IMG/VR virus record: IMGVR_UViG_3300043788_000131
Location: 1-64,000 of that record
Origin: a virus
Direction: 5' to 3' (one strand)
Length of the DNA stretch: 64,000 nt
In this document: piece after piece, positions 1 to 64,000 of the stretch
How positions within the stretch are numbered: position 1 is the first letter of the stretch
Layout of the letters: each line of letters begins with the position of its first letter
The notes under the pieces: generated by a model
The model's input: the letters and a program-made list of their open reading frames with translations, nothing else
What the model was told of the DNA's origin: nothing
Databases searched by the model: none
Program-made: the position numbers and the translations under genes

Positions 1-38
1 CTCACCAACGAACGGGACCGCGTCGTCGGACGGAAACT

Positions 39-266
39 GTGAATGACCTTCGCGGCGCGGTCCGCGCCTCGCTTGTCCGCACAATCGACCTGACCATGAA
101 CGATTGCTACGAGGCCGCCGCGAAAATCTGCGAGGTTCTTGGTGATAAAGAATTCGCTAAGTTGGTAAAGAGCAACATGGGGATCGCGGCGATTGCCAAG
201 GGTCACTACACGAAATGTGCCGAGGCCATTCGCGCGTTCAAGATGCCCGTGGAGAACGCGAAATGA
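39..266 (+). CDS. hypothetical phage protein
   Basis: ORF track; ATGA overlap with next gene. Confidence 0.55.
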   Translation: MNDLRGAVRASLVRTIDLTMNDCYEAAAKICEVLGDKEFAKLVKSNMGIAAIAKGHYTKCAEAIRAFKMPVENAK

Positions 267-601
267 CCGGCTGGAACCTGCCCCCAGGCTGCACCAACGC
301 CGACATCGAGCGCGCCATGGGCGGCGATGAGGAGTGCTACCACGAGGATCACGAGATCGACCTTGAGGGCCGATTTAGCTGCAACTCCTGTTTCGAAGCG
401 CATTGGGCAACGGAGGCCGAGATCGGGGCTTACCGTTATGACAATCCAGACTACGACAAAATGTGCCGGCGCCATGAGCGCCGCGAACGCCGCCGCGAAC
501 TCTGGCGCCGCTTTGTGCGCAAGCCGCTGGCGGCGTTGCTGAGACCGTTTTGGCCGCGCGTAGCCAGGGAGGTGCACGATGACGACGAGATTCCGTTCTG
601 A
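263..601 (+). CDS. hypothetical phage protein (CxxC, acidic DDDEIPF tail)
   Basis: ATG at 263 overlapping previous stop; MTGWNLPPGC... ending DDDEIPF. Confidence 0.6.
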   Translation: MTGWNLPPGCTNADIERAMGGDEECYHEDHEIDLEGRFSCNSCFEAHWATEAEIGAYRYDNPDYDKMCRRHERRERRRELWRRFVRKPLAALLRPFWPRVAREVHDDDEIPF

Positions 602-740
602 TCGACGCCGCCACCTCGGCGACATGGCCTACACGGTCGTCGCCATCGCGGTCATCCTCGGGATTGCGATGGGGGTTTCAGGAATCGCGCCGCATGTCGC
701 GGCGCTGTTTGCAGGAGGGGAAGCCCATGGACGACATTGA
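579..740 (+). CDS. small membrane protein
   Basis: GGGAGG RBS before ATG 579; hydrophobic stretch AYTVVAIAVILGIAMGVSGIA; translated by hand. Confidence 0.45.
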   Translation: MTTRFRSDRRRHLGDMAYTVVAIAVILGIAMGVSGIAPHVAALFAGGEAHGRH

Positions 741-1749
741 TGCAAAGTGGCGTGCCGCGCTTGCTGAACCGGATCGCCGGAAGTGGCCGTCCGTCGACAT
801 GAACCACCCCGAGGCGGGGTACTACCGAGTCAAGAGAAATGGCCATTGGCAGCCCAGGCGCTACCTTTATGAGGACGGCGAACTCTATTGCTGTGCCGGC
901 GAGCGCGTCCAACCGGGCAAACCTCTTCACGAGGTATGGCTCTCGCTCGAAGATGCCATCGAAAGCTTCTCCTGGGCGTGGAGCAATCCAATCAGCAAAG
1001 AGGCCTATGAGGCTGTCATGGTCGGCGGCCCGTGGCCGGACATCGACCCCGTGGTCGCCGAGCAGATGGCGGGGATAGGCCACAATCAGGCGTCCGACGA
1101 TCCGCTGAAGCAATTCGAGATCGACATCGAGAACGCCGCCGGGGCGGTCGAGACCTACAAGGAAGTCAACGAAGATACCAATGCGGCGGCCCGTTCAGCG
1201 CAGGCGCGGCTGCAAGAACTCGCTCGGGCGGCTGACAACAAGCGCTCCGAGCTCAAGGCGCCATCGCTCGCCACCTGTCAGAAGATTGATAAAGATTGGG
1301 GTGGCTTAGTAAAGAAAGCGAGGGAAGCGGCTGTCGCGCTCGGCAGGGCAATGGGGGTGTGGGAAAGCAAAAAGGCTCGGGCCTTGGAGGCAGCGAGGCG
1401 CGTGGAGGAGGAGACGAGGCGGGCGGAGGAAAGGGCGGCCCAGGCTGAAGCCGACCGCGCGATCGCCGCGGGAATACCGCCGTCCGTCATGGAAGCTCCG
1501 AAGCCCGCACCCGCACCCGCACCGACCACTCCCGCGCCAGCAACCCGGATCAAGGGCGGCTACGGCCGTGCCGGGCATGTGTACGTCGAGAAGGTCATTA
1601 AAGAGGTCACTGACTATGGCGCCCTGGCGACGGCCTACATCAATCACAACGAGGTGCAAGCGCTGATTAAGCGCCTCGCCGCAGTCGACGTGAAGAACGG
1701 CCACACCCCTCCGGGCGTGGTTATCGAGGAAGAAAGGAAAGTTCGATGA
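727..1749 (+). CDS. coiled-coil early protein (recombination-region hypothetical)
   Basis: GGAGG RBS; long ORF, helical; IGHN motif; directly upstream of ERF. Confidence 0.7.
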   Translation: MDDIDAKWRAALAEPDRRKWPSVDMNHPEAGYYRVKRNGHWQPRRYLYEDGELYCCAGERVQPGKPLHEVWLSLEDAIESFSWAWSNPISKEAYEAVMVGGPWPDIDPVVAEQMAGIGHNQASDDPLKQFEIDIENAAGAVETYKEVNEDTNAAARSAQARLQELARAADNKRSELKAPSLATCQKIDKDWGGLVKKAREAAVALGRAMGVWESKKARALEAARRVEEETRRAEERAAQAEADRAIAAGIPPSVMEAPKPAPAPAPTTPAPATRIKGGYGRAGHVYVEKVIKEVTDYGALATAYINHNEVQALIKRLAAVDVKNGHTPPGVVIEEERKVR

Positions 1750-2909
1750 CATCATGGGGAATCCACAACGAAGGCGAGCATACTAACGGCAATGGCACGG
1801 CGGTTGTTGTAGCCGAGCCAACGGCCGTCGCACTGGTGACGCCTTACACCAAGCTCCTGGAAAAGGCGGCGGAGAGCGGCAATCTCTCAATCTTCGAGAA
1901 AGGCATGGAGTTGGAGGAGCGCTGGCACCAAACCCAGGCTCGACGCGACTTCGATGCGGCGATGGCGGCGGCGAAAGCTGAAATGCCTACGATTTCCAAG
2001 AACCAACTGGTTGATTTCGAGGCGAAAAGCGTGGGCGGCAGGAACACAAATTATCGGTATGAGGATTTTGCGGACGTTGTTGAAACGATACAGCCGGTTC
2101 TCTCCAAGCACGGGCTCTATCTACGGCACACCGGCAACAACAACGTCGAAACTGGCATGGTTCACGTGACCTGCATTCTTGGGCACCGGCACGGTTTTCG
2201 TGAATTGACGCCGCTTTCGGCCAAGATCGACCCCAGCGGCAACAAGAACCACGTCCAGGCGATCGGTTCGACCATCACCTATTTGCAGCGCTATTCCGCA
2301 AAGCTGGCTCTTGGTCTTGCAGCGGCAGTCGATGACGATGGGCAAGGGGGCGGCGACGCGCGACGCGGCGGCGGCAACGGCGGCAAAGAGGAGCGCAGAC
2401 CGCCCTCCAAACGGACTATCGAGGCAACGGTCGAAGAGATCGCGCCCTATGTGCCGCGGGCGAGCTTGGGGCCGCCCTACGCGCTTCCCACCAAACTAGA
2501 TGGCAAAGGGCGCGATCCGATCGAGTGGGGTGAGGATTTCAAAGCTACACTCCGTCAAGCGAAGAGCGCGAGCGAGATCGGGGTCTGGCTGCAACTCAAT
2601 CAAAAGGCCATGGGCCAGCTATCCATTGCCTACCCTGATGTTCGCGCGTCGATCGACGAATGCGTCAATGGCCTCATTTCGGGCGGCGAATCAAAAAAGG
2701 CAGAGGCGACCGCGCCCGACGATACCGACTCGGACCAGTGGCGCAAGGACATGATCGGTGCCCTGTCTGGCTGCGAAACTATCGAGCAGGCCAATACCGT
2801 CCATATCGCAATCGACGGCGCCCCAAATGGCATCCTCAAGGAGCACCTTGATGCGGTCGAAGCGGCGTTTAAGCAAACGGTCGATCGGGTGCTCGGCGTC
2901 GGAAAATGA
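1746..2909 (+). CDS. erf: ERF-family ssDNA annealing protein
   Basis: NYRYEDFADVVETIQPVLSKHGL and QAIGSTITYLQRYSAKLALGLA match ERF superfamily motifs. Confidence 0.88.
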   Translation: MTSWGIHNEGEHTNGNGTAVVVAEPTAVALVTPYTKLLEKAAESGNLSIFEKGMELEERWHQTQARRDFDAAMAAAKAEMPTISKNQLVDFEAKSVGGRNTNYRYEDFADVVETIQPVLSKHGLYLRHTGNNNVETGMVHVTCILGHRHGFRELTPLSAKIDPSGNKNHVQAIGSTITYLQRYSAKLALGLAAAVDDDGQGGGDARRGGGNGGKEERRPPSKRTIEATVEEIAPYVPRASLGPPYALPTKLDGKGRDPIEWGEDFKATLRQAKSASEIGVWLQLNQKAMGQLSIAYPDVRASIDECVNGLISGGESKKAEATAPDDTDSDQWRKDMIGALSGCETIEQANTVHIAIDGAPNGILKEHLDAVEAAFKQTVDRVLGVGK

Positions 2910-3448
2910 GGCCAATCACCTACCTTTGCACGCCTGGAGCGCTCATGCCGGTCCCGCGGTTCGCTGAGCGGTATGAGCGCGAGTTCCAGACAGGCAAATA
3001 CTACACGCTGGAGCTTGTGACAGAGCGCTCGCGGGAAAGTCACAATCTCTATTTTGCCTGTGTGCATGTTGCCTTGGCCAACCTCCAGGCGCCCCTGGCT
3101 GATCGGTTTGCCGACGACGACGAGTTTCGCAAGTGGTGCCTTATCAAGCGCGGCTTCCGCCACCAGCGCATCACCGTGTTCAGTTCGAATGCTGATGCCG
3201 TGCTGGGGGCCTCCGTCGCCCAAAATCTCCGCGATTTTTCGGTCACGGTGGTCGAGGACAACGTGCTGACTGTTCTTACGGCCAAGACGCAGAAATTCCG
3301 GCGCAACGACCCAGAAGGCATGGACAAGAAGGACTTCGAGGCCAGCAAAGAGGCTGTAATCGAAGAGTGTGCCGTCCTGATCGGGCTGTCAGTCGAGCAA
3401 CTCGTCGCAGAAGCTAAGAAGCAGATGGTCCGGGAAAGGGGCAAATAG
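2906..3448 (+). CDS. NinB/DUF1367-like recombination accessory protein
   Basis: RSRESHNLYFA motif; position after annealase. Confidence 0.6.
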   Translation: MRPITYLCTPGALMPVPRFAERYEREFQTGKYYTLELVTERSRESHNLYFACVHVALANLQAPLADRFADDDEFRKWCLIKRGFRHQRITVFSSNADAVLGASVAQNLRDFSVTVVEDNVLTVLTAKTQKFRRNDPEGMDKKDFEASKEAVIEECAVLIGLSVEQLVAEAKKQMVRERGK

Positions 3449-3450
3449 GG

Positions 3451-3717
3451 GTGTGGAAAAGCGCACAATTCGGTGGCTATCTGGACTGCCCTTCTTGTGA
3501 GGGCCGCGGTTTTGCGTTTGTTTATAACAATACACTGACCGACCGCCTGAAAGTAAAGTGCATTGCTTGCGATGGGGGGGGCAAGATCGGGGGGGACGCC
3601 TTCCCCGCCTCGGTGCTCGACGCTACGCGGTGGCTAATGAAGTATGCGCCAGAACGATTGCCAGCTTGGTTGGAGCGCCATGAGCCCGGATTGAAAGAGG
3701 CGGCTGAGCGCAAATGA
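3451..3717 (+). CDS. small zinc-finger protein
   Basis: CPSCEGRG...CIACDGGG (DnaJ-like CxxCxGxG pairs). Confidence 0.6.
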   Translation: MWKSAQFGGYLDCPSCEGRGFAFVYNNTLTDRLKVKCIACDGGGKIGGDAFPASVLDATRWLMKYAPERLPAWLERHEPGLKEAAERK

Positions 3718-4181
3718 TCCTCAAGTCACCCCCGAAAGGATGGAAGCGGCCGGTCATCCCGGTCGCCGTCAAGTTACAAGCCATGCTGCGGCGCTATCCG
3801 AATCCTCCAATCACCGTGATCTGTCAGGGGAGCGATAGCGCCAAGATGGTGGCAATGTTCCTCGTGTACGGGAAGCATCACTTCCATCACTCGCCCGGTC
3901 TTTGGCAGCGTGAATTCGATACCGACGCAAACGACACCGATCCGAAGGCAAACAGCGCAGAGCACATCCTCGCGGTGACCGGGTTGGAGCACGACGCAAT
4001 CGAGAACGGCCCCGGCGGCGAGCGGCGGATCACCTCTGCGGGCTCGGCTTCGAACCAGCGCGCCAAGAACAGGCGGCTCAATAAGCCAAAAAAAAGCCGC
4101 GGCCCCAAGTTGCGGAGCCGCGGCTTTGATAAGACCAGATCCCGCCGTTTCGACGGAACAGTAACCAGGAGGAAAAGGTGA
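3714..4181 (+). CDS. degenerate HNH-like protein with basic tail
   Basis: HFHHSPGL...N...EH pattern; basic C-terminus RSRGFDK..RRFDGTV. Confidence 0.5.
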   Translation: MILKSPPKGWKRPVIPVAVKLQAMLRRYPNPPITVICQGSDSAKMVAMFLVYGKHHFHHSPGLWQREFDTDANDTDPKANSAEHILAVTGLEHDAIENGPGGERRITSAGSASNQRAKNRRLNKPKKSRGPKLRSRGFDKTRSRRFDGTVTRRKR

Positions 4182-4441
4182 CGAGAGAGCAGGCTGAACG
4201 GGCTTTAAGCGTTGTCGCCCTCGTGCTCCACAGGGCTGACGTTCACCCGCAGACGGAGTTTCTGAGTGTGGGCGAGGCGAGGGTCACAGAAGAGGACCGC
4301 CGCAAAATCGCCAGGGGGATCGAGAGAAAATTCGGGAATGGTTTCACGTTTCCGCTGTTCGTCGAGGATAAGTGGATAACGGTTTCCGACGTGCTGATGT
4401 CGACCTGGGTGGTTCTTGAGCGTCAGGAAATGGCCGCATGA
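4178..4441 (+). CDS. hypothetical protein
   Basis: GGAGG RBS, GTGA overlap. Confidence 0.6.
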   Translation: MTREQAERALSVVALVLHRADVHPQTEFLSVGEARVTEEDRRKIARGIERKFGNGFTFPLFVEDKWITVSDVLMSTWVVLERQEMAA

Positions 4442-4695
4442 GCGAGAAGTTGACCAACCGCCAATACGATCAGCTATACGCCAAGAGCCGCCGAATCTTA
4501 AAAGTGGTCTATCGCGCGCTCCCTGATGACAACAAGTTGGCGTGGGTAATCGCGGTGGAGGCTTGTGCTGTTGTCTCTCAATTATGCGGCTACTCGCGGA
4601 CTCAATCGGTACAAGCCCTCAAGAGCACATGGCGGCATCTTGAAGAGTGCAATTTGCACGTCGAGCAGGCAGCCAGCGCGAGAAAACGCAAATGA
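4438..4695 (+). CDS. hypothetical protein
   Basis: ATGA-coupled ORF. Confidence 0.6.
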   Translation: MSEKLTNRQYDQLYAKSRRILKVVYRALPDDNKLAWVIAVEACAVVSQLCGYSRTQSVQALKSTWRHLEECNLHVEQAASARKRK

Positions 4696-4907
4696 GCGAC
4701 TACCTGATCTGGTCAAACGAGCATCGCGCATGGTGGCGGCCGGGCTCGATGGGCTACACGCACGACATTGCGAGTGCTGGCCGCTACTCGCGCGAAGAGG
4801 CCATCAGATACTGTAGTGGCTCATTCCCCTTCCGAGAGGTGGATGCGCCGCCGCCGGAGCTTCCGATTCTCGAAGACGATCTTTTGGAGATCGCCAAACA
4901 TGGCTGA
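4692..4907 (+). CDS. hypothetical phage protein
   Basis: ATGA-coupled; YLIWSNEHRAWWRP..GYT..AGRYSREEA resembles a recurrent small phage family. Confidence 0.65.
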   Translation: MSDYLIWSNEHRAWWRPGSMGYTHDIASAGRYSREEAIRYCSGSFPFREVDAPPPELPILEDDLLEIAKHG

Positions 4908-5754
4908 CCGCAGCAAAATCGAGTGGACCCAGGCGAGTTGGAACGCCCTCGCGGGGTGCACGATCGTCTCCCCAGGCTGCACCCACTGCTACGCCATGAG
5001 GATGGCGGCGCGCTTGGAGGCCATGGGGACGCGGCACTACTATGGAACGACGCGCAAGGTGAAGAAACGTGCCGTCTGGACCGGACTAGTCAACGTCGCT
5101 CCCGACGATACGCTGCTCAAGCCGCTGCGCTGGAAGCGCCCGCGCATGATCTTCGTCAATTCCATGTCGGACCTGTTCCACGAGGCCGTGCCGTGGAGGG
5201 TAATCGACCGAGTGTTCCAGGTCATGGAGCTCGCCGAGAAGCACACCTTTCAGGTACTTACCAAGCGGGCGCAGGTGATGAGGGAATACCTGCGAAACAG
5301 CAGGCGGGCGCAGTCAGCGCGGGTCTGGCCTCTTCCGAATGTGTGGATCGGCGTTTCGGCCGAACGCCAAAAGGAGGCGGACGAACGCATTCCCGATTTG
5401 CTCGCGACGCCGGCCGCCGTGCGGTTCTTGTCGGCCGAACCGCTGCTGGGGCCGCTGGACATCATCAGGTACATGCCCGACCCCACGGAAAACTGTCCGC
5501 AAACACGGCTCGATTGGGTGATCGTCGGCGGCGAGAGCGGCCCACGAGCTCGGCCGATGCACCCGCAGTGGGCGCGGGACATCCGCGATCAATGCCAAAC
5601 CGCCGGTGTCGCCTACTTCTTCAAGCAATGGGGCGAGTGGACGCCGACAAACATGATCTCCGGCGAATACGAGCGCGTCGGCAAGAAGGCCGCCGGCCGG
5701 CGCCTCGACGGCCGCACTTGGGACGAAATGCCCGCACGGGCGAGTACAGCGTAA
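4900..5754 (+). CDS. Gp37/Gp68 family (DUF5131) radical-SAM protein
   Basis: KIEWT..WN..GCTIVSPGCTHCYA, IFVNSMSDLFHE, SAEPLLGP, DWVIVGGESG, FFKQWG. Confidence 0.92.
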   Translation: MADRSKIEWTQASWNALAGCTIVSPGCTHCYAMRMAARLEAMGTRHYYGTTRKVKKRAVWTGLVNVAPDDTLLKPLRWKRPRMIFVNSMSDLFHEAVPWRVIDRVFQVMELAEKHTFQVLTKRAQVMREYLRNSRRAQSARVWPLPNVWIGVSAERQKEADERIPDLLATPAAVRFLSAEPLLGPLDIIRYMPDPTENCPQTRLDWVIVGGESGPRARPMHPQWARDIRDQCQTAGVAYFFKQWGEWTPTNMISGEYERVGKKAAGRRLDGRTWDEMPARASTA

Positions 5755-5785
5755 ACGCCAACCAGCAACCGAAGGAAGAGAACCC

Positions 5786-6352
5786 ATGCAGCAAGCAGCA
5801 GCGAAGAAGCAGGAAGAAATGTTCGAGGACGACTTGGACGACCAGACCTGGGCGAAGATCAGCACGCTCAAGGGCGACGTTCGAGACGCGATCCTCGACT
5901 GGTACAAGCGCAAGGAGAAAGCGTGGGGGGGCCAGAGCGGCTTTGACCAGAAAGCCACAATCTACGAGATCGAGGCCTTTGCCGACCGCATCATCAGAAA
6001 GGTTGCTCTCCTCGTGGCAACGCGCGGCTTTGACAGCGTGCCCATTACGGTTAGCAAATTCACGACTGATGTCGAGAAGGGCATTCAGGCAACCTTCATG
6101 ATGGCGCGCACGGACGAGAACCTGATCTCCATGAACGAGTGCTTGGGCGCATCCGTCCAGTTGGTCCCGCTGCCGCTCTCCGAGTTTATGGGCGAGCGCG
6201 CACCGGCGAAGCCGGATGTGATCCCCGGCGATCTGCGATTGCCCGATCCCGAAGCGGTGGTGGCGGACGCCAGGACGACGCCCGCGACCCCGCCCCACGA
6301 TCCCGAGACCGGGGAGATCAAGGAAGAGCAGCCGACTGCGACTGCGTCGTGA
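5786..6352 (+). CDS. hypothetical phage protein
   Basis: 188-aa ORF, HDPETGEI tail. Confidence 0.7.
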   Translation: MQQAAAKKQEEMFEDDLDDQTWAKISTLKGDVRDAILDWYKRKEKAWGGQSGFDQKATIYEIEAFADRIIRKVALLVATRGFDSVPITVSKFTTDVEKGIQATFMMARTDENLISMNECLGASVQLVPLPLSEFMGERAPAKPDVIPGDLRLPDPEAVVADARTTPATPPHDPETGEIKEEQPTATAS

Positions 6353-6354
6353 AT

Positions 6355-6430
6355 TGGCACCGGCGGCAGGTTTCGAACCCGCGCTGACGCGGTTTTGGAG
6401 GCCGCCACTCTACCACTGAGCTACGCCGGT
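6355..6430 (-). tRNA. tRNA-Trp(CCA)
   Basis: cloverleaf, loop CT-CCA-AA, GTTCGAAAC, encoded CCA. Confidence 0.92.
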
Positions 6431-6433
6431 AAA

Positions 6434-6507
6434 TGGTACTGCCTGATGGGGTCGAACCATCGTTTTCGCATCCACAGTGCGACGCTCTACCGTTGAGCTA
6501 AGGCAGC
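6434..6507 (-). tRNA. tRNA-His(GTG), A73, no G-1
   Basis: loop CT-GTG-GA; acceptor GCTGCCT/AGGCAGT-A-CCA. Confidence 0.92.
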
Positions 6508-6511
6508 AAAA

Positions 6512-7024
6512 ATGGAAACCGCACCTGTTGATCTCTTTACCGACGTCAATCCAGAGGAGGCGAAGAAATATCGCCGTTTTCGCGCGCGCCTTGAGGCGTC
6601 ACGGAAGGCTGTCAATGCCGTGGCCGAGTACCTCAAGGGCAGAGGACACGAAGTCGAAGTGCCTGAAATCAAGATCACGCCCAATGTATTCGAGGCCGCC
6701 AATTTCTTCGACGTTGGCGACATACTTATCCGCACCGAAGGCCGCTGGCGACGCATCGAGGTCAAGGGTGCCAATAAGCTGTTCAAGTGTCGGGAAGAGT
6801 GGCCTCACAAAAACATGTTTGTGGCTTCGGTGGCCTCTGTAGACCGAGCAAAGGACGTTTGGGCCTATTTTACGACCAGCAGCGATCTCGCCTACGCCGG
6901 GATCATCATGGATACCACCCGCCCTCATTGGTATCGAATGACCGCCCTGGCGCCGAACACGGGCCGCTTTGAGTACAACTACGCCTGTCCAATCGGGTTT
7001 GTCCGCTTCATCCGACTGAAATGA
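6512..7024 (+). CDS. PD-(D/E)XK-fold nuclease-like protein
   Basis: DVGDILI...RIEVKG motif. Confidence 0.65.
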   Translation: METAPVDLFTDVNPEEAKKYRRFRARLEASRKAVNAVAEYLKGRGHEVEVPEIKITPNVFEAANFFDVGDILIRTEGRWRRIEVKGANKLFKCREEWPHKNMFVASVASVDRAKDVWAYFTTSSDLAYAGIIMDTTRPHWYRMTALAPNTGRFEYNYACPIGFVRFIRLK

Positions 7025-7125
7025 GTAGCCGCATGTCGTTCGAAAACATGGTGTTTGTTCTGGTGGTGGGCTTTATCATTGCTGCATTCGCTGCGGCGTA
7101 TTCATCGCGAAAAAGGCCGAAATGA
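7021..7125 (+). CDS. 34-aa membrane peptide
   Basis: ATGA overlap; MVFVLVVGFIIAAFAAAY plus basic tail; hand translated. Confidence 0.5.
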   Translation: MSSRMSFENMVFVLVVGFIIAAFAAAYSSRKRPK

Positions 7126-7127
7126 AG

Positions 7128-7201
7128 CGGGCGTGGAGAGATTCGAACTCTCAACCTTCGGAACCAAAGTCCGACGCGCTGACCAGTTGCGCCACACGCC
7201 T
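7128..7201 (-). tRNA. tRNA-Gln(TTG), no encoded CCA
   Basis: loop CT-TTG-GT; GTTCGAATC; 1:72 mismatch. Confidence 0.88.
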
Positions 7202-7204
7202 TAA

Positions 7205-7281
7205 TGGTACTCCCGAGGGGAGTCGAACCCCTGATTTTCGGAGTGAAAATCCGATGTCCTTGGCCGCTAGACGACGGGAGC
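7205..7281 (-). tRNA. tRNA-Glu(TTC)
   Basis: loop TT-TTC-AC; CCA. Confidence 0.92.
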
Positions 7282-7290
7282 AGAAATCCA

Positions 7291-7620
7291 ATGCCGATTA
7301 GGATTCAAAGGCGAAGATCTCGGGGCTGGAAGATGCCGGAAGGTGCGGTCTATGTCGGGCGGCCGACCAGATGGGGCAATCCGTACTTTCCAGGATCGGG
7401 CATGTCGCGCGGCTTTTTCGACAAGGATATGGTTCCGACCGAATACGACGTGCGGGACCCTCGCGTGCAGGTCCAATGGTATCGAGAGCACATGGCGGAC
7501 CTTCTGCCAGTGGCGGGGGAAGAATTGCTCTGGCCGCTGCGCGGCAAGAACCTCTGTTGCTGGTGCCGGCTAGACCAGCCGTGCCACGCCGACGTGCTAC
7601 TGGAGCTTGCGAACAAATGA
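7291..7620 (+). CDS. DUF4326 domain protein
   Basis: AVYVGRPTRWGNPY...LRGKNLCCWC..PCHADVLLELAN. Confidence 0.85.
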   Translation: MPIRIQRRRSRGWKMPEGAVYVGRPTRWGNPYFPGSGMSRGFFDKDMVPTEYDVRDPRVQVQWYREHMADLLPVAGEELLWPLRGKNLCCWCRLDQPCHADVLLELANK

Positions 7621-7814
7621 CGCTCCGCCTCAAACCCGACGCCGCTCGGCGCCTCGTGTGGAGCCATCCTGATTCGAGCATCGCGCCGTTCTGCTCGCTA
7701 TGTCAGGCGCATATTCCCGAGAACACCATTCCGTTGAGGATGTGGAGGAATAATGGAGCGTGCGTCCAGTTCTGCGACGGTTGCGTGGAAAGCTGGTTTG
7801 AGGTGAAGGAGTAA
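7617..7814 (+). CDS. small CxxC...CxxC zinc-binding protein
   Basis: ATGA overlap; CSLC, CDGC. Confidence 0.55.
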   Translation: MTLRLKPDAARRLVWSHPDSSIAPFCSLCQAHIPENTIPLRMWRNNGACVQFCDGCVESWFEVKE

Positions 7815-7816
7815 AA

Positions 7817-7890
7817 TGGAGCGGACCGAGGGAATCGAACCCTCGTCTTCTGGTTGGAAGCCAGAAGCTCTACCATTGAGCTAGGCCCGC
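7817..7890 (-). tRNA. tRNA-Gly(TCC)
   Basis: loop CT-TCC-AA; GCG acceptor, U73, CCA. Confidence 0.93.
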
Positions 7891-7907
7891 AGGAAAGGGT
7901 GACAGCT

Positions 7908-8099
7908 ATGACGACGAAACGTGAAGCAGAGATCATCGAGCAGATCGTGGGCTCAATGACGGAGCGAGAGTATTGGGGCCTCGTAGGCTGGTTGTCGAAT
8001 GGATGTGAAGAAGGCGCGCTGTGGGAGTGTGTGCGACGTCGGAAGATGGCGGAGCCTGTCCGATTCGAACGGACGGCACCCGAAGGTGCGGCGGTTTAG
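7908..8099 (+). CDS. hypothetical protein running into antisense of tRNA-Ser
   Basis: ORF track, ATG 7908. Confidence 0.45.
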   Translation: MTTKREAEIIEQIVGSMTEREYWGLVGWLSNGCEEGALWECVRRRKMAEPVRFERTAPEGAAV

Positions 8100-8134
8100 C
8101 GGACCGCTGGGTTAATCCACTCCCCCAAGGCTCC
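8047..8134 (-). tRNA. tRNA-Ser(GCT), C33
   Basis: loop CC-GCT-AA; long variable arm GCACC-TTCG-GGTGC; G73 CCA. Confidence 0.9.
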
Positions 8135-8137
8135 AAG

Positions 8138-8350
8138 ATGAAAGATCACGGGAAACTACTTTATGAACATGGTATCGCCGTTCTGCATCGACCCTGTGAT
8201 GGAGGGTGGGTGATCGTGCGAGCGGATGGCTCGACCATGCTGAGCGGCGAGCCCGCATGGACCTTTGAACAAGCCTGGGCGGCGGTAGAAGACCTCACTG
8301 ACAAAAAATGGAACCAGGAAATTGTGCGCGAAGCGCGGCCCCTCGATTGA
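8138..8350 (+). CDS. hypothetical protein
   Basis: fills inter-tRNA spacer exactly. Confidence 0.55.
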   Translation: MKDHGKLLYEHGIAVLHRPCDGGWVIVRADGSTMLSGEPAWTFEQAWAAVEDLTDKKWNQEIVREARPLD

Positions 8351-8352
8351 TT

Positions 8353-8428
8353 TGGAGATCCCGGCCGGATTCAAACCGGCGACCTGCCCGCTAGGATCGG
8401 GCCGCTCTATTCGCTGAGCTACGGGACC
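8353..8428 (-). tRNA. tRNA-Arg(CCT)
   Basis: loop AT-CCT-AG; T loop TTTGAAT; CCA. Confidence 0.87.
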
Positions 8429-8446
8429 ATCAAGGAAACCAAGCCA

Positions 8447-8719
8447 ATGGTAGCTGATATTGTGAAGCGGGCGCGAAGTTACGAGGTTGGCAACCTCGCG
8501 CTACAAGCAACGTGGGTAAAAGAAATGCACGAACTCGCCGACGAGGTCGAGCGGCTTCGAGGTCTTGCTGTAGATCTTGTGAAACAGAATGGAGCATTGG
8601 CGCGCGAGGTCGAGCGGCTGCAGGCTGCGCTCGAAGATACAACCTACCCTCTTGGCGAAATTAACGATCTGCGTGCTGAGATCGAGCGGCTCAAGGGGAC
8701 CGTGGAGGAACCCAAATGA
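8447..8719 (+). CDS. coiled-coil hypothetical protein
   Basis: AAGGA RBS; repeated EVERL heptads. Confidence 0.65.
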   Translation: MVADIVKRARSYEVGNLALQATWVKEMHELADEVERLRGLAVDLVKQNGALAREVERLQAALEDTTYPLGEINDLRAEIERLKGTVEEPK

Positions 8720-8868
8720 TGGAGAAGACTGGACTATGGTTCTGGGAAGACTACGAAGAGGTTGAGTTTGTTCTCGTGCTTGAGCCCCAGAGCCTCATAA
8801 ACATCCGATCGCGTATCGCGAAAGATAAGGCGAACGAGCGGTTTCAGAAAAGGTTCGAGCAGTCGTGA
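8716..8868 (+). CDS. 50-aa hypothetical protein
   Basis: GGAGG RBS, ATGA overlap; hand translated MMEKTGLWFWEDY... Confidence 0.5.
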   Translation: MMEKTGLWFWEDYEEVEFVLVLEPQSLINIRSRIAKDKANERFQKRFEQS

Positions 8869-8870
8869 AG

Positions 8871-8946
8871 TGGAGCCCCCGGCGCGATTCGAACGCGCGA
8901 CATCCGATTTAGAAGATCAGCGCTCTTTCCACTGAGCTACGGAGGC
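8871..8946 (-). tRNA. tRNA-Arg(TCT)
   Basis: loop CT-TCT-AA; CCA. Confidence 0.92.
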
Positions 8947-8950
8947 GAAG

Positions 8951-9166
8951 ATGCAAACGAGATCGTATAAATCCGCTCTCGCGATCATTTCCCGGCCTGA
9001 ATTGTTCGATGCTAAGCGGGTATTAGACGCCGCTGCTTTAATTTTCGCTGCCGATCGCTTTCCGAATGATCGGCTGAAAGCCTATGACCTTGCTCAACGC
9101 GTCCTTTCCGGTGAACAAAAGACAGCCAGGGCCGTCGCTAGGATAAGAACGCTCGGGACAGTGTAG
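8951..9166 (+). CDS. hypothetical protein
   Basis: fills spacer; GGAGG RBS is the antisense of the tRNA 5' end. Confidence 0.55.
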   Translation: MQTRSYKSALAIISRPELFDAKRVLDAAALIFAADRFPNDRLKAYDLAQRVLSGEQKTARAVARIRTLGTV

Positions 9167-9169
9167 TCG

Positions 9170-9243
9170 TGGAGGCGAGGGCCGGAATTGAACCGGCGTG
9201 GGGGCTTTTGCAGAGCCCTGCCTAGCCACTCGACCACCTCGCC
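9170..9243 (-). tRNA. tRNA-Cys(GCA)
   Basis: loop CT-GCA-AA; U73; CCA. Confidence 0.93.
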
Positions 9244-9263
9244 AGGAGGAGAAGATCGTGGGA

Positions 9264-9494
9264 ATGTTGATACACAGCAATCGGCACGGGCTTGATCAAT
9301 CGCAACGTGATCGTGTCCTGTTGCGCTTGCAATGCGATGGCGAACACGGATTGTTTGGGCCGCCTGTTCAGGAATTCGAGCATCCAGATGGTTTTATCGG
9401 AGAACACCGCGCAGCGATGGAAGCCGGATGGCTTGAGCGTGACGGTGGCTCAAGAGGCAGACTGTGGCTTTGCCCCGACTGCTCGGGGAAGTGA
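9264..9494 (+). CDS. small zinc-ribbon-like protein
   Basis: CDGEH...AAMEAGW...LCPDC. Confidence 0.6.
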   Translation: MLIHSNRHGLDQSQRDRVLLRLQCDGEHGLFGPPVQEFEHPDGFIGEHRAAMEAGWLERDGGSRGRLWLCPDCSGK

Positions 9495-9570
9495 TGGCTG
9501 GGGCTCTCGGGCTTGAACCGAGGACCTGCGGAGTCAGAGTCCGCCACTCTACCAACTGAGCTAAGCCCCA
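9495..9570 (-). tRNA. tRNA-Gln(CTG)
   Basis: loop CT-CTG-AC; U1-A72, G73; CCA. Confidence 0.92.
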
Positions 9571-9594
9571 CAAAAATATAACTGGAAATATAAC

Positions 9595-9671
9595 TGGTCA
9601 GGATGGCGGGCCTCGATCCCGCGACCTTCGGCTCCCCGAGCCGACGCTCTACCAAGCTGAGCTACATCCTG
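9595..9671 (-). tRNA. tRNA-Pro(GGG), C33
   Basis: loop TC-GGG-GA; C1-G72, A73; T loop ATCGAGG. Confidence 0.87.
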
Positions 9672-9749
9672 GTCAGGGCGGTGGGATTTGAACCCACGAA
9701 TCTCCGGGTTCCAGGCCCGGCGGGGACGGCCAAACTCCCCCACGCCCTG
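9670..9749 (-). tRNA. tRNA-Pro(TGG), C33, A37
   Basis: loop CC-TGG-AA; C1-G72; CCA overlaps next tRNA by 2 nt. Confidence 0.87.
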
Positions 9750-9756
9750 TTAGGGT

Positions 9757-9832
9757 TGGAGCTCCCGGAGCGATTCGAACGCCCGACCACCGGATTCGTA
9801 ATCCGGGACTCTATCCGCTGAGTTACGGGAGC
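9757..9832 (-). tRNA. tRNA-Arg(ACG)
   Basis: loop TT-ACG-AA; CCA. Confidence 0.92.
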
Positions 9833-9840
9833 AAGCCGTC

Positions 9841-9993
9841 GTGACCAAAAAGCAGAAATGGTCGTATCTCTGGCGCCATCTTTATGGTCGCCTCATGATT
9901 TCAGAGGCCGCCGCCAAGCATGCCGCGGCCCTCGCGATTGAGTGGCTGGAAAAGCACGAGAAGCCCAAGGTTGGCACCCCCGATGAGATTTGA
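9841..9993 (+). CDS. 50-aa hypothetical protein
   Basis: GTG start, GGGAG RBS from tRNA antisense; hand translated MTKKQKWSYLWRHLY... Confidence 0.4.
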   Translation: MTKKQKWSYLWRHLYGRLMISEAAAKHAAALAIEWLEKHEKPKVGTPDEI

Positions 9994-10046
9994 ACTCATG
10001 TCGCCGACGTGAGAGGCCGGTATCCTGACCGCTAGACGACGGGGGC
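9972..10046 (-). tRNA. tRNA-Glu(CTC)
   Basis: loop CT-CTC-AC; CCA. Confidence 0.92.
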
Positions 10047-10199
10047 TTACTCGAATCTTCGCGCCTTCCTTGCTAGTTCGAGGGCGCGCAACAGAGAAAT
10101 GAGAAGCCGCCATTGCCTTTCAACCCGCCGCACGCGGCGCCGTCTTTTCGGCTTTTTCAGCGGCTGCGAGGCGGGTTCTTTTGGCCGGTCGAGGATCAT
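10047..10199 (-). CDS. 50-aa highly basic peptide
   Basis: fills spacer; MILDRPKEPASQPLKKPKRRRRVRR...; no SD. Confidence 0.35.
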   Translation of the reverse strand: MILDRPKEPASQPLKKPKRRRRVRRVERQWRLLISLLRALELARKARRFE

Positions 10200-10209
10200 C
10201 GCGGGGGCT

Positions 10210-10285
10210 TGGCTCCCAGGGCAGGGGTCGAACCTGCAACCGCTCGGTTAACGGCCGAGTGCTCTGCCGGTTGAGCTACCTGGGA
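10210..10285 (-). tRNA. tRNA-Asn(GTT), C33
   Basis: loop CC-GTT-AA; U1-A72, G73; CCA. Confidence 0.92.
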
Positions 10286-10286
10286 A

Positions 10287-10363
10287 TGGTGGACCCTGTC
10301 AGGCTCGAACTGACGACCCCCTGCTTGCAAAACAGGCGCTCTCCCAAACTGAGCTAAGGGCCC
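10287..10363 (-). tRNA. tRNA-Ala(TGC)
   Basis: loop TT-TGC-AA; G3:U70; CCA. Confidence 0.94.
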
Positions 10364-10393
10364 ATTATTACATTATGTGTCAAAGTGTGAAAA

Positions 10394-10468
10394 TGGTGCC
10401 CACGGATGGGATTGAACCACCGACGCCCGCGCCTTCAACGCGGCGCTCTACCGCTGAGCTACATGGGC
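10394..10468 (-). tRNA. tRNA-Phe(GAA)
   Basis: loop TT-GAA-GG; CCA. Confidence 0.92.
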
Positions 10469-10895
10469 AACGCGAGCCGCCCTTGACGCGGAGGCCCGCC
10501 AAGAATTTCGAAGTCCGCGGCATGCCGCAGGCCTCGCTGCTGGTTGTTTCGCGGCTCATCCACTCGGAACCGCGGAATTGGCGTGCGGCAAGTCTCCGCT
10601 GGAAAGAGGTACGATCTATCCAGGGCAGGCGAGTAGACGCCGAAGAGGTCGACGTGCCCGTGATATGACGTTGTGCGCTTGCCACCGGCGGTTACCAGTA
10701 GGTTCGGAAGTCAATGGCGCCGTTTTTGTAGACGGCAGTTTTGCACTGCACTCTCTGGAAAGAGCCGTCTTTCTCGATCACTAGATCGTACTTCAGTCCA
10801 TCGCTGAAGGGCCGAAGAACCACATACTGAGCGCGCAACAGAGCCGCGGTAATCATCGCGACGGAGAGATCGCCTATCGCAGTCGTGTTCTTCAT
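10459..10895 (-). pseudogene. group I intron-type PD-(D/E)XK homing endonuclease, frameshifted near 10697
   Basis: N-half GDLSVA...PFSDGLKYDLVIE...RVQCKT; C-half in shifted frame VDLFGVYSPALDRSYLFP...PRNNQQRGLRHAADFEI; length 3n+2. Confidence 0.8.
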
Positions 10896-10901
10896 TGGAT
10901 T

Positions 10902-10976
10902 TGGAGCGGGTAGAGAGATTCGAACTCTCGACTTCAATCTTGGCAAGATTGCACTCTACCTCTGAGTTATACCCGC
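10902..10976 (-). tRNA. tRNA-Gly(GCC)
   Basis: loop TT-GCC-AA; CCA. Confidence 0.94.
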
Positions 10977-10980
10977 AATT

Positions 10981-11066
10981 TGGTGGGCAGTGTTGGACTC
11001 GAACCAACGAAGGCCGAAGCCACCAGATTTACAGTCTGGCTCCTTTGCCACTCGGATCAACTGCCC
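10981..11066 (-). tRNA. tRNA-Tyr(GTA)
   Basis: loop CT-GTA-AA; variable arm GGC-TTCG-GCC; CCA. Confidence 0.93.
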
Positions 11067-11080
11067 TTAAAGCACAAAGT

Positions 11081-11165
11081 TGGCGGAGGGTGAAGGAATC
11101 GAACCATCACCGTTTCCGGGGCGCGGTTTTCGGGACCGTGTGCTCACCCATGAGCGCCACCCTCC
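11081..11165 (-). tRNA. tRNA-Ser(CGA), C33
   Basis: loop CC-CGA-AA; variable arm CCG-GAAA-CGG; G73 CCA. Confidence 0.88.
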
Positions 11166-11191
11166 GTAGATCAGTATATGTTTCAGATAGT

Positions 11192-11269
11192 TGGCTGTCC
11201 CGGCCGGATTCGAACCGGCGACCCCTGCCTTCGGAGGGCAGTGCGCTATCCAGGCTACGCCACGGGACA
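11192..11269 (-). tRNA. tRNA-Arg(CCG), A37
   Basis: loop CT-CCG-AA; CCA. Confidence 0.92.
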
Positions 11270-11312
11270 AGAATCGTGCTATCTTGCCACCCCATTCCAA
11301 TGGGGGTGCGCT

Positions 11313-11510
11313 ATGGACAGCGCAAAGGTGACTGCAGCGGTTCGCTCCGTCGAGAATGCCCGGAAGCTACTCGATGCAGCGATCGCCAAATGGGACGAGA
11401 CCGTCACTGAAACGCAGTTAGCGTGGCTTGCTGTACGGAGGGCACAGAGACACCTCCGCGACGCGGTAACCATTGCGCAACACGAAGCCGGCATCCAATC
11501 AGGCGAGTGA
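11313..11510 (+). CDS. small helical protein
   Basis: ATG 11313, convergent with 11512. Confidence 0.5.
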   Translation: MDSAKVTAAVRSVENARKLLDAAIAKWDETVTETQLAWLAVRRAQRHLRDAVTIAQHEAGIQSGE

Positions 11511-11511
11511 A

Positions 11512-11775
11512 CTAGCGCCCCTCGTCCTTGTCGGCGTAGAGCATGACCCGGATAGCCGGCGTCATGTCCGCGAAGCGCGCGACAACCTTTGCCAGGGCGT
11601 CAACCTCGTAAAGCTCACGCTGCTTGCAGCCCTTCCAGAGCACGAACTTTGCGTCCTTGCCGGCCTCTTCCTTGTGGATATTGATGACCTGCACGAAGAA
11701 GGTCATCAACGGATGGTCCCAGCCCACGATGACCTTGTGATCGGGGTTGCGGGCTGGGATTTCGTGGCGGCTCAT
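11512..11775 (-). CDS. hypothetical protein
   Basis: ATGA-coupled to HNH; VIVGWDHPLMTFFVQV. Confidence 0.7.
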   Translation of the reverse strand: MSRHEIPARNPDHKVIVGWDHPLMTFFVQVINIHKEEAGKDAKFVLWKGCKQRELYEVDALAKVVARFADMTPAIRVMLYADKDEGR

Positions 11776-12317
11776 GAAAGCGTGCTATCCCAATACAGGT
11801 AATCCCGCCAGCTTTCATGCAGATAGCCCGGTGGAAAAGCCCTCTTCGCGGCCAAGAGCTCGCCCGGTGTCGGCTGCCTGGGCGCCCGGATCGGCCGCAT
11901 GGCGGTCCGATCGTCCTTGAGGACGTTGCACGGCGAGCAGGCCGCGACGACGTTCTCCCAGGTCGATTGTCCGCCCCTGCAGCGGGGCACCACATGATCG
12001 AACGTCAGATCCTCGCTCCGATGCGCTTGGCCGCAATACTGGCACCGGAAGCGATCGCGCAGGAAGACGTTGAAGCGGGTGAACGCGACGTTCTTCGGGA
12101 CCGGGTGAAACTTCCGCAGCGCCAGGACCGAGGGGAGCCGCATGGTCGTCGAGGGGCTCCGGACGACGGTGTCGTACTCCTCGACGACATAGTGCGTCGC
12201 CTCGACCACCGCCTTGACCGCCCGCTCGTAGGGGATGGTCGACAGCGGGAAGTAGCTGAGAGGTTGGTAGTCAGCGTTGAGCACCAACGCCGGATGCGCT
12301 TGCATGGGAGGCTCCAT
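11772..12317 (-). CDS. HNH endonuclease (McrA-like, host-type)
   Basis: ALVLNADYQPLSYFPLS...RDRFRCQYCG...TFDHVVPRCRGGQSTWENVVAACSPCN. Confidence 0.92.
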   Translation of the reverse strand: MEPPMQAHPALVLNADYQPLSYFPLSTIPYERAVKAVVEATHYVVEEYDTVVRSPSTTMRLPSVLALRKFHPVPKNVAFTRFNVFLRDRFRCQYCGQAHRSEDLTFDHVVPRCRGGQSTWENVVAACSPCNVLKDDRTAMRPIRAPRQPTPGELLAAKRAFPPGYLHESWRDYLYWDSTLS

Positions 12318-12337
12318 TGTTGGTACGGGTTGAGGCG

Positions 12338-12526
12338 ATGACCGACGCTGAGCTACGGGCCTTCTTGAACCTGACCGAGGCAGAGGCCTTGGTGATCATC
12401 CCGCGGCTGACGCCGGAGAAGCGCGCGGCCTACGAGCGGATGGCCGACGTCATTGTCGAGGAAAAGCTACGGCGGGTCGGGCTCTGGACGGAGGAGCCGA
12501 ACGCTCTCCTGTTTCGGAACCTGTGA
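12338..12526 (+). CDS. hypothetical protein
   Basis: GAGG RBS, ATG 12338. Confidence 0.55.
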   Translation: MTDAELRAFLNLTEAEALVIIPRLTPEKRAAYERMADVIVEEKLRRVGLWTEEPNALLFRNL

Positions 12527-12608
12527 AGCAAATTCTGATTTGCGGCTTTGACGGCGAGCCATGCGAGCCGAACTGTGCTCTGTTTCAGCCATGTCCGCGT
12601 GTAAGGCT

Positions 12609-12687
12609 TGGTGGCCGCGGCAGGCTGGGTGAGCCCGCTAATCAGACGCTTATGAGGCGTCGGTCTCCGCTCTTCGACTTCACGGCC
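12609..12687 (-). tRNA. atypical tRNA(CAT), probably Met elongator
   Basis: acceptor GGCCGTG/CGCGGCC-A-CCA; perfect stem GACGC-CT-CAT-AA-GCGTC; no U8 and no TTC loop. Confidence 0.65.
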
Positions 12688-12693
12688 CTTGAT

Positions 12694-12772
12694 TGGTCAG
12701 GGCACCGAGATTTGAACTCGGGGTCTCCACCTTCCGAGGGTGGCGGGAACGGCCAGACTTCCCCATGCCCTG
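12694..12772 (-). tRNA. tRNA-Pro(CGG), A37
   Basis: loop CT-CGG-AA; C1-G72; body similar to Pro(TGG). Confidence 0.9.
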
Positions 12773-12829
12773 TTGACATTTTGCGCTGAAATTCGGATTT
12801 GGTTGCGCAGCGCTCTCCGCAACAGGAAT

Positions 12830-12905
12830 TGGCGACCCTACGGGGAATCAAACCCCGGACAACCTCGCTAGACAGGCGAGTGCTCTTTCACTGAGCTATA
12901 GGGCC
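12830..12905 (-). tRNA. tRNA-Asp(GTC), U37
   Basis: loop CT-GTC-TA; G73; CCA. Confidence 0.87.
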
Positions 12906-12907
12906 GT

Positions 12908-12991
12908 TGGTGCGGTCGGGGAGACTTGAACTCCCACGGAGTAATCCACAGCGCCCTCAACGCTGCGCGTCTACCATTTCGCCACGACCGC
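12908..12991 (-). tRNA. tRNA-Leu(GAG)
   Basis: loop TT-GAG-GG; variable arm GGA-TTAC-TCC; CCA. Confidence 0.93.
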
Positions 12992-12994
12992 ATT

Positions 12995-13069
12995 TGGTGA
13001 ACGCTCTGGGGCTCGAACCCAGGACCTACGGTTTAAGAGACCGCCGCTCTACCGCTGAGCTAAGCGTCC
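12995..13069 (-). tRNA. tRNA-Lys(CTT)
   Basis: loop CT-CTT-AA; CCA. Confidence 0.93.
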
Positions 13070-13070
13070 G

Positions 13071-13152
13071 CGAACCGGGGTGGGCTTGAACCACATGCCT
13101 ACGGGTTAAAAGTCCGCTGCCCGGCCGACCCAGGCTTGAAGGCTCCCGGTCC
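13071..13152 (-). tRNA. atypical tRNA-Lys(TTT), expanded D region, no CCA
   Basis: acceptor GGACCGG/CCGGTTC; loop CT-TTT-AA; GGTTCAAGCC. Confidence 0.65.
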
Positions 13153-13242
13153 ATTTGGTATGTCTAGTGGGCTACGAGACGGACGCATCGTTGCATCGGC
13201 GGCCCCGTGATCCATGGGATTTGGACGCGGGGCCTTTCTATT

Positions 13243-13317
13243 TGGTCCACACTGCTGGAGTCGAACCAGCCACCACCCGGTTATCGGCCGGGGCCCTCGC
13301 CGCTCGGACTAGTGTGG
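13243..13317 (-). tRNA. tRNA-Ile(GAT), C33
   Basis: loop CC-GAT-AA; CCA. Confidence 0.88.
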
Positions 13318-13318
13318 A

Positions 13319-13395
13319 TGGTGTGTCCTACTGGATTTGAACCAGTGACCTCGTCCATGTCAAAGACGCGCTCTGACCCGCTGAGCTAAGGACAC
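13319..13395 (-). tRNA. tRNA-Val(GAC)
   Basis: loop TT-GAC-AT; CCA. Confidence 0.92.
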
Positions 13396-13396
13396 G

Positions 13397-13471
13397 TACT
13401 CCCGGCAGGATTTGAACCTGCGAAATGTCGGCGTGTAAAACCGATGCCTTGGGCCGCTTGGCGACGGGAGC
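13397..13471 (-). tRNA. tRNA-Val(TAC), Glu-like body, no full CCA
   Basis: loop TT-TAC-AC; GGTTCAAATCC. Confidence 0.88.
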
Positions 13472-13489
13472 GTAGGGTACAATCTCCGT

Positions 13490-14031
13490 ATGGAGAAGAT
13501 GGATTCGCGCCGAGGCGAAGAGACGCGGTTTAACGGTGTATTTTACCGGCAAGCCATGCAAACACGGCCATCGCAGCGTTCGCTATTGTCCTCAATGGCA
13601 TTTGCAAAGAATGTACCGTCCTCCGCCACCGGGAATGGTGCAAGAATAACCCCGATGGTCAACGGCAAGCAAATCTGAAGCATGCAGCCGCCAACCCAGG
13701 GGCAAACGCCAAGCGTGTTGCCAAATGGCGTGCTGAAAATCCGGTCTCTGCTCGTGTCGCCGCTCGCGCCTATGACCACAAGCGGCGCGACCGCCCAGGT
13801 AGCGGCTTCACGGCTGGGGATGTCGAGAAGCTATTAGAAGCCCAGCGCGGGAGGTGTGCCTATTGCCGAAAACCGCTCCGCGGAAAGTACCACGTCGATC
13901 ACATAAAAGCACTGGCGCGTGGTGGTCGCAACTCCCGTGCGAACATTCAACTTACATGCCCGTCGTGCAACAAGAAGAAATACACGAAAGACCCTCTCGA
14001 CTTTGCGAGAGAGTGCGGGCTTCTGATTTAG
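13490..14031 (+). pseudogene. phage HNH homing endonuclease with two +1 frameshifts
   Basis: YFTGKPCKHGH in one frame; QRGRCAYCRK..YHVDHIKALARGGRNSRANIQLTCPSCN in another; paralogue of 35215-35853. Confidence 0.82.
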
Positions 14032-14162
14032 GCCAAAATCAACAATTCGTGAACGCGATGCTTAGGAACGCGCGCGCCGAGCGCCGCTAAGTCATTGATG
14101 TTTGGTCGAGCAAACAAAAAAGCCGAAAACGCGATTTGATATATTAAGGTCGGAGGTGGCTC

Positions 14163-14363
14163 ATGACCGACGATCTGACAATCCCCGACTTCCTGAGAAG
14201 AGACCCGCCAGCACAGGCGCCCTCGACGCGAATGCCGAAGCGGCGCGAGAAGAAGATACCATATCCCGTGGACGGCTATCTCGGCAAAGGCCTGCGCGCC
14301 AAGGCGCGGGAGCGGTTGCGGGAGCGTCGCCGCCGCGATGCGGAGAAGATGCGCCAACGCTGA
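14163..14363 (+). CDS. small basic protein
   Basis: GGAGGT RBS; DDLTIPDFLRR motif. Confidence 0.65.
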   Translation: MTDDLTIPDFLRRDPPAQAPSTRMPKRREKKIPYPVDGYLGKGLRAKARERLRERRRRDAEKMRQR

Positions 14364-14364
14364 T

Positions 14365-14441
14365 TGGTGCCCACGGCTGGATTCGAACCAGCGAATTTCC
14401 TGCTTTTGAGGCAGTGGCCTTTGCCGCTTGGCTACGCGGGC
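14365..14441 (-). tRNA. tRNA-Leu(CAA) lacking long variable arm
   Basis: loop CT-CAA-AA; variable loop only ~6 nt; A73 CCA. Confidence 0.87.
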
Positions 14442-14455
14442 GGAACTTCATAAAA

Positions 14456-14531
14456 TGGTGCGGACGGAGGGACTTGAACCCCCAGCTTACACGGTCTGAA
14501 CGTGCTGCGTTTGCCATTTCGCCACGCCCGC
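14456..14531 (-). tRNA. tRNA-Leu(CAG) lacking long variable arm
   Basis: loop TT-CAG-AC; Leu-type D arm; 5-nt variable loop; CCA. Confidence 0.87.
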
Positions 14532-14544
14532 GAAGGAGAGCCAA

Positions 14545-14781
14545 ATGTCTATAGGCAGTACCCGGCTTCCGATTCTGCCGTCCGACAGCCCGCAAATACG
14601 GGCAATTAAACAGAAGGCGGCGGAGTTGATTGATCTCTGCTATGAGAACAAGCCTAGCAGAGAGGCAAATCCAGAAGTCGAGCGTTTGTGGAAATTCGCT
14701 GAATTTCTGTTTGAAGATGGAGCCATGTGGGCGGAAAAGGCCGCTGCTCGCGGAAAAATTGGAGCCACCGGCGCGATTTGA
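14545..14781 (+). CDS. small helical protein (similar in pattern to Acb2/Tad1-like phage proteins)
   Basis: AAGGAG RBS; IRAIKQKAAELIDLC...ERLWKFAEFLFEDGAMWAEKAAA; resemblance by eye only. Confidence 0.55.
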   Translation: MSIGSTRLPILPSDSPQIRAIKQKAAELIDLCYENKPSREANPEVERLWKFAEFLFEDGAMWAEKAAARGKIGATGAI

Positions 14782-14835
14782 ACGCGCGACCTACGCCTTA
14801 CCAAGACGTTGCTCTGCCGACTGAGCTACGGCGGC
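14760..14835 (-). tRNA. tRNA-Thr(GGT)
   Basis: loop TT-GGT-AA; CCA. Confidence 0.93.
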
Positions 14836-15141
14836 CTTCGTGCGATTGCGGTAGCGGGCTAAGCATAACTGCGCCAGCATGCGACGTTGGTCACCCTGCA
14901 CGACAGGGAAAACAAGGTCGGCGTCATAGGAGTACCGCGGCTTGGCCTTTTCAGGCGCGTATTTCACGCAAAACCGCATGATGATTTGGTTGATCGGAGG
15001 CGATTTGGCAAAGCCGAATGATCTGGCGATCTCCTTTTGGGAATAGCCCTGGACCCAGAGGTTTACGATCGAGGCTTGGACTTCCTCGCGTGCCAGCAGT
15101 TCCGCTCTTGGTATCTTGAAGGTCGAAATATGAGGAAGCAT
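14791..15141 (-). CDS. HTH-containing hypothetical protein
   Basis: LWVQGYSQKEIARSFG; ATG shares the A of the upstream tRNA CCA. Confidence 0.5.
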   Translation of the reverse strand: MLPHISTFKIPRAELLAREEVQASIVNLWVQGYSQKEIARSFGFAKSPPINQIIMRFCVKYAPEKAKPRYSYDADLVFPVVQGDQRRMLAQLCLARYRNRTKAAVAQSAEQRLGKA

Positions 15142-15216
15142 GGGGCCCTCCCAGGGACTTGAACCCGTGCTCACCAACTTACAAAGATGGTGCATCGCCG
15201 TCTATGCTTGAAGGGC
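15141..15216 (-). tRNA. tRNA-Thr(TGT)
   Basis: loop TT-TGT-AA; A8; CCA. Confidence 0.85.
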
Positions 15217-15218
15217 GT

Positions 15219-15295
15219 TGGTGCTGGCGGGAGGATTTGAACCCCCGACATCCACAGTACGAATGTGGCGGTCTACCGGGCTGACCTACACCAGC
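15219..15295 (-). tRNA. tRNA-Thr(CGT)
   Basis: loop TT-CGT-AC; CCA. Confidence 0.92.
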
Positions 15296-15723
15296 AACGA
15301 CACTTTTTGCCCTCACGAATGAGGGGGCAAAAGATGTCGTCTGACCCTCCTTGCCGGAAACCAGAGACCCGCGCGGACGCGAATGCCTACCGGCCAAGGG
15401 GCGCCCTTATACGAAGGGGGCGCCATCCTGGCGGACAAATTGTCAAATCTGGGAGGTGTTTTGGAGCCATCGGCTCTCCGCTTTGGTGCGGAGGCTTTTG
15501 CTCTCCGCGGGTTTAGGTTTCGAAGGATTTTCCGGAATAACCGGGCTTTGTCGTTTGGAGGGTTAGGCCGCCCCAGGCTTCGCTGCACACGCACAAAAAC
15601 CGCTGCGACCCTCGCGGGTGCGCGGTTCTGGCGGCGGCGATATTTGAGCGTATGAGGCGCATCGGATTGATGTGGCAGCCTTCGCGGACGAAATCAAGGC
15701 GACCGATATGGTTATGGTAAACG

Positions 15724-15755
15724 AAAAAAGCCGCCGACCCTGTGAGGCCGGCGGC
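15724..15755 (-). terminator. intrinsic terminator ending lysis/late transcript
   Basis: GCCGCCGGCC-TCACA-GGGTCGGCGGC followed by T6 on minus strand. Confidence 0.8.
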
Positions 15756-15936
15756 AAAGTATGTGGGCTGACAAAGCGACCTTAGCAGATCGCGTCAGTC
15801 TTTGGGAGGCCCGATGACGTCAATTTCGGGCTCATCGAATAGCGGGTCTGGGTCGAAAAACCGACGCAGGACGCGCCTTGGCAGCCTGACAGGACGCTTG
15901 CGCATAGCGATTCTCCCATCTTATCCACCATCAAAT

Positions 15937-16284
15937 TCAACGCTTTTCGAGAACGCGGTCGATACGGTCGCTCATCCCCTTGACCTCGCGGCCGACATCC
16001 TCGATCGCGCGCGTCATGCGGCCCTCGGCGGCAAGCTGTGCCTGCACGGCGCCGCTCGCCGCTGCCTCAACTCGGGCGAACTGCGATGCGTACCTCTCTC
16101 CACGATCGGCTACTTCGCGCGTAAGCAGTTCGACCTTTGCGATGGCTGCGGTTGCCAACGCTAGTGCGTTTTGGCTCTGTGAAGCGATACTGCCTTCCCG
16201 CGTCGCCCAGCCATAGAAGTGTCGTCCGAAGACACCAATGGCCGTCGAGGTCACGGCGACCGCGGCCACCATCTGCCAATCCAT
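15937..16284 (-). CDS. single-TM coiled-coil protein (holin/lysis accessory candidate)
   Basis: GGAGG RBS; N-terminal hydrophobic helix; follows endolysin. Confidence 0.65.
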   Translation of the reverse strand: MDWQMVAAVAVTSTAIGVFGRHFYGWATREGSIASQSQNALALATAAIAKVELLTREVADRGERYASQFARVEAAASGAVQAQLAAEGRMTRAIEDVGREVKGMSDRIDRVLEKR

Positions 16285-16299
16285 GACACGCCTCCAAAC

Positions 16300-16324
16300 A
16301 AAAACCCGGCACGAACGCCGGGCT
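16300..16324 (-). terminator. intrinsic terminator
   Basis: GCCCGGC-GTTCGT-GCCGGG-TTTTT. Confidence 0.65.
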
Positions 16325-16351
16325 TCAACTTGTGCGGCCCCCGCCGGGGTT

Positions 16352-17125
16352 TTATGCCGTGAAGAAGGAGCGCAGCTTGGCAAGGAAGCCGACCGGCGCG
16401 GATGCCGGCTGCGGCTGCGGCTGCGGCTTTGCCGGCGCCGGGACGATCGGGACACCGATGGTCATGGTAGGTGTGCTTGTCGTCATCGTCATCACCGGCG
16501 GTGGTATCGCCGCGATCTCCTTTGCCTTCGTCAACCAGTGCGCATAGGCCCCTGCGAGTTTGGTGTCGTAGTGGTTGGCCGCATACCCCGCGCCATTGTA
16601 GCCCCGCGCGAACGCCGCCCAATTATGGCCGTTGAGGTATCTGGCGAGGTTGTTGTGCTCGATCTCGCGGATCAGGCACTCGACCTGGGCCGGGACGCCG
16701 CCGTGGATCATGTAGTCGACCATGTGACGGGCATCGACGAACCCGAGTTCCTTGTAATTGAAGCCCATGGTCTGCCCGACGCCCCAGGAGGCCGAGCGGC
16801 AGGCCGCCTCGTCGTTGATGGCGCGGGCTTGCGCGAGGATGGCAAGACGTCCTGCTGAAGTCCCCTCGTTGCGGTACTCGGTCTTGGGCTGCCATGACGT
16901 GTAGGCGAGCCCGGCGGCGACCGCGTGGTCGACCGCGGCGCGGTCAAGTTCGAGAAGTTGCCGATAGAAGACATGCTTCTCGAACAAAAAACTCGGCGTG
17001 CGGCCGTCGATTTCGAGGCTATGGCCGTCCGATTCGATCTCGACGACGGCGAGCAGCGCCGCGAGGTCGAACTTATAGGTCTTGGCGACCGATGCGATTT
17101 CACGAAGAACTGCTGGTTCGAACAT
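16352..17125 (-). CDS. endolysin, N-acetylmuramidase (DUF3380-type)
   Basis: AVVEIESDG, LFEKHVFY, SASWGVGQTMGFNY, WAAFARGYNGAGY..YDTKL. Confidence 0.92.
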   Translation of the reverse strand: MFEPAVLREIASVAKTYKFDLAALLAVVEIESDGHSLEIDGRTPSFLFEKHVFYRQLLELDRAAVDHAVAAGLAYTSWQPKTEYRNEGTSAGRLAILAQARAINDEAACRSASWGVGQTMGFNYKELGFVDARHMVDYMIHGGVPAQVECLIREIEHNNLARYLNGHNWAAFARGYNGAGYAANHYDTKLAGAYAHWLTKAKEIAAIPPPVMTMTTSTPTMTIGVPIVPAPAKPQPQPQPASAPVGFLAKLRSFFTA

Positions 17126-17594
17126 TACACTCCTCCATTTGGGACATAGCAAAGGACAGCGCGCGGCGCCAAACGATGGCTGGGGTTGCCATCGTGACTT
17201 GGTCCGCCCAGGAAGATGATGACGTGGCCGGTAGGATTGCCCTTCAGGTATTGTTCTTGGCCGACGATCTTTTTCGGTGGCACCTCGTACTCGGTGCCGA
17301 TGTCCTCATGGAATTCGCGACCGAGGACCTTGTCGTCACGATCGTCAGTGATGACGGCGTAGGTTTTGCCGTCGCGAACACGCACTTCGTCGGCGTAGTA
17401 GGCGTCGCCTTCGCCGCAGCATGAAGTGCCCGGTGTTGCGTAACCCCCGCGGCCGACCGTGTCCGGCTGCACTAGACCACGAACCATTGCTTCGTGAGGT
17501 CGTCGTGCCCGACGAGGTCCCACTGGCCTTTGTCCTTGGCCTGGGCGGGGGCCAACAAGGCGCAAAGCAATAGCGTGGCGAAAAGCTTTCGCAT
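17125..17594 (-). pseudogene. secreted Cys-containing protein, 1-nt frameshift near 17481
   Basis: signal peptide MRKLFATLLLCALLAPAQA in one frame; GLVQPD..SCCGEGDAY...GNPTGHVIIFL..LCYVP in the next; length 3n+2. Confidence 0.7.
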
Positions 17595-17634
17595 GGCGGC
17601 ACCATTTAGGGGGGAAAGGTTTAGTAGTTGTGAA

Positions 17635-20600
17635 TTACGGCTTTGACGTCTTGGTGGGCCTTGGCCAGTAGCGGTGGCGTTCTTCCGTGGTGGCCTGCTG
17701 CAGGATGGCCTTCTGGTCCTCGTTGTCGAGCCGCGAGAACTGGTAGACGTCTTGGGACTCAGTACCGAGCTTCGAGATAGAATCGGGCTTCATGCCTAGC
17801 TTGATGAGCTTTTGCCGGGCCTCTTGCGTGCCGGTCCAGTCCTTATCGCGCTTGGCAATCAGGTAGCTTTGACGGGCCTCCATCATCGCTTCCATGTTCT
17901 CGCCTTTTTCGAACGACTTCTTTCCTTGCCCCTCATTATAGAGGTAGGCGATGCGGTTCTGGATCGCGTTCTTCTCGACGTAGGCCGGCGCCGGGCCAAA
18001 GCCGAGCACACTCAGGCCCACGCCCGCTGACGTGATGGCGTCCCAGAGTTTTTCGGGGTGCGCGAATATCTCCCCCTTGCTCGGGAACGGATGACCGGAC
18101 AGGCTCGCCGCATGCTTGGCGCCCGACACCGACATCGGGTTGAATTGATCGCCGTAGATGTGCTTGAGCAGTTGCCACGTCCGCTGATACCAGGGCGCGT
18201 TCTCGTCCGTAATGTTGTAGCCGTAATAGTTTCGGTTGTTCCACATTTCCACGAATGGCTCATACATCTGCTTGTTCCAGAGCATCGCGGCCGCGCCCAT
18301 CGGGATGTTGCCGCCGCGCTCCTGGATGTGCTTTTGCAGCATTGGCAGTTCGCGATTGTAGAACATCGTCGTGACGCGCCGCGGGGAGCCGTCCGGGTTC
18401 AGGCCGCCGATCCGCGGGAATGTGTAGTCATCGCCAGTCGGTTTCTCTCCGGTCATCAACCAGGTAATGAGGCCGGCCAACATGGCGCTGATTGCGACAT
18501 AGGCCAGGGCGAACGGAATTTTGTTGGTAGCGTCGCGGGCAATCTTGCGTGGGCCAGACGGAGCAAACGCCGGAAATACGCGCCCAAGGGGGCGTGTGCC
18601 GGCCTCCATCGCCGCGCCACCGAATTCGCGCACAAAGCCGAGGTTCCAGCCAAGGGAGAGGAACGAGGCTTTCGCGGCGTCGGCCAGGATCGGGTCCCAG
18701 GGCAGGTTCTTGTAGTTCATTTCGCCGTAGCGGTTGTCGATCGACTTTGCGATTGCGTGCGCCGCGACGCGCCGGCTCACATCGTCAAGCTGGTATTGCG
18801 GGTTCCGCCTCATCAGGTCAGCGTATGCTTCCAGGTAGGCGTTGGTCTTCAGGGCCGGAATCCATTTCTCGAACAAGGCTTTTTGCGTGAGCTCAATCGG
18901 CAAGCGCATGCCGCCCCAGAAGTATTTAGCCCAATCTGGCACCCCAGCTTCGCCCTTCCTGATCCTCCAATAGGCCTCCTTGAATGCCTTACTAGCAGCG
19001 ATTTTCTGCTGCTCATCCATCTGCGGGATGAAGCCGCCGTCGTTCATGGCGGAGACCATGTATCTTTCGTAGGGCGAGCGTGCAGTATCGGCCTTGAGCC
19101 ACGCTGCCCTGCCTTCGGCACCCCTCCTTGGATGCGTCCAGAATGGGCCGAGCGGGGCGTCCATGAGAGCCTTGAGGGCCGTCGCTGGATCGTGGCCTTT
19201 CACGAGGGCACTAACGGCGCGGGCGGTGCCATTGGCCCAATCAATGCCGACAACGTGCAGCGGATGGAACGCCGAGAGCGAGAGCTTTATCGGAACCCAC
19301 ACATTCTTCAGGCCCATCCAGGCGCGGAAGGTCCCGCCCCAGAAGCCTTGCGCCATCCAAAGGCCCTTGGCGTCGACCATATTCTTCCAAAGCTGCTGGA
19401 CATCCGGCGCAATAACCCATTGCTTGCGATCTGGGGCATTGATGATTTGCCAGCCGCGCTTGACCATGGCCCCGGTGGCCGGGGAGCCCGAGCCCTCCCA
19501 GGCAAGCCCCATTTTCTTGAGCTCGTAGATCATCGCCATCTTGTTGCGCTGGTCTGCGCCGGAGATCAGGCGGTGATTGATGGCGTCGATCGGGTTGGGA
19601 AACTTCAGCTTCATTCCCGCTGCGAGGCCATCCTCGATAAGCTCGTAGGTCCGCTTTTTTTGAAACCACGTCGGACCATGCTGGGCCGTTTGCGTTCGCG
19701 CCCAGGCGGAGTAGTCATCCGGTTTTTGCCAAACGTGCGGAAAATAGTTCTCAACGAAATCAGCCTGTGAACCGTATTGCTTGCCAAGGGCCCAATCTGT
19801 ATCCATCGCGTTGCGATAGTGCGCAGCCATCAGGGCTTCTCTGAGATTCGTCGGGCGCTGTCCGGTCTCTGCCTCTTTCATCCAGCGCAGGCCTTCGGCG
19901 GCGGGCTGCTTGTTCCAGTACTCCCAATCCTTATGGTCACGATCAATGATGCCGTCTTTCTCGCTTTGAGAAGCGGACTTGAACTTCGCAATGACCGGCA
20001 GAGCCCGCATTGCATCGTCGCTGAATAGCTCGGGCTGGAAGGACTTCATCCAAAATGCCTTGACCTGCTTCGCAACAGGCATTTTGGCGATACCGCCCGT
20101 GATCGGGCGCGGCGGTCCTACTCGGGGTGGTTGCTGGCTGGCGCCGCGCGGCCGGGGCGGCTGCGGGCCGTAGTTGGTGCGGGGGGCTTCGAAGCCGGAG
20201 CCGAAAAGGTCGCCCTGGCGCTCGGTCACCTCAAAGTTGGCATCGAACCAATTCGCAAGGTCGGCAAACTGCTTGTCGTGCTCCCACGCGGCTTGTTTGG
20301 TGTGATCGTCGAGCGGCCGCAATTCCTGGTGCCGCGCGGACTCCCCGGTGGCGCTACCCTCGATGCGCTCTTTGATGCCTCCAGCCATGCGGGCGATATG
20401 CTCGGGGCCGGGGTGAGTCTCGCGATACCGGCCATGGTTTACCGCCACGTTGGTCGAATCGGAACTATCGAACGGATAGAGGTGTGCCTGTGACTGCGCC
20501 CTCATCATGTGGATGCGGGGGCGGACGCCGCCGTTGCCGTTCTCGTCCTCGACCTGCTTGACGAAGGCCAAGGCCTCGTCGATGCGGCGGTGCCATTCCG

Positions 20601-23600
20601 GTGTGCCGGGGTCTTTGAAGTCGCCGGAGCTTCCAATTCCCAGGTGGTTAAAGCCGCCCTCCAGCAGCCATCGAAGATAGTCGAGGCTTTCGTGCATGTG
20701 CCAGATCGGCATTGCTCGATCGCTTGGCAGGTTCGTTTCGCGAACCAGTCGCGCGTTTTCTTGTTCCGTGCCCCCGATGATGTCGGGAATGACAGCGACC
20801 GCCTGGGGCGATCGGTCGAGAATGCCCTGCGCCCACTTCTCGAAGCCCTCCACGGCCTCGGGGGTGAACGTGCCTTCGCCGCGGCGCCACATCGAGAACG
20901 CGCCGTTGTCGACAAGTAGAATGCCGTCTTTGCCAACCAACCTGATCGCATCGTCAAGCTGTTTGCCGAGTTTGATGCGCGTCCCGTAGGAGACGCAGAA
21001 CGAGCACCCCTTCAACTGTTCAAGCGCGCTAAGAGGATTGAGCGGCAGCCCGAAGACGACATGCTTCTGCATGTCATGCTTGTCGCGGAACAAGTCTTTA
21101 GTGTCGGAGAACCCGACGATGTTTTCCGGGTGAGCAAACGCGAAGTCTAACTGGCGGGTGGCTGGCGGCGCCTGAGCGCGACCATTTCCTCCGCTTGCTC
21201 GATCAGCCACTCGCGGCTCGGGTCTTCCTGCGGGAGCCGGAGCACGTCGTTCAAATGTTGCTCCCACATCGCCAAGGTGCCGGAATACATTTCCGGTGGA
21301 TCTATCATCACCTGGGCGGGGTTGGCTTGCGGCATTGGGGATGCTCCTTCGCAGGGTATCAGCCGCCTGCTTAATATAGGGTTGAAGGCCGAGGTCTTTA
21401 ATCTCGGCCCGGTAGTCGTTCGTGGTGTGGAAGTGCAGGATGCCGGCCTGACGCAGCACTTCGCCGATCAGGACGTGGTGCATCTTGTTGGCAGTGGCGA
21501 TCGGCAGAAGTTTCCGCTCGTGGACCAACTCGGTGAGCAGCGGAAGGATTTGCTTCTGGCCGATAAACGAGGCGATGCGGCCGAGCGACGCTGCATTGTG
21601 CTTGGCGTCGGGCCCCAGAAGCGATCGGCCAAAATCAGTCAGTGCCCCGCGAGTGACATTGCCTCCGTGGCCGTGTGCCCAGATGGACTCGACCCCAGGC
21701 CAGCCGAGCATGCCGATGTCGCCTTCGCTCAGGGCGCCATTGCTTGGGTGGGTGTGGTGAACGGCAAGTCGGTTGTTGGCGTCGGCGAAGGCCTTCAGCA
21801 TATCGTCGTCGAAGGCGACGTTCTTCGCTTGGCCGCGTAGATGCAGGACCGCGTTGCCCTTCTCGTCGATGGCGAGCAAGTGTTCCAGGCCGGTGCTTAT
21901 GCCCTGGCGGAGGAGATAGTCCTGTGCCTGCTGGCCGGCCGGCCGATTGGGGTCGATGTAGAAGGGGCCACGATCCTCGGCGACCATGGGGCCGGCGGGG
22001 GCGGGGCGGGGCGGACTCTTCCACTCGAACGGTGCTTGGTTCGGATCAACGGGGATGTCCCAGCGGTCGCGAAGCATATTGCCGGTGCTGTTAGGGACCC
22101 CTATATTTTCAGTGGAGGGTGTTATGGCTTCTGGGGCATATGTCGGCGACCACGATCTTTCGGTCGTGTACGTGTTCGACACGTCGGACAAATTCTCCGC
22201 AGTTCGCTCTTCCGGGGCCTGGGAGCGGTTTTCGATGACCGTCGGTGAACTCGCGGCGGACTGGACGCCTGTCTCTGATCCTTCCGAAGTAGCAACCTTG
22301 CTCAAGGCCGCACGAACTTCGCTCTCGGAAATGCCGGTGCGCGCCAAGTAGGCGTCCCATGCGCCCTGGTAAAGGTCACGGCTCCGCTGCATGTCAGCGG
22401 CCATGTCCTTCGTTTCCTGCTCACTCAGGTCAGCTTGGTCTCTATTGCGCCACCGCTCAAAGAGCTTGTGGCCCTCCTTCTTGGCCGCCTCCATTTCGCG
22501 AATCGGCAGGTAGTACTCGACTAGCTGCCCATTCGGCATCCGCAGATCGAACACCGCGATGCGGAAGCCCCATTCCTTCGGCTTGAGAACCTTTGCGGTA
22601 TCGCTTTTGATGATGCTCGCGCCGATCGGCGGCAGCCGCGCGGCAATTTCAGGCAATTCCCGGATGTCATTGAGGATCGTCTTGAACCGGAAGCTGTCCC
22701 GAAGGTGCTCGATCCCGTGCCAGGGCTTTTGTTTCAGGATGGATGGCCGCGAGCCCTTTGAGATTATGTTCTCGGGGAGCTTCTCATTCCATTTGGACTC
22801 GGTGCCAAAATCTCGGTCTATCTGGTCAATGAAGTCCTGGACGATCGGCTTGTTCGCCTCGCTCAGCGCTTGCAGTTGGCGCGCCTTCTCTTCTGGCGTC
22901 GCCTTGCGGTCGATCGGGTTTACGATCTGACTTTCTTCGTACTCGGCAGGATGGTCGGTCCGCCGGGCGAGTTCGGCGATCACGCCGCGCAGCTTGTCCC
23001 GCATTTCGGCGAGCTTGCCGGCGTAGGGCGATTGCTGGCCCTGCTGCGCCTCCAGTTCCGGCAGTGCCTTCTCGGCGGCGTCGATGCGCGCCTGCATCCA
23101 GTCGCCGCGGCTCATGGCGACGGAACGGGTGTCCTTGTCGATTTCATGAAGGGCCTTTTCGATTGCGCGCGTGAAGGCGCCAGCGTCGACAAGCAGGTCT
23201 TTCGGGATGTTATGGAGCTCCGAGGCGGAGATTGTTTTGCCGCCGTCCGTGAGTCCAAACACCATCTGAGTGGACTGATCGCCGGACGCGATCTCGGCCT
23301 CCAGATCGGCACCGAGCACACGGCCGAGCTTCAGGTTGCCGTCCGGCGCCTCCATGACTTTCGGGGTGAGCTCCTTGGCGGCCGTCCACCGGCGCGTGAA
23401 AGTCTTGCCCCCGATAGTGGCCTCGAACGGCTCGAAGTCGCCGAAGGCGTTGGCAAAGGCCGTCGTAAGGTCCTTTTGGTTGGTTATGTCTTCGCCGTCG
23501 ACGTTGATCTTGTACTTTGCGTTTTCGTCGCCGCCTTTCTGAGCGTCGATGATGTCTTGCGCTGCCTTGTTGGCTGCCCCCGAAGCCCTGCTACTTTCAT

Positions 23601-26600
23601 CGTACTTCTTGCCCTCGATCGTGATGCTGCGCTTGGCGGCTTCGGCTTCGACCACATCGCGGCGCGCCTGCATGTCGTCGGCCGCGGCCCGCGTCTTGGC
23701 AATCGCTTCCGGGAAATCGGCAATGGATCGTTTCGCCCGGTCGATCGCGTCCTCAATGCCGTCCATCTTGCGGCGGAAGCCGCGTTCCTGCATTTCGAGC
23801 TTCTCGATCTCGCCGGAGAGCTTCACGCGCTCCAAGAGCATCGGATCGCCGGACGCGAGTGCGGCGATCTCCGCCATCGAGACCGCCTCCTCGTCCGCGA
23901 AGTCCATTTCGAAGGAGCCGTCATACTTGCGGATGCCATTGACCATCCGCAGCTTTTCGGCGTTCAGATCCCACATCTTGGCGTCGATGGTGCGCTCGGT
24001 GACGTAGTTGTGCTCTTCGAGCTCGAAATCCTTCCCGTATTTTTCGAGAAGCTTGTTGCCCTGGCGCACCCACCGGCCGCGGCGCTGCTCAATGTCAGAC
24101 GGCTTCCAGGTCACGTCTTCATGGTGGCCGCCGACAATGCGCTCCTGGGCGTTCATGCCGGCGCCCATGCGCTGGGTCGAGCCGATCAACACGCGGACCT
24201 CGCCAGCGTTGACCGAGTCGATCATTTCCTTTTTTTCGGCGTCGTTGTTGGCTTCCTGCATGAAGCGGATTTCGTCGGCAGGAACCCCGCGGGCGATGAG
24301 GTTGTCCTTGAGTTGCTGATAGGCGTTCCAGCCGCCTTGCTGAGCGCGGCGCAACTCCGCCATTTCGTTCGGGTCGTACTTTTCCAGTTCGTCGTTCGCG
24401 CGCCGCTCGCCTTCCTCGTCGTTGGCGGCTATAGCGTCCCTGCGCTTGGCGATCAGCTTATCGTATTGCTTGAGGATTGCCGCATCGCCTCTGGACTTGG
24501 GTACGCTGCGATCGAGAAAGATTAGCTGCGTGCCCTTGTCCTTATTCCACTTCTTGTAGATGCGCGCGACCTCGTCCGCGGTCACCTCAAGTTTGCCGCC
24601 CTCTTCCTTGCTGGGGTGGTTTGCGTCGACGGCGCGCACGTCGAGCGACACTTTGCGCGCCCGGTCCATGAGGCGCAGCCGTTCCGCATTGCGTTCTTTC
24701 TGGTCCGAAATATCGTCCAGGTGATCGAACCCGTTGATTATTTCGCCAAGGGCCATGATCTGGGCGGCGGTCGGCTTCAGCACATGGGTCTGCATGCCGC
24801 CACCGGCGACCTTCGGGATCGGGAAGTCGGCGCCGTTATTGTCCTCGGCGTACCAGCGGTTGATGTCCTCCTGCGTCACCGAGTCGGTGAAGGAGTGATA
24901 GAGGTCCATCAGCGCCCGCATGTTCGACCACGAACGGCCGAGACGGGTGACCTCTTTCAAACCGTGGCCGGATTCGGTCGGCTCCCACTTGGGCTCCGCG
25001 GAAACGAACTGTGAGCGCCACGCATCGAAGTGTTCGAGGCCGAGTTCGCGCAGTTCCTTGGCCGCGAGGTAGCGCATCATCGTGTACATTTCGACGGCGC
25101 TATTTGAGATCGGCGTGCCAGTCAGGAAGGTTACGGCTCCGGTCGGGCTCTCGTTGAGCACCTTGATCTTGTTGTAGAGGTCGAACGCCTTTTGCGACCC
25201 GCTCTTGTCACCCATGCCGCGAACGCCCTGCATCCGCGAGGAATAGAACAGGTTCTTGAATTCATGAGCCTCATCGACGACGAGGTGGTCGACGCCCATT
25301 TGCTCGAATGTGAGCATGCTGTCGCGCCGGCCGCCACGAAGCCCGGCCAGTCGCGCCTCGATCTTTGAGACCAGTCGCTCCGCTTCCTTGACCGTGTAGT
25401 GCTTGAACCGTCCGGGCGGGGCGTCCGCTTCGGCGTCTGCGAGGGCTTGCTGCGCGACGCGCAGTTCCTCTTCCAGGAAGCGAGTTTCGGTCTCGGGCGC
25501 GATCTTGATAAAGCCGAAGGACGAATGAGGGACGATGACCATGTCCCAATCGCCAGTCGCAATCCGGGCGAACAGCTTGCGGCGGTTCTTCTTGTCGAAC
25601 TGGTTCTTGCCGGCGGCGAGCACCCTGGCGCCGGGATACAGACGATACGCCTCGCTGGCCCACTGCTCGACCAGATGGTTTGGCACGGCGATCATGGGCT
25701 TTTTCACAAGCCCCATGCGCCGCTTTTCCATGACCATGCCGATGGTGGTGAACGTCTTGCCGGCACCGACGACGTGATCGACCAGCATGTTGCGTTCGTA
25801 GATGCCGCGCCAGATCGCATTGTAGATGTGCCGGCGCAGCGAAATATCAGGGCTCTTGCCGGGAAGTGTCAGATGGCGCCCGTCGTGCTGCCGCGGCGTG
25901 CGGGTATTCATTTTGTCGTTGTAGATGCCGACGAGCTCCCGGCGCCGATCGCCGTCGCGGTAGACCCAATCGGCGAAGGCCTGCGTAATCTCGCGTGCCT
26001 TCAGCGCCACGAGTGCGGTCGCCTCCTTGTCGACATGCTCGCCAACCACGCGCCCATCGGCGCCGTATGTCGGCGCCATCACCTTGGGCAGCTTGGAATT
26101 AAGCAGCCCGCGGATGATGGCGTCGGGCGGCATGTCGGGCGTGCCCCATTCCGCGTGCTTGCCCTCGCCGTATTCGGAAGTGAGGAAGTTGAAGGCGTTC
26201 GTGGCCTTCGCGTAATTGACCGTCGCGCTGTCGACGCCGAGAAGGTGCTTCGCAAAATCCTCGTAGACCTTGGGCGGTATCCAGTTCGACCCCATGAGCG
26301 GGGTGACCTGATCGGCGGTCCACTCTTCCGGCTGGACGGCTTCTAGCTCCTTGACGTTCTTCTCCAGGCCGGCACCGCGCGCGGCAGCGAGCTTGCGGCG
26401 CACTTGGCCGGAGAGGTAGGCGCTGCGCGGCTCCCAGCGCTGCAATTCCGGGTCATAGAAGGCCAGCGGCTTGTCACCGGCGCTCAGCGCCTCGCCGACC
26501 TTGTCCTCGGGGATGTCGAGCAGCTTGGCGACGCGGGGCACGTCAATGAAGCCGCGTTCGGAGAGCGAGATCGCCAGAGCGTCGGCGGGCGAGGCCGCCT

Positions 26601-29600
26601 TGTCCGGCGGCTCGTATTTGAGGATGACCCGCTTGGAGAGGATGGCGGCCTGCTTGGCGCTAGCCTTGCGGACCTTGCCGCCGGTGCGCGCCGCCTTGGT
26701 GTTGGTGATGGCCGGCCGGTAGCCGCTTTCGAGCGACATCAGCAACGGACCGTCCGGCATTTCGTTGAGAAGCCGCATGTTTGATGGATCATGCAGCAAG
26801 CCATTCTTGTCGGTATAGCCGCGATAGGCCGCGGCGAGCCGGCCGCGGTTGCCCTCCATCACTTTCGCCGGTGCGTCCTGGGTCTCAATCTCGATCTGCC
26901 GGCGTAGCGCATCGCGCATTCGGGTGAGATCGGACACCCGATCGAAGCGGGTGGCGCCCAGGCGCAGGGGCTGCGGCACTTCGTTGTTCGGGAAATACTT
27001 GCGCTCGTAGACGTTGCGGGTGCCCTGTTTGACCCTGACGCCCTTTGCGTCGACCTTGGGCTCCAGGGTGAACCAGCGGCCCTCATTGTCCATCATCAAC
27101 TGGCGCGACCAGGGCGTGTCGGCGTCGACAACGCGCTTGATCGGCTCGAAGTCGCCGTTTGCGGTCTCGCGTTCCGCGATTTGGGTGAGCGCGCCCTTGT
27201 CGTCGTACTCAAGATGGCCGGGCTCAAGCCCGCGCAGCGCGATCTTGATGCTGTCGGATAGCGTCTCGAAACGCTTGAGCGTGCGGTCAATGACCTCCTT
27301 GCCGAGGTCGAGCTTGTTCTTGGGCAAGCGCTCGACGGCCTTGTCCAGCAAGTCCTGATATTCGTCCTTGTCCGCCAGCTTTACGTTGAGTTTGCCGCCG
27401 GCACGCATGGTGCCGGAGCGCTCCAGGCGCCCGACGATCATATCGGGATGATCGGCGAAGTAGCGGTTGACCTTCAGCGGCTCGCCGCCGAGCGGGTCCT
27501 TTACCTCTTCGGTATCGAGCCATGGGACCTTGCGCTGCAGTTCGCCTCGCGCCCTGGCGCGTAGGTCTGCGTCCTCTCTGCTCTTGCCGGGGGCTTGCGT
27601 CGCGTCGATGAGGTCCTGGATTTCCTTCTCTTCCTCCGGCGTGCGGCGCTGCATTGCCACGAGGTCGGTAACAACTTCGGTGCGCGCGTTCTCCTTGAAC
27701 GCCGTATCAGGAAGGCGAATGGCGCCGAGAAGATCGGCTTTTACCGCCATCTTCTCGCGCGCGGATGCTACCTGCGCATCGAGCAGATAGTGAGAGACCA
27801 CGGCGATGTGCAAGCCGCCCGGCTGCAGGGCGTCAAGCGACGCGAGGAAGAATTGATTGTGGATCGACTGCCCGTAGAGTTCGGGCTTGTGCTGGAACCG
27901 CAGCGATTCCTTGCCGAAGGGCGGGTTGCCGATCGAAAGCACGAATTCGCCGTCCGGCAGCGGCAACTTCTCGAAGCCGGTGTGAAGGACAGTCTCTTGC
28001 GGGTAAAGTGCCTTGGCGATGCGCGCAGTGATGCTGTCGATCTCCGCGCCGATGAAATGCGTCTGCCCGGCGAGGCGTTCGGGAATGAGGCCGAGGAAAT
28101 TGCCGGTCCCCATCGAGGATTCGAGTGCGAGGCCGCCCTTGAACCCAAGCCTCTCGGCAATCTTCCAGGCGGCATCGACGATCGCCTTGGAGGTGTAATG
28201 GGCGGCGAGCGTGGAATGCTGGGCGGCGCGAAGCTCTTCCTTGGTCAGGAGTGGTTCGAGGGTCTCGCCGCGCTCCTTCCAGTCCGGCTTGAACTCATTG
28301 GTGCCGGGCTGGCGGAAGGCGTTCGCCAGCCCGCCCCAGCCGACATAGCGGGCGAGGATGCGCTGCTCGGCCGACGTCGGGCGTCGGTCCTCGGCCTCGA
28401 TCTTCTTGAGGGTCTCGATGGCCGCGATGTTGTCCCAGAATTTGACGCCCTCGGAGCCCTTGCCAAGTTCCGTCTCGTTGGTGATGCGGTAGTTGACCGC
28501 CGGGACGCTGGGCGCCTGCTCGGGCTTTACATCTGGGAGGCGGGGGGCGGATTCTTTTGGTACTCGCGCTCCATTTCCCGCAACTCCTCCTCCTGCTCGT
28601 CGTCCTCCGGCGGAGCCTCCGGCTGTAGGAGGATGTGCTGCGGGAGCGCCACTTCCCGCGCCTCCGAAATCGAATAGTGACGGTCCTGCATCAGGTGCTC
28701 GATTTCCCTTTGCGCCAGGACGGCCGCCGCGTGCACCTCCTCCGGGTACTTGCCCTCCTGCTTGAGTTTGCGGACCTTCTCCGGGAGCCACTCCGCCCAA
28801 TGCTTTCGGGCCAGACTTTCCAGTTCTTGGACGCTCATCAGGGGTCTCCCAATCAAACAGCGACGTTTGACCAGCCTTCTTGGGCTTCTCAGTGATTTGT
28901 GGTGGCGGGGCCGGCGGCGCAACCTGATCGGGGAAGGCGTTCTGCGGCCTTGCAAGTTCCCCAAGGCGCTTTTGTGCATACTCTTTTTGCGCTGCTTCAA
29001 ATTCGGCACGGTTGATGACGGTGTTACCGGGTCTGGACGGCTCTACGCCGCGGCGCGCTCGCACTTCCCATTTTGGACCAAACCGATCCCTCATAAAATC
29101 GAGGAAGCGGGGCCCGGTAGCCAAATCTATAATCTCTGGGTAAGTGAGTTCGCGGGGCCCAGACGGGGCAGCCTCGCTTACCTTTTTTGCCTCTACGGAA
29201 GCCGCTGGTGCGCGTTCCTGTTTGGTGGGGGCTACTCGCGCCTTCTCGGCTTCATACGCTTGGCGGGCCGCATCGCGGACGTCGTAGGCCTTGCGCAGCG
29301 CACTTCCTGGTTCGCCCTTGCCGGCGGCGCCATACCTCTTATCACCAGCCTCTTTGCCGAATGCTTTCTGAAGTTCGGCCGACCATGCATCATCGGCCTT
29401 CTGAAGGGCCATATCGAGTTCGGTAAGACCGTGAGGCTTTGGTTGAGCCAGCAGGTCGAGTTGATTGCGCTGGTCACCAAACAGGCCGCCCTCAAGTGGC
29501 TTCTGCGCGACCTTTGGCTTTAGGGGCTCGCCTGCTCGCCGCCGGGCAAGCTCGGCACCGCTTCGCTGCTCGCTGCCGGGGATGACAAGTTGGGGGCGTC

Positions 29601-32600
29601 CTTCGGCTCCGGGCTCTGCGCCGTATTTGGGCTCGGGCTCTGCGAGTCGTCGTCCCATGCGCTCGTCGCCAGTCCGTGGGCCATTCTCCCCAGCCCCGGT
29701 TGGCCGGTTGACGCCGCCACCCTCTTGCCCATGCGCCCGAGCAGAAGCGCCCTGGGTTTTCGCAGCCGCCGCCGCTTTAAGCTCATTAGAGGTTACCTTC
29801 GGTATGCCAAGCGCCAAGCCTTCCTCGGTCGAGACCTTGGCTGCCTCGCGAGCGTAGAACTCAAGAGCTTCCGCAATCTTTGCTGTTCCGAGAGCCCGAC
29901 GAGTCCGCGGGTCGTAGAACAGCCGCACCAGATAGTCGACGTCGTTCTTGTATGTATCGAACGCATCTTCCTGCGCAAGGTAGTCGTCGATCTTCATGCC
30001 CTTGGAGCGAACGTCCGCCGTTCGTTTGACGGCCTCCAATAGGTCAGCAGTGATGTCCAATTCCTCGGGGGTGCGGCCGGCGTCGATCTCGGCCCGCATC
30101 TTTGCCCATGTTGGCGCCGCGGCTGTAAGCGCATTCGAGATCGACTTCACGTCATCGTCGGTCGATTCCGTGATGCGCGCGAGGATGTCAGCGTCGCCAT
30201 AGGCCTTGGCCAGGATGGCGTTGCGAACGCGGGTCAGGCCCTCAGCCGAGAGACCGCCGCCGGCACTCGTGAGATTGCCCCGCTCGGACGCCGGCAGTGC
30301 ACCAACAAATGACCGGACAAAGGCGCGGTTCTCCAAAGAGCCAAGGTCGCTGTCACGTATCTGGTCGAGCATATCCGGCGTGACATGGCCTGCGTCGGCC
30401 ATAGCGCGTTCAGGAGCGGACATTGAAAGGGTGGCGGCCTGATTGGCGGCAACCACGAAATCGCGACGCTCGGCCTCGTCCAGGTCGCTGACGCGCTGTC
30501 TGACCAGGACCGGCTCTTTGTACTTCGAGACATCGACGCCCTGGGCCGTGAGCCAGTCGCGGTATTTCTTGGCGTTCGCCCCGTGGCCGCTGATGACGCC
30601 GTAGATTTTGCGCAGCGCCAGCACCCGGCCATTGCCGCTCTCGACCATCTTGTCGGGCCCGACGATCGGGGCGCCGCGATCGGCCTCAGCCGAGTAGCCC
30701 AGGCGCTCGGGATCGAGTTTGGTGGCAATCTCGCGGATCTGCGCTTGGCTCGCCGCGCGATCGCGTTGGCGTGGCTGCAGGGCGGCGTCGTAGCCCTTGT
30801 CTGCTGACGTGATAAGGTCGGCCGCTTCAACAACAACCGGCTTGACCTTTACAGACGCGCCATCGGCCGCGGTGACCTTGTGGTCACCGATTTTTTCTAC
30901 CGGCTGTCCGATCAGGGGAGCGCTGGAGGCTTTGGGGGAAGTTTGAGATTTCCGAGGGGGGGCTTCTGCACGCTGCCGAGGCTCGCGGGGAGTGCTTTCG
31001 GGAGGGCGCTGCCCGCTGGCGGTGCCGCGAACGGGATGCTCTCCTGCTTCGGCACGACCGGGCTTCCCAGCGCCTTCGGCGGCGACAGGGCCGGCACCGC
31101 CTTCGGCAGGGCGAGCTTCTTCGCCGCCCGGAACTCGTTCAGGCGCAGCCGCGGGAGCCGCGGGAGCCGCCCCACCAGTTCCGGTGCCGCGTGCTTCAGG
31201 GCGTGACTTGCTTGCCCCTCGGGGCGATAAAGCTGCGGCGACTTCTTCACCGAATTCCTCCTTGACCTGCTCGGGCGCCAGCAGGCCATCGGCCACCAAA
31301 TCGCGGGCAACCGCGACTTTGAAGGCCATGTTGGGGGCAAGCCCCTCGCGAGCGTGAATTTCGGCGGCATGCGCGATCGAGCGCGGCCGCAGGGTATTGG
31401 TGGGGATCTGGTTCTCGCGAAGCATCTTCTCGATGGCTTCGCGGTGCGCCGCGGTGACGTGGATCTCGGGAGGTTCCGGTGTGCGAACAGGGCCGGAAGT
31501 CGCCCCTGTTTTCGCACTAGCGGGCTTGGCGCCCACGACCCCCACCCCTCCGGCGGCCGTGGGTTCCCGCCCACCCGATACATTATATATGGCATCCGAC
31601 ACGGGCCGGGTGAGGTCGCCCTTCCGCCACTCCCGGAACTCGTCGATCGAGAGCGCCCGCATGCCCCCCATCTGGCTGGGGCGCTTCCCGTCCGTCGCCT
31701 TATAGGCCTCGATCGCCTCGATCGGGGTTTGAAAGCCGGCGAAAACCTTGTGCTGCTTGAATTTGCCGGTGTCCCGGTCGAGTTCGTCGATCACATAGAC
31801 CGTGGGCGCCGTGGGATGCTGCCCAAAGTAGGCGTCGAGGTGATCCCCATCGGCGCCGGTCGTACCCTTGAAGTACCCGTGCGCGGTCGGAAAGTGCTGG
31901 TCGTAGGGTGTGCCGTCCGGTGCGATCCCCTTGCGGACGCCGCCGGCTCCGGCTTCGAGCGTCGCATCCATGCCGTTCCAAGTGACATGGACCCGCTGGG
32001 TATTGTTCGCCTCGCCCTGGGCGTGGCTGTAGTTCTCGTTGACCAGATCGCCGGCACGTTTGACGTCGGCGGCTGACTTGAGGTCGATCGGCTGATCGCG
32101 CGTTCCCGGTCCGGCTTCCTCGGCGCCCGTCATGCCGCCGTAGCCTTCGTGCTCCCGGATGATCGCTTCCTTTTCCTCCGGCGACCAGCCAGCGATTTCG
32201 TCCTCAGTGAAGAAGCGACGCAGGATTTCGTCATCGCTCGCGAGGCCCCCGGCGGGGTGCCCGCGGGCTACATCCTCGGGCGCCATCGTCGAAATATCGC
32301 GCTTCGAAAAACCCTTCGCCGACAGGGCGTCGGCCTTGGTCATATACCTGCGCATATCTTTGAGATTGGCGTTGCGCAGTTCGTCGTCGGTGAACCAGAA
32401 ATCCCTCTTCAGTTGGTCCTTCATTCCAGCGAAAGCGCGGCGTTTTTGTTCCTCCGCCGTTGGTGCTGGCGTTTCGTCCCACTGTTTCTGCCAAGCCTGA
32501 TGCGCAGCCGTGCGCGCGGCTTTTTCTTCTTCTGGGATCTGCGATTCTTCGTGCTTGCGCCGGTCTTCGTCGGCAGTCGTGTCCCCCGTGCCCGTGCCCG

Positions 32601-33741
32601 TGTTGGTGGCGCCCCGATTCTTCAGCCCTTCGAGGCCAGCGTGACCCGCGCCGAGGACGCCGCCGGTTAGGGCTTCAGCCGCAATACGCTTTGGATCAAA
32701 CTCATATCCGGCCTTCGGATTGTAGAGTTGGTCGATCTTGGCCTGGATGGCTGTTTGTAGCTCGCCGATGCCGGTGAAGGCGGCAGCGTCAATAGTGCCA
32801 TCGAGCAGCATCTTTACGGCGAGGCTCGCCGCCTTCGGCGCAAATCCTCTCAGGACTGCAGCGAGCGGAATGCTCCCGAGCGTCGCTTGCAGTGCACCTG
32901 ACTTGGACGCCGCATCGCGAGCCGTGGCTTCGTCAGCGCCCGCCTCCTTCGCCGCCTTGTAGGTCTCGCCGACGCCCGAAAGGCCAAAGAGGGCCGCACC
33001 GCCTACGATCGCGGCGGCCTCGGGCACGCCTGGGATCATTGCCGCGCCGATCACCGCGCCAGCGGTGCCGAGGCCCGAGCCGACTTGGCCGGTGAAGGAC
33101 GCCTGCTCTTCTTTGGTAAGCGGGATGTTTTTTCCGAATTGCTCGACCGCCTCGCCGGCTTTGTAGAGCGAGGATTCCTCGGGTTTTGGAGCGGGCTCGT
33201 TTGCGGTGATGCGCGTGTCAGCCGTGGCGAGACCCTGAAGGGCGTGGCCGGCCATGGAGATAGGGGCTCGCGCCGCGGCTCTGCCAAGAGTGCTGGCTGC
33301 GTCGAGCGCACCGGGGATACCAAGTAATGGAACGGCGCCGCGTACCGCGGCCTTGCCGAGACTGCTGGCAATGCTGCCGAGCGTCGATGGCTGCTGTGCC
33401 GGTGCCGCCTGGGCCTCTTCGGGTTGGTCATTCGGGCGCGGCGGCTCTTGTACGCCGCCTGCCGGCATGCCGAATTCCGCGAAGTCTGGGCCCTGGTTGG
33501 CGTGCTCTTTATCAGCACCAAATTCCGCGAAGTCGAGATTCTCCGCCTTTTGCCGCTCTTGGGCGCGCTGGGCGAGCTTGTCCTGTTGCTTGCGGATAAG
33601 CCGATTGACTACCGTCTGTGGATCAACGGCGCCGTTCTGGGCAAGGTCCGGCGCGCGCTGACCGATAAAATCTCTGAGGCTCTGACCTGGGTCCTGGTCA
33701 GTTTGCGGGTCGGTCGCCCCGAGCGCGTCTTCGAGAGCCAT
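17635..33741 (-). CDS. 5368-aa polyvalent virion/ejection protein, DarB-like (PPase, ParB, N6-adenine MTase, SNF2 helicase, RelA/SpoT NTase, JAB, TGT-like)
   Basis: GYFKGTTGADGDHLD (~31850); VESGNGRVLAL (~30630); SSMGTGNF and GNPPFG (~28110, ~27920); DHVVGAGKT and DEAH (~25765, ~25270); HLRDSFRFK..GFR..VEYYL (~22700-22510); HTHPS..LSEGD (~21750); DNGAFS..PDIIGG..DSSDSTN (~20900-20450). Confidence 0.93.
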   Translation of the reverse strand: MALEDALGATDPQTDQDPGQSLRDFIGQRAPDLAQNGAVDPQTVVNRLIRKQQDKLAQRAQERQKAENLDFAEFGADKEHANQGPDFAEFGMPAGGVQEPPRPNDQPEEAQAAPAQQPSTLGSIASSLGKAAVRGAVPLLGIPGALDAASTLGRAAARAPISMAGHALQGLATADTRITANEPAPKPEESSLYKAGEAVEQFGKNIPLTKEEQASFTGQVGSGLGTAGAVIGAAMIPGVPEAAAIVGGAALFGLSGVGETYKAAKEAGADEATARDAASKSGALQATLGSIPLAAVLRGFAPKAASLAVKMLLDGTIDAAAFTGIGELQTAIQAKIDQLYNPKAGYEFDPKRIAAEALTGGVLGAGHAGLEGLKNRGATNTGTGTGDTTADEDRRKHEESQIPEEEKAARTAAHQAWQKQWDETPAPTAEEQKRRAFAGMKDQLKRDFWFTDDELRNANLKDMRRYMTKADALSAKGFSKRDISTMAPEDVARGHPAGGLASDDEILRRFFTEDEIAGWSPEEKEAIIREHEGYGGMTGAEEAGPGTRDQPIDLKSAADVKRAGDLVNENYSHAQGEANNTQRVHVTWNGMDATLEAGAGGVRKGIAPDGTPYDQHFPTAHGYFKGTTGADGDHLDAYFGQHPTAPTVYVIDELDRDTGKFKQHKVFAGFQTPIEAIEAYKATDGKRPSQMGGMRALSIDEFREWRKGDLTRPVSDAIYNVSGGREPTAAGGVGVVGAKPASAKTGATSGPVRTPEPPEIHVTAAHREAIEKMLRENQIPTNTLRPRSIAHAAEIHAREGLAPNMAFKVAVARDLVADGLLAPEQVKEEFGEEVAAALSPRGASKSRPEARGTGTGGAAPAAPAAAPERVPGGEEARPAEGGAGPVAAEGAGKPGRAEAGEHPVRGTASGQRPPESTPREPRQRAEAPPRKSQTSPKASSAPLIGQPVEKIGDHKVTAADGASVKVKPVVVEAADLITSADKGYDAALQPRQRDRAASQAQIREIATKLDPERLGYSAEADRGAPIVGPDKMVESGNGRVLALRKIYGVISGHGANAKKYRDWLTAQGVDVSKYKEPVLVRQRVSDLDEAERRDFVVAANQAATLSMSAPERAMADAGHVTPDMLDQIRDSDLGSLENRAFVRSFVGALPASERGNLTSAGGGLSAEGLTRVRNAILAKAYGDADILARITESTDDDVKSISNALTAAAPTWAKMRAEIDAGRTPEELDITADLLEAVKRTADVRSKGMKIDDYLAQEDAFDTYKNDVDYLVRLFYDPRTRRALGTAKIAEALEFYAREAAKVSTEEGLALGIPKVTSNELKAAAAAKTQGASARAHGQEGGGVNRPTGAGENGPRTGDERMGRRLAEPEPKYGAEPGAEGRPQLVIPGSEQRSGAELARRRAGEPLKPKVAQKPLEGGLFGDQRNQLDLLAQPKPHGLTELDMALQKADDAWSAELQKAFGKEAGDKRYGAAGKGEPGSALRKAYDVRDAARQAYEAEKARVAPTKQERAPAASVEAKKVSEAAPSGPRELTYPEIIDLATGPRFLDFMRDRFGPKWEVRARRGVEPSRPGNTVINRAEFEAAQKEYAQKRLGELARPQNAFPDQVAPPAPPPQITEKPKKAGQTSLFDWETPDERPRTGKSGPKALGGVAPGEGPQTQAGGQVPGGGARGGRPGAKGNRAPDAGPSLFDFGGAGSGAPAAHPPTAGGSAGGRRAGGGVAGNGARVPKESAPRLPDVKPEQAPSVPAVNYRITNETELGKGSEGVKFWDNIAAIETLKKIEAEDRRPTSAEQRILARYVGWGGLANAFRQPGTNEFKPDWKERGETLEPLLTKEELRAAQHSTLAAHYTSKAIVDAAWKIAERLGFKGGLALESSMGTGNFLGLIPERLAGQTHFIGAEIDSITARIAKALYPQETVLHTGFEKLPLPDGEFVLSIGNPPFGKESLRFQHKPELYGQSIHNQFFLASLDALQPGGLHIAVVSHYLLDAQVASAREKMAVKADLLGAIRLPDTAFKENARTEVVTDLVAMQRRTPEEEKEIQDLIDATQAPGKSREDADLRARARGELQRKVPWLDTEEVKDPLGGEPLKVNRYFADHPDMIVGRLERSGTMRAGGKLNVKLADKDEYQDLLDKAVERLPKNKLDLGKEVIDRTLKRFETLSDSIKIALRGLEPGHLEYDDKGALTQIAERETANGDFEPIKRVVDADTPWSRQLMMDNEGRWFTLEPKVDAKGVRVKQGTRNVYERKYFPNNEVPQPLRLGATRFDRVSDLTRMRDALRRQIEIETQDAPAKVMEGNRGRLAAAYRGYTDKNGLLHDPSNMRLLNEMPDGPLLMSLESGYRPAITNTKAARTGGKVRKASAKQAAILSKRVILKYEPPDKAASPADALAISLSERGFIDVPRVAKLLDIPEDKVGEALSAGDKPLAFYDPELQRWEPRSAYLSGQVRRKLAAARGAGLEKNVKELEAVQPEEWTADQVTPLMGSNWIPPKVYEDFAKHLLGVDSATVNYAKATNAFNFLTSEYGEGKHAEWGTPDMPPDAIIRGLLNSKLPKVMAPTYGADGRVVGEHVDKEATALVALKAREITQAFADWVYRDGDRRRELVGIYNDKMNTRTPRQHDGRHLTLPGKSPDISLRRHIYNAIWRGIYERNMLVDHVVGAGKTFTTIGMVMEKRRMGLVKKPMIAVPNHLVEQWASEAYRLYPGARVLAAGKNQFDKKNRRKLFARIATGDWDMVIVPHSSFGFIKIAPETETRFLEEELRVAQQALADAEADAPPGRFKHYTVKEAERLVSKIEARLAGLRGGRRDSMLTFEQMGVDHLVVDEAHEFKNLFYSSRMQGVRGMGDKSGSQKAFDLYNKIKVLNESPTGAVTFLTGTPISNSAVEMYTMMRYLAAKELRELGLEHFDAWRSQFVSAEPKWEPTESGHGLKEVTRLGRSWSNMRALMDLYHSFTDSVTQEDINRWYAEDNNGADFPIPKVAGGGMQTHVLKPTAAQIMALGEIINGFDHLDDISDQKERNAERLRLMDRARKVSLDVRAVDANHPSKEEGGKLEVTADEVARIYKKWNKDKGTQLIFLDRSVPKSRGDAAILKQYDKLIAKRRDAIAANDEEGERRANDELEKYDPNEMAELRRAQQGGWNAYQQLKDNLIARGVPADEIRFMQEANNDAEKKEMIDSVNAGEVRVLIGSTQRMGAGMNAQERIVGGHHEDVTWKPSDIEQRRGRWVRQGNKLLEKYGKDFELEEHNYVTERTIDAKMWDLNAEKLRMVNGIRKYDGSFEMDFADEEAVSMAEIAALASGDPMLLERVKLSGEIEKLEMQERGFRRKMDGIEDAIDRAKRSIADFPEAIAKTRAAADDMQARRDVVEAEAAKRSITIEGKKYDESSRASGAANKAAQDIIDAQKGGDENAKYKINVDGEDITNQKDLTTAFANAFGDFEPFEATIGGKTFTRRWTAAKELTPKVMEAPDGNLKLGRVLGADLEAEIASGDQSTQMVFGLTDGGKTISASELHNIPKDLLVDAGAFTRAIEKALHEIDKDTRSVAMSRGDWMQARIDAAEKALPELEAQQGQQSPYAGKLAEMRDKLRGVIAELARRTDHPAEYEESQIVNPIDRKATPEEKARQLQALSEANKPIVQDFIDQIDRDFGTESKWNEKLPENIISKGSRPSILKQKPWHGIEHLRDSFRFKTILNDIRELPEIAARLPPIGASIIKSDTAKVLKPKEWGFRIAVFDLRMPNGQLVEYYLPIREMEAAKKEGHKLFERWRNRDQADLSEQETKDMAADMQRSRDLYQGAWDAYLARTGISESEVRAALSKVATSEGSETGVQSAASSPTVIENRSQAPEERTAENLSDVSNTYTTERSWSPTYAPEAITPSTENIGVPNSTGNMLRDRWDIPVDPNQAPFEWKSPPRPAPAGPMVAEDRGPFYIDPNRPAGQQAQDYLLRQGISTGLEHLLAIDEKGNAVLHLRGQAKNVAFDDDMLKAFADANNRLAVHHTHPSNGALSEGDIGMLGWPGVESIWAHGHGGNVTRGALTDFGRSLLGPDAKHNAASLGRIASFIGQKQILPLLTELVHERKLLPIATANKMHHVLIGEVLRQAGILHFHTTNDYRAEIKDLGLQPYIKQAADTLRRSIPNAASQPRPGDDRSTGNVFRHLGDVGATFERRAPAPAGRPEPRVADRASGGNGRAQAPPATRQLDFAFAHPENIVGFSDTKDLFRDKHDMQKHVVFGLPLNPLSALEQLKGCSFCVSYGTRIKLGKQLDDAIRLVGKDGILLVDNGAFSMWRRGEGTFTPEAVEGFEKWAQGILDRSPQAVAVIPDIIGGTEQENARLVRETNLPSDRAMPIWHMHESLDYLRWLLEGGFNHLGIGSSGDFKDPGTPEWHRRIDEALAFVKQVEDENGNGGVRPRIHMMRAQSQAHLYPFDSSDSTNVAVNHGRYRETHPGPEHIARMAGGIKERIEGSATGESARHQELRPLDDHTKQAAWEHDKQFADLANWFDANFEVTERQGDLFGSGFEAPRTNYGPQPPRPRGASQQPPRVGPPRPITGGIAKMPVAKQVKAFWMKSFQPELFSDDAMRALPVIAKFKSASQSEKDGIIDRDHKDWEYWNKQPAAEGLRWMKEAETGQRPTNLREALMAAHYRNAMDTDWALGKQYGSQADFVENYFPHVWQKPDDYSAWARTQTAQHGPTWFQKKRTYELIEDGLAAGMKLKFPNPIDAINHRLISGADQRNKMAMIYELKKMGLAWEGSGSPATGAMVKRGWQIINAPDRKQWVIAPDVQQLWKNMVDAKGLWMAQGFWGGTFRAWMGLKNVWVPIKLSLSAFHPLHVVGIDWANGTARAVSALVKGHDPATALKALMDAPLGPFWTHPRRGAEGRAAWLKADTARSPYERYMVSAMNDGGFIPQMDEQQKIAASKAFKEAYWRIRKGEAGVPDWAKYFWGGMRLPIELTQKALFEKWIPALKTNAYLEAYADLMRRNPQYQLDDVSRRVAAHAIAKSIDNRYGEMNYKNLPWDPILADAAKASFLSLGWNLGFVREFGGAAMEAGTRPLGRVFPAFAPSGPRKIARDATNKIPFALAYVAISAMLAGLITWLMTGEKPTGDDYTFPRIGGLNPDGSPRRVTTMFYNRELPMLQKHIQERGGNIPMGAAAMLWNKQMYEPFVEMWNNRNYYGYNITDENAPWYQRTWQLLKHIYGDQFNPMSVSGAKHAASLSGHPFPSKGEIFAHPEKLWDAITSAGVGLSVLGFGPAPAYVEKNAIQNRIAYLYNEGQGKKSFEKGENMEAMMEARQSYLIAKRDKDWTGTQEARQKLIKLGMKPDSISKLGTESQDVYQFSRLDNEDQKAILQQATTEERHRYWPRPTKTSKP
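21147..21335 (-). CDS. nested out-of-frame small protein directly after JAB domain
   Basis: AAGGAG 8 nt before ATG; globular-looking sequence while host frame is a low-complexity R/P/A linker. Confidence 0.6.
   Translation of the reverse strand: MPQANPAQVMIDPPEMYSGTLAMWEQHLNDVLRLPQEDPSREWLIEQAEEMVALRRRQPPAS
22079..22107 (+). promoter_or_regulatory. sigma70-type promoter for nested antisense gene
   Basis: TTGCCG-N17-TATATT, 16 nt upstream of ATG 22124 with GGAGGG RBS between. Confidence 0.65.
22124..22351 (+). CDS. nested antisense 75-aa protein adjacent to RelA/SpoT domain (candidate antitoxin)
   Basis: own promoter, GGAGGG RBS; MASGAYVGDHDLSVVYVFDTSDKFSAVRSSGAWERF...WTPVSDPSEVATLLKAARTSLS. 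Confidence 0.7.
   Translation: MASGAYVGDHDLSVVYVFDTSDKFSAVRSSGAWERFSMTVGELAADWTPVSDPSEVATLLKAARTSLSEMPVRAK
28527..28838 (-). CDS. nested out-of-frame 103-aa helical protein before MTase domain (TnpV-like by eye)
   Basis: GGGAG RBS; MSVQELESLARKHWAEWLPEKVRKLKQEGKY...EAREVALPQHILLQPE; host frame is G/R/P linker. Confidence 0.75.
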   Translation of the reverse strand: MSVQELESLARKHWAEWLPEKVRKLKQEGKYPEEVHAAAVLAQREIEHLMQDRHYSISEAREVALPQHILLQPEAPPEDDEQEEELREMEREYQKNPPPASQM

Positions 33742-33744
33742 CTA

Positions 33745-35166
33745 TCATGAGGTCCCCATTCCGCCGCCCATCAGGTACGAATCCTCCAAGTTTTGGGATT
33801 GCTGCTGCGGCGACTGCTGCGGCCGCGGCATCGACGGCATGCGCTGCAGGATCACCGGGGCGCCGGGCTCGCCGTGGTGAACGTCGGTGGTGCCATCGCT
33901 GCGAGTGAATTTGTAGTCGCCGTTCGCGTCGAATTTCCTGCCGGTGTCGTAGTACGCATTTTCCGGCACTTGCTGGTCGAATTGCTCCCGCGTCGTCACG
34001 TCTTTCAGGGGGAGCGGATTCTTCTCGTCCTCGCCTGCCCTAGCCAGCTTCGCGCCATCACTCGGGTCGATCTTGTATTGTTTGTATAGTCTTTTCCGGT
34101 AGTCGTTGACGCGCTTGTCCATTTCGTCGTCAGAGAGGGGCGGCCCGAGTGGACCACCGGGATCTTTTATCTTCGCCTCATTCCCCTTGCGGAGTTGGTC
34201 CCGCAACATCAGTGAGTGGCCTTCGATGAAGGCTGCCTGTTGCTCCGGGGTCTGCATGCCCTTCGCGCCGCCGCCGTTGGTCATGGCTTGCCGAGCTCTA
34301 GCGCGGAACAAATCCCCCTGGAATCTGGTCCTGTCGTCTTCATTGTCCGCATGGCGCGCGGCAATCCAATCCTTGAAGGCGTTTGAGCTCATCAGGAAGG
34401 CGTCCATCTTTGCCTGACGTGCCTGCGCCTGCTGCAGGTCAAGTTGATGGACGCCGCCTTCGAGTCCGCCACCGGCACCCGCCGCGAACGCCTGCGCGCC
34501 GGGGGTGCCAGGGCGCATCTGCCCGACTGCAGTCAGACCGCGGCCAAGCCCGGCCAAGCCGGCTGTGAGGGCGTTGCCCCATCGCTCACTTGGAGTTCGG
34601 GTAAGGCCGAGCGCTGCCGCGAGACTTCCGTTTGTTGATGTCGGCGGCCGACCGTCATATGTCGACGGAGGTGGCTGCATTATACGCTCGGCCTGTATCG
34701 GGCCAACGCTGGTCGGAATCGGGCCAGTGCCCGCCATTTGACCGCCGCCCATTCCAGGCACCGGCGGATTTGCCATCGGGGCGCCACCACCGTAGCCGGG
34801 CGACCATGGCTGAGGCGGCGGCGGAGCGTTCGGATTAACCGCAGCCGCGGCTTGTCCTGGCAACGCTGCCGGCGGCATGCTGACGCCAGCCATCGTCGGG
34901 CCGCCGGGCTGGCCGGGTGCTGGCGCCGGGACGCCAGGGGTCGATGCTCCAGGTGGAAGCGTGCCCGTCCATGTCGGTCCCGCTCTATCAGGAATTGTCT
35001 GACCGCTTGGCCCGACCTGCGGACCTGTCGGCGGCGCGCGCGGGTCGAGCACCTCGCCCATCATGCCGCCAGTCATCTGTGGAGGCGGTGCAGGCGGCGG
35101 CGCGCCGATGCCACTCAAAGGCCCGACGCCCATCAGCGAGGACATTATGTCGGGATTGTCGAACAT
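33745..35166 (-). CDS. internal virion / DNA ejection protein
   Basis: Pro/Gly-rich N-half, GLAGLGRGL segment; lies between pilot and giant protein. Confidence 0.7.
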   Translation of the reverse strand: MFDNPDIMSSLMGVGPLSGIGAPPPAPPPQMTGGMMGEVLDPRAPPTGPQVGPSGQTIPDRAGPTWTGTLPPGASTPGVPAPAPGQPGGPTMAGVSMPPAALPGQAAAAVNPNAPPPPQPWSPGYGGGAPMANPPVPGMGGGQMAGTGPIPTSVGPIQAERIMQPPPSTYDGRPPTSTNGSLAAALGLTRTPSERWGNALTAGLAGLGRGLTAVGQMRPGTPGAQAFAAGAGGGLEGGVHQLDLQQAQARQAKMDAFLMSSNAFKDWIAARHADNEDDRTRFQGDLFRARARQAMTNGGGAKGMQTPEQQAAFIEGHSLMLRDQLRKGNEAKIKDPGGPLGPPLSDDEMDKRVNDYRKRLYKQYKIDPSDGAKLARAGEDEKNPLPLKDVTTREQFDQQVPENAYYDTGRKFDANGDYKFTRSDGTTDVHHGEPGAPVILQRMPSMPRPQQSPQQQSQNLEDSYLMGGGMGTS

Positions 35167-35214
35167 ATCTAAGAAACCGATGACACGTACTCCTCTTTGT
35201 GCGAACTTTGTTGG

Positions 35215-35853
35215 ATGGAGATTCGTTCGCGGAAAGAGGCACTAGCGGCGGGTGCCAAGTTCTATTTCACAGGCAAGCCCTGCTCAAAAGGGCATGTCTG
35301 TGAGCGCTACGCAGACGGCGGTGACAAAGGCCGATGCCGTCAGTGCGCCAAAGAGCGCGTCAAACGCGCTTTGGGGAGATACCGCGCGAGGCATAAAGCG
35401 AAGATTGCCGCTGACAGCGCCGCGCACTACCAAGCAAATAAGGCCGAGAGAAATGCCGCCGCGGCAGCGTGGCGAAAGGCCAACCCCGAACGCACGCGCG
35501 CCTTTACGGCAAAATGGCAAGAAGTCAACCGCGAGGAATACCGCAAGATCGGCCGCGAATGGGGCCAAAACAACAAGGACAAGATGCGGGCACAGAGGGC
35601 ACGGCGCCGCGGCTCTGAAGGCTTCCACTCAGAGGCAGATGTGCTTGAAATCCTCAAGCTGCAGCGAGGGCGGTGCGCCATGCCGTCTTGCCGAAAGAAA
35701 CTTGGTAAGTATGAGGTGGATCACATCGTTCCGATCAATGGCGGCGGGTCGAATTGGCGCCAGAACATTCAACTGCTCTGCCCCAGGTGCAATGCCAGTA
35801 AGGGTGCGCGCGACCCGCTGGACCATTCGCGCATGCTCGGCTTTCTTCTTTAA
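35215..35853 (+). CDS. HNH homing endonuclease
   Basis: YFTGKPCSKGH; QRGRCA..C..YEVDHIVPINGGGSNWRQNIQLLCPRCNASK; inserted antisense in late operon. Confidence 0.92.
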   Translation: MEIRSRKEALAAGAKFYFTGKPCSKGHVCERYADGGDKGRCRQCAKERVKRALGRYRARHKAKIAADSAAHYQANKAERNAAAAAWRKANPERTRAFTAKWQEVNREEYRKIGREWGQNNKDKMRAQRARRRGSEGFHSEADVLEILKLQRGRCAMPSCRKKLGKYEVDHIVPINGGGSNWRQNIQLLCPRCNASKGARDPLDHSRMLGFLL

Positions 35854-36953
35854 GCGGCGAGGCCAAATTGCATGGCGGGGCCGGGGGTTTGCCGCACGCC
35901 ATGTTTGTTAGCGAGTGCTTTTTGGACCTTGTGGAACGGGATGACATTCGACGCGGTCTTTGGAACGATGAGCTCGGGACCCTTCTCGCCGACGAGGACC
36001 GGCTGATCCTCGTCCACATCGCCGCCCTCGGCGGCTCCCGTGACCGGGGCGGCAAATAACGGCCTCTGACCAGCAAAATAGCCGCCAGCCGCGCTGCCGC
36101 CTGCGCCTAGTAATGCGCCGAGCAGGCCGTAGCCCGCGTTGTTTGGCTGCGAGAGCGTCGTCGTCTGCGGCGCGCCGACCTGCCCGGTCGAGATCGCCGA
36201 GTTGACGAGGCCCGCCGTCTGGAACGGATACTGCTGGGCCATGAGCCACTGATTGTAGGCCGCATTAAGCTGTGCCTGGGACTGCGCGGTCTGCTGCGAA
36301 CCGAAGGTGTTTTCGAGGTTCGCCGCGCCGGTCGCCTGATTGAAGGCCGCGCCGGATGCGTTTAGGAGAGCGCCCTGGCCGACGCCCCAGGCATTGAGCT
36401 TGTTGGATACGTCCTGTGCGCCGGCGCCGATCGCGGTATTGAACGCCGCATTGTAGGCGTTGCCCACCAAGCCCTGGTTTTCGAGGGCGTAGTTGAGGCC
36501 GAGATTTGACTGGAGGAGAGCGGCCCGCGGGTCGCCAAAGGCTCCGGCCGACGTCGCCCCGCCTTGCTGCGCCTGCGACTGCAGCATGTAGGTGTTTGCT
36601 GCTTCTTGAAGCTGCGGCTGTAGCGCCATCGACACGTACTGATTCATGTACGGCGACATGTTGGACGAGATCGGCGAGTAGGGCGCACCGTTCGAAGCGT
36701 TGCCTAGTGCGGTGCTCAGCGCATCGGCGCCGGGCATGATGTTGCCGCCGGCGGCGTTCGCAACGTCGCCGCCCATGCCAAAGGAGGCTTGTTGCTGGTC
36801 GGAGAATGGAGCGACCTGCGACCCCGTGTACGGCGTGAAGCCAGTCTTCTGCAGATTTTGCGCATTGCTGATGTTCGACTGCGCAGCCGAAGTGAGCCAC
36901 GAGGGCGGGGTCGTGGTCTGGGTCGAGGTCTGCTGCGAATTGCCAAAACACAT
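35850..36953 (-). CDS. DNA ejection / pilot protein
   Basis: MCFG start, Q/A/G/N-rich, AGAFG motif, C-terminal glycine zipper. Confidence 0.75.
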   Translation of the reverse strand: MCFGNSQQTSTQTTTPPSWLTSAAQSNISNAQNLQKTGFTPYTGSQVAPFSDQQQASFGMGGDVANAAGGNIMPGADALSTALGNASNGAPYSPISSNMSPYMNQYVSMALQPQLQEAANTYMLQSQAQQGGATSAGAFGDPRAALLQSNLGLNYALENQGLVGNAYNAAFNTAIGAGAQDVSNKLNAWGVGQGALLNASGAAFNQATGAANLENTFGSQQTAQSQAQLNAAYNQWLMAQQYPFQTAGLVNSAISTGQVGAPQTTTLSQPNNAGYGLLGALLGAGGSAAGGYFAGQRPLFAAPVTGAAEGGDVDEDQPVLVGEKGPELIVPKTASNVIPFHKVQKALANKHGVRQTPGPAMQFGLAA

Positions 36954-36963
36954 GGGCGCACCT

Positions 36964-37419
36964 CTAGTGCAGCACGCGCGCCTCTTCGATCGGCTTGGGC
37001 CGAACGAGATTCGGATTGACCGACTTGCGCGCGGGATGACGATTGAGAATGAGAAGCCGCCCCTTGGCCTCGTCGATGATGTGGAGCTCTAGCCCCACCT
37101 CTTTCGCGAACCGCTCCCCCTCGTGAAGGAGCATCGCCCCGATCCCCCTGGCCGGGAGCGCGTGAAACCAGCGATTTGCGAGGAACTTCTTATTGCCCCA
37201 CCAGTAGTCGGCCTTGATGATACCTAGCGTGCCGACGAGGAGGGCGTCGTCCATCGCCACGATCGCGCATTCATGGTTGACGATCCGCCAGACCTCGGTT
37301 GAGCTTTTCTTCGGGTCGATAGCCCCCGGCAGCATCGGGCCGGCAACAATACAGAGGAAAGCGTGGATAGCGACTACGTCTTGGTCTGTTTCTGCGAAAC
37401 GCAACGTGATATTTGACAT
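36964..37419 (-). CDS. GNAT-fold virion assembly protein
   Basis: ITLRFAET..D, WFHALPARGIGAMLL; usual position before ejection proteins. Confidence 0.65.
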   Translation of the reverse strand: MSNITLRFAETDQDVVAIHAFLCIVAGPMLPGAIDPKKSSTEVWRIVNHECAIVAMDDALLVGTLGIIKADYWWGNKKFLANRWFHALPARGIGAMLLHEGERFAKEVGLELHIIDEAKGRLLILNRHPARKSVNPNLVRPKPIEEARVLH

Positions 37420-37447
37420 GCAAATTCCGAATCGCGAGGAGGCTGCA

Positions 37448-37771
37448 ATGTTCGGGAAAGGCGAGAGGGTGCTGTGTGTCGCAAAAGGCTGGATCAAGCC
37501 CACAGGAGAGGTTAACGAATGCGGTCCCCGCCACGGCGCTATCTGCGTCGTTGCCTGCATGGCCTCCTCGCCGTGCGGATGCGGGAGGGGTGCGGACGCG
37601 CTCTATATTGAAGGCTTTGCCGGACACTACTTTTGCTGTGACGGTTTCCGCCCGCTCAAGAAGACGCAGACCGACATTTCGGTCTTCACCGAGATCCTCA
37701 CCAAATGCCCGGCGCCCGGCAGGCCGGTGTACCCGGTGCGTATGCCTGCCGACTTCAAGTTGACCGATTGA
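37448..37771 (+). CDS. small hypothetical (moron)
   Basis: GAGGAGG RBS; MFGKGERVLCV...FRPL..TDISVFTEIL. Confidence 0.65.
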   Translation: MFGKGERVLCVAKGWIKPTGEVNECGPRHGAICVVACMASSPCGCGRGADALYIEGFAGHYFCCDGFRPLKKTQTDISVFTEILTKCPAPGRPVYPVRMPADFKLTD

Positions 37772-37985
37772 TCCCGCCCTTCTGAAGGGCTTGGAGCAGG
37801 TTCGCCAGCACAAGGTTCGTGTTGGCGAGCGTCGGCGAGGCGACCTGGAGCGCCGTCGTCAGCACGGGCGTCGCGTCCATCGTGAACGCTTGGCCGATGT
37901 CGGTAACGTCGCCGTCCTGGCTCGCGCGGGCGAGTTCTTGCAATGCGGCCCGCGGGTTGTTTGGATTTATGGTGACGCGACGCAT
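37755..37985 (-). CDS. small virion protein
   Basis: ORF track, late-strand orientation. Confidence 0.6.
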   Translation of the reverse strand: MRRVTINPNNPRAALQELARASQDGDVTDIGQAFTMDATPVLTTALQVASPTLANTNLVLANLLQALQKGGINRST

Positions 37986-38094
37986 TTGGACTTATCCACG
38001 GTAAGGTTTGGTTAGGGTTTTAGGGGTTGACTGCCCCCCTCGCCGTCGACAGACTGCGGCGGTATTCCGAGCATCGGAACACGGGGGAATTCAA

Positions 38095-38691
38095 ATGAGG
38101 ATGAGGCTCTTGCGAGCAGCAATGCTCGCTGCTGGGACGCTTGCGCTTGCTCTATCAACAACCACTGCCGACGCGGCCCGCTATCATCACCGCGCATCAC
38201 GGCACATCACCGCGCATCACTTCGGCAAATACCTTGCCTCGCGGCATTTACACTATCAGCACCGGCATTTCCGGCGGGTCATGATAGTGACGCACAGACA
38301 GCACCGCAGGGCTGAAACGGGCGCGAGGCCGAGTTGCTTCTATGTCGCCGCCTCGATGGGCGGGCCGTGTGGCTGCTGGGCCGCCTGGAATCTTCTCGGG
38401 CGCGTCGAGCATGTTTGGCGCGGCGTCAACCTGTGGCTCGCGCAGGACTGGCTTAAATTCCCGCGCACCGAGCCGGCGCCGGGAACGGCCGCGGTGTGGC
38501 CGCATCGGCATGTCGCGCCGGTCGTTGCCGTCCACAATGACAAGACGGGGCGGGCGGTGACAGTCACGGTGCGCGATAGTTGGGCCACACACGAGGTGCG
38601 CACCGCGGGACTGATCTTCGTCCAACCGCCAACCGTTGGCGTTCCGCTCCACCGACCGCTTATCAGGTGGATGTCGGACGCGCCACTTTGA
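38095..38691 (+). CDS. secreted CHAP/NlpC-like cysteine hydrolase candidate
   Basis: signal peptide; His/Arg-rich linker; PCGCWA..LWLAQDWLKFPR..PAPGTAAVWPHRHVA. Confidence 0.65.
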   Translation: MRMRLLRAAMLAAGTLALALSTTTADAARYHHRASRHITAHHFGKYLASRHLHYQHRHFRRVMIVTHRQHRRAETGARPSCFYVAASMGGPCGCWAAWNLLGRVEHVWRGVNLWLAQDWLKFPRTEPAPGTAAVWPHRHVAPVVAVHNDKTGRAVTVTVRDSWATHEVRTAGLIFVQPPTVGVPLHRPLIRWMSDAPL

Positions 38692-38701
38692 GGAGGCCCA
38701 C

Positions 38702-39223
38702 ATGCCGTTGCTGGACAATCCCGCCGCACTGCAGCTTATAAGTTATGGGGTCGGCTTTGTCGGTCTCATGCTGCTGGGTTTCGCCGGCTGGAGTTACTCC
38801 TTCCGTCGAAAGAAGAAGGTGTTCGAGCCCAAGGTCGTTAGCGACTGGAAGCGGACCGAGCACATCGACTTCTCGGCGAGGGATGATGTCATGCTGTCGG
38901 AGCAGGAGGATGTTGAGGCTCAATTCGTCCTGCTCGTGCAGGAGAGGCGCCTCGTCGCCAATATCTCGGGCACACCGACGCCCGACATCCGGTGGCGATA
39001 CGCTACCAAGGCCGAGGCGAAAGAGATCGCGCACATGGTCGCGATGCACCGGCAGATCCAAGATGTCCGCGCCGATCAGTCGACCGAGATTAACTACGTC
39101 GTTGGCGGAAGCGGCGCACTCTCGCCGCCGCATGTAATAGCCATCGACAAGTTTGCAGGCGCCGGAGGCGGCGATAGCGGCGCCCTCGACCGTAGTGGTG
39201 CGGGTGAAGATGCCCCGCTTTAG
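38702..39223 (+). CDS. single-pass membrane protein (moron)
   Basis: GAGGAGG RBS; TM ISYGVGFVGLMLLGFAGW followed by RRKKK. Confidence 0.7.
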   Translation: MPLLDNPAALQLISYGVGFVGLMLLGFAGWSYSFRRKKKVFEPKVVSDWKRTEHIDFSARDDVMLSEQEDVEAQFVLLVQERRLVANISGTPTPDIRWRYATKAEAKEIAHMVAMHRQIQDVRADQSTEINYVVGGSGALSPPHVIAIDKFAGAGGGDSGALDRSGAGEDAPL

Positions 39224-41313
39224 CGCCGCTTTGCGGTCGGCCGAATGAAGGCAACCGGCTTTCCGAGCCGCATGTAGTTGCCTGCTTCGGCGCACGACAT
39301 TTGAAGCTGCGAGTAGCGGCCTGAAATGCGGAAGTCGGTAAGCCCGGCTTGCGCTTCTTCCACGATCTCAACCTCGGTGTCCTCGGCCACAAGGTCGGTG
39401 AGGCGGTCAAAGGTGGTGACCGTGGCCGTGATGTCGCCCGATTGCTGAAAGAAGTCGAACAGAATGCCCTCGATGTCGTGGGCGACCACTCCCTCTTGCA
39501 GCGTGTAGGGCGACAGCGTGAGCGTCCAAGTCAGCGGACTACCGTTGTCGTCGAAGGTGTCGTTGATGAAGTCATGATTGTAGAGGTACCCGTCACTCCC
39601 TGCCATGATCGGCGAGGTGTCGCCGGATGTGAAATGCGAGCCTGACGCGCGGCCAGCGACCACGCCGACGCTTGAATAAAAGTTCGCGGTGCCCGTCACC
39701 CAGCATTGATCGTCAATCGAATAGACAACGTATCTGGTCGGGTTCGAATCTCCGTTCGTGGGATAAAACCACCAAATCTCGTGGTACTTCGGCACGTAGA
39801 TGGCATTGCACTGAAAGGCGAGTGTGTCCGGCACCGCATCAAACACGTACTTGCGGATGTCTTCCACGTTCATCATCGGCTGGACGGAGCCGTTGTAGGT
39901 ATAGAAATTGTCCGGGCCCATCCAATAGGCGAGGCCATCGACGGTGACCGCCGCGTCGGGACCAATCAGGCCGCAGTCGCGGCCCGCGAGCGATGAGTTG
40001 TAAAGAAACTGCGAGCCGGTGTACTGGAACAGATAGGCCGCGTTATCCGACCACACCATCGAAATGAAGGGCTGCAGCGCGCGGCCAGCGACCAACTTTG
40101 AACCGACCTGGAGCGTGCGGGCGAAGGCGGTGTTGGTGGTTGCCGGCGTCCAGGTCGTGGGGTCGCCCTGCGAGCAGACGTTGACCACCATGGCGTCGGA
40201 GAGCGCGAAGATAAAGCGCTCCGGGGTGACGAAGACAAAGCGGATGTTCGTCGGGGCGCCCGTAACCGGATTGCCGCCAAAGGTCGCGACCGCGCGCGGC
40301 CACGGTTGGGCCTGCGTTGGGTCAAAGAACCAGAGCGAGCCGCCATTATAGCTCGCGACGAGGATTTGGCCGAAGTTGTCGAGCGACCACACTCGCGGCT
40401 CGAAGAAGATCGTGCTCGAAGCGCGTGGGGTGCCCCAGGTGCCCTGGCCGTAGGGCCCGGTGCCCCAGCCCTGGCCGTAGGCGCCGAGCTCGGTGCCGAC
40501 CGAAATCTCGTATTGGAAGGTGACCGAGTTGCCGCCACCGGCGCCGGTCGCGTTCGCGGTTGTCGTGGCACTGATGGTGTAATGGTTGACGTCGACCAAG
40601 GTGACAACGATGAAAGTCCCGTTCATCGTCACGTTGTTGAAGGTGGACGCCCCCGCGAAGATCGCGGTGTCGCCCACGCCTCTGCCATGGTTGACGTGGG
40701 TGACCGTGACAACGGCGGAACCGTTTGAGGTCACGAACGGGCCGATGGTCGCGACCGGCGTCGAGAAGCCCGAGCCGGTGCCGCCGATATTCGCGGCCGC
40801 GGCAGAGAGCACGTCGGCGACCGTGTAGAGATCGCCCGCCGCAGTGATGGTGACGGTCGTCACTGCGCCGCCGCCGCCGACTACGATGGTGGCCTTGGCG
40901 CCGGAGCCGGTGCCGCCGGTCAGCGGCACGTTGGTATAGGTGCCTGGGGTGTAGAGCGTGCCGCCGGTGATCGCGCCGTGGGTGAGAACGCCGCCGCGCG
41001 TCAGTGACCCGGTCGAGGAAAACGGCGTGATGTCGTTGAGCGTGAAGCTCGAATCGAAGGCGTAGAGTTTGCGGTAGGTCCCGCAGGCCGTGTAGCCGTT
41101 CTGTAGGAAGTCTTGCCAGCACAGTGTCGCGCGCGGGGTGCCCGACATGGCGGTCGAGGTGACGCGCCGGTTGCCGCCGATCTTCTGCGGGCGAGCGTGG
41201 TGAAATCTGATCTTGTCGATCGGCAGGACCCAGCGGCCCTCGGCCGTGCGCAGCGACTCGGTGACCACGGCCCCCGGCGGTGGATTGATGGGGACCGGGA
41301 CGAGATTGGACAT
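39220..41313 (-). CDS. tail hub / DNA stabilization protein (P22 gp10 / T7 gp12-like)
   Basis: WSLDNFGQILVA, CGLIGP, YWMG..FYTYNGSV, EIWWFYP. Confidence 0.8.
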   Translation of the reverse strand: MSNLVPVPINPPPGAVVTESLRTAEGRWVLPIDKIRFHHARPQKIGGNRRVTSTAMSGTPRATLCWQDFLQNGYTACGTYRKLYAFDSSFTLNDITPFSSTGSLTRGGVLTHGAITGGTLYTPGTYTNVPLTGGTGSGAKATIVVGGGGAVTTVTITAAGDLYTVADVLSAAAANIGGTGSGFSTPVATIGPFVTSNGSAVVTVTHVNHGRGVGDTAIFAGASTFNNVTMNGTFIVVTLVDVNHYTISATTTANATGAGGGNSVTFQYEISVGTELGAYGQGWGTGPYGQGTWGTPRASSTIFFEPRVWSLDNFGQILVASYNGGSLWFFDPTQAQPWPRAVATFGGNPVTGAPTNIRFVFVTPERFIFALSDAMVVNVCSQGDPTTWTPATTNTAFARTLQVGSKLVAGRALQPFISMVWSDNAAYLFQYTGSQFLYNSSLAGRDCGLIGPDAAVTVDGLAYWMGPDNFYTYNGSVQPMMNVEDIRKYVFDAVPDTLAFQCNAIYVPKYHEIWWFYPTNGDSNPTRYVVYSIDDQCWVTGTANFYSSVGVVAGRASGSHFTSGDTSPIMAGSDGYLYNHDFINDTFDDNGSPLTWTLTLSPYTLQEGVVAHDIEGILFDFFQQSGDITATVTTFDRLTDLVAEDTEVEIVEEAQAGLTDFRISGRYSQLQMSCAEAGNYMRLGKPVAFIRPTAKRR

Positions 41314-41314
41314 T

Positions 41315-42304
41315 TTACCGCCGCCGCCGGGCCTGGATCTGCCCATAAGCCCCGGTGATGGTGTCGTCACACTGAGCTACGAGGAAATAGGTGGTCGGAG
41401 AAGTGACGCTGACCCGGAGACAAATTCCGTTTATAGACGGATCAAGTCCGCTGGCGTAGTGCTGGACTCCAACGATGATTGTACCCCGCGCCATCGGCAG
41501 CACCGTTGGAATGGTGGCGCTGACAGTGCTCAATGCGGCATAACAGCTAGCGGCGCTGTCGTTGAACGCGCTTTTGAAATAACAATCCGCCCAAACGTCC
41601 CAATCCCCGGCCGGAATTGACAGCGAAGTGACGTTTGCAGGCGTGGCGAACGTCAGCGGCACAGCCGAAGCGGTCTGTACCACCGCATTCAGATATTGCC
41701 CGGCAGAGCCAGCGGCTGCGCTGCTTCCATCAGTGACGCCGGTTGCCCTCCAGGTATCGACGCCCAGAGTGGAGAAGCGCCAATCGCCAGCGGCGGCTCT
41801 ATACAGGCCTGACGTGGGCTCATTGATGTTTGAGTATGCTGGTGCCGCCCCCGAACCGTCCGGCATCTGCACTTGCTGCGAATTGAACGGCAGGACGATG
41901 ATGTCGTTGCTGCCGTCGCAGATGACGAGTTGCCAGCCGGAGTTTTGCGGGATCGCGGTGGAAAGAGAGCCGGACGGCGTCTTGATCTTGAGGAGGGGGG
42001 CGCCCGAGGTCTGGTTATTGACCCACCAGAATTTCGTCAGGTTGGGCACCTGGAGGGTCTGATCGGAGCCGAGTGCGCCGGTAAACACCAGCGCCGCGTA
42101 GCGGGCCTGGGAGGCGCCTGCCGGCGGCGGTGTGCCAGAGAGATCGAGCGTGCCGCCTGAAATCGCGGAAATCAGGAAGTTGGCGAGAGCGTCTTCGAAA
42201 ATCTGAAAGACGTTTGCATTAGCGATGCTTCCCCAGGTGTTGTTATCGTTCCCGGTCCCCATGATGGTGAAACCGAGGGTATTTGAGAAGGTGTCAGCGG
42301 TCAT
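41315..42304 (-). CDS. tail needle/fibre-like protein
   Basis: GNDNNTWGSIAN N-terminus; DGSGAAPAYS..EPTSGLY repeat. Confidence 0.7.
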   Translation of the reverse strand: MTADTFSNTLGFTIMGTGNDNNTWGSIANANVFQIFEDALANFLISAISGGTLDLSGTPPPAGASQARYAALVFTGALGSDQTLQVPNLTKFWWVNNQTSGAPLLKIKTPSGSLSTAIPQNSGWQLVICDGSNDIIVLPFNSQQVQMPDGSGAAPAYSNINEPTSGLYRAAAGDWRFSTLGVDTWRATGVTDGSSAAAGSAGQYLNAVVQTASAVPLTFATPANVTSLSIPAGDWDVWADCYFKSAFNDSAASCYAALSTVSATIPTVLPMARGTIIVGVQHYASGLDPSINGICLRVSVTSPTTYFLVAQCDDTITGAYGQIQARRRR

Positions 42305-42312
42305 GGGCTAAC

Positions 42313-43218
42313 TCACGGGATGTAGGGGTCGAGCTCCATGCCGCGCTCGTGCATGTCGTTCTCCATCGAGATTGCTTCGATGGCTTGGACAAGCCGCGTC
42401 ACGTATTTCTGGTATTCGGTATCGTCCTTCATGAACTCGGCCGCTGCCGCAAGGCAGGCGACCCGCATGAGCTTCGGATACCGATTGGTCAGGAAGTTCG
42501 TTTCGTTGGTGGTTTTCACCAGCAGCGGGAGGCTCTGGTAATAGTGGAGCCTGCAGAGCGTCGTCTGAAATGCCGGCTGGTCGAACTGAATGCGCTCGTC
42601 CCAGATGGCCCAGAAGAGCGGTGTACCAGGAACGATGGCGTCGCAAATATAGGTGACGGAAGCCCCGCCTCCCGCACCAGACCCGCTTGGTGTCGTGCCC
42701 AGGATCGAAATGTCGATCGTGAAATTGTTGGCGTCGGTGATCCCGTTTATCGGGAATGTGCCGGTGATTGTTGCCCCGTTGAAGGCCGCGGCACCAGTTG
42801 TGTAAAACACCGACGCCTGGGTGAAACCGTGGCCGGGGAGGTTGACCGACACTGTGTTCGAGGAGGCCGTGGTGGTGAACGGGTTTGTCCCCAGCGTCCC
42901 CGAAGTTTCTGTGTAATTCCGGTTGTTTTTGACGTAGGCGGCGTCTCTATGCTTTACCCGCGTATTGAAGGTCGCCATCTGCAGGTCGCCGATCGGATCG
43001 AGAAACCCGGTCGGCAGCGGCAGATAGGCTTGGTTGACCGCGAGCGTGAAGTCGTAGCTCGTCTTCATTTCACGCGTGCGCAGGCGGCCTTCGCCGTACA
43101 AAAGCGCCTGGGCCTCGTCGATCACCGTGGCGGTGTCAAGTTTTGTGTAATTGATCCAGGTAGCGATCGCGCCCGGCGTGCCCTTGGGCGCCGAAAGGCT
43201 GGTATAGGACATCGCCAT
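42313..43218 (-). CDS. head-tail adaptor / tail tubular protein A-like
   Basis: IDEAQA..RLRTREM, LPTGFL, TNFLTNRYPKLM..ACL. Confidence 0.8.
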   Translation of the reverse strand: MAMSYTSLSAPKGTPGAIATWINYTKLDTATVIDEAQALLYGEGRLRTREMKTSYDFTLAVNQAYLPLPTGFLDPIGDLQMATFNTRVKHRDAAYVKNNRNYTETSGTLGTNPFTTTASSNTVSVNLPGHGFTQASVFYTTGAAAFNGATITGTFPINGITDANNFTIDISILGTTPSGSGAGGGASVTYICDAIVPGTPLFWAIWDERIQFDQPAFQTTLCRLHYYQSLPLLVKTTNETNFLTNRYPKLMRVACLAAAAEFMKDDTEYQKYVTRLVQAIEAISMENDMHERGMELDPYIP

Positions 43219-43228
43219 GAGACTGCCC

Positions 43229-43966
43229 CTACTTCGTCAGCCACTTGCCCTGGACGGTGCAGAAGAACAGCGTGATGGTGCCGTTGGTGACCGTGGTCAC
43301 ACCGCTGCCATTCACTGTGTCGCCGCCGCCGACACCACCAAGCGCCGCGGTTGCGGCAAAGACTTGCATCGTGTGAGCGCCGTTGTTGATGACGCTGATC
43401 TGCATTCCGGGCTGTGCAGGCGGCAAGGTGCCTCCATCGTTGTTGTTGGTGACCGTGTCGAACTCGGCCATCGACGAGGTGATCGGCGTGCCGCCGGCCG
43501 CGGTCTGCGTCGTGCCGGCAGTGAGGTTCGTCTGATAGGCGACTGTGGGATAGGCGCCGTTATTGCCGACGCCGACGTCCTGAGCGGTCCAGGTAGTGAG
43601 ACCGGCCTTGATCGCGGCGGCATAGAAATTGACGCAACCGCCGGGCATAACCGGGATGCCGGTCGAGCCGGAGATACCGTTGAGGGTGTCACCACTTTGA
43701 GCGGCGTACACCTGCATGGTGTTGGCACCGGCGTTGATGACCGTGACCGCGAGGCCAGGGGCGCCGAACGGCAGCGTCCCCGCGTCGCCCGCGTTGGCGA
43801 CCGTGGTAAAGCGGCAGACATTGCGGTCGATCGGCGTACCGCCAGCGATGCTGTGCGTCGTGGACGCCGTCATGCTGTCGCGGCCGCCGAACACTGGATT
43901 GTTGCCGGCATATCCGATCCCGGCCTCGAACTGCTGCGGGCCGGACTCAGTTACAAAATCTACCAT
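43229..43966 (-). CDS. virion structural protein with internal duplication
   Basis: two copies of TA...AGGTPI...F.TV....D.GTLP...PG....VIN.GA.TMQV.A. Confidence 0.7.
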   Translation of the reverse strand: MVDFVTESGPQQFEAGIGYAGNNPVFGGRDSMTASTTHSIAGGTPIDRNVCRFTTVANAGDAGTLPFGAPGLAVTVINAGANTMQVYAAQSGDTLNGISGSTGIPVMPGGCVNFYAAAIKAGLTTWTAQDVGVGNNGAYPTVAYQTNLTAGTTQTAAGGTPITSSMAEFDTVTNNNDGGTLPPAQPGMQISVINNGAHTMQVFAATAALGGVGGGDTVNGSGVTTVTNGTITLFFCTVQGKWLTK

Positions 43967-44036
43967 GGGAGAACCTCAACAGATGGCGAGGGGCGACGCG
44001 CACTCGCGCGTCACCAAAAAGCGTTGCGGAATAGGA

Positions 44037-44657
44037 TCAGACGCTGGCGCGGCTCTCGGCCGGCGGCAGCATCTTGAGGAACTGAGGCGCCAGAGCGCTC
44101 TCATCGACCACGTTCTCGTCGAGCACGAGGTCAACCACGATCTGCGGGATCGACTGTGCAGACACGTTCTTGTGGAATTTGTCGCGCACCGCGTTCCTGA
44201 TCTGGTGCGGCTGGTAGCGTTGCTCGCCCTTGAGCCACGCTGCGAGGTCGACACCGCCGCCCGGCGTTGCCCCCAGGCTGTCGGAGAATTCGTCGGCCCC
44301 CTCTTCGTCTTCGAGTCCGAAATCCTCGGCGGAAGTTTTCGCGCGCTGTTCCTCCTGCGCCTTGACCCTTGCGGTCTTGGCGGCGAGGTAGCGGCGCATT
44401 CCCGGCGAGTAGAGCGGGTGATACTTGACGGTGATCGGATTGCCATTCTTGTCGAGGCCGGCGCCTTCGAACGGCTCCGTCTTGCCGTCATCCTCGATCA
44501 GATTGTCTTGGGCGTCGAAGGGCAGGAGAATGACGTGTCCCCCCATCTTGCCGCCCTGCCAATTCACCACGCGATAGTGAGGATCGTCAGGGGTACGCTC
44601 ACCGTGGCATTCGGAGAACGTCTTGCCGCGGTCAAGCCGCAGCTTCGGCTCAGTCAT
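44037..44657 (-). CDS. hypothetical protein
   Basis: AAGGAG RBS, ATG 44657. Confidence 0.7.
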   Translation of the reverse strand: MTEPKLRLDRGKTFSECHGERTPDDPHYRVVNWQGGKMGGHVILLPFDAQDNLIEDDGKTEPFEGAGLDKNGNPITVKYHPLYSPGMRRYLAAKTARVKAQEEQRAKTSAEDFGLEDEEGADEFSDSLGATPGGGVDLAAWLKGEQRYQPHQIRNAVRDKFHKNVSAQSIPQIVVDLVLDENVVDESALAPQFLKMLPPAESRASV

Positions 44658-44678
44658 CGTTTGCTCCTTGCTGGAATG

Positions 44679-44706
44679 AAAAAGGCCCCGGACGAACCGG
44701 GGCCTT
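44679..44706 (-). terminator. intrinsic terminator after capsid cluster
   Basis: AGGCCCCGG-TTCGT-CCGGGGCC-TTTTT. Confidence 0.8.
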
Positions 44707-44730
44707 CGTGACAAGCGGCTGCGAGACCGC

Positions 44731-45024
44731 CTAGTCGCCGGACTTGACGCTGCCAGCGGCGCCGACTGTCTCCTGCACGGCGCTGACTCCCGTCAGCGAG
44801 TGCTTGAGGTTGGTGTCGCTACCGCGCCAACTCATGTCCTCGATCGACGAGTCGATGGGCATCACGAGCTTCACGTTGTCCATCGGCAGCGCCGTATTCA
44901 GCGTCTGCCCACGGCCGACCGAGCGCGTGTGAATGCCGTTCGACTTGCCAGAACCACCCGTGAGAGCGCCGCTGATGAAGCGCTCCGGGTTGTCCTTGCC
45001 GTAGGGGCGATTGGTCTGTGCCAT
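44731..45024 (-). CDS. small head-cluster protein
   Basis: AGGAGG RBS. Confidence 0.65.
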   Translation of the reverse strand: MAQTNRPYGKDNPERFISGALTGGSGKSNGIHTRSVGRGQTLNTALPMDNVKLVMPIDSSIEDMSWRGSDTNLKHSLTGVSAVQETVGAAGSVKSGD

Positions 45025-45052
45025 TCGCGTCCTCCTGTGTGGTTTGGGGGAA

Positions 45053-45283
45053 TTACTGCTCGAACGATTGGTCGGGACCCCGATAGGTCGGGCCGGCCAC
45101 GCCCGAAACAGGCGGGGGCGCGCCTTGCGCGTCTGGTGATGCTCTGGAAAGCACGGTGTACCCGTCCTTGCCTGCGTCGCCGGTGTGAGTGGCGTCGTCG
45201 TGGACGGGCAGCGGGCGAGGATCGTGCATTCTGATCGGATCGTTCCGCTTCGTGTTTCCAAAAAACAAACCGAGGCCGCGCAT
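45053..45283 (-). CDS. small head-cluster protein
   Basis: AGGAG RBS. Confidence 0.55.
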   Translation of the reverse strand: MRGLGLFFGNTKRNDPIRMHDPRPLPVHDDATHTGDAGKDGYTVLSRASPDAQGAPPPVSGVAGPTYRGPDQSFEQ

Positions 45284-45351
45284 GGCGTTGCTCCTGGTGA
45301 AGGGATGAGAAAGGGAGCGGCGCCCCCTTCCTCGCTGTTGCGGTGGTTGGC

Positions 45352-46122
45352 TTACCAGACGTTGGAACCAAGCCACTGGATCTTGACGCGCGGGATACCG
45401 CCGCCGTTTCCAGAGCCGGCGCCATTGGCCTGCAGGGTGATGACCACGTTGAGCCACACAACACCACCGGCGGTGTACGCAGTCGAGAAAGTCTGCGCGA
45501 CCTCGAAGTATTGGAAGCTCGTGGAGTCGATCGCCGTCACGGCCTGTTTGTTGGCGTTGACGCTGGTCGAGCCAGTGACGCCCTGGACGCTGACGAGCAT
45601 GCCGACAGTCAGATCCTTGAGCGGGGTCATGCCACCAGGGCTGCCCTGCACGTAGATGCGGCTGTGGGAAGAGTCGACGCCCTGGACGACGTTGGTGATC
45701 GTCCATCCCGATGCCGGAATGCGGCCCTTGGGGACCACGGTCCCGTAGGAGCCGCCGGCAATACCCGACGACGTCAGCGGGCCGCCGTCAAGAACGACGT
45801 GGCCGGTGTAGTCGGCGAGGGTGCGGGGCGGGTTGCCGGTGATGAGCTCGGCGGAGGCGCGATACGGGCCGGTGTTGTAGCCCGTAGCGGTAGCCGTGCC
45901 GAGGCGGTAGCGGCCGTAGGTCGTGTCGCCGGACGAGATACCGACCTGAAGCTCGGCAACCGAGGTGGTGCCGACCATCGAAGTGGTAATATCGACCATG
46001 AGATCACGAACAAATCCCACTTTGCCGCGCGGCCCTACGATGTAGCGAACAACGCTCGTGGCTGCCCACGTCGTTGCTTCCGCGTACTCGTAGAGCTCGA
46101 CGTCAGAGGTTTCGTAGCTCAT
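45352..46122 (-). CDS. capsid decoration / minor capsid protein
   Basis: directly after MCP; beta-rich. Confidence 0.65.
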   Translation of the reverse strand: MSYETSDVELYEYAEATTWAATSVVRYIVGPRGKVGFVRDLMVDITTSMVGTTSVAELQVGISSGDTTYGRYRLGTATATGYNTGPYRASAELITGNPPRTLADYTGHVVLDGGPLTSSGIAGGSYGTVVPKGRIPASGWTITNVVQGVDSSHSRIYVQGSPGGMTPLKDLTVGMLVSVQGVTGSTSVNANKQAVTAIDSTSFQYFEVAQTFSTAYTAGGVVWLNVVITLQANGAGSGNGGGIPRVKIQWLGSNVW

Positions 46123-46152
46123 GTTTGTTTGTTCCTTTCCTCTCTGACGCCC

Positions 46153-47145
46153 TTACGCTGCCGAGTCCCAGAACACGACGCGCGCGTTCAGGGCATCGGT
46201 GTGCACAAGGCCAAAGCCTCCCAGGTAGTACCAAGCAATACCCCGCGAGCGACCGTAGTCGCCGGGGATCTTTGCTCGGATTTCCTCGGGGATGCAGATC
46301 GCTTCAGTGACGGTGTCACCGCCCATGAAGATGGCCCAGGACGAGAGATTGTTGGTCCACGCCTGCGCGACGTTGCCCCACGGATCGTAGGACGTCGCGT
46401 TTGCTGCTCCACCTTTCGGAATGAACGTCTGTTCAACGTATCTGGTGGACTCGTAACGGCCGATTTCGCCGTTAAAGATGTGCGCGAGACCCGTCTCCGT
46501 GTACTGATGAATAGTTTCTAAGCTATTCTTGAAGTTACGGAAGGTTGACGGATTCGACACGCAGACGTAGTCGTCGGCCGTGTAGGGCGGAATGTTCCGC
46601 TCTTTCATGGCGTCGACGAGCGCCTTGACATGCCCCGTGCCGAGCGCGACGTTATTTGTCACCGAGGCTGTGCCGTTGGTGTCCAAATTGATCGCGGTCG
46701 TTGATGTGCCAGACGACGGCTCCGCACGAAGAACCGTATTCTTGAACTGCAGATACGATTCGATGTCGAAGTATTTTCTGGCATCATCTTTTAGGGTCTT
46801 GTCGATGATGCTCGCGACCTGATGCTTCGCGAGAGCAACAAGCTTGCCGGTGTACGGCACGCTGTTGCCTGCTTCAAACACCGTCAACTGGTGCTGAATG
46901 ATCGTGAAGCCGGTTTCAGGAAGCGGTGCGGACTCGTCGAGACGACGGCCTTGGGTGCCCACATTGCTGTAAACGTCCCAATTATACTTGTCGCCTCTGT
47001 TGAGACCTTTCTTGGTGCCATCCTCCGCGTCGCAAAGCTGACGCATCTTCGTGAGGGGCTGTACCTGCTGACGAAGCACATCGCTGAGCTCGTCAGAGTA
47101 CATGTAGCCACCCTCGGTGGGGATAGCCCAGAGTTGTCCTGCCAT
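46153..47145 (-). CDS. major capsid protein
   Basis: 330 aa after scaffold; LFNGEIG-type motif (IFNGEIGRYESTRYVE), DYGRSRGIAWYYLGGFG. Confidence 0.9.
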   Translation of the reverse strand: MAGQLWAIPTEGGYMYSDELSDVLRQQVQPLTKMRQLCDAEDGTKKGLNRGDKYNWDVYSNVGTQGRRLDESAPLPETGFTIIQHQLTVFEAGNSVPYTGKLVALAKHQVASIIDKTLKDDARKYFDIESYLQFKNTVLRAEPSSGTSTTAINLDTNGTASVTNNVALGTGHVKALVDAMKERNIPPYTADDYVCVSNPSTFRNFKNSLETIHQYTETGLAHIFNGEIGRYESTRYVEQTFIPKGGAANATSYDPWGNVAQAWTNNLSSWAIFMGGDTVTEAICIPEEIRAKIPGDYGRSRGIAWYYLGGFGLVHTDALNARVVFWDSAA

Positions 47146-47184
47146 GGGGCAAGCTCCTTCTCTGCTTGTCCCGTTTGTTTGGTG

Positions 47185-48591
47185 TTAGATGCCGAGAACC
47201 TGACCGCGCTTGCCGGCGCGATTCGCTTTCATCTGTTCGACGATTGCGGATCGGTCGCGCGGCGCGGCGGCCGCTTGCTGCGGCTGTCGTGGCACTGCTG
47301 AACGGGACGGCTGTGGCTGGATGGCCTCGCGTCTTGCATCGCGATTGACGACGATGCGCGGCGCGCCGCGTTGCGGGTCCGGGAGTGCCGGATCGGCCGG
47401 GGTTGCTGGTGCTTTGATCCCGCGCCATTCACCCACGGCGCGCGCAGCCTCGTTCAAGAGAACGTCAGGCGGACGCACGGCATGGCCGTTTGCACGGTAG
47501 TACTTGTGGGCCGAGGCGATGTCGGCTGGTGTTGTCGCTCGCCCTTCCACAAGGTTGGCGGGATCGAGCCCAAGCGCGACCAAGTCTTCCGCTTGCAAGT
47601 CGTACATTTGCCGCTCAAGAGCGGCCTGTGCGAGCTTGTCGGTCGCGAACTCGGGGTGGTCCTTCTTGAAGCTGTCGAGCACCTTCGCCGTGCGCGCACC
47701 GTCATCACGCATGCGCTCATTGACGAGGGCGTTCTGAACCTCTTGGCGGACCTGATCCGGTTTTGCTCCCGCCATTCCTGCGATGGTGTTTCGCAAGAGG
47801 TCGCGGGCTTGTGCCGGATCGTCGCCGAACTGGATTGCCTCGATCAGCTTGGCGATCTGCTCGTCCTGGTTTTGGGCGGCAGGGTCAGGCTGTGGCTGTT
47901 CGGCTGGTTGCGTCTCTGGGGCGGCTTGGTGACCGTCCTGGGCCGGACGCGAAGCCCTAGTTCTGATCGAGGACTCAAGCTCGTTGATCTCCTTGAGCTT
48001 GGCCTTTGCAGCGTCGAGGATGTTGTCAGAAGCGAGCGCGATCTGCGCGTGCTTGACCAAATCCTCCTGCGATAATTCCATTTCCTTGCCGTTGACCTTG
48101 ACCTTGAAGGTCGGCGGCGCGCGCTCTGGTTGATCAGGGTGCGCCAGATTTGGCGTACCCTCCGCACTTGCGACACTTGCGTCATCGGAAGTGTCTGGCG
48201 CGTCTGGGTTTTCCGGTGCCAACGGTTCGGCACCCGCTGCCTGTCGGAAGTCCTCCGGTAGGCCGCCGGAGCGCACGAAATCTTGGATGTCGTCGGTCTC
48301 GGGCTCATTCCTCTCGGCGCGGAATCGCGCGGTGATCGCGGCGCGCGTGTCGTCGTGCTTGCTGCGCACGGTCGGTGCCGGGCGTCCGGTGCTATCTGGC
48401 TGGGTTCCGGTGCTATTTGGCTGCGCGCCTGCGCCTGGATCTTGCGGCGAGCCGTCACCGGGCCCGAGTACAGCCTCAGTCTCGCCACCTGGAATCGGCC
48501 CCTGCGCCCCCTTTGCTCTTGTGTCCGCCTCTGCGGCCTGTGCCGCCTGCTGCGGCGTGTTCTGATGCGGCGTAACAACGGTGTCAGGCAT
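47185..48591 (-). CDS. capsid scaffolding protein
   Basis: acidic/P-rich N-terminus, FKVKVNGKEMELSQEDL motif, basic C-terminus, precedes MCP. Confidence 0.82.
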   Translation of the reverse strand: MPDTVVTPHQNTPQQAAQAAEADTRAKGAQGPIPGGETEAVLGPGDGSPQDPGAGAQPNSTGTQPDSTGRPAPTVRSKHDDTRAAITARFRAERNEPETDDIQDFVRSGGLPEDFRQAAGAEPLAPENPDAPDTSDDASVASAEGTPNLAHPDQPERAPPTFKVKVNGKEMELSQEDLVKHAQIALASDNILDAAKAKLKEINELESSIRTRASRPAQDGHQAAPETQPAEQPQPDPAAQNQDEQIAKLIEAIQFGDDPAQARDLLRNTIAGMAGAKPDQVRQEVQNALVNERMRDDGARTAKVLDSFKKDHPEFATDKLAQAALERQMYDLQAEDLVALGLDPANLVEGRATTPADIASAHKYYRANGHAVRPPDVLLNEAARAVGEWRGIKAPATPADPALPDPQRGAPRIVVNRDARREAIQPQPSRSAVPRQPQQAAAAPRDRSAIVEQMKANRAGKRGQVLGI

Positions 48592-48606
48592 TGGGCTCCC
48601 CAAATG

Positions 48607-48631
48607 AAAAAGGCCGCCGGAATGGCGGCCT
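48607..48631 (-). terminator. intrinsic terminator just upstream of scaffold gene
   Basis: AGGCCGCC-ATTCC-GGCGGCC-TTTTT. Confidence 0.75.
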
Positions 48632-48635
48632 CTGC

Positions 48636-48661
48636 GTTCTTGGTACAGGTTCTTGGTACAG
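48636..48661. repeat. 13-bp tandem repeat
   Basis: GTTCTTGGTACAG x2. Confidence 0.8.
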
Positions 48662-48688
48662 GTTTAGTCGGACCAGGACGGCGCGAGA

Positions 48689-51496
48689 TTAGGACGCTAT
48701 GAAGTTGTGCGCGCCTGCAAGGTGTCCGTATTCAAACAGATCGTATTTGATCATGCCCGCATCGGTGATGATCTCGATGATGACAATCGGCATCTGAGCA
48801 AGGTTGTCGCCAGCCATGGTGTTGTCGTAGTACCATTCCAAATAACCGAAGATCCAATCGCCTACGGCCATGGCAGGAAGCGAATCGCCAGTTACTGAGC
48901 CCGACCAAGAGCCGGCCGACCAGGATCGCACCCCCGCCGTCTTCACGTTCACGCCGAGGGTGCGGGCATACCCCACGAACGCGGGGGTGTAGCCCTGAAG
49001 CGAGTCGCAAAACAGATTTTCGGAGCCGTTGGCGCCGGTGTAGGCCCGCAGGACGTTGATATTGATCGACGTAAGCGTCCCTCGGACCTGCATGTTGTTC
49101 GTCGCGCCGAGGAGCGGGGACACGTTCCCCGTCAATACAATGTGCCCGTAAGTGAAGCCAGGACCCCCGTCGCGGCTCGGGTTGCTGCCCATCTGCCAGT
49201 TCTGAAGGAGGTGGTGACCGCGGCAATTCTTGACTGTGATCTTCGGATAGGGATGGACCGCGATGATAGAGGGCAACGGGAAAGCGCTGGGCAAGCTGCC
49301 CTGCGTCCAACTCGGCAAGCTGGTCAGCGTGGTGTCGATCAAGATATTTCCGGTGCCAGCGACGCCCGGCGTATCGCTGCGCACGTTCAGGACCGTGAAG
49401 AACGGCGGACTTTGAAAGAACCCGCCCTCGGAAAACGCGCACCGCACCCCAGGAGCCGCCCACGGCACGAGGCTGGCGGGGCCGGTATTTGGTATCGAAA
49501 AAGTGCCGTTGGAAAACGTAAATGCAGAAATGTTGTTGGCATTTCCGAAGGAGTTTCCCCATCCCGTGAAGCTGATCACGTCGACGTAGCTGTTCTCGAT
49601 ATAAATGCTTTCAAAGGGACCGTTGCTGCGCGGCCCCGGCGTCAAATTGCCGATATAGGAGTCTCTGATGTAGGTGTCCTTCGGCGTGCCGTTGAGATTG
49701 CCGATGTTGCAGCCGTCGATGATCAGTTGCTGCACTGACGAGCTCTGGAATAGAAGGGTGTTGTAGTAGCCGGTGATCTCGCAATTTCGGAACGTCAGCC
49801 GCTCGATGCACTTGTCGACCTCGATGTCGCCGCCCCCCTGGATGAGGCAGTTCTCGAAGGTGATGGACTTTGCCTGTGACGGTATCGGGAAGTTGCTCGA
49901 TTGCAGCCCCGGCCATTTGCAGTCCCGATAGTATTTGTTCATGACGGGCGGCATGTCGCTACCGCCGAGGAAGGTCACGCCAAAGCAGGAAACGTCGCAC
50001 TCCCACTGGCCGCCGAACATCTTAGTCATGTTCCAGACCGTGGCCGGACCGCCTTCATTCACGCCGAAAGAGTTGGCCGTGTATGCCGGATAGGTGGACA
50101 AATACGGACCACCTCGCAGATAACTGTTTAAGAAAATCACGCCGCCGCTGACGGTGGTTACCTGTACGAACTCCATGAAGTACGGATTAGGAGGGATGCC
50201 GCCGGCCTCGATGTCGAGTGCGCCTAGCAGCAGCCAATCACCCACGCTGAATTTTGAAGCGTCGCCGGAGTTGACTAGAGTCAGTTGAGTACTGTTCTGG
50301 CCGGCGCTCTGCACTAGAGCGGAGTTTGCTGCCCCATATTGATCATTGGTTCCGCCGAACTGGTTCAGGTTCCCGCTCAGCGACGCGCCGTAGCCAAAGA
50401 TGGTGAGCTTCTTAATTCCGCGCCACAGGCCGTTCGAGTTTGAAACTGAGGTGTACGTGCCCGGCGGAATATAAAGAGCGACTTCTTTGCCCTGATAGGC
50501 TTCGGTAAAGGCCTGGAAAGCGGCGCCATCATCGCCACCATTGCCCAGCGCGCCGAAATCTTTGATGTTCACCAAGCCGCCCGAGATCGCACTGGGGTTG
50601 ACGTAAGTGAGCGGCGTCCAAAGAACGATCTGCGAGATCGGCGTGAAGCCGGCTGGAAGCGTCAATCCGGTGGCCGTTGGGTCTACCGTGGCCCCGTCGC
50701 CGTTGCGGGCGAACTGCCCGATGATCCGCGATGTCGTTACGTTTATAGTAAAGGTTACGCCGCCGGTGCCGGCTCCCGGATCGTTGGCGGGATCACCATT
50801 CCAGCTTCCGCCGGGGGGCTTGACCCAAATCAGCTTCGCGACCGGATCAACCGCGACGTAATAGGTCCCGTTCGGGGTTGACCCCGTGTTTCTGTGTCCG
50901 TTTGGCGCTGGTGGCTGGGCGTTGTTTTCAAAGTAGTAGTAGCCCGTGCCGTCAGCATAGAACCCAATCCCGAGTCCGAGGTAGTCGAGAAACATCGCAT
51001 TGCCGGTGGGATTCCCGTCAATGCCGATGCCGAACCCGGAACTGCCGTCGAGCACGGTGAAATTCTGACCGATGGCGAATACATATTTCTGAGCGGTTGG
51101 AAGCGTGCTTGCGCTCCTAACTCCCGCTACGCCCACATCACCCGTGACGATATTGGGATACGCGGCGTCTGATCTCTGCGCCGTCAGATTGGAATTAGAA
51201 AAGATGACGGCCGGATTCGAGAGGTTGGGCGACCACGCAAAAGACGGTATCCGAGCTAGCGAGATCAGTTGCGTAGTCGGGTTCCACCAAAGCTGCCCGG
51301 CCTGCAGAAAAACTGGCGCTATGGTCGAGATCGTAATACCGCCGCTGCCTGCGCCCGCGCCCGCATAGAGCTCGGTGAGCATTGCGTTCAGTTTGTCGAC
51401 GGCCTCATTCCACTTGTCGCCGAACTCTTGGCCGAGGCCAGTGTTGGGGCCGCTGAATGGCTCGACAAGGTTCTTGTTGATGGTCTGCCGGGCCAT
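48689..51496 (-). CDS. tailspike / depolymerase (lectin-like domain plus beta-helix)
   Basis: GDKWNEAVDKLNAMLTELY attachment motif; VNIKDFGALGNGGDDGAAFQ; ITFENC/LTFRNC repeats. Confidence 0.8.
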   Translation of the reverse strand: MARQTINKNLVEPFSGPNTGLGQEFGDKWNEAVDKLNAMLTELYAGAGAGSGGITISTIAPVFLQAGQLWWNPTTQLISLARIPSFAWSPNLSNPAVIFSNSNLTAQRSDAAYPNIVTGDVGVAGVRSASTLPTAQKYVFAIGQNFTVLDGSSGFGIGIDGNPTGNAMFLDYLGLGIGFYADGTGYYYFENNAQPPAPNGHRNTGSTPNGTYYVAVDPVAKLIWVKPPGGSWNGDPANDPGAGTGGVTFTINVTTSRIIGQFARNGDGATVDPTATGLTLPAGFTPISQIVLWTPLTYVNPSAISGGLVNIKDFGALGNGGDDGAAFQAFTEAYQGKEVALYIPPGTYTSVSNSNGLWRGIKKLTIFGYGASLSGNLNQFGGTNDQYGAANSALVQSAGQNSTQLTLVNSGDASKFSVGDWLLLGALDIEAGGIPPNPYFMEFVQVTTVSGGVIFLNSYLRGGPYLSTYPAYTANSFGVNEGGPATVWNMTKMFGGQWECDVSCFGVTFLGGSDMPPVMNKYYRDCKWPGLQSSNFPIPSQAKSITFENCLIQGGGDIEVDKCIERLTFRNCEITGYYNTLLFQSSSVQQLIIDGCNIGNLNGTPKDTYIRDSYIGNLTPGPRSNGPFESIYIENSYVDVISFTGWGNSFGNANNISAFTFSNGTFSIPNTGPASLVPWAAPGVRCAFSEGGFFQSPPFFTVLNVRSDTPGVAGTGNILIDTTLTSLPSWTQGSLPSAFPLPSIIAVHPYPKITVKNCRGHHLLQNWQMGSNPSRDGGPGFTYGHIVLTGNVSPLLGATNNMQVRGTLTSININVLRAYTGANGSENLFCDSLQGYTPAFVGYARTLGVNVKTAGVRSWSAGSWSGSVTGDSLPAMAVGDWIFGYLEWYYDNTMAGDNLAQMPIVIIEIITDAGMIKYDLFEYGHLAGAHNFIAS

Positions 51497-51506
51497 GGCA
51501 CGCGCC

Positions 51507-52403
51507 CTAATCAGACCAGGACGTCGGATAGCCCCAGAAGCGATACCAGTCCGCCTTGAGCGTCTCGTAGAAGATGCGGTTGAGTGCTGCCGCCCATGGC
51601 GGCGTGCCGCCGCTCCCGGCGTTTCCGCTCACGAAGATCGGCTGCTCTTTGATGTCGAACTGATTGTCGGCCCCGAGTCTGATCCCCTTGAACGTGCCAA
51701 CGCTGGAGCCAACGCCGATATGGGCTTTGGTAGCACCGATCGGGAACAGCGTGCCGCAGTTGACGAAGTCGCAGAAGTCAACCGCGACGTTGAGGATGTT
51801 CTGCCCGGCCCACGCCGGCTCCAGGTCGAGGTTCGACTGCCCGGCGTTGGAGAACGTGCTGTTGGTGATCTTCACCCCATTGACGTCGATCAGCGACGCG
51901 TTCTGTCGGTAGTTGCTGTCGAACACGACGTCGTTGATCGTGAGGTTGCTGGCGCCGATGGCTGTGAGGCCGTCACCGAAGCATTGGCTGACGGTCAATC
52001 CGCCGTTGATCGTGACGTTCTTCGCCGCCGGGCCAAGGCCGATGCCGAAGCCCCACTGCCCTGCCGCGCCGCGAACGACGGGGTTTCCTGCGCCGCGGTC
52101 GCCGATGATCTTGCCCTTCCCGGTGATGACAAGGCCGTCCACGTTCTGCGCGAGCAGGATGACGTAGTGATCGGCCGCATTCGGGATGGCCTGGAGCGTG
52201 CCGTCGATCTGGAACGTGATCCCCGACTTCAGGGCGATGCCTGTGCGGCTGCTATAGTAGAGAGTTGGGCTGGCGATCGGGTTGATCCGGCATGTCGTGG
52301 CCTCCGGCACCCGCACGGTGTCGCCAGCTTTCGCGGCGTTGACCGCCGCCTGGACCGCCGCGGTGTCGTCCGTACCGGCGCCATAGACGTTTATTACAGA
52401 CAT
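51507..52403 (-). CDS. right-handed beta-helix (pectate lyase-like) protein
   Basis: GTDDTAAVQAAVNAA..GDTVRVP; GQWGFGI; NVTI..DG..NYRQN. Confidence 0.82.
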   Translation of the reverse strand: MSVINVYGAGTDDTAAVQAAVNAAKAGDTVRVPEATTCRINPIASPTLYYSSRTGIALKSGITFQIDGTLQAIPNAADHYVILLAQNVDGLVITGKGKIIGDRGAGNPVVRGAAGQWGFGIGLGPAAKNVTINGGLTVSQCFGDGLTAIGASNLTINDVVFDSNYRQNASLIDVNGVKITNSTFSNAGQSNLDLEPAWAGQNILNVAVDFCDFVNCGTLFPIGATKAHIGVGSSVGTFKGIRLGADNQFDIKEQPIFVSGNAGSGGTPPWAAALNRIFYETLKADWYRFWGYPTSWSD

Positions 52404-52416
52404 TCGCCCGCTCCTT

Positions 52417-52815
52417 TTATGCTCCGCCGGAGCCCGGTGGCTCGTCGATCAGCCCGAGATCGACCGCGACGCTCTGCCCGTCCGGCCCCTGCTCCATGAG
52501 AATGTCGAGCACCTCCTGGCGCTCTTTCTCGGTCATGTGCTGGTCGACGTTGACGCCCTCGTTGATGAAGGAGCGGACCTCCCGCATGAAAATATCGTAG
52601 GCGCGCACGCGAGCCTGAAACTCGCGAAACTCCTTCGCCTCGTACTCCTGATCGACCAGGGCTAGTGCGGCGAGGGCTTCGGCGGCCTCGCCGCGCAGGC
52701 GCCGGTAGACGTGCACGAACCAGCCCGGCGCGAGACTGGAAATCTCCGCTTCGAGTTCGGCGCTGTCTTTGATCAGTTTGAGTTCAGCAAGCGACGCAAT
52801 CGGGTCGTCCGCCAT
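52417..52815 (-). CDS. hypothetical protein
   Basis: ORF track. Confidence 0.65.
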   Translation of the reverse strand: MADDPIASLAELKLIKDSAELEAEISSLAPGWFVHVYRRLRGEAAEALAALALVDQEYEAKEFREFQARVRAYDIFMREVRSFINEGVNVDQHMTEKERQEVLDILMEQGPDGQSVAVDLGLIDEPPGSGGA

Positions 52816-52816
52816 C

Positions 52817-53068
52817 TTAGCGCCCAGGCTTCGGCGGTATGTGCTGGTAGCGTTTTGGGTCGTAATGCCTGCTCAGCATCCTCGCCAAACCTCGTTCCAG
52901 TTGACCGTCAGTCATCTGGTCGACGGCACTCCAAATCGTGTTGGCGCCTTCGGCGCGAGTCCCTTGGTCGAACCATCTGCGGATGTCGTGATGCTCGATG
53001 TGACTGAGTATTTCTTCGTAGATACCCTTCTCGCTCATCATCCAAGCTTTGTTGGCCTTCTCGCTCAT
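52817..53068 (-). CDS. hypothetical protein
   Basis: GGAGG RBS, ATGA overlap. Confidence 0.6.
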   Translation of the reverse strand: MSEKANKAWMMSEKGIYEEILSHIEHHDIRRWFDQGTRAEGANTIWSAVDQMTDGQLERGLARMLSRHYDPKRYQHIPPKPGR

Positions 53069-55740
53069 CCTCCCCCTCCTTTGATCCCCAGGGCCGCGAG
53101 CGCGCGTAGCGCGTCGGCCATGTCGTCTTCGTCTGTGTTCTGCTGCTGCGCCTGGGCGGCCTGGAGCGCGCGCACCGCGGCGATTGCGTCGCCGAGCTCA
53201 CGGGCGTCGGCCATCTGCCGTGCGAGGCCTGCCGCATCCGGCGGCGTGTATTCGCGGAACGATGGCAGGCCGGCCGAGGTGACGATGCGCGGCGGTCCGC
53301 GGAATATCTCTTGCGGCGGAGGCTCGACCGGCGCGCGTGTGCCGGGCACCTGCGCGTTGCGGCGCCGCTCCTCTTCCCACTTGACGCGGTCCCAGATCGG
53401 CCAGACCGGCGGCTTACGCTCCTCGACGTCCCACGGCGGCTGCGGGAATTGCTTCGGCAGGACGCGCTTGCCGCCGCCAGGAACGAGTGCGGCCGGGAAG
53501 ATGACTACCTGCGGCGGCCAGCTTGCCCACTGCTGCTCGATCGCCGGGAACGGCTTGGTGAACCGATCGACCTCGTAGCCGCGCCAGCCGTCAGGAGTGA
53601 AGAACTTGACGAATTCCGGCAGCCACGCTGCCCATTGCTGTTCGTGGGCCGGCGGATAGTGCTTGGTGAAGACGTCAACTTCGTAGCCGCGCCATCCATC
53701 CGGGAGGAGGCTGACAATCTTGCCTTGCGGTGTGAACGAGGACCATTGCTGTTCGCTTGCTGGCGGATAGTGCTTCGTGAAAGCGTCGGTCTCAAACCCG
53801 CGCCAGCCTTCCGGCAAGGTGCTGAAGATCTTGGTCTGTGGGAACCAACTTGCTTGGGAAATAATGAAGATGCTGTGGAACGCCACGTCGCCCGACATGA
53901 CCGGAACGGGCACGATACTGGACGACACAGTCGGCCAAGCGTCCCACTTCTGATGGGCGACCGGGAACGGCTTCGCGAATATGTCGGTCTCGAAGCCCCG
54001 CCAACCTTCCGGGAAGGCGGTCGCGACGATCACAATCTTCTGTGCCGGCCATGGCGCCCATTGCTGTAGCGCGACCGGGAACGGCGTGACGAAGCGGTCT
54101 ACCTCAAAGCCGCGCCAGCCCTCCGGGAATACCGAAGTGATGGTGCCGCGCGGCTCGAAGGCCTGGATATTCTGCTGCAGCGCCGCCGGGAACGGCTTGG
54201 CAAATCGCGGCGGCGGCTCGTTCCACGCTGTCAGAACCGTGTTGTACGGCGGGATTGTCGGCCAGGAATCGAAGCGCTGTTGTGCGGCGGCGAGCGGCTT
54301 CGTGAACCTGGGCGTCACCTCCTGCCATGCAGTGAGCACGGTGTTGTAGGGAGGTGTCGCCGGCCAGGAATCCCATTTCTGTTCGCTGGCCGGCGGGAAT
54401 GCCTTGGCAAACCGATACTCGTGGGAGCCGCGCCAGCCCTCGACGAAAACGACGGTGCCGATCGTGCCTTGGGGCTCGAAAGCATCCCATCGCTGCTGTG
54501 CCGCGGGCAGTGGTGCCTTGAGGGCGTAATCGAGCTCGAAGGAATAGAAGTCGTTGAAGACCGGCGGCGTGAATGGCACCAGCGAAGTCTGCTGGTAGAT
54601 GACGTAGTAGTCTGAGAACACACCGTCATCGAGGCCGCGCCAGCCTTCGGGGAACGCGACGGTGGCCGAAACCTGCTCTGCCGGCCAGCAATCCCATTGC
54701 TGCCGGGCCGCCGGAACCGGGCTCTTGAAAGCGTAGTCGAGTTCGAATGAGTAGTAGTCGTTGAACGTCGGGGGCGTAAACGGCACCAAGCTAGTTTGCT
54801 GGTAGATCACGCACAGGTCAGAGAAAACGACATCGTCGAGGCCGCGCCAGCCTTCAGGGAAGGCCACGGTGGTTGGGAACGGGACAAAACTATCCCATCG
54901 CTGCTGCGATGCCGGGAAGGCGACCTTGAATAGATCGACCTCGTACCCGCGCCAGCCCTCGAATGGAACGGAAATTACCGCTCCCTGGGGCTCGTATGCG
55001 TCGAATTTCTGTTCCGCGATCGGGAACGGCTTGGCGAACTTGTAGTCCTGCTCGACCCAGGCCGTGAGCGCAGTGTTGAATAGGCCGAACGGCCATGCGT
55101 CCCAGCGCTGCTCGGTCACCGGGAATCGCGGTGCGAACCGCGGTGTCAGTTCTTCCCAGGCCGTAAGCACGGTGTTGTACGGCGGCAGCGAGGGCCAGGA
55201 ATCGAACCGCTGTTCCGAGGCGGCAAATGACTTGGCGAACCGCGGCGTGAACTCTGCCCAGGCGGTCAGGACCGTGTTGTAGGGTGGCTGTGCCGTCCAG
55301 GACGCCCATTGCTGCTGCGCCGGGTTGAGCGGCGGTATCTTGTTGGCGTCTAGTTGGATACCGCGCCAGCCTTCGGGGAAGATGCTGACGATGGTGCCCG
55401 CGGGCTCGAAGCTCTCCCACTTCTGTTGGGCTGCGGCGAGCGGCACCTTGAAGGCATCGGTCTCAAAGCCGCGCCAGCCTTCCGGATTGACGACGGGGGT
55501 CGACACCGCCGGCACCACCAAGGTCGAGGCTTGCGATATAACAAAAATGTTATGAAAGCAGACATCACCGCCCATCGAGGGTACGGGGACGGGCGTCGGC
55601 GGCAACGCGATGAAACTGGTTGTCTGAACGATCACCGGCAACGTAACGACAACGTCGCTGACAATCTCAGGCGCAAGGCCCCCAGGTGGCGTCGGTGGCG
55701 GTGGTAGTATGCTGCCGATCGGGTAAAGGACTATACGCAT
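53065..55740 (-). CDS. 891-aa Trp/Pro/Phe-rich tandem-repeat protein
   Basis: about 18 units of ~30-35 aa: (E/D)GWRG or NTVLTAW head followed by F.KPFP..QQ.W. Confidence 0.85.
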   Translation of the reverse strand: MRIVLYPIGSILPPPPTPPGGLAPEIVSDVVVTLPVIVQTTSFIALPPTPVPVPSMGGDVCFHNIFVISQASTLVVPAVSTPVVNPEGWRGFETDAFKVPLAAAQQKWESFEPAGTIVSIFPEGWRGIQLDANKIPPLNPAQQQWASWTAQPPYNTVLTAWAEFTPRFAKSFAASEQRFDSWPSLPPYNTVLTAWEELTPRFAPRFPVTEQRWDAWPFGLFNTALTAWVEQDYKFAKPFPIAEQKFDAYEPQGAVISVPFEGWRGYEVDLFKVAFPASQQRWDSFVPFPTTVAFPEGWRGLDDVVFSDLCVIYQQTSLVPFTPPTFNDYYSFELDYAFKSPVPAARQQWDCWPAEQVSATVAFPEGWRGLDDGVFSDYYVIYQQTSLVPFTPPVFNDFYSFELDYALKAPLPAAQQRWDAFEPQGTIGTVVFVEGWRGSHEYRFAKAFPPASEQKWDSWPATPPYNTVLTAWQEVTPRFTKPLAAAQQRFDSWPTIPPYNTVLTAWNEPPPRFAKPFPAALQQNIQAFEPRGTITSVFPEGWRGFEVDRFVTPFPVALQQWAPWPAQKIVIVATAFPEGWRGFETDIFAKPFPVAHQKWDAWPTVSSSIVPVPVMSGDVAFHSIFIISQASWFPQTKIFSTLPEGWRGFETDAFTKHYPPASEQQWSSFTPQGKIVSLLPDGWRGYEVDVFTKHYPPAHEQQWAAWLPEFVKFFTPDGWRGYEVDRFTKPFPAIEQQWASWPPQVVIFPAALVPGGGKRVLPKQFPQPPWDVEERKPPVWPIWDRVKWEEERRRNAQVPGTRAPVEPPPQEIFRGPPRIVTSAGLPSFREYTPPDAAGLARQMADARELGDAIAAVRALQAAQAQQQNTDEDDMADALRALAALGIKGGGG

Positions 55741-55756
55741 TTTCCCGACGCCTTAA

Positions 55757-56797
55757 TTAGTAAGCGATGATCGGGGAGCGGCGGATCAAACCTCCCATTT
55801 GGCTGCTGAAGCTCTGGAGTGGGGCTGGCACTATCGGCGAATAGGTGAGGACGAGGATGCCGGCGCCGGCATTGAAGGCGCCTGCTGCATTGGTTCCGAA
55901 GTTGCCGACACCACCTGAGCCACCGCCGTACAAACCGCCGTTACCGGGTTTGCCCGCATTGGTCGCGCCACCATTTCCACCCGATCCGCCGCCGCCGCCG
56001 CCTGGGCCGGCCGTTGCCGAGTTGGATGTCTGGGTCCAGAGATTGTTGGTCGCTCCGTCGCCGCCTGCGCCGTTTGTGGACGTGCCTGCATTGTTGAATG
56101 GGCCACCACCACCGCCGCCAGATCCCGTTCCGGCCGTGCCAGCCGTACCAGCCCCGCCGGGGCCGCCGGCTGCGCCGCCAGGGCCGCCTCCTGATCCACC
56201 TTGGCCGTTGCCTCCAGTTGTCCCGGATGAGTTGGTAGTGTTCCCTTGAGCGACACCGATTGATCCACCATTCGAGCCGCCACCGCCTGCGCCGCCGCTG
56301 GATGAGGAGGTAGTATCTCCGGTGGTCGATCCGCCGGCCGCGCCTACACCGCTAGGACCGCCCGCACCACCGCCGCCGGAGCCTGGTGAAGCATTGGCCG
56401 TTGTCGCAGCACCGCCAGCGCCGCCATTGTTGTTGGCTGTTGTGCCTGTGCCGCCTGAACCGCCAGCCGGTGCCGTGCCACTATTGAATGTCGCGCCACC
56501 TCCACCAAAGGCTTTAGTGCCTACAGTTGCGTTGTCGTCTTTCAATATCTGAGTGAAGGTGCCAGCAGTTCCGTTAGTGCTGTATGATCCGGGCCCGCCA
56601 GCGCCGATTTGACAGGTGCGTGTAGCTCCCTGTGTGTAAGCTTGGTTCTGGTTTTTCCGATATTCGCCGCCGCCACCGCCGCAAGGAAACGAGCCGCCGC
56701 CGCCAGCGCCTACGCATTCAACGAAATTATTCGCCGAGTTCCAGTCACTCGGAATTACCGTAGTCAGGCCGCTGGTGATGAAAACAACGGTTGCCAT
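55757..56797 (-). CDS. glycine-rich fibre-like protein
   Basis: VECVGAGGGG..GGGGGEY, PE-PGRS-like GG repeats, GILVLTY. Confidence 0.8.
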   Translation of the reverse strand: MATVVFITSGLTTVIPSDWNSANNFVECVGAGGGGSFPCGGGGGEYRKNQNQAYTQGATRTCQIGAGGPGSYSTNGTAGTFTQILKDDNATVGTKAFGGGGATFNSGTAPAGGSGGTGTTANNNGGAGGAATTANASPGSGGGGAGGPSGVGAAGGSTTGDTTSSSSGGAGGGGSNGGSIGVAQGNTTNSSGTTGGNGQGGSGGGPGGAAGGPGGAGTAGTAGTGSGGGGGGPFNNAGTSTNGAGGDGATNNLWTQTSNSATAGPGGGGGGSGGNGGATNAGKPGNGGLYGGGSGGVGNFGTNAAGAFNAGAGILVLTYSPIVPAPLQSFSSQMGGLIRRSPIIAY

Positions 56798-56812
56798 AGG
56801 TTAAAGCCCAAC

Positions 56813-56834
56813 AAAAAGCCGCCCGGAGGCGGCT
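56813..56834 (-). terminator. intrinsic terminator
   Basis: AGCCGCC-TCCG-GGCGGC-TTTTT. Confidence 0.75.
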
Positions 56835-56858
56835 CGAAATGGGAAGCGGGCGTTCTTT

Positions 56859-57386
56859 TTAGGGCTTTGGAATAACTGTTGCAGGAACAGTCTTTGGCAG
56901 TGCCGTGCCTTTGTCGCCCGGAGTGCCGGCGGGTATCGTAAATGCCGGAGCAGTGAACAATCCGGTAGCCGGGTTAAACGTGCAGCCAATGGTGATGAGC
57001 GGCGAGTAGCACAGCGCTATCGTGAAGCCGGCCGGCGCGGAATCAATGGCGGGGTCGGCGGCTACAAGCTGCTGCACCGTGTTCGTGCCGTCGATGAGGG
57101 CACAAGTCAGTTGCGGCGGCGCGACGCCGGTCGCGGTCTGAATTGCACTTATCCATTGCGGATACCCGTCGGCGCTTACCGCATTTGGCGGCACCGACTG
57201 GATCAGCGCAGACTCGCCGGGGAGCAAAGGGTGCAAACTCGGTGGCGTGAGCGAGTGCCCGACAATGACTGCCGGGGTTGTGCCGTCCGGCATTGTTCCG
57301 AGAGAAATCTGGCCTTCGTCATCAGCAATGGTGCGCCGGTGCATCTTCGATGCCGTCGCGTAAACAATCGCATACGACGCAGCCAT
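56859..57386 (-). CDS. fibre-associated small protein
   Basis: between Gly-rich genes; IGCTFNPATGLFTAP. Confidence 0.65.
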   Translation of the reverse strand: MAASYAIVYATASKMHRRTIADDEGQISLGTMPDGTTPAVIVGHSLTPPSLHPLLPGESALIQSVPPNAVSADGYPQWISAIQTATGVAPPQLTCALIDGTNTVQQLVAADPAIDSAPAGFTIALCYSPLITIGCTFNPATGLFTAPAFTIPAGTPGDKGTALPKTVPATVIPKP

Positions 57387-57417
57387 GATTGTCCCTTTGC
57401 AGATCGCCGGCCTGGGA

Positions 57418-58497
57418 CTACCAGTACGGGACCATGATCGTCTGGTTCCTTAGGCGGACGAGTTGGTCTGCTCCGTCGTGAAACATTCCCGCCCAAACAA
57501 TGAGGGGGTTGAAGGTGATGCCGATCAGGCCGCCGGCACCCGTGCCACCCGCGGGAGCGGTTGTCATTGTCCCGTTGGCTGAGCCCGATCCGGCACCGCC
57601 GCCACCGTAATTTCCTCCATTCCCGCCCTTCAAAACGGAAGTGGTCGTCGACGATCCGGTGGCGCCAGAGCCGCCGCCGCCGCCGCCCGCGCCATGCGTG
57701 CCGTCATAGGTGGTGTCAGAGCCTCCATTGCCGCCTGTATTCGTGGTGGTTGCGCCGGAAGAACCGTTTGATCCTGATGCGCCGCCGCCTATGGTGCCGT
57801 TGGCCCCGGTCGTGCCGCCGCCAGTACCAGCGCCAGCGCCGCTTGTTCCTTGGCCGCCATTAGCGCCGGTCGTCGTCGTGGAGGTTGTGCCGGCGGTCGA
57901 CGAGCCACCATTTGACCCGCCACCGCCACCGCCACCGGCGTTGTTCACGCTTGAAGTATTGCTGCCTCCGGCCTTGCCGCCGCCTACGGAGCCAGCCGCG
58001 CCACCGCCGCCGCCGCCGGGGGCATTTGTGCCCGTGCCGGTGGTGGACGTGCCACCTTGTCCGCCGGTTTGCGAAACGGCGGTATAAGTTACGGCAGGTG
58101 ACCCGTTGGTAACCCCGGCGCCACCGGCACCGCCTGTCGCTGTCGTGCTGGCGGCCCCATCAGGTCCCGCGTTCCCGCACTGCGCTTCGTAGGTGTTTGT
58201 TGTTGTTGTGCCCTGCCAAAACGTAGCGAGGGTGTTTTGGTCGGCGGTGTTCGTATTTTGCGCGGCAATGGCGAACGCCGTGGTGGAGGAGAGAATGCCT
58301 GCGGACCATGTCAGCAGATAAGACCCACCTCCGCCGCCACCCGCCGCGCCACCTCCAGCCGTGGCGCCGTTGCCGTTGTGGCCGTTTCCACCCTTGCCAC
58401 CAGAGCCCACTAACTGGACGGTATGCCCTTGCTCCTGGAAACTATTTACCTTGGCCCAGGGCGATGAACTTGCCGAGGTGAGAAAGACCTGCGCCAT
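57418..58497 (-). CDS. glycine-rich fibre-like protein (paralogue of 55757-56797)
   Basis: VQLVGSGGKGG..GGGGGGSY, GG/T repeats, GLIGITF. Confidence 0.8.
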   Translation of the reverse strand: MAQVFLTSASSSPWAKVNSFQEQGHTVQLVGSGGKGGNGHNGNGATAGGGAAGGGGGGSYLLTWSAGILSSTTAFAIAAQNTNTADQNTLATFWQGTTTTNTYEAQCGNAGPDGAASTTATGGAGGAGVTNGSPAVTYTAVSQTGGQGGTSTTGTGTNAPGGGGGGAAGSVGGGKAGGSNTSSVNNAGGGGGGGSNGGSSTAGTTSTTTTGANGGQGTSGAGAGTGGGTTGANGTIGGGASGSNGSSGATTTNTGGNGGSDTTYDGTHGAGGGGGGSGATGSSTTTSVLKGGNGGNYGGGGAGSGSANGTMTTAPAGGTGAGGLIGITFNPLIVWAGMFHDGADQLVRLRNQTIMVPYW

Positions 58498-58500
58498 TTC

Positions 58501-58821
58501 TCACCCCATTACGATCGCGTCCGTGTCCATGCTGCGCTTGAAGTGCGGGTTCTCGGTGCAGCGGATCAGGTACATCTTGATTGGTAGTTGTTCGAGGACC
58601 GCGGGATCGTTGCGCGATCTGATCCATTCGCCGACGCACCGCTCGATGGTTGCTATCAGCCATGGAATTTTCTCCCACGGCACCGGCTCCTCGACCTGCA
58701 GGCCCTCGATAACAAAGCAGAGTTCGTCGATGCGGGTGTGGTGGCAGAAGGCCTCTTTCTGATCCACGACGAAGCGCAAGCCGCCGTAGGGATCGAGGAT
58801 GCCGCAAACGTCGCTCTTCAT
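58501..58821 (-). CDS. hypothetical protein
   Basis: ORF track. Confidence 0.6.
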   Translation of the reverse strand: MKSDVCGILDPYGGLRFVVDQKEAFCHHTRIDELCFVIEGLQVEEPVPWEKIPWLIATIERCVGEWIRSRNDPAVLEQLPIKMYLIRCTENPHFKRSMDTDAIVMG

Positions 58822-58965
58822 TTACCCCGAGGCCAGACTGATGATGCGCTGGATGATCGAGGGAAAATTCACGCCAAACTGCGCCCAGATCGGCAGCACA
58901 TACGGCGTGAGGTTGATCGGGTTCGACTGGTCCGCGATCAACCCGTAGTAGATCGCTGGCATCAT
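58822..58965 (-). CDS. small hypothetical protein
   Basis: GAGG RBS, ATG 58965. Confidence 0.45.
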   Translation of the reverse strand: MMPAIYYGLIADQSNPINLTPYVLPIWAQFGVNFPSIIQRIISLASG

Positions 58966-58967
58966 CG

Positions 58968-59297
58968 TCAGATCCTCAGAAGCTTCCAGGGGAAGGTGCG
59001 GCCGGTGCCGGCCTGCTGGTTCAGCGTGACCTTGAGCGATTGATCGCTCGCGATCGGCGGGCTGATCTTGTGATCGTTCAGTTGGTTGTGCTGGTAGGTG
59101 CCCTTCCAAGCCTGGGTGAGCGCGCCGCCGTTGAGCGTGACCGTGTAGATGCGCACTTCCAGGAGATCGCCGTTCACCAGATTGGTAACGTCCACCTCAA
59201 AGACGAAGGTGGCGTTGTTGCTGTCGGTGACCAGCGTCGTTTCCGAGCCAATCGAAAGCGCACCCGTGGTGCCGCTGGAGGACAGGGTCCACGCCAT
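58968..59297 (-). CDS. small beta-sandwich virion protein
   Basis: beta-strand pattern, Thr-rich. Confidence 0.65.
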   Translation of the reverse strand: MAWTLSSSGTTGALSIGSETTLVTDSNNATFVFEVDVTNLVNGDLLEVRIYTVTLNGGALTQAWKGTYQHNQLNDHKISPPIASDQSLKVTLNQQAGTGRTFPWKLLRI

Positions 59298-59326
59298 CGC
59301 TGCCAAACCTGAGTTTTAGGTGTTTG

Positions 59327-60142
59327 CTACTGATAGATGCCGTAGACAGAGACATCTATCGTGGAGGAGCCGGAGCCAGTTTGACACCGCGCCCACAAGT
59401 TGGTGCCGTTGGGGACTGAAATGAAGTACGGCCCCCAGGAGGCTGGCAACGGCGCCGCATAAGCCACGTTGTCCCAAAAACCGGCGACGTCAGGGATGAT
59501 GACTTGCTGTGAGCCGCCCGCACCGAGCGCAATATCCAAAAGGAAGTGGGTGTCCGTAGAGGGCGACACTTGGTTGTCCAGGCCAATCAGAAGGCCCATG
59601 TAATCGCGTGCCGTCACGCCAAGACTGGTGTAGCTGCCTTTTGTGTTGGAGGCGCCAGCGGTGATCGTGGTGCCATGGCTGGAAGCGGTGAGGGCACCGA
59701 TCGAATCTACGCCCGCGGCGCCTTCCATCTGCGTGAAAGAGCCATCGAATAGCTGGACAGCCACGTTACAGCCGGCCGAGGCGGTGTTGGATTGGCCGCG
59801 GGCCGAAATCCTGGTGCCGGCTGGCACCGTGATCGGGAAGAAGTAGAACGAACAGATTTCGTTAACAAAGGCCGCGCAACCGGCCAGATTATTGACGACG
59901 ACTTTCTCGGATGCGGCGGCGCCTATGGCAATGTCCACTAGGAACGTGCCGGTGCCACTAGTGACGTCGATGGTGACGCCCATCCAGCAGGCGTCGAATG
60001 CGGTTGAGGCTATTAGAGTAGTGTAGGCGCCTTTGGTGTTGGTCGAGCCAGATGCAGTGATAGCAATGCCAGAGCTTCCGGCGGCTAAAACCCCGGATTT
60101 GCCATTGCAAATCTCAAGGCCGAGAGGAAAACCGCCCGCCAT
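59327..60142 (-). CDS. virion protein with two-domain internal duplication
   Basis: two copies of IT....NTKG.YT.L...FL.DIA.GA..S..V. Confidence 0.7.
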   Translation of the reverse strand: MAGGFPLGLEICNGKSGVLAAGSSGIAITASGSTNTKGAYTTLIASTAFDACWMGVTIDVTSGTGTFLVDIAIGAAASEKVVVNNLAGCAAFVNEICSFYFFPITVPAGTRISARGQSNTASAGCNVAVQLFDGSFTQMEGAAGVDSIGALTASSHGTTITAGASNTKGSYTSLGVTARDYMGLLIGLDNQVSPSTDTHFLLDIALGAGGSQQVIIPDVAGFWDNVAYAAPLPASWGPYFISVPNGTNLWARCQTGSGSSTIDVSVYGIYQ

Positions 60143-60167
60143 AACAAGCCCCGCGATGTAAGAGAGA

Positions 60168-60470
60168 TCAGGTTTTGCCGATGTCAGTCCAAAGCATCTG
60201 ACCGGCTTCGATGCGCTTCAGCTTTTCCTCGAATGGGTCACATACGCCAGTAGCCGCGCACCGAGGGCAAATAAGCCCATCGAGGTAATTCGTCCCCCCG
60301 TGGATTCGGCAAAAACCGCCGACATCAGCGGGATCGGCGAAGGGCGGGACGAACACGGCTTTCTGGCAGTGCGCACAGACGAAGCCGTCCGATTCCTTGA
60401 CCCGTTGCTGTCCTTTGGATCGCTGTGGGTCATCGTCGGTCTGTATGAAGTAGAAGCCGGTGCGTCTCAT
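60168..60470 (-). CDS. Cys-rich zinc-binding protein
   Basis: CAHC, CRIH, CPRC, CDPFE. Confidence 0.65.
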   Translation of the reverse strand: MRRTGFYFIQTDDDPQRSKGQQRVKESDGFVCAHCQKAVFVPPFADPADVGGFCRIHGGTNYLDGLICPRCAATGVCDPFEEKLKRIEAGQMLWTDIGKT

Positions 60471-61252
60471 GGCCGTAGGATCTTCGAGGCCGGCGGTTGC
60501 TGCTGGAAGAACCTCAAGGTCGGATCGCCCTTGGGGACGCACACGACGTTGATGCCCGCCGGAATGAACTCGTAGTTCTGCCCGAGGTGAAACTTGAGCA
60601 CATCCATGCCGCAGACGTGGTGCTCGATCTGTAGCACCGGCTTGAACCGCGCGATCGTCTCGCGCGCGCCGCGCAGCGCCTTCGGCTCCATGCCCTCGAT
60701 GTCGAGCTTGAGGAAGTCGAGACGCGGCAGCTTCAGCGCGTCGATCGCCATCTTCCTGACCATCACCCTGCGCATCGGTTGGGCGCCTGGATCACATTCG
60801 GCGTCCATGTGGCAGCCGCCGGAATTGTGGGGGGTTTCGCAGTCCCACTCCGGGATCTCCGCCTCGCCCGGCTCGGCGTCGAGGATTGCTCGGAAGGCGC
60901 GGGCGTTCGTACAGTTGTTGATCGCGATATTGCCGCACAGAGCGTAGAAGACGCGCTCCTGCGGCTCGATGGCGATGATGTCGCCCCAGCCGCGGATGGC
61001 GTTGGCCCAGGCGACGGTGATGTAGCCGATGTTCGCCCCGCCATCGACTACCATCAGGTGTGTGTTTCGCGTCTGCTTGAGCGCCTGCAAAATCTGTATG
61101 CCCGCCGCGATTTCGCGGATTTCGCAGTCGCCGTTCTCAAGGATACAGGCACCCCCGCCCAGGCCCTCGTGGTTGGTGTCGTAGTCGAGGCGATTAACGA
61201 TCAGCGTGCCGGTGTCGGCCGCCGCGAGCACAAACGAGAGCTTGCGGTTCAT
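60467..61252 (-). CDS. FkbM-family SAM methyltransferase
   Basis: VVDGGANIGY, IAIEPQ, LKLDIEGME, FKPVLQIE. Confidence 0.92.
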   Translation of the reverse strand: MNRKLSFVLAAADTGTLIVNRLDYDTNHEGLGGGACILENGDCEIREIAAGIQILQALKQTRNTHLMVVDGGANIGYITVAWANAIRGWGDIIAIEPQERVFYALCGNIAINNCTNARAFRAILDAEPGEAEIPEWDCETPHNSGGCHMDAECDPGAQPMRRVMVRKMAIDALKLPRLDFLKLDIEGMEPKALRGARETIARFKPVLQIEHHVCGMDVLKFHLGQNYEFIPAGINVVCVPKGDPTLRFFQQQPPASKILRP

Positions 61253-61425
61253 GCCCGGCCCGCCATGACAGCGGTTGCATGGGCGTGGGCGACTAGAAAC
61301 ATCCCCGCAAAGGCGGCGCCTTGGCCGAATTCATCAACCTGGAGGAGTTTCGCCGCCGCCGAAAGAAGTCCAGCCGAAACAGTGGCCAGACAAAAAGGCA
61401 ACGCGACGTCGATCAACTTCCTCAT
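61249..61425 (-). CDS. small two-TM membrane protein
   Basis: ATGA overlaps on both sides; hydrophobic. Confidence 0.5.
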   Translation of the reverse strand: MRKLIDVALPFCLATVSAGLLSAAAKLLQVDEFGQGAAFAGMFLVAHAHATAVMAGRA

Positions 61426-61841
61426 AGCGCCTCGATCTCGATGACTTCCTCGCCCGCCTGCTGCGTGCCGTTGAGCATCGGGAAGAAGGTCTGATCGTCG
61501 GCGGCGACGGTAAGGACGAGCTCGTTCTTGCGGCGGGCTGCCTTGAACATGTCGCCGGCCCAAACGCGGGCGATGGCGTCTTTCAGTTTCTCGGCCACGA
61601 CTTCGGCGAGCTCATCCGGCGAGCACGGCACCTTAGTTATCGCCGGCTGGTTCGGATCGGGCTGAACAATCCACTTCGCGTCGAACGAAGTCTCGCCCTC
61701 GCGGATCGGCCGCCACAGGTCCTCTTTCTTGACCTTGTAGCCGGCCTCGGTGCAGCCGCCGCGCGAGGCGGTGTAGCAGATGCGGATTTCGTCGCCCTCA
61801 ACCAGGGCCACGGGCTTCACGCGAGCAAAGATGGTTTTCAC
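61422..61841 (-). CDS. hypothetical protein
   Basis: GTGA overlap with glycosyltransferase stop. Confidence 0.65.
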   Translation of the reverse strand: MKTIFARVKPVALVEGDEIRICYTASRGGCTEAGYKVKKEDLWRPIREGETSFDAKWIVQPDPNQPAITKVPCSPDELAEVVAEKLKDAIARVWAGDMFKAARRKNELVLTVAADDQTFFPMLNGTQQAGEEVIEIEAL

Positions 61842-63208
61842 AGGTTTTCCAGCGCGAGTTTCACGTTTGCGATGACGCTGTCCCAATCGCCGAGCGCGGG
61901 CTGACGGAAGACCTTCATCGAGGAGTACCAGATCGTTTCGTTGTCCTCGCGCATCCACGGCCAGTAGCCGTTGAAGCGCACGAGGTTCCAAACAGACTTG
62001 CCGAGCGCGCCGGCGAGGTGCGCGACCGCGGTGTCGACCGTGATGACCAGATCGAGGTTCTTGATGAACTGCGCAGTGTCGTGCAGGTCGTCGATCAACT
62101 CGACAAAGTTGGCGATCGGCATATCGCGCGGGATGTCCGCCTTCGGCACCTGCAGCGAGACGAAGGTGACGCCCTTGATGCCCATGAGTGGGCGGAGCAT
62201 TTCCAGCGGAATCGACTTGGCGCTGGCAGAGGCCTCGGTCTCAGGCTGTAAAGGGCGGCGCCCACTCGACCAGCACAGGCCGACGCGCAAGCGCTCGGGC
62301 AGCGCCGCCAGCCGCTTAGCAAACTCGTCGGGCTGGTCGCCGTATCTCGGCTGCGTCGTAAGATAGGGGAAGGGCCGAATGTCGGCCGGCCCCATGCCAA
62401 GCAGTCGCGGCACGTCGAGCAGCGGGCACGAAAAGTCGATTGCCGCAGGGTCTTTGTACTGGTCGCCGCTGGCAAGGACATCGCTGCTGAATGACGCCTC
62501 GGCAAGCCGCTTTGCGGTTGGCCTCACTTCGAGGATAATGCGGGCGAAGGGGTAGCGCTTCTGGACATCGTCAACGAAACGCAGCGCCATGATCTCATCG
62601 CCGTATCCCTGCTCGGAGAAGAGCAGGATCTGCCTGTCGTCGAGGTCTTGGCCCTCCCAAGGCTTGAAGGTTCGGAACGGGCGAGGCGGGAACGGCGTGT
62701 CGAACCAGCGCCAGTGGTAGTTTTCGAACCCCTCTCTCCAGCGGCCAAGCGCGAGGTAGATCACCCCCAGCTTGACGCGGGCATCCTGGTTATGAGGCTC
62801 GATCTCAAGCGCGGCCTCGAACTCCTTCGCTGCCGCATCAAGCTCCATGGTGTGGGCGAACATCCCCCCACAGAGAATGTGCGGCGTAGCGGTGTTCGCG
62901 AGTTCGAGCGCACGCTGGAACGACAGCCGCGCCGATTCCCACATGCCGTTTTCGGCGAAGGCATAGCCGCGATTCGACCAGACGTCTGGCTGGTCCTCGC
63001 GGATCGAAAGCGAGCGGTCGAAGTAAACCAGGGCGTCGAAGAACCGGCGCTCCTTGAGCAGGCAGATGCCGCGGACATGCCACGCCTCTGCGAGCTCGGG
63101 TTTCACCCGAAGCGCCTGGACGCATAGGTCGCCAGCCCGTTCGAAGGCACCCGCCTTCAACGCGCTGACCGCCAACTCCAGGATCTGGTCCCCCCGCCAT
63201 GTGACCAT
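61838..63208 (-). CDS. TPR-repeat glycosyltransferase (GT9-like)
   Basis: TPRs; EQGYGDEIMALRF; DLVITVDTAVAHLAGALGK; WYSSMKVFRQ..GDW. Confidence 0.92.
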   Translation of the reverse strand: MVTWRGDQILELAVSALKAGAFERAGDLCVQALRVKPELAEAWHVRGICLLKERRFFDALVYFDRSLSIREDQPDVWSNRGYAFAENGMWESARLSFQRALELANTATPHILCGGMFAHTMELDAAAKEFEAALEIEPHNQDARVKLGVIYLALGRWREGFENYHWRWFDTPFPPRPFRTFKPWEGQDLDDRQILLFSEQGYGDEIMALRFVDDVQKRYPFARIILEVRPTAKRLAEASFSSDVLASGDQYKDPAAIDFSCPLLDVPRLLGMGPADIRPFPYLTTQPRYGDQPDEFAKRLAALPERLRVGLCWSSGRRPLQPETEASASAKSIPLEMLRPLMGIKGVTFVSLQVPKADIPRDMPIANFVELIDDLHDTAQFIKNLDLVITVDTAVAHLAGALGKSVWNLVRFNGYWPWMREDNETIWYSSMKVFRQPALGDWDSVIANVKLALENL

Positions 63209-63270
63209 GGCGGGAGGGTTACCAGTGGGCCACTTAGCAGCCGGTTAACGCTCCGGCGGCCTGTGAGCCC

Positions 63271-63738
63271 TTATTCCATGAAGGTGATCTGGGTCGCGAT
63301 CGAGGTGTTGTAGTTCGCCGAAAGCTGACGGCAGTCGAAGCCCGCCTGGGCGGTCGCCGCGATGATCAGGAATTGCGATTCCTGGGCCGCGATCCAGCGG
63401 GTGGTGCCGCGCTGGTTGAGGCCGAAGTTCATCACCGAGGAGTTCGCGGTAACGACGGGGTCGGTCGTCAGGTTGATGGCGACTACCGCTTGGCAGGCCG
63501 CATCGGCCGGGTCGGTCGGGTTCGGGGTGAACGCGGTGCCGGCGAGGCCGGTCGTGGTCGTGAACCGCGACACGTCAAGCTGGATCTGGGTATCGGTCGC
63601 CACCGGGTTTTGCACGGCGCCGGCGATGACCTCGTACCATTTTGTACGACGCGGGGTGGCCGACTGCCATTGAGCAGCGGAGCCCTTGTAGGACGACGAC
63701 ATGGTCGCCTGGAAGGCCGGAATTCCGTAGGTAGCCAT
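63271..63738 (-). CDS. probable virion structural protein
   Basis: GGGAG RBS; Thr/Ala-rich beta protein. Confidence 0.65.
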   Translation of the reverse strand: MATYGIPAFQATMSSSYKGSAAQWQSATPRRTKWYEVIAGAVQNPVATDTQIQLDVSRFTTTTGLAGTAFTPNPTDPADAACQAVVAINLTTDPVVTANSSVMNFGLNQRGTTRWIAAQESQFLIIAATAQAGFDCRQLSANYNTSIATQITFME

Positions 63739-63756
63739 TGGGATACTCCCGAAAAC

Positions 63757-63780
63757 GAAAAACCGCCCGGAGGGGCGGCT
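63757..63780 (-). terminator. intrinsic terminator
   Basis: CCGCCC-CTCC-GGGCGG-TTTTT. Confidence 0.75.
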
Positions 63781-64000
63781 TCTCAGGTCAAGGATGGCGG
63801 GCGACAGCGATTCGCCGCCGCTAGGAAAATCGCAGCGCGGCCATCCGATACGCGCTATGCGTTGAAGATCAGGTCGTCACCAATTCCCAAAGCCCGCAGG
63901 CGGCGTGAAGGCGTAAGCTGATTGTCCAAAGTTTGCGATCACGGCCGCACCAGCGCCTGCGATGTCGGAGCCGGCGGCAAGAGCGCCGCTTGGGCCTCCC

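Follow-up and report, generated by a model that had tools for sequence, protein, structure and literature searches.

Opposite-strand genes interleaved with a phage tRNA array suggest two overlapping polycistronic units

We analyzed the tRNA array in a 64,000-nucleotide window (positions 1 to 64,000 of IMG/VR record IMGVR_UViG_3300043788_000131) from the 102-kb genome of an uncultured phage. With modest confidence, we read this tRNA island as a pair of polycistronic units that overlap and run in opposite directions. The leftward one would comprise 33 tRNAs and four protein genes, which encode an HNH endonuclease and its small partner, the remnant of a PD-(D/E)XK endonuclease, and an HTH protein. 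It would start in the ~250-nt stretch between tandem terminators (15755-15595) and the first tRNA (15295) and may extend as far as 4127-4093, where a strong terminator lies. The rightward unit would be the distal recombination/accessory arm, with ERF, DUF5131, and DUF4326 genes, and would carry 13-17 small genes in the tRNA spacers. Because terminators bracket the region and the plus genes leave no room for promoters, we infer the two units and the co-transcription of each. Lacking promoter room, each spacer gene would depend on, and ride on, a long transcript of its own orientation. The genome has the appearance of a lytic-type phage contig, not of a prophage, and its GcrA-like gene suggests an alphaproteobacterial host; a search for defense genes gave no matches here.

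ARAGORN placed 33 tRNA genes, all on the minus strand and grouped in 17 clusters, at 6355-15295. They serve every amino acid but Met, and tRNA-Met is encoded outside the array on the minus strand (genome position 91298-91373). Of the 33 genes, 31 encode the 3' CCA, and 32 were confirmed by Rfam RF00005 or the tRNA-Sec model; the other, tRNA-Ser(gct) at 8047-8134, was called by ARAGORN only and folds into a clean cloverleaf. A further, degenerate tRNA-Lys(ttt) scored 18.4 bits against an Rfam gathering score of 29 and is probably a pseudo-tRNA. The total is therefore 33 or 34, so that the initial annotation was right in placing the array on a single strand but not in counting 35 tRNAs. In our gene map, the array span of 8941 nt is 28% tRNA, 42% plus-strand CDS, 15% minus-strand CDS, and 16% unassigned. 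Leftward spacer RNAs would be 200-900 nt long and untranslated and, over the left half, rich in C and poor in G.

About 17 plus ORFs fit the spacers (Table 1), which makes the number given earlier a fair one. The frame ranked first of six for 14 of the 19 candidate plus ORFs tested. Homologues are known for four plus ORFs, namely the DUF4326 gene, 6512-7024, 8951-9166, and 9258-9494; two of these four scored poorly in the codon model, which therefore under-calls genes. For five or six plus ORFs, frame rank and position make up the whole support. The DUF4326 gene gave tblastn matches in 251 phage records. In the protein of 6512-7024, D67, E83, and K85 are conserved, and the top fold matches of its AlphaFold model (pLDDT 88) were all PD-(D/E)xK nucleases, but weak. 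Four of the six substitutions between 9258-9494 and its homologue P0004 are conservative. The match of 14545-14781 to Pfam PF24729 (E 2.2e-4) scored 21.8 bits, short of the 27-bit cut-off.

Table 1. Features of the tRNA array and its flanks (positions in the window).
Feature	Coordinates	Strand	Evidence	Placement
188-aa plus-arm gene	5786-6352	plus	codon score 94, GC3 0.81	stop 2 nt from tRNA-Trp 3' end
170-aa protein, PD-(D/E)xK-nuclease-like fold	6512-7024	plus	homologues at 39-43% identity	start 4 nt from tRNA-His 5' end
34-aa ORF, unsupported	7021-7125	plus	coordinates only; frame second of six	ATGA overlap with 6512-7024; stop 1 nt from tRNA-Gln
DUF4326 protein	7291-7620	plus	Pfam 1.2e-18; PHROG 5e-28	start 9 nt from tRNA-Glu 5' end; SD-like GGGAGC within anti-tRNA
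65-aa ORF	7617-7814	plus	frame first of six	ATGA overlap with 7291-7620; stop 2 nt from tRNA-Gly
63-aa ORF, uncertain	7908-8099	plus	SD AGGAAAGGG; frame first of six	final 53 nt antisense to tRNA-Ser(gct)
70-aa ORF	8138-8350	plus	frame first of six	occupies whole spacer; gaps 3 nt and 2 nt
90-aa coiled-coil protein	8447-8719	plus	codon score 18; coiled-coil Pfam matches	
50-aa ORF	8716-8868	plus	codon score 20; frame first of six	ATGA overlap with 8447-8719; stop 2 nt from tRNA-Arg
71-aa gene	8951-9166	plus	homologue P0009, 54% identity, E 1.9e-10	occupies whole spacer; gaps 4 nt and 3 nt; SD GGAGG is complement of tRNA-Arg 5' end
78-aa gene	9258-9494	plus	AGGAGG SD; P0004 at 92% identity	stop abuts tRNA-Gln, 0 nt
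50-aa ORF	9841-9993	plus	codon score 21.5; frame first of six	start 8 nt from tRNA-Arg 5' end; final 22 nt overlap tRNA-Glu
PDDEXK_5 (I-Ssp6803I-type) endonuclease, N-terminal half	10692-10895	minus	Pfam PF11645 4.2e-19; PHROG 1.7e-14	start 6 nt past tRNA-Gly
65-aa ORF, weak support	11313-11510	plus	codon score 13.8; frame first of six	
87-aa gene, small HNH partner	11512-11775	minus	codon score 53, GC3 0.85	overlaps HNH gene by 4 nt
HNH endonuclease	11772-12317	minus	Pfam HNH 6.9e-13; PHROG 1.8e-34	co-oriented with tRNAs
62-69-aa gene	12317-12526	plus	codon score 26-29, GC3 0.87	starts back to back with HNH gene; zero intergenic DNA
tRNA-Lys(ttt), degenerate	13071-13136	minus	ARAGORN at relaxed threshold only	
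62-aa ORF, weak support	13490-13678	plus	frame first of six	start 18 nt from tRNA-Val 5' end
51-aa ORF, weak, uncertain	13682-13837	plus	frame second of six	
66-aa gene	14163-14363	plus	SD GGAGG; codon score 14.5; frame first of six	stop 1 nt from tRNA-Leu
78-aa gene	14545-14781	plus	SD GAAGGAG; weak Acb2/Tad1-like match	final 22 nt overlap tRNA-Thr
116-aa HTH protein	14791-15141	minus	21 homologues	ATG uses last A of tRNA-Thr(tgt) CCA; last 15 codons and stop inside tRNA-Thr(ggt)
~17-bp hairpin	15296-15341	minus	dG -23 kcal/mol, z -3.6	abuts first tRNA's 5' end
Strong intrinsic terminator	4088-4127	minus	15-bp stem + U8, dG -32, z -5.9	inside plus ORF 3714-4181; 2.2 kb past last tRNA
Second, weaker terminator	15595-15637	minus		follows 15724-15755
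Strong intrinsic terminator	15724-15755	minus	11-bp stem + U6, dG -23, z -4.3	after lysis genes
End of minus arm	15937-17152	minus	muramidase and membrane protein	
115-aa membrane protein	15937-16284	minus		
Muramidase	16352-17152	minus	Pfam Muramidase 3.4e-45	

We measured how tightly plus ORFs are packed against tRNA ends in the spacers of at least 100 nt (n = 16), scoring a stop as flush when 0-3 nt separated it from a tRNA 3' end and its plus ORF had 30 codons or more. Flush plus stops were found in 8 of the 16 spacers, whereas 1000 dinucleotide shuffles gave 0.74 ± 0.85 on average (maximum, 5) and the minus-strand mirror of the statistic was 2. In 12 of 15 spacers, the distance between a plus start and a tRNA 5' end was 3-18 nt; the count in shuffled spacers was 4.6 ± 1.8. 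Flush packing is thus well above the shuffle level, and the minus-strand control is not. All eight stop/tRNA pairs listed in the initial annotation were reproduced within 1 nt. In addition, three plus ORFs run 22-53 nt into a tRNA, ribosome-binding sites of plus genes adjoin or fall inside anti-tRNA sequence, and ATGA overlaps link plus genes that share a spacer. It is very improbable that most plus spacer ORFs are chance open frames of 60% GC DNA in an ordinary one-strand tRNA cluster. Many alternative ORFs on both strands and the near-zero codon-model scores of several candidates are in keeping with chance, but the homologues of four ORFs, the flush stops and starts, the frame ranks, and the SDs and ATGA overlaps largely refute it.

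The array also holds four real minus-strand protein genes, which were absent from the initial annotation. The PDDEXK_5 reading frame covers positions 2-67 of the 138 in the PF11645 profile and ends at an in-frame stop. The best homologue of the HTH protein matches residues 2-101 (62% identity, E 5e-29), and the N-terminus is conserved.

Among the minus-strand terminators of the 102-kb genome, two of the three strongest bracket the array region. No strong internal terminators were found within the array and no strong plus-strand terminator in 1-17 kb. A sigma-70 promoter scan gave a shuffle-level result and identified no promoter for the leftward or the rightward unit, and k-mers in the intergenic DNA revealed no phage motif. 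The plus genes lie so near the tRNAs that they leave no space for individual promoters, so that transcription across the ~9-kb array would have to cover both strands; the earlier proposal of two-direction transcription is thus supported by the anatomy, with real genes on both strands. On the other hand, the tandem terminators stand between the lysis genes and the array, which means that the late transcript does not simply include the tRNAs; late timing for them is an assumption.

We consider it unlikely that the arrangement is neutral, with little antisense RNA and no regulatory effect of the opposite orientation, whether because several internal promoters serve the tRNA clusters and Rho or weak hairpins stop transcription in the spacers or because the strands are active at different times. 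The C-rich, G-poor composition of leftward spacer RNA in the left half, through which Rho could cut a long leftward precursor into short units, is compatible with this reading, as are AT-rich, promoter-like mini-spacers inside the array at 10364-10393 and 9571-9594 and the resemblance of the spacer genes to independently acquired accessory genes. However, no promoter motif recurs upstream of the tRNA clusters, and the site at 10364-10393 would initiate inside tRNA-Ala. Furthermore, the minus-strand protein genes in long spacers require leftward read-through, and from the terminator at 4127-4093 it follows that leftward transcription past the array is real, although this terminator may be that of a distinct small antisense RNA.

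The initial annotation had proposed an excludon-like switch. Stable antisense spacer RNAs, cut from a single late tRNA precursor by RNase P and 3' nucleases, would silence the early genes (for example, via RNase III) while early mRNA opposes the tRNAs, and the layout would be an evolved excludon. The underlying geometry fits. The leftward precursor would contain antisense spacers of near gene length, reaching 0-3 nt past the stop and 3-18 nt before the start, the array has no strong internal terminator to interrupt it, and the leftward unit seems to run 2.2 kb further as pure antisense to a strong terminator. Nevertheless, we regard a dedicated switch as doubtful. The tandem terminators keep the array apart from the lysis operon, excised spacers of tRNA precursors do not normally persist for long, and same-strand genes occupy four spacers or spacer parts. 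A homologous gene elsewhere is co-oriented with tRNAs and equally flush, ending 1 nt before the next tRNA; flush packing is therefore no signature of antisense design. The homologues of spacer genes in other settings also fit opportunistic lodging better than a designed switch.

These homologues share no synteny and occur in unrelated contexts; those of 9258-9494, at 44-46% identity, are in viral contigs without tRNAs. Together with the co-oriented, flush homologue, this gives the spacer genes the look of accessory genes without promoters that were acquired independently, lodged between tRNAs, and were compacted to the tRNA boundaries. GC3 is low (0.51-0.57) in several of them, suggesting recent acquisition.

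The island resembles the tRNA regions of T4 and T5, where tRNAs are clustered and the spacers hold protein ORFs and homing-type endonucleases. In the T4 cluster, the free-standing homing endonuclease SegB lies between tRNA-Arg and tRNA-Ile (PMC2988022, which cites PMC2330249). The likeness here consists of the HNH endonuclease, the PDDEXK_5 remnant, and the HTH protein on the tRNA strand; in T4 and T5, however, the lodged genes are on the tRNA strand, whereas here most (13-17 versus 4) are on the opposite strand and belong to the other transcription arm. Bacteriophage DSS3_MAL1 (MN602268.1), whose tRNAs are the best DNA matches to those of the window, likewise has an array of ~29 tRNAs broken by small hypothetical genes, but its tRNAs and spacer CDS are all annotated on one strand, which is the usual case. 

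In mitochondria, tRNA punctuation and "mirror" tRNAs mark gene boundaries on either strand of a compact genome; this is a parallel from a different domain of life and scale, and we claim no homology or likeness in processing. Phage antisense RNAs act in temporal control in lambda (OOP) and P22 (sar). The island is also like noncontiguous operons and excludons, in which genes of one unit are parted by oppositely transcribed genes and whole-gene transcript overlap gives mutual repression (PMC11034616, PMC7154746, PMC12288877). Those systems are mRNA operons of bacteria that have one or a few opposite genes and were shown by transcriptomics; according to PMC11034616, they are not computationally predictable. 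The present case is read from the genome sequence, one partner is a tRNA precursor, and the interleaving occurs ~13 times. If both units are active, polymerase collision and sense/antisense pairing would follow, and strong tRNA transcription would, by analogy with a noncontiguous operon, tend to silence the distal rightward genes.

We identified 33 tRNA genes with ARAGORN, every one on the minus strand, between 6355 and 15295. The initial annotation had counted 35 here; a 34th element, tRNA-Lys(ttt), proved to be degenerate. Significant Rfam matches were obtained for 32 of the 33 tRNAs; 31 matched RF00005 with 36-73 bits, exceeding its gathering score of 29. tRNA-Ser(gct) was not called by Rfam; its cloverleaf is clean and of class II. 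The 3' CCA is encoded in 31 of the 33 genes. As a side observation, position 33 is C, not U, in the ARAGORN folds of both tRNA-Ser genes 8047-8134 and 11081-11165 (minus strand). By the gene map, the array is composed of tRNA (28%), plus-strand coding sequence (42%), minus-strand coding sequence (15%), and unassigned DNA (16%). It contains many tRNAs with valid cloverleafs, and its spacer ORFs include free-standing homing-type endonucleases (an HNH gene at 11772-12317 and a PDDEXK_5 fragment at 10692-10895), as in phage tRNA clusters. Spacer genes of such clusters are usually co-oriented with the tRNAs, which is not a defining trait; here, 13-17 lie on the plus strand vs 4 on the minus strand. 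We regard the array as a phage tRNA island whose layout resembles that of a noncontiguous operon.

The phage is uncultured; its virus record is 101,797 bp long (~60% GC; estimated completeness 96%), and the window covers its first 64 kb. Plus-strand genes, including ERF, DUF5131, and small ORFs, run from 1 to ~15 kb and again from ~99.4 kb. Between 99.4 and 15.9 kb, nearly everything lies on the minus strand; this arm carries a GcrA-like gene, an SU10-type portal, and a 5368-aa protein, with a muramidase and a membrane protein at its end. The portal, muramidase, and ERF place the array in a phage context, and the presence of the GcrA-like gene points to a putative alphaproteobacterial host. 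The phage and IMG/VR collections yielded no close relative. Searches of phages by megablast and blastn returned tRNA matches only; in IMG/VR, neither the 170-aa spacer gene nor the portal nor the HTH family retrieved anything useful; loci recovered via the DUF5131 and muramidase genes held no tRNA arrays; and the HTH-family scan of genome contigs gave a single, irrelevant match. One close relative is known, an ENA contig of 11.6 kb that codes for a 92%-identical copy of 9258-9494.

Features in and around the tRNA array (positions of the virus record)
Feature	Position	Strand	Remarks
Intrinsic terminator	4127-4088	-	15-bp stem, U8, dG -32, z -5.9; 2.2 kb past last tRNA
Plus-arm gene	5786-6352	+	Strong codon signal
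PD-(D/E)xK-like gene	6512-7024	+	Strong codon signal; homologues 39-43% identity; conserved D...ExK motif
DUF4326 gene	7291-7620	+	Weaker codon signal; Pfam 1.2e-18; found in 251 phage records
Spacer gene	8447-8719	+	Weaker codon signal
Spacer gene	8716-8868	+	Strong codon signal
Spacer gene	8951-9166	+	Homologue, 54% identity
Spacer gene	9258-9494	+	92%-identity homologue, changes mostly conservative; 44-46% identity in three viral contigs
Spacer gene	9841-9993	+	Strong codon signal
PDDEXK_5 (I-Ssp6803I-type) endonuclease, N-terminal half	10692-10895	-	In-frame stop at 10692-10694 ends gene
Spacer ORF	11313-11510	+	Weaker codon signal
87-aa gene coupled to HNH gene	11512-11775	-	Codon score 53
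HNH endonuclease	11772-12317	-	Pfam HNH 6.9e-13, HNH_5 2.3e-13, both above cut-offs
Spacer gene	12338-12526	+	Strong codon signal
Degenerate tRNA-Lys(ttt)	13071-13136	-	18 bits in Rfam; D arm truncated, CCA absent; adjoins tRNA-Lys(ctt) on upstream side
Spacer gene	14163-14363	+	Strong codon signal
HTH protein, 116 aa	14791-15141	-	21 homologues, best E 5e-29
Weaker second terminator	15637-15595	-	After 15755-15724
Terminator	15755-15724	-	One of the three strongest; just past lysis genes
Terminator-like hairpin	90917-90879 (genome)	-	Strongest in genome; dG -25; downstream of tRNA-Met and neighbour gene
Lone tRNA-Met	91298-91373 (genome)	-	Co-oriented 110-aa gene next, then hairpin 90917-90879

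We next evaluated the coding potential of the spacers, which the initial annotation had described as opposite-strand protein genes. This description held for ~17 plus-strand ORFs, which we accept as candidates, 10 or 11 of them backed by more than position; it had overlooked four real genes on the tRNA strand. The codon signals in the table come from a model trained on 22 long genes. Over its own span, the plus frame ranked first of the six frames for 14 of 19 candidates. The codon-model scores of 8951-9166 and 9258-9494 were below zero; since both genes are backed by homologues, the model under-calls such genes. In 9258-9494, the antisense frame even outscores the plus frame. The idea that the plus-strand ORFs are mirror images of minus-strand genes was nevertheless rejected, because the plus-frame protein of 9258-9494 has homologues at 92% and at 44-46% identity, with conservative substitutions. 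From the sequence, 7021-7125, 7908-8099, 13490-13678, and 13682-13837 are uncertain as genes, and 13854-14090 is unlikely to be one.

Across 21 sequences, D67 of the protein of 6512-7024 does not vary, and E83 and K85 hardly do. Its predicted structure (pLDDT 88) found PD-(D/E)xK nucleases as all of its best fold matches, which are weak (E 5e-3 to 0.1; TM 0.3-0.43); Pfam and PDB sequence searches gave no match. Members of this family (~160 aa) directly adjoin tRNA genes at three metagenome loci (L089, L090, and L099), the first two of which may come from the same phage. The family may be a tRNA-associated mobile nuclease. The 78-aa product of 14545-14781 (plus strand) matched the Acb2/Tad1 hairpin domain at 21.8 bits (E 2.2e-4), below the curated cut-off of 27, and may, as a lead only, be an anti-CBASS or anti-Thoeris sponge. 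PADLOC detected no defence genes in the spacers, save for one weak coiled-coil match.

The tRNA and protein genes meet with single-nucleotide precision. All of the pairs of plus-strand stop codons and tRNA 3' ends listed initially were reproduced to within 1 nt. Among spacers of at least 100 nt, with plus-strand ORFs of at least 30 codons, a stop lay 0-3 nt from a tRNA 3' end in 8 of 16, compared with 0.74 +/- 0.85 (mean; maximum 5) in 1000 dinucleotide shuffles. Plus-strand starts lay within 18 nt of a tRNA 5' end in 12 of 15 spacers vs 4.6 +/- 1.8 in shuffles. As a control, the minus strand gave 2 flush stops and 3 flush starts. Five plus-strand starts are 3-9 nt from a tRNA (e.g., GGAGGC-gaag-ATG at 8951), so that the Shine-Dalgarno (SD)-like purine runs of these genes are formed by the complement of the first tRNA bases. 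Genes within one spacer are joined by ATGA overlaps at 7021, 7617, and 8716, and three plus-strand ORFs enter a tRNA for 22-53 nt. Some ribosome-binding sites are therefore complements of tRNA, and a few codons coincide with tRNA sequence.

On the tRNA strand, the HTH gene overlaps both of its flanking tRNAs. The A that closes the CCA of tRNA-Thr(tgt) is also the first base of its ATG, its SD sequence (GGGAGGG) is the 3' acceptor strand of the same tRNA, and tRNA-Thr(ggt) contains its final 15 codons and stop. Maturation of the two tRNAs would thus strip this gene of its ribosome-binding site and stop codon. In its homologues, the conserved part stops exactly at the 5' end of the following tRNA. 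The PDDEXK_5 gene is probably a decaying homing endonuclease; past its stop, the same frame is open from 10685 to 10380, reaching into tRNA-Phe.

How the layout arose was approached through the surroundings of related genes. Relatives of 9258-9494 were found in viral contigs without tRNAs. For the 6512-7024 family, tRNAs were nearby at 3 of 39 metagenome loci, on the same strand as the gene; usually there were none. At L099, one of these loci, the relative lies within an array of nine tRNAs, with 1 nt between its end and the next tRNA. No two spacer genes were kept together in other contigs, and GC3 is low in several of them. Because the homologues of these genes are found in unrelated surroundings and the gene at L099 is co-oriented yet flush, flush packing is shared generally by genes that sit between tRNAs, whichever way they point. 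The bias of 13-17 plus-strand vs 4 minus-strand genes is best explained by survival of promoter-less genes only where they face a transcript that reads them.

Furthermore, we searched for signals that could delimit transcription. A sigma-70 scan stayed at shuffle level, no recurring motif was seen by eye in the 50 nt before each tRNA cluster, and a 10-mer search of intergenic DNA returned GC-rich words only, with no recurrent motif. Two AT-rich mini-spacers, 9571-9594 and 10364-10393, each separate neighbouring tRNAs in this 60% GC DNA. The former contains GTTATATTT twice; the latter contains TTCACA-N16-TGtAATAAT, a promoter-like 10/12 match whose -10 element abuts tRNA-Ala. Such mini-spacers could be processing sites or internal promoters.

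When the whole genome was scanned for terminators, taken as simple GC-rich hairpins with a U run behind them, three stood out as the strongest on the minus strand (90917-90879, 15755-15724, and 4127-4088). No strong plus-strand terminator was found in 1-17 kb, and the plus-strand hairpin 15487-15509 was unconvincing as one (z -0.6). Given the tandem terminators at 15755-15595, the array is predicted to be insulated from the lysis operon and would need a promoter in 15595-15341. The first tRNA is immediately preceded by a perfect-looking hairpin of ~17 bp at 15296-15341 (dG -23, z -3.6), which reaches exactly to the tRNA 5' end and may be a processing or leader element. At the other end, no minus-strand gene lies between the last tRNA and the terminator 4127-4088; the leftward transcript may run on as pure antisense to four more plus-strand genes and end there. 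Alternatively, this terminator, which sits in frame within the plus-strand ORF 3714-4181, just left of the GTG start of 4178-4441, may be part of a small OOP-like antisense RNA; Rfam gave a non-significant match to BcKCsr2 at 4089-4209 (E 0.27).

The opposite-strand genes lie wholly within a co-oriented unit, and the leftward unit is bracketed by terminators, as in a noncontiguous operon or excludon. The plus-strand genes leave no room for promoters, and the HNH gene and the plus-strand gene at 12317 start back to back; hence each gene would depend on a long transcript that runs in its direction. This anatomy suggests two overlapping polycistronic units: in one, a rightward mRNA would include 33 anti-tRNA segments; in the other, four ORFs would lie within a leftward precursor of the tRNAs. 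If both were active at once, polymerases would collide and the RNAs could pair along whole genes. The leftward spacer RNAs are C-rich and G-poor in the left half and would be untranslated. Untranslated RNA of this composition invites Rho termination. In bacteria, noncontiguous operons have been described as mutually repressive, and they are stated not to be computationally predictable (PMC11034616). We consider it rather improbable, if worth stating, that the array and the distal accessory arm together make up a many-fold noncontiguous operon that works reciprocally. In that case, activity of the tRNA promoter would yield, via normal tRNA processing, gene-length antisense RNAs and a 2.2-kb antisense tail to 4127-4088; jointly these would shut off ~20 rightward genes at once and couple the phage tRNA supply to the end of the early/accessory programme.

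As a rule, a phage tRNA cluster is transcribed along with the genes next to it. Spacer genes in phage DSS3_MAL1 (MN602268.1) are wholly co-oriented with the tRNAs, the usual layout, whereas those of the present array are mostly on the opposite strand. SegB of T4 is another example of the co-oriented layout (PMC2988022). Our literature search, which was not exhaustive, found no description of an operon with a phage tRNA array embedded in it on the antisense strand. The layout requires reading in both directions over ~9 kb, possibly 11.6 kb. Should the overlap prove regulatory, no earlier case would exist of a tRNA precursor that doubles as a multi-gene antisense silencer, and the array would also be an extreme noncontiguous operon. 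If the overlap has no such role, the array still indicates that promoter-less accessory genes of either orientation can settle in the gaps between tRNAs, and that an mRNA operon and highly expressed tRNA genes can coexist even when they face each other head-on.

Follow-up and report, generated by a model that had tools for sequence, protein, structure and literature searches.

A divergent DpdA-type domain inside a DarB-like polyvalent protein of an IMG/VR phage genome

Introduction

Why would a phage place a domain resembling tRNA/DNA-guanine transglycosylases (TGT/DpdA) inside one of its giant late proteins, and on which nucleic acid would such a domain act? Known DpdA enzymes stand alone and modify DNA after replication, and polyvalent proteins are thought to be effector kits delivered with the invading DNA. 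The question arose from a first-pass annotation of positions 1 to 64,000 of the IMG/VR virus contig IMGVR_UViG_3300043788_000131 (the window, 64,000 nucleotides), which proposed a TGT/DpdA-fold domain at 20360-21075, fused into a virion ejection protein. The full contig is 101,797 bp (101.8 kb) with an estimated completeness of 96%. Here, we describe the carrier protein and the domain, and then assess the possible roles of the domain in DNA modification.

Results

The carrier is a DarB-like polyvalent protein

The feature at 20360-21075 is real. Its coding strand, left unstated in the annotation, is the minus strand; the plus-strand translation of this interval contains many stops. The boundaries needed adjustment: the internal Met is at 21072, one codon inside 21075, and the domain extends to ~20320. 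All six motifs quoted in the annotation map to the minus-strand open reading frame P0001 (Table 1), within which the domain is flanked by a RadC/JAB-like domain and an LPD38-like tail and comes after a methyltransferase-helicase core.

Judged by its sequence, P0001 is a DarB-like polyvalent protein. It combines many unrelated effector domains, including signature modules, and is encoded with morphogenesis genes. The methyltransferase GNPPFG motif is at residue 1938, and SNF2 and Helicase_C profiles match the core weakly. P0001 thereby resembles P1 DarB, and likewise the polyvalent proteins surveyed by Iyer et al. 2017, in its methyltransferase and SNF2 helicase core, its InPase, ddrB-ParB and LPD38-like domains, and its position beside morphogenesis genes; a RadC/JAB-type domain is also found in other polyvalent proteins (PMC5512222). 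The proposed fusion into a multi-domain protein alongside a methyltransferase is borne out. The gene lies directly downstream of head, tail-fibre and ejection-protein genes, all on the same strand, and from this position and the analogy with P1 DarB, P0001 is a candidate for packaging in the head and co-injection.

The surroundings of the domain recur elsewhere. A JAB-like domain followed by a DpdA-like domain is also found in two further polyvalent proteins, P0004 and P0091, and one free-standing member of the domain's family carries a Pfam RadC domain. The HPENIVG and DLF motifs of the preceding linker recur in P0091, P0004 and P0002, and the linker sequence contains no ribosome-binding site upstream of the internal ATG. 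The C-terminal 888 residues of P0001 gave zero tblastn matches in phage records.

Table 1. Features of P0001 and neighbouring genes; nucleotide positions are those of the window, and residue numbers are those of P0001.
Feature	Residues	Nucleotides	Strand	Basis and remarks
Giant polyvalent ORF P0001	5368 aa	17635..33741	minus	Single uninterrupted ORF; domain matches throughout; last gene of structural/late block
InPase domain	574-707	31621..32022	minus	PF18823, E 2e-32; typical of polyvalent proteins
ddrB-like ParB domain	960-1083	30493..30864	minus	PF18763, E 7e-33
DarB-like N6-adenine methyltransferase and SNF2 helicase core	~1640-3631	22849..28824	minus	phrog_10089 "DarB-like antirestriction", E down to 3e-151
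RadC/JAB-like HxH...S..D metal motif	3995-4008	21718..21759	minus	Motif-level recognition only; just upstream of DpdA-like domain
Linker rich in Pro/Gly/Arg		21073..21320	minus	Sequence reading; precedes DpdA-like domain; conserved HPENIVG and DLF motifs
DpdA-like (TGT-superfamily) TIM-barrel domain	4224-4474	20320..21072	minus	Discrete domain within P0001
MQKHVVFG, start of DpdA-like domain	4224	21072	minus	Motif mapping
DNGAFS	starts 4278	20893..20910	minus	D4278, predicted general acid/base (bDpdA Asp95); F4282 corresponds to Phe99
D4320 in IPDIIGG	motif starts 4318	20782..20784	minus	Predicted base-recognition Asp (bDpdA Asp130); invariant; aligned with CAjan Asp; kept in all polyvalent copies
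H4348 in WHMHE	motif starts 4347	20698..20700	minus	Predicted base-recognition His (bDpdA His181); invariant; aligned with CAjan His
GIGSSG loop	starts 4368	20623..20640	minus	Predicted 7-substituent pocket, after sixth strand (model strand 144-148); G and S nearly invariant
IHMMR	starts 4410		minus	Motif mapping
D4428 in FDSSDSTN	motif starts 4424	20458..20460	minus	Predicted nucleophile (bDpdA Asp256); invariant; aligned with Asp of CAjan DpdA SCDSS
LPD38-like C-terminal 888 residues	one hydrophobic helix, 5074-5097	17638..20301	minus	Feature match to clusters with PF18857 LPD38; hydropathy scan
Upstream gene matching "DNA ejection protein"		35850..36953	minus	phrog_4287, E 1e-9
Major head protein, upstream		46153..47145	minus	phrog_1357; 49% identity to Escherichia phage PTXU04 capsid protein; strand shared with P0001

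The domain belongs to a divergent branch of the DpdA/TGT superfamily

The domain matches PHROG 887 (E 9e-26), the sole such match in the genome, and at permissive thresholds it matches none of the curated TGT/DpdA models or sequences searched (PF01702, PF23859, NCBIfam, PADLOC and PDB sequences). We therefore base its family assignment on profile-profile comparison, chains of BLAST matches and structure. Of 1.84 billion representatives, 385 qualified as relatives at E<=1e-3 and 56 remained at the stricter E<=1e-30, and tblastn with the domain matched 90 phage records; together with the PHROG 887 match, this is far too strong to be accidental. The BLAST matches include the DpdA of Salmonella phage 7-11 (BLASTP, E 5e-24), a homologue in Rhizobium phage RHph_N3_2 (BLASTP, E 5e-32) and the DpdA of Pantoea phage MED16 (tblastn, E 2e-18). 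A profile of 62 sequences aligned to the DpdA of Escherichia phage CAjan with every motif in register (hhalign, 96.7%, E 4e-10).

The predicted structure is a TIM barrel (pLDDT 94), and when it was compared with 48,161 solved chains, the top four were ArcTGT, Cap10, TGT and DpdA. Generic TIM barrels follow only ~1 Z unit below the TGT-family hits, so the fold alone is not decisive. The structure search together with the hhalign alignment nonetheless supports the fold originally proposed, a DpdA-type barrel of the TGT superfamily. The domain is a bare barrel of ~250 residues between two low-complexity linkers, and the matched solved chains have 373-577 residues.

The active-site motifs are intact. 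Across the 62 diverse sequences, alignment positions D56, D98, H126, H189 and D206 never vary, and they are conserved in four of four polyvalent copies; the roles in Table 1 follow those assigned in bacterial DpdA (PMC10164549). The catalytic aspartates, whose failure to align would have counted against the original proposal, do align, both with CAjan DpdA and across all polyvalent copies. D4278 is among the invariant residues and aligns with LDSGAFS of CAjan DpdA; its motif also aligns with DSGGFQ of E. coli TGT, an alignment that is not significant by itself. D4428 falls at the end of model strand 204-207, and the GIGSSG loop corresponds to the Gly-rich beta6 loop of TGT and DpdA (bDpdA Gly206-207). 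The domain thus combines a TGT-like barrel, an acid/base Asp with an aromatic gate, a nucleophile Asp on the last strand, and a base-recognition Asp and His with a Gly-rich loop. Altogether, sequence and structure prediction place it in a divergent branch of the DpdA/TGT superfamily.

We considered a canonical tRNA TGT or ArcTGT and rejected this assignment, as the ~250-residue barrel has no C-terminal Zn-binding subdomain, no tRNA-binding extensions and no Cys/His cluster. Bacterial TGT and archaeal ArcTGT gave no significant sequence match; compared with them, the domain is ~120-320 residues shorter and lacks the Zn-binding subdomain and the PUA or C-terminal tRNA-binding domains. This analysis found no evidence for tRNA as the substrate.

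The validated DpdA1 of CAjan and phage 9g and bacterial DpdA (PDB 7UI4) likewise differ from the domain, which shows no BLAST-level similarity to them. Bacterial DpdA has 413 residues, with insertions, and needs the ParB-like ATPase DpdB (PMC10164549), in contrast to the ~250 residues here. The closer counterparts are the phage "singleton" DpdAs of 7-11 (AEK81947) and MED16 (gp38), classified as group 3 by Hutinet et al. 2019 (PMC6884629) and as cluster DpdA/TGT_1 in the MED16 paper (PMC8306585). Homology to these extends over ~225 residues at 29-33% identity with the same motifs, and they too are bare barrels (~230-300 residues) in phages without precursor-synthesis genes. They are, however, free-standing early or DNA-metabolism genes, whereas here the barrel lies within a late DarB-like protein of 5368 residues. 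The domain is most likely a member of the singleton branch, catalytically intact by its motifs, that draws on the host's 7-deazaguanine bases to modify phage DNA.

Probable capture, and recurrence in polyvalent proteins

The DpdA-like domain recurs in five polyvalent proteins with differing domain orders. Outside P0001, the fusion is seen on independent contigs (P0002, P0003, P0004 and P0091), and P0002 and P0003 contain the same modules as P0001 in another order. In a midpoint-rooted tree, four polyvalent copies group together in a single clade (SH-aLRT 99) with free-standing forms all around it, and the start of the close relatives that stand alone (55-60% identity) coincides exactly with the domain's internal Met. 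Both observations are consistent with one captured gene, as the annotation had supposed from the internal Met. Most likely, a free-standing phage gene was captured on a single occasion and then became a module of DarB-like polyvalent proteins. Its clade, with 55-73% identity among members, is a distinct branch found mostly in uncultured phages.

The literature searched contains no description of a DpdA-type domain within a polyvalent protein. TGT, queuine and deazaguanine terms are absent from the main text of the 2017 polyvalent-protein survey (Iyer et al. 2017), and a 2021 jumbo-phage survey does not link them to polyvalent proteins. The first-pass view that this is not a standard polyvalent component agrees with the 2017 survey, to whose module list a base-exchange enzyme would be an addition.

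7-Deazaguanine supply and gene neighbours

The absence of preQ0 synthesis genes, first noted for the window, holds for the whole genome, which has no QueC, QueD, QueE, FolE or YhhQ gene. Genes for 7-deazaguanine synthesis or uptake are also absent from 14 related viral contigs. Such absence is the rule for the singleton DpdA group (PMC6884629), in contrast to CAjan, where a full preQ0 pathway adjoins dpdA.

Some relatives of the domain do have such neighbours: in RHph_N3_2 the homologue is immediately followed by a YhhQ/Vut_1 transporter gene, in RHph_X2_30 a DUF165 gene is found two genes upstream of it, and Caulobacter phage DMCA has a QueD-like gene immediately upstream. Overall, the relatives neighbour DNA-metabolism and DNA-modification genes. 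The only cultured genome with a near copy, Roseiarcus fermentans, has TGT and no convincing QueC.

The commonest partner of the domain's clade is a PAPS-reductase-type PP-loop ATPase, repeatedly fused or adjacent, which is absent from this phage. This partnership gives a hint that the chemistry goes further than simple insertion of preQ0, and the pairing may mark an undescribed two-enzyme modification.

Discussion

The explanation we lean towards, with modest confidence, is that P0001 carries a captured singleton DpdA module that would mark phage DNA with a host 7-deazaguanine. By the family chemistry of TGT and of bacterial and phage DpdA, Asp4428 would attack C1' of the target deoxyguanosine, with Asp4278 as general acid/base, and guanine would leave. 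A free 7-deazaguanine base, preQ0 or a near derivative (e.g., ADG, CDG or preQ1), held by Asp4320, His4348 and the GIGSSG loop, would take its place. Since the phage lacks FolE, QueD, QueE, QueC and YhhQ, this base must come from the host pool. Because the carrier looks head-packaged and co-injected in the manner of P1 DarB, the domain would mark phage DNA on entry or late, prior to packaging, and the mark would add a second, non-methyl protective layer beside the methyltransferase.

Several observations weigh against this explanation. Bacterial DpdA depends on DpdB, curated TGT/DpdA models do not match the domain, generic TIM barrels score nearly as high as the TGT family, R. fermentans has no convincing QueC, and the PP-loop partner of the clade suggests other chemistry. 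In addition, the singleton DpdAs examined to date leave almost all of the DNA unmodified. The modification amounts to 0.02% of G in phage 7-11 and none in mycobacteriophage Orion (PMC6884629), and to 0.13% in MED16, where dADG was found in the DNA, no restriction protection was seen, and DpdA scored 99% against TGT in HHpred (PMC8306585). 7-Deazaguanine DNA modification has been demonstrated for distant relatives only, in CAjan, 9g, nt-1 and VH7D (PMC10516641, PMC6884629); in CAjan, deletion of the DpdA gene abolishes dPreQ0 (PMC6884629).

The explanation could apply to either end of the infection cycle. For marking at entry, the capsid-packaged domain would enter with the genome and swap selected guanines of the incoming, unreplicated DNA for host-made 7-deazaguanine before restriction acts, which we hold only tentatively. 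The neighbouring JAB-like domain and the linker's Q-x-D-L-F motifs, which resemble clamp-binding motifs, may release or position the domain. A cell that has just been infected may, however, contain too little free preQ0 for protection to be fast.

Alternatively, the same enzyme and chemistry might serve the producing cell only, with late expression and with progeny DNA marked before or during packaging. The fusion would then provide co-expression and proximity to DNA, and the injected copy would be useless. This is rather unlikely in our view, even though all known DpdA modifications are post-replicative (PMC10516641), the P0001 gene is the last of the structural/late block, and slow singleton DpdAs would fit a prolonged late phase more readily than the opening minutes of infection. 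In other phages this task falls to a free-standing gene, which leaves the fusion unexplained, and yet the fusion is retained in five polyvalent proteins of differing domain order. Moreover, the carrier's remaining modules are DarB-type, and DarB does its work once injected (PMC5512222).

There is a slim chance that the domain is a counter-defence against immunity that uses 7-deazaguanines, copying the host Dpd "self" mark (dPreQ0/dADG) or disturbing the conjugation of nucleobases to proteins in type IV CBASS, where Cap10 is a TGT-like enzyme. Mimicry of Dpd is a special case of the explanation favoured above rather than separate chemistry, and at the sequence level the domain could be linked neither to Cap10 nor to bacterial DpdA (no PF23859 match).

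The founding members of the TGT superfamily act on tRNA, and the domain might instead attack host nucleic acid as a takeover or toxic effector, exchanging or removing G/Q34 in host tRNAs or excising guanine from host DNA. Polyvalent proteins do often carry host-directed enzymes (PMC5512222). However, the closest characterised relatives are DNA enzymes, the neighbours of the relatives point the same way, and the parts by which TGT and ArcTGT bind Zn and recognise tRNA are missing, all of which makes this reading improbable.

Least probable is a barrel that is dead or differently specialised (a DNA-binding or structural spacer), or that handles another base, as the Orion result (PMC6884629), the lack of a match to any curated DpdA or TGT model, and the unknown chemistry suggested by the PP-loop partner might imply, because five invariant catalytic positions would be unexpected in a spacer, and YhhQ-like and QueD genes adjoin relatives.

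That an intact-looking DpdA-type barrel keeps reappearing as a module of DarB-like polyvalent proteins connects the field of DNA modification with that of effectors thought to be delivered with invading DNA, and it extends the polyvalent repertoire. It suggests that a DpdA-type anti-restriction enzyme is able to travel as cargo with a phage genome, and it bears on the function of singleton DpdAs, which was left open in 2019 (PMC6884629). The domain is a concrete, testable candidate for 7-deazaguanine DNA marking at entry. If such marking takes place, the domain would rank as the first injected anti-restriction enzyme to work by base exchange and not by methylation, and the phage could copy the host Dpd "self" mark on arrival.

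The DpdA-like domain lies within a giant polyvalent protein

The first-pass annotation had placed a TGT/DpdA-like domain at 20360-21075. The domain is real, but its coding strand is the minus strand; the corresponding frame on the plus strand is riddled with stops. On the minus strand the region belongs to a single open reading frame, P0001, which includes every one of the motifs quoted for the domain, and the internal methionine from which the domain was said to begin is residue 4224 (21072-21070), one codon inside 21075.

The window covers the first 64 kb of an IMG/VR virus contig, 101,797 bp in all (96% completeness, CheckV). The P0001 gene is the last in a same-strand block with head, tail-fibre, virion-protein and ejection genes; the major head protein in this block shares 49% identity with its counterpart in Escherichia phage PTXU04, and the block includes a homologue of a "DNA ejection protein." Three large ORFs occupy the stretch upstream of the head gene in which one would look for portal, terminase or scaffold genes, and none of them matches a PHROG at E<=1e-3. 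Current families give poor coverage of the morphogenesis module in this phage lineage.

In its modules P0001 is a textbook case of a polyvalent protein like P1 DarB, following the definition of Iyer et al. 2017 (PMC5512222). By analogy with DarB, and from the position of the gene, we infer that P0001 would be packaged in the capsid and co-injected. For the last 888 residues, a search of cultured phages found no relatives. The region that separates the helicase from the JAB-like domain looks by eye like a RelA/SpoT-type nucleotidyltransferase; Pfam and PHROG models gave no match to it, and it is kept in a second giant protein, P0002 (46% identity over 3602-4537).

Features of P0001, other proteins carrying the DpdA-like domain, and related loci
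Feature	Protein or locus	Residues	Nucleotides (strand)	Remarks
Polyvalent ORF	P0001	5368 aa	17635..33741 (-)	
InPase domain	P0001	574-707		
ddrB-like ParB domain	P0001	960-1083		
DarB-like methyltransferase + SNF2 helicase core	P0001	~1640-3631		phrog_10089, E down to 3e-151
RelA/SpoT-like region	P0001	~3690-3900	22465-23400 (-)	by eye
RadC/JAB-type HxH...S..D motif	P0001	3995		motif level
HPE(N/A)IVG linker motif	P0001	4204-4210	21112-21132 (-)	
DpdA-like domain	P0001	4224-4474	20320..21072 (-)	between RadC/JAB-type motif and tail
C-terminal tail	P0001	888 residues		resembles LPD38-bearing viral clusters; one hydrophobic helix
Q-x-[DS]-L-F-[GD]-like motifs	P0001	1419, 1627, 1688, 4216, 4511		interdomain linkers
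Giant protein with domain	P0002	4010 aa		
Giant protein with domain	P0003	5466 aa		domain order different
Fragment with domain	P0004	1569 aa		order: Zeta-kinase, JAB, domain
Fragment with domain	P0091			order: helicase, JAB, domain
Three large ORFs	window	472, 935, 891 aa	47185-55740 (-)	
PF01507 gene upstream of domain relative	L001		9149-9991	viral contig
PF01507 gene upstream of domain relative	L008		9126-9935	viral contig
PF01507 gene upstream of domain relative	L003		8011-9303	viral contig
Homologue and C5-cytosine DNA methylase gene	L025		2369-5198	Pseudomonas phage Epa33
Near copy	L020		9284-10827	Roseiarcus fermentans DSM 24875, NZ_QNRK01000012.1

The low-complexity interdomain linkers of P0001 contain recurring Q-x-[DS]-L-F-[GD]-like motifs. 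Five occur where 1.1 would be expected, a count reached in 2 of 500 shuffles, and two of the five flank the DpdA-like domain; such motifs are also present in P0002, P0003 and P0091. The motifs resemble QL[SD]LF, the pentapeptide that binds the beta sliding clamp. The short HPE(N/A)IVG motif ahead of the domain is conserved in P0091, with related forms in P0004 (REHIVGL) and P0002 (DKIVGF), and could serve for processing or docking.

Family identity and active site

Curated models were blank: Pfam (TGT PF01702, DpdA PF23859), NCBIfam, PADLOC and PDB sequences all gave no match to the domain itself or to a 62-sequence profile of its relatives, and PF01702 and PF23859 found nothing in the whole phage genome. 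Despite this, independent lines of evidence assign the domain to the TGT superfamily, within its DpdA branch. It matches PHROG 887, "queuine tRNA-ribosyltransferase" (E 9e-26), which has no other match in the genome. A tblastn search with the domain reached 90 phage records at ~30% identity, among them Salmonella phage 7-11 and Pantoea phage MED16, and the DpdA of phage 7-11 also matches it by BLASTP (E 5e-24). Phage 7-11 is one that Hutinet et al. 2019 list by name as "DpdA-only," with traces of dADG in its DNA (PMC6884629), and MED16 has DNA with dADG and a DpdA grouped with TGT by HHpred at 99% (PMC8306585). The 62-sequence profile also aligns with the DpdA of phage CAjan (hhalign probability 96.7%, E 4e-10), in which deletion of dpdA leads to loss of dPreQ0 (PMC6884629).

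The hhalign alignment of a single E. coli TGT sequence with the profile covers the DSGGFQ motif only (probability 0.3%), so we left it out as homology evidence, and a tblastn search of phage records with E. coli TGT reached only true tgt genes and thus provides no bridge to DpdA. When the domain model was compared with the PDB by Foldseek, generic TIM barrels (TrpA) came first and ArcTGT 11th; an exhaustive structural aligner was needed to lift the TGT family to the top rank. The domain differs from true TGTs in having neither the Zn subdomain nor the tRNA-binding extensions.

Six alignment columns are invariant in the 62 sequences (D56, D98, I100, H126, H189 and D206). The catalytic-type positions in P0001 are D4278, D4320, H4348, H4411 and D4428, which align one-to-one with CAjan DpdA motifs and which the structural model places at the C-terminal ends of barrel strands. 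In bacterial DpdA, Asp95...Phe99 provide acid/base and gate functions, Asp130 and His181 sit at the edge of the base, strand 6 is followed by a Gly-rich loop, and Asp256 is the nucleophile (PMC10164549). By alignment, D4278...F4282 are predicted to take the Asp95...Phe99 roles and D4428 that of the nucleophile, while GIGSSG corresponds to the Gly-rich loop. The pattern is kept in four polyvalent copies, in free-standing relatives and in phage 7-11. Thus, the catalytic aspartates, on whose alignment the first-pass annotation had staked its reading, do line up with the CAjan and bacterial DpdA pattern.

Origin of the domain

An exhaustive search of 1.84 billion representatives yielded only 385 relatives of the domain, most of them 230-400 residues long, and the closest of this size (52-60% identity) begin at the position of the internal methionine. 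The related IMG/VR loci encode free-standing genes in all 14 cases, and 13 of the 14 products align (BLAST) to residue 4224 from residue 1 or a few residues past an alternative start. Other giant proteins, encoded by independent contigs, contain the domain as well. A maximum-likelihood tree of 93 domains groups four polyvalent copies in one clade (SH-aLRT 99), with free-standing forms all around it; the tree is rooted at its midpoint only, so we infer the direction of events. The ancestral methionine is retained in four of five polyvalent copies. These observations fit the earlier suggestion that a stand-alone gene was captured; the capture most likely happened once, with later shuffling of the domain between polyvalent proteins. 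Separate expression from the internal ATG was considered and rejected: there is no Shine-Dalgarno-like sequence upstream, and the domain is therefore made within the giant protein.

Substrate, partners and host

The absence of preQ0 synthesis genes, first noted for the window, extends to the whole genome (no QueC, QueD, FolE or radical-SAM [QueE] match). YhhQ-type and PAPS-reductase genes, including the PP-loop ATPase discussed below, are likewise without a match, so that the search for a partner gene in this genome came up empty; QueC and YhhQ genes are also absent from 14 related viral contigs. Such absence defines the "singleton DpdA" group, for which host preQ0 or imported precursors have been proposed (PMC6884629). 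Among cultured phages, Rhizobium phage RHph_N3_2 has a Vut_1/YhhQ-type transporter gene that overlaps the homologue's stop codon, a DUF165 gene lies two genes upstream in RHph_X2_30, and a QueD-like gene lies directly upstream in Caulobacter phage DMCA. These relatives thus adjoin 7-deazaguanine genes. We therefore take some 7-deazaguanine base as the probable incoming substrate and DNA as the probable target. In Epa33 the homologue is directly upstream of a 2.1-kb C5-cytosine DNA methylase gene, another pairing of the family with a DNA-modification enzyme.

The enzyme most often partnered with the DpdA-like clade is a PP-loop ATPase of the PAPS-reductase type (PF01507). Five proteins (P0012, P0014, P0153, P0155 and P0156) carry it as an N-terminal fusion, and in three viral contigs its gene lies immediately upstream; no other neighbour recurs across 14 viral loci. 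The logic is similar to that of QueC-TGT with a different PP-loop family, and the pairing may therefore mark an undescribed two-enzyme DNA modification.

Only Roseiarcus genomes contain near copies, one of them frameshifted, and this evidence is too weak for a host assignment. The R. fermentans copy (57% identity, same "DLFRHDM" pre-domain linker) is split over two reading frames and is therefore probably a decaying prophage or polyvalent remnant. This genome, the one cultured genome with a near copy, has a strong TGT match and only weak, partial QueC-like matches, none of them convincing.

Potential role in DNA marking

Both the enzyme family and the class of carrier protein are known, but their combination was not found in the literature searched. 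In the 2017 survey of polyvalent proteins (PMC5512222), the main text contains no TGT, queuine or deazaguanine term, a 2021 jumbo-phage survey handles deazaguanine systems and polyvalent proteins separately, and full-text searches joining DpdA/deazaguanine with polyvalent proteins/DarB returned nothing relevant.

The domain would act by double-displacement base exchange, as in TGT and DpdA (PMC10164549), using a host-supplied base. Because the P0001 gene is expressed with the structural genes, an alternative is that progeny DNA is marked late, in the producing cell. Caution comes from the singleton DpdAs studied so far, which modify only 0-0.13% of G (PMC6884629, PMC8306585), and from MED16, in which measurable protection was not seen (PMC8306585). 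Bacterial DpdA requires the ParB-like ATPase DpdB (PMC10164549); in P0001, the ddrB-ParB domain shares a polypeptide with the DpdA-like domain. We classify the domain as a divergent DpdA of the singleton type that DarB-like polyvalent proteins have recruited as a module. Its setting suggests protective marking by a protein that accompanies the genome and would apply a second, non-methyl protective mark.

Follow-up and report, generated by a model that had tools for sequence, protein, structure and literature searches.

Sequence comparisons indicate that the gene of a giant phage polyvalent protein contains, on its opposite strand, a real protein-coding gene with conserved start and promoter signals. 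The 75-aa product of this nested gene, P0002, is probably the cognate partner and inhibitor of a Tas1/toxSAS-like domain in the surrounding protein, which would give the phage a built-in immunity function. The DNA analysed here (the window) comprises 64,000 nucleotides of the virus record IMGVR_UViG_3300043788_000131, and the features under discussion are listed in Table 1.

Table 1. Coordinates of the giant gene, its relevant segments, and the nested antisense gene in the window.
Feature	Position	Strand	Details
Giant polyvalent-protein ORF, P0001	17635..33741	-	5368 aa; ORF list and translation
RelA/SpoT-like SAS (Tas1/toxSAS-like) domain	22285..22935	-	giant-protein residues ~3603-3819; AF2 and Foldseek
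S/T/E/A low-complexity "linker" of the giant protein	22123..22284	-	residues ~3820-3873; read-through of the nested gene's complement
Sigma-70-like promoter TTGCCG-N17-TATATT	22079..22107	+	-35 at 22079-22084, 17-nt spacer, -10 at 22102-22107
Shine-Dalgarno (SD) GGAGGG	22114..22119	+	4 nt 5' of the ATG
Nested antisense gene, 75-aa protein P0002, candidate immunity protein/antitoxin	22124..22351	+	ATG 22124, TAG 22349-22351

The giant ORF encodes a polyvalent protein with a divergent domain like small alarmone synthetases

P0001 unites InPase, ddrB-ParB, and SNF2-helicase domains (Pfam PF18823, PF18763, and PF00176) with a Rel-like domain in one viral polypeptide of 5368 aa and is thus classified as a polyvalent protein. 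The ORF sits in a virion/lysis module, next to structural genes and genes for an endolysin and a DNA ejection protein. The window ORFs scanned include no recognised integrase, and a blastn search with 3 kb of the locus returned no match among GenBank phages.

The RelA/SpoT-like domain that the original prediction had placed beside the antisense ORF has a Pol-beta-like small alarmone synthetase (SAS) fold according to AF2 (pLDDT 90.7) and Foldseek. The model has 55 PDB matches at E <= 0.001; among the matches listed, all are SAS or Rel enzymes (TM 0.45-0.65), and they include exported SAS, RelQ/RelP, Tas1, and CapRel (E 2e-6 to 5e-5). In the domain family, D3682, G3725-x-R3727, E3742, and H3758 are hallmark residues that do not vary, and K82, R85, R101, D102, R105, G145, R147, E162, and H178 (domain-segment numbering) are invariant in 16 sequences. 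These agree with the RSH hallmarks, namely a basic R/K patch, a D-x-x-x-R strand, G-[YW]-R, the strand with the catalytic Glu, and the His in E-H-x-x-Y-K. The domain motifs align to HDIAGVR, GYRS, and EH..YK of YwaC in an alignment with a weak E-value (0.17). The Pfam RelA_SpoT model (PF04607) does not match the window's domain even at E <= 10; a homologue at another locus (L065) passes it with 31.6 bits at a cut-off of 27, which identifies the family as a divergent branch rather than a non-member. Homologues of the domain form 468 clusters among 1.8 G representatives. Searches of viral contigs with the domain as a single protein and with the standalone form P0161 gave no match, and a degenerate DNA motif for the standalone subgroup had 0 matches in viral contigs.

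Within the window, the nested ORF and its promoter do not exceed chance

The original prediction described a promoter, a GGAGGG element, and a 75-aa ORF on the plus strand inside the giant ORF, opposite a "featureless S/T/E linker" in the giant frame. Every element is found at its predicted coordinates, and the translation confirms that the opposing segment is S/T/E/A-rich. Over its final ~22 codons, the nested ORF overlaps the part of the giant gene that encodes the last helix of the domain, and the two ORFs are in register at their third codon positions. Only 6 nt separate the -10 element from the SD, which implies a very short leader of about 10 nt.

Judged on the window alone, this combination of ORF and promoter is no more than chance would give, whereas comparison with related loci places it far beyond chance. 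A fortuitous "shadow" ORF would account for the former: the window is 61% GC, and the frame could be open simply because Tyr, His, and Gln are missing from the sense linker, with the promoter and ribosome-binding site arising by accident. On its antisense strand, the giant gene has 64 open stretches that reach 75 codons or more and 23 ATG-ORFs of at least 75 aa, and within its own frame the candidate stretch comes no higher than 7th. Promoter-like sites occur at the chance rate (3 found in this sequence vs 2.5 +/- 1.9 in shuffles), codon resampling with amino acids fixed often leaves the frame open (P 0.2 to 1.0), and P0002 as a single query finds no homologue. This explanation is nevertheless extremely improbable. 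It is contradicted by free-standing homologues that overlap no gene, by selection specific to the antisense frame, by start signals kept across homologues, and by a confident fold whose docking prediction passes controls, as set out in the following sections.

The small-protein family itself is without annotation. A Pfam search with P0002 gave only a sub-threshold match to DUF6546, the ESM Atlas contained no usable relatives, and called copies number 12 among 5.8 billion proteins.

The small protein is a near-obligate neighbour of the Rel-like domain

We compared 110 domain loci, of which 101 have usable flanks and 9 are truncated. Nested antisense copies of the small gene occur in 70 loci; elsewhere the gene is divergent upstream in 14, co-directional downstream in 13, and convergent downstream in 2. 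Loss of the antisense ORF from homologues that retain the domain had been named beforehand as a finding that would speak against the prediction; the family is present, across these four arrangements, in 99 of the 101 loci. The other two (L080 and L109) have room for a partner, and none was detectable there. The window's nearest relative is 60% identical in the Rel-like domain. A copy from a Marivivens MAG (L054) was rejected as evidence on arrangement, as it is an orphan without a Rel domain.

Free-standing relatives (L056-L096) have the classical two-gene layout, in which the small-protein gene adjoins a Rel-like domain gene; such homologues beside standalone SAS genes had been proposed as a check. 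An HMM built from 21 free-standing copies matches just one of the 1204 open stretches of the window, 22166-22336 on the plus strand (E 1.5e-7). This stretch lies inside the nested ORF, which establishes the homology of P0002 independently. The small-protein family is a near-obligate neighbour of this domain and is also encoded by ordinary free-standing genes.

The idea that a whole toxin-antitoxin cassette was absorbed in-frame into a virion protein stands in part: the arrangements look as such a read-through would leave them, and the Rel-domain tree, which is unrooted, gives the change no direction.

Nested copies are dual-coding and keep their start signals

Third-position substitutions in homologues show purifying selection on the antisense frame beyond what the sense frame explains. 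The test was made in a marine clade of homologues, distinct from the window's own lineage. At sites that are fourfold degenerate in the sense frame and twofold in the antisense frame, transversions are depleted within the nested ORF (7/83 vs 36/109, OR 0.19, p 4e-5). The flanks are not depleted (OR 1.15 in the domain, OR 0.71 beyond the ATG), and the neutral transversion baseline is equal in all regions, at 0.33 per site. A dN/dS comparison of both frames, as the original prediction had suggested, agrees: NG86 omega is lower in the antisense than in the sense frame in 6/6 pairs of homologues. The sense frame of the linker is under weak constraint in the same test.

The nested copies are dual-coding. 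The frame complementary to the small gene is stop-free in 36/36 nested genes vs 3/14 free-standing ones, with 0 stops in the former and a mean of 2.4 in the latter, and Y, H, and Q are underrepresented in nested proteins.

The expression signals are shared as well. Aligned starts show that the ATG is conserved in nested homologues, and 32 of the 33 non-redundant ones have an SD core 3-11 nt 5' of this position. Sites of the form TTGnnn-16..18-TAnnnT occur at the same place in 14/33 nested homologues where 0.45 are expected, an enrichment of about 30-fold; under a strict promoter rule, the count is 7/33 vs 0.29 expected. A recognisable sigma-70-like site is seen in about 40% of nested homologues only.

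A promoter-like site that is conserved and points into a very long late gene could also suggest that the plus-strand element acts mainly as nucleic acid, with antisense transcription tuning or timing the giant gene through transcriptional interference or antisense RNA and the peptide being secondary; such a gene could be expected to suffer interference from convergent transcription. We consider this very unlikely. Constraint falls on amino-acid-changing antisense positions, while sites fourfold degenerate in both frames evolve at the neutral rate, and the ATG and SD are kept. Moreover, free-standing copies exist where an antisense effect on the toxin gene is impossible, and AF2 folds the small protein with confidence.

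The small protein is predicted to dock on the active-site face of the domain

The AF2 model of P0002 (pLDDT 79.6, pTM 0.61) is a predicted alpha/beta fold of four strands and two helices. Its likeness to Tis1, the immunity protein in the Tas1-Tis1 complex (PDB 6OX6), is weak in these models. VIA superimposes the small protein on 6ox6_B with Z 4.3 and an rmsd of 3.1 over 57 of 76 residues. The same chain ranks 1/573 among Foldseek candidates and 2/48,161 among representatives in VIA, within 1 Z of unrelated chains. All Foldseek E-values of the small protein are above 1, and a profile search against PDB sequences did not find Tis1.

Complex prediction with the RelA/SpoT-like domain, which had been suggested as a further check, docks the small protein with an ipSAE of 0.87, compared with 0.02 for the best of 3 controls; the score is a model confidence, and a memory effect is possible since Tas1-Tis1 is a solved complex. 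The ipSAE mark was calibrated on solved complexes, of which 58/80 reach it, and on mismatched pairs, of which 2/110 do. Runs share at least 85% of contacts, with a partner pLDDT of at least 88. The small protein is thus predicted to dock on invariant active-site residues of the domain: the modelled interface covers the invariant domain-segment residues 85-93 and 184-194, including R85, P86, K92, P93, W184, and R185, and the predicted contacts on the partner involve its residues 36-44. This position on the active-site side suggests occlusion.

Adjacency in four arrangements and predicted binding would fit any obligate partner, and with a weak Tis1 fold match the nested gene might encode no inhibitor at all, acting instead as a chaperone, as a subunit for activation or specificity, as an adaptor for packaging, or as a sensor that lets go of the enzyme on a cue. 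Such a role is unlikely. In addition to the predicted placement of the interface, a single toxin-immunity complex, 6OX6, supplies the closest structural look-alikes for the two proteins, and the small toxSAS partners examined to date act as neutralisers (PMC11782079, PMC7229694).

Discussion

Inhibition of the domain by its nested partner is the interpretation that we favour, and it retains much of the original proposal of a built-in antitoxin: the partner is conserved, it has its own conserved SD, ATG, and promoter-like sites, and it is predicted to dock, with immunity as its most likely role. Its own sigma-70-type promoter and SD would allow the small protein to be produced separately from the giant late gene. 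The small protein would then bind the synthetase domain across the invariant basic/aromatic residues R3665, P3666, K3672, P3673, W3764, and R3765 and prevent its substrate from binding, in the way that Tis1 acts on Tas1. A virion protein of the phage could thus include a toxic nucleotide-pyrophosphokinase domain, with candidate activities in (pp)pApp or ppGpp synthesis or tRNA pyrophosphorylation, while a cell expressing the phage genome would remain protected. If a toxin is produced late in the lytic cycle, neutralising it may not be strictly necessary.

The nested antisense immunity gene might additionally time the action of the toxin, a possibility that we regard as doubtful. The toxin domain would enter with the ejected polyvalent protein and briefly stop host metabolism or translation, blunting defences. 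Next, host RNA polymerase would start transcription at the immunity gene's own promoter in the newly arriving genome, and the immunity protein would turn the toxin off, allowing phage development to proceed. Late in infection, the same protein would protect the producer cell.

A close parallel to the pair is Tas1-Tis1 of Pseudomonas aeruginosa, a type VI effector (p)ppApp synthetase with its immunity protein, which likewise joins a divergent RelA/SpoT-like toxin to an immunity protein of ~76 aa. The window's domain matches 6ox6_A (E 3.6e-6), the small protein weakly matches 6ox6_B, and the partner is predicted on the active-site face. The two systems have no detectable sequence similarity, however, and they differ in carrier and gene order. 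Tas1 is a T6SS effector, whereas the window's carrier is a phage polyvalent virion protein; the Tis1 gene is downstream and co-directional, whereas the gene described here is antisense and nested in the toxin ORF.

The toxSAS modules similarly combine a SAS-fold toxin with an adjacent small structured neutraliser, as in FaRel/AT2faRel with a Tis1-like domain and in FaRel2, PhRel2, and CapRel with pZFD antitoxins (PMC7229694, PMC11782079). Tis1-like domains neutralise (pp)pApp-making toxSAS by occluding the substrate site (PMC11782079). Our free-standing relatives share the two-gene layout of these modules. The window's pair differs from them in that its domain falls outside Pfam RelA_SpoT, its partner family is unannotated, and the two genes are dual-coded on opposite strands inside a giant ORF, an arrangement seen in 70 loci.

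Phage polyvalent proteins that include RelA/SpoT domains have been described (PMC5512222; Iyer, Burroughs, Anand, de Souza, Aravind 2017), and these are, like P0001, giant multidomain phage proteins with ddrB-ParB, InPase, helicase, and RelA/SpoT-type domains. A nested neutralising partner is not described in that text, in which "immunity protein", "overlapping", and "antisense" do not occur. A literature search for immunity genes lying nested or antisense within those of polyvalent proteins returned nothing of relevance.

Immunity genes of pore-forming colicins lie on the strand opposite to the toxin gene and have their own promoter, which uncouples immunity from toxin induction. They are located between genes and share no codons with the toxin gene, whereas in the window about 75 codons are read on both strands. 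To our knowledge, no nested antisense toxin-immunity cassette has been reported, and antisense protein-coding overlaps with good support are, as far as we know, scarce and contested in bacteria and phages. With its free-standing homologues, frame-specific selection, conserved start signals, and predicted function, the nested gene is a well-supported case of this rare class, and at least 70 deeply diverged phage loci show the nested arrangement.

For the toxSAS field, the results add an unannotated pair, formed by a Rel-like domain outside Pfam RelA_SpoT and a partner whose modelled fold is weakly Tis1-like. They also expose an annotation gap, as gene callers and domain searches systematically miss nested genes of this kind. 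For the phages, the arrangement suggests how a potentially self-toxic enzyme could be carried in a virion polyprotein, a question not addressed in the 2017 survey (PMC5512222). A broader possibility, as doubtful as the timing role, is that the featureless "linkers" in such proteins commonly hide partner genes, antisense or in an alternative frame, for their toxic domains.

The giant polyvalent protein and its predicted synthetase domain

The giant ORF lies in a viral stretch of ~61% G+C, flanked by an endolysin gene on one side and a DNA-ejection/structural module on the other. Pfam recognizes InPase (PF18823), ddrB-ParB (PF18763), and SNF2-type helicase domains in its product, which is a phage-type polyvalent protein as meant by Iyer et al (2017; PMC5512222); polyvalent proteins with RelA/SpoT domains were known already (PMC5512222). 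For most large ORFs of the window, neither Pfam nor PHROG offers a family. Encoded at the left end of the window is a single-strand annealing protein of the ERF family, and at its right end a protein with TPR repeats that weakly matches glycosyltransferase-9. Within the giant protein, the linker is followed by a JAMM/JAB-like metal motif, H-x-H-x6-S-x2-D ('HHTHPSNGALSEGD', residues ~3950-3965), in a region that matches no Pfam family and is common to other giant proteins as well (P0003 and P0022-P0024).

Features of the window
Feature	Position	Strand	Basis
Giant ORF, 5368 aa	33741 to 17635	minus	ORF list and translation
-35-like TTGCCG, 17-nt spacer to TATATT	22079-22084	plus	sequence
-10-like TATATT	22102-22107	plus	sequence
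SD GGAGGG	22114-22119	plus	sequence
Nested ORF, 75 aa (ATG 22124, TAG 22349-22351)	22124-22351	plus	sequence
Match to free-standing small-gene profile	22166-22336	plus	profile search
SAS-like domain	22249-23001 (segment; domain ~22285-22935)	minus	
JAMM/JAB-like motif	~21800-21900	minus	
ERF-family protein	1746-2909	plus	
TPR-repeat protein	61838-63208	minus	

Residues ~3600-3820 of the giant protein are unrecognized by Pfam, even at E 10. In an exhaustive HMMER search, this module was present in 468 clusters, mainly within very long proteins. Its AlphaFold2 model, based on 16 homologues, is confident (pLDDT 90.7), and all PDB matches listed for it are small alarmone synthetases (SAS) or Rel enzymes, including an exported SAS, RelQ/RelP, the type VI effector Tas1 (6ox6_A, E 3.6e-6), and CapRel. 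The invariant segment residues K82, R85 (R3665 of the giant protein), R101, D102, R105, G145, R147, E162, and H178 align with the RSH motifs of YwaC, and the homologue in one related locus (L065) reaches the Pfam RelA_SpoT threshold. The RelA/SpoT-like domain named in the original prediction was thus correctly recognized: judged by its modeled fold and motifs, the region is a divergent RelA/SpoT-type synthetase.

A conserved gene nested antisense to the giant ORF

Next to this domain, a promoter, a ribosome-binding site, and a 75-aa ORF had been proposed on the opposite strand of a featureless linker. Every one of these elements is present, and the stretch is S/T/E/A-rich in the giant frame. 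Our first leaning was toward an artefact, on chance-level statistics within the window: promoter-like sites occur in the giant gene at chance rate (3 found vs 2.5 +/- 1.9), and antisense to this GC-rich gene there are 64 open stretches of 75 codons or more, along with 23 ATG-ORFs that reach 75 aa or more. As sole query against 5.8 billion proteins, the 75-aa product (P0002) retrieved no homologue. The third positions of the two frames coincide, and an antisense stop can arise only opposite a sense codon for Tyr, His, or Gln; since the linker is free of these residues, the amino-acid sequence of the sense frame largely accounts for the open antisense frame. Comparison of related loci overturned the artefact reading.

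Using a degenerate motif for the Rel-like domain, 53 IMG/VR loci were fetched for comparison. In all loci whose downstream sequence was long enough, even those of 39-48% G+C, the corresponding antisense frame is uninterrupted along the linker; when aligned, the translations look globular and share a conserved Met. Selection in both frames, a check suggested originally, was assessed in a marine clade of homologues. Nei-Gojobori estimates for six disjoint pairs gave a sense omega of 0.035 and an antisense omega of 0.165 in the domain, and the reverse order in the linker (0.152 and 0.105), where the antisense value was lower in 6/6 pairs. Transversions were then counted at third positions with unchanged neighboring first and second positions. 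Where the sense frame is fourfold- and the antisense frame twofold-degenerate, sites show no constraint in the domain (0.36; OR 1.15, p 0.62) and strong depletion inside the nested ORF (7/83 vs 36/109, OR 0.19, p 4e-5), a depletion absent past the nested ATG (OR 0.71, p 0.77). Recombination or a younger history is not the cause, because sites fourfold-degenerate in both frames show an equal rate in domain and nested ORF (0.33 per site). Sense-frame constraint is weak in the nested ORF (OR 0.47, p 0.04) compared with the domain (OR 0.07, p 1e-13).

Start signals are shared as well. Of 33 non-redundant nested loci, 32 have a GGAG/GAGG/AGGA core 3-11 nt upstream of the aligned start codon. Many also contain TTGnnn-17-TAnnnT (such as TTGTCA-17-TATAAT, TTGACT-17-TATATT, and TTGATA-17-TATATT), whose -10 element stops 6-10 nt upstream of the SD, a geometry that implies a leader of only ~10-17 nt. 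Measured against the remaining same-strand positions of these 33 loci, which are related and not independent, promoter-like sites are enriched ~30-fold (14 observed vs 0.45 expected; 7 vs 0.29 under a stricter rule). Their retention is meaningful despite this kinship, because synonymous sites are saturated.

Free-standing copies and history of the nesting

Scanning metagenomes with standalone domain forms contributed 59 further loci, and every locus was searched with a small-protein profile. Among 110 loci with the Rel-like domain, the small gene is nested antisense within a read-through giant ORF in 70. It is an ordinary same-strand gene 18-36 nt downstream in 13 (269 nt in L061), divergent and upstream of a ~270-aa Rel protein in 14, and convergent, 21-34 nt beyond the Rel-gene stop, in two. 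Nine loci are incomplete, and in two with sufficient flanking room (L080 and L109) no partner gene was detected; it may have been lost or replaced, or have diverged too far. A profile of 21 free-standing genes alone, and therefore independent of how nested ORFs were picked, found a single match among 1204 open stretches of the window, inside the nested ORF (E 1.5e-7). Twelve members were already called in public data as hypothetical proteins of 68-87 aa.

In four co-directional loci (L056, L060, L065, and L079), the domain is the C-terminal module of 690-764-aa proteins whose N-terminal 450-500 residues are unrecognized by Pfam, a layout like that of polymorphic-toxin carriers followed by an immunity gene. 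An orphan 81-aa member (P0170; L054:10004-10246, plus strand) occurs on the Marivivens sp. MAG chromosome OZ244120.1. Its complement still reads as an S/T-rich linker, the upstream sequence contains no Rel-like domain, and the translation of the adjacent stretch resembles that of a tRNA gene; the copy was probably left by a prophage at an integration site.

The complementary, wobble-coincident frame is stop-free in 36/36 nested genes and in 3/14 free-standing genes, which average 2.4 stops. Compared with free-standing proteins, nested ones are depleted in Tyr (0.3 vs 2.0%), His (0.1 vs 1.7%), and Gln (0.9 vs 3.4%), the residues whose codons could make opposite-strand stops, and also in Lys, and are enriched in Ala, Ser, Pro, and Thr. 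Both forms split at one branch of the Rel-domain tree (one change, SH-aLRT 88); being unrooted, the tree is silent on the direction of change. Deep divergence within the nested group indicates that the arrangement has been long maintained.

Predicted complex and proposed role

The AlphaFold2 model of the small protein (32 homologues; pLDDT 79.6, pTM 0.61) has four strands and two helices. Foldseek returned nothing significant; the highest-probability match was Tis1, the immunity protein of Tas1 (6ox6_B). VIA-align placed Tis1 at the top of the Foldseek candidates and at rank 2 among 48,161 representative chains. At Z 4.3 (rmsd 3.1 over 57 residues) the similarity is weak, and unrelated chains tie with it, so a Tis1 fold is suggestive only. 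The predicted complex of domain and small protein scored 0.87, compared with 0.02 for the best of three controls, a mark reached by 58/80 solved complexes and 2/110 mismatched pairs; part of this score could be memory, since a like complex, 6OX6, has been solved (sequence identity only 12-17%). At least 85% of contacts agree between runs, with a partner pLDDT of at least 88. The predicted interface comprises segment residues 85-93 and 184-194, including the invariant R85, P86, K92, P93, W184 (W3764), and R185. Complex prediction, another check proposed at the outset, supports a putative binding of the small protein to the Rel-like domain.

Tis1-like domains are reported to neutralize (pp)pApp-producing toxSAS by substrate-site occlusion (PMC11782079). 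On the combined evidence, the best-supported mechanism is an immunity/antitoxin role in which the small protein would occlude the active site of the Rel-like domain. The domain would be toxic, neutralized by its partner, packaged in the virion, and ejected. The suggested protection of a lysogen lacks support, as no integrase was found among the window ORFs scanned; it is more economical to suppose that the producing or newly infected cell is protected.

Taken singly, the components all have precedents (toxSAS-like domain, Tis1-like partner, polyvalent protein). As far as we found, the genetic architecture is new, with an immunity gene wholly nested antisense in a toxin-bearing ORF, ~75 codons dual-coded, and its own promoter-like site, kept in at least 70 diverged phage loci. 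Literature searched for nested or antisense immunity genes in polyvalent proteins yielded no earlier account of it, and the 2017 polyvalent-protein survey (PMC5512222) mentions neither immunity proteins, overlap, nor antisense genes. Furthermore, Pfam RelA_SpoT (PF04607) overlooks this entire SAS-like branch, which comprises 468 or more clusters at the 50% identity level, and alarmone-synthetase modules have probably been under-counted by domain surveys of phage polyvalent proteins.
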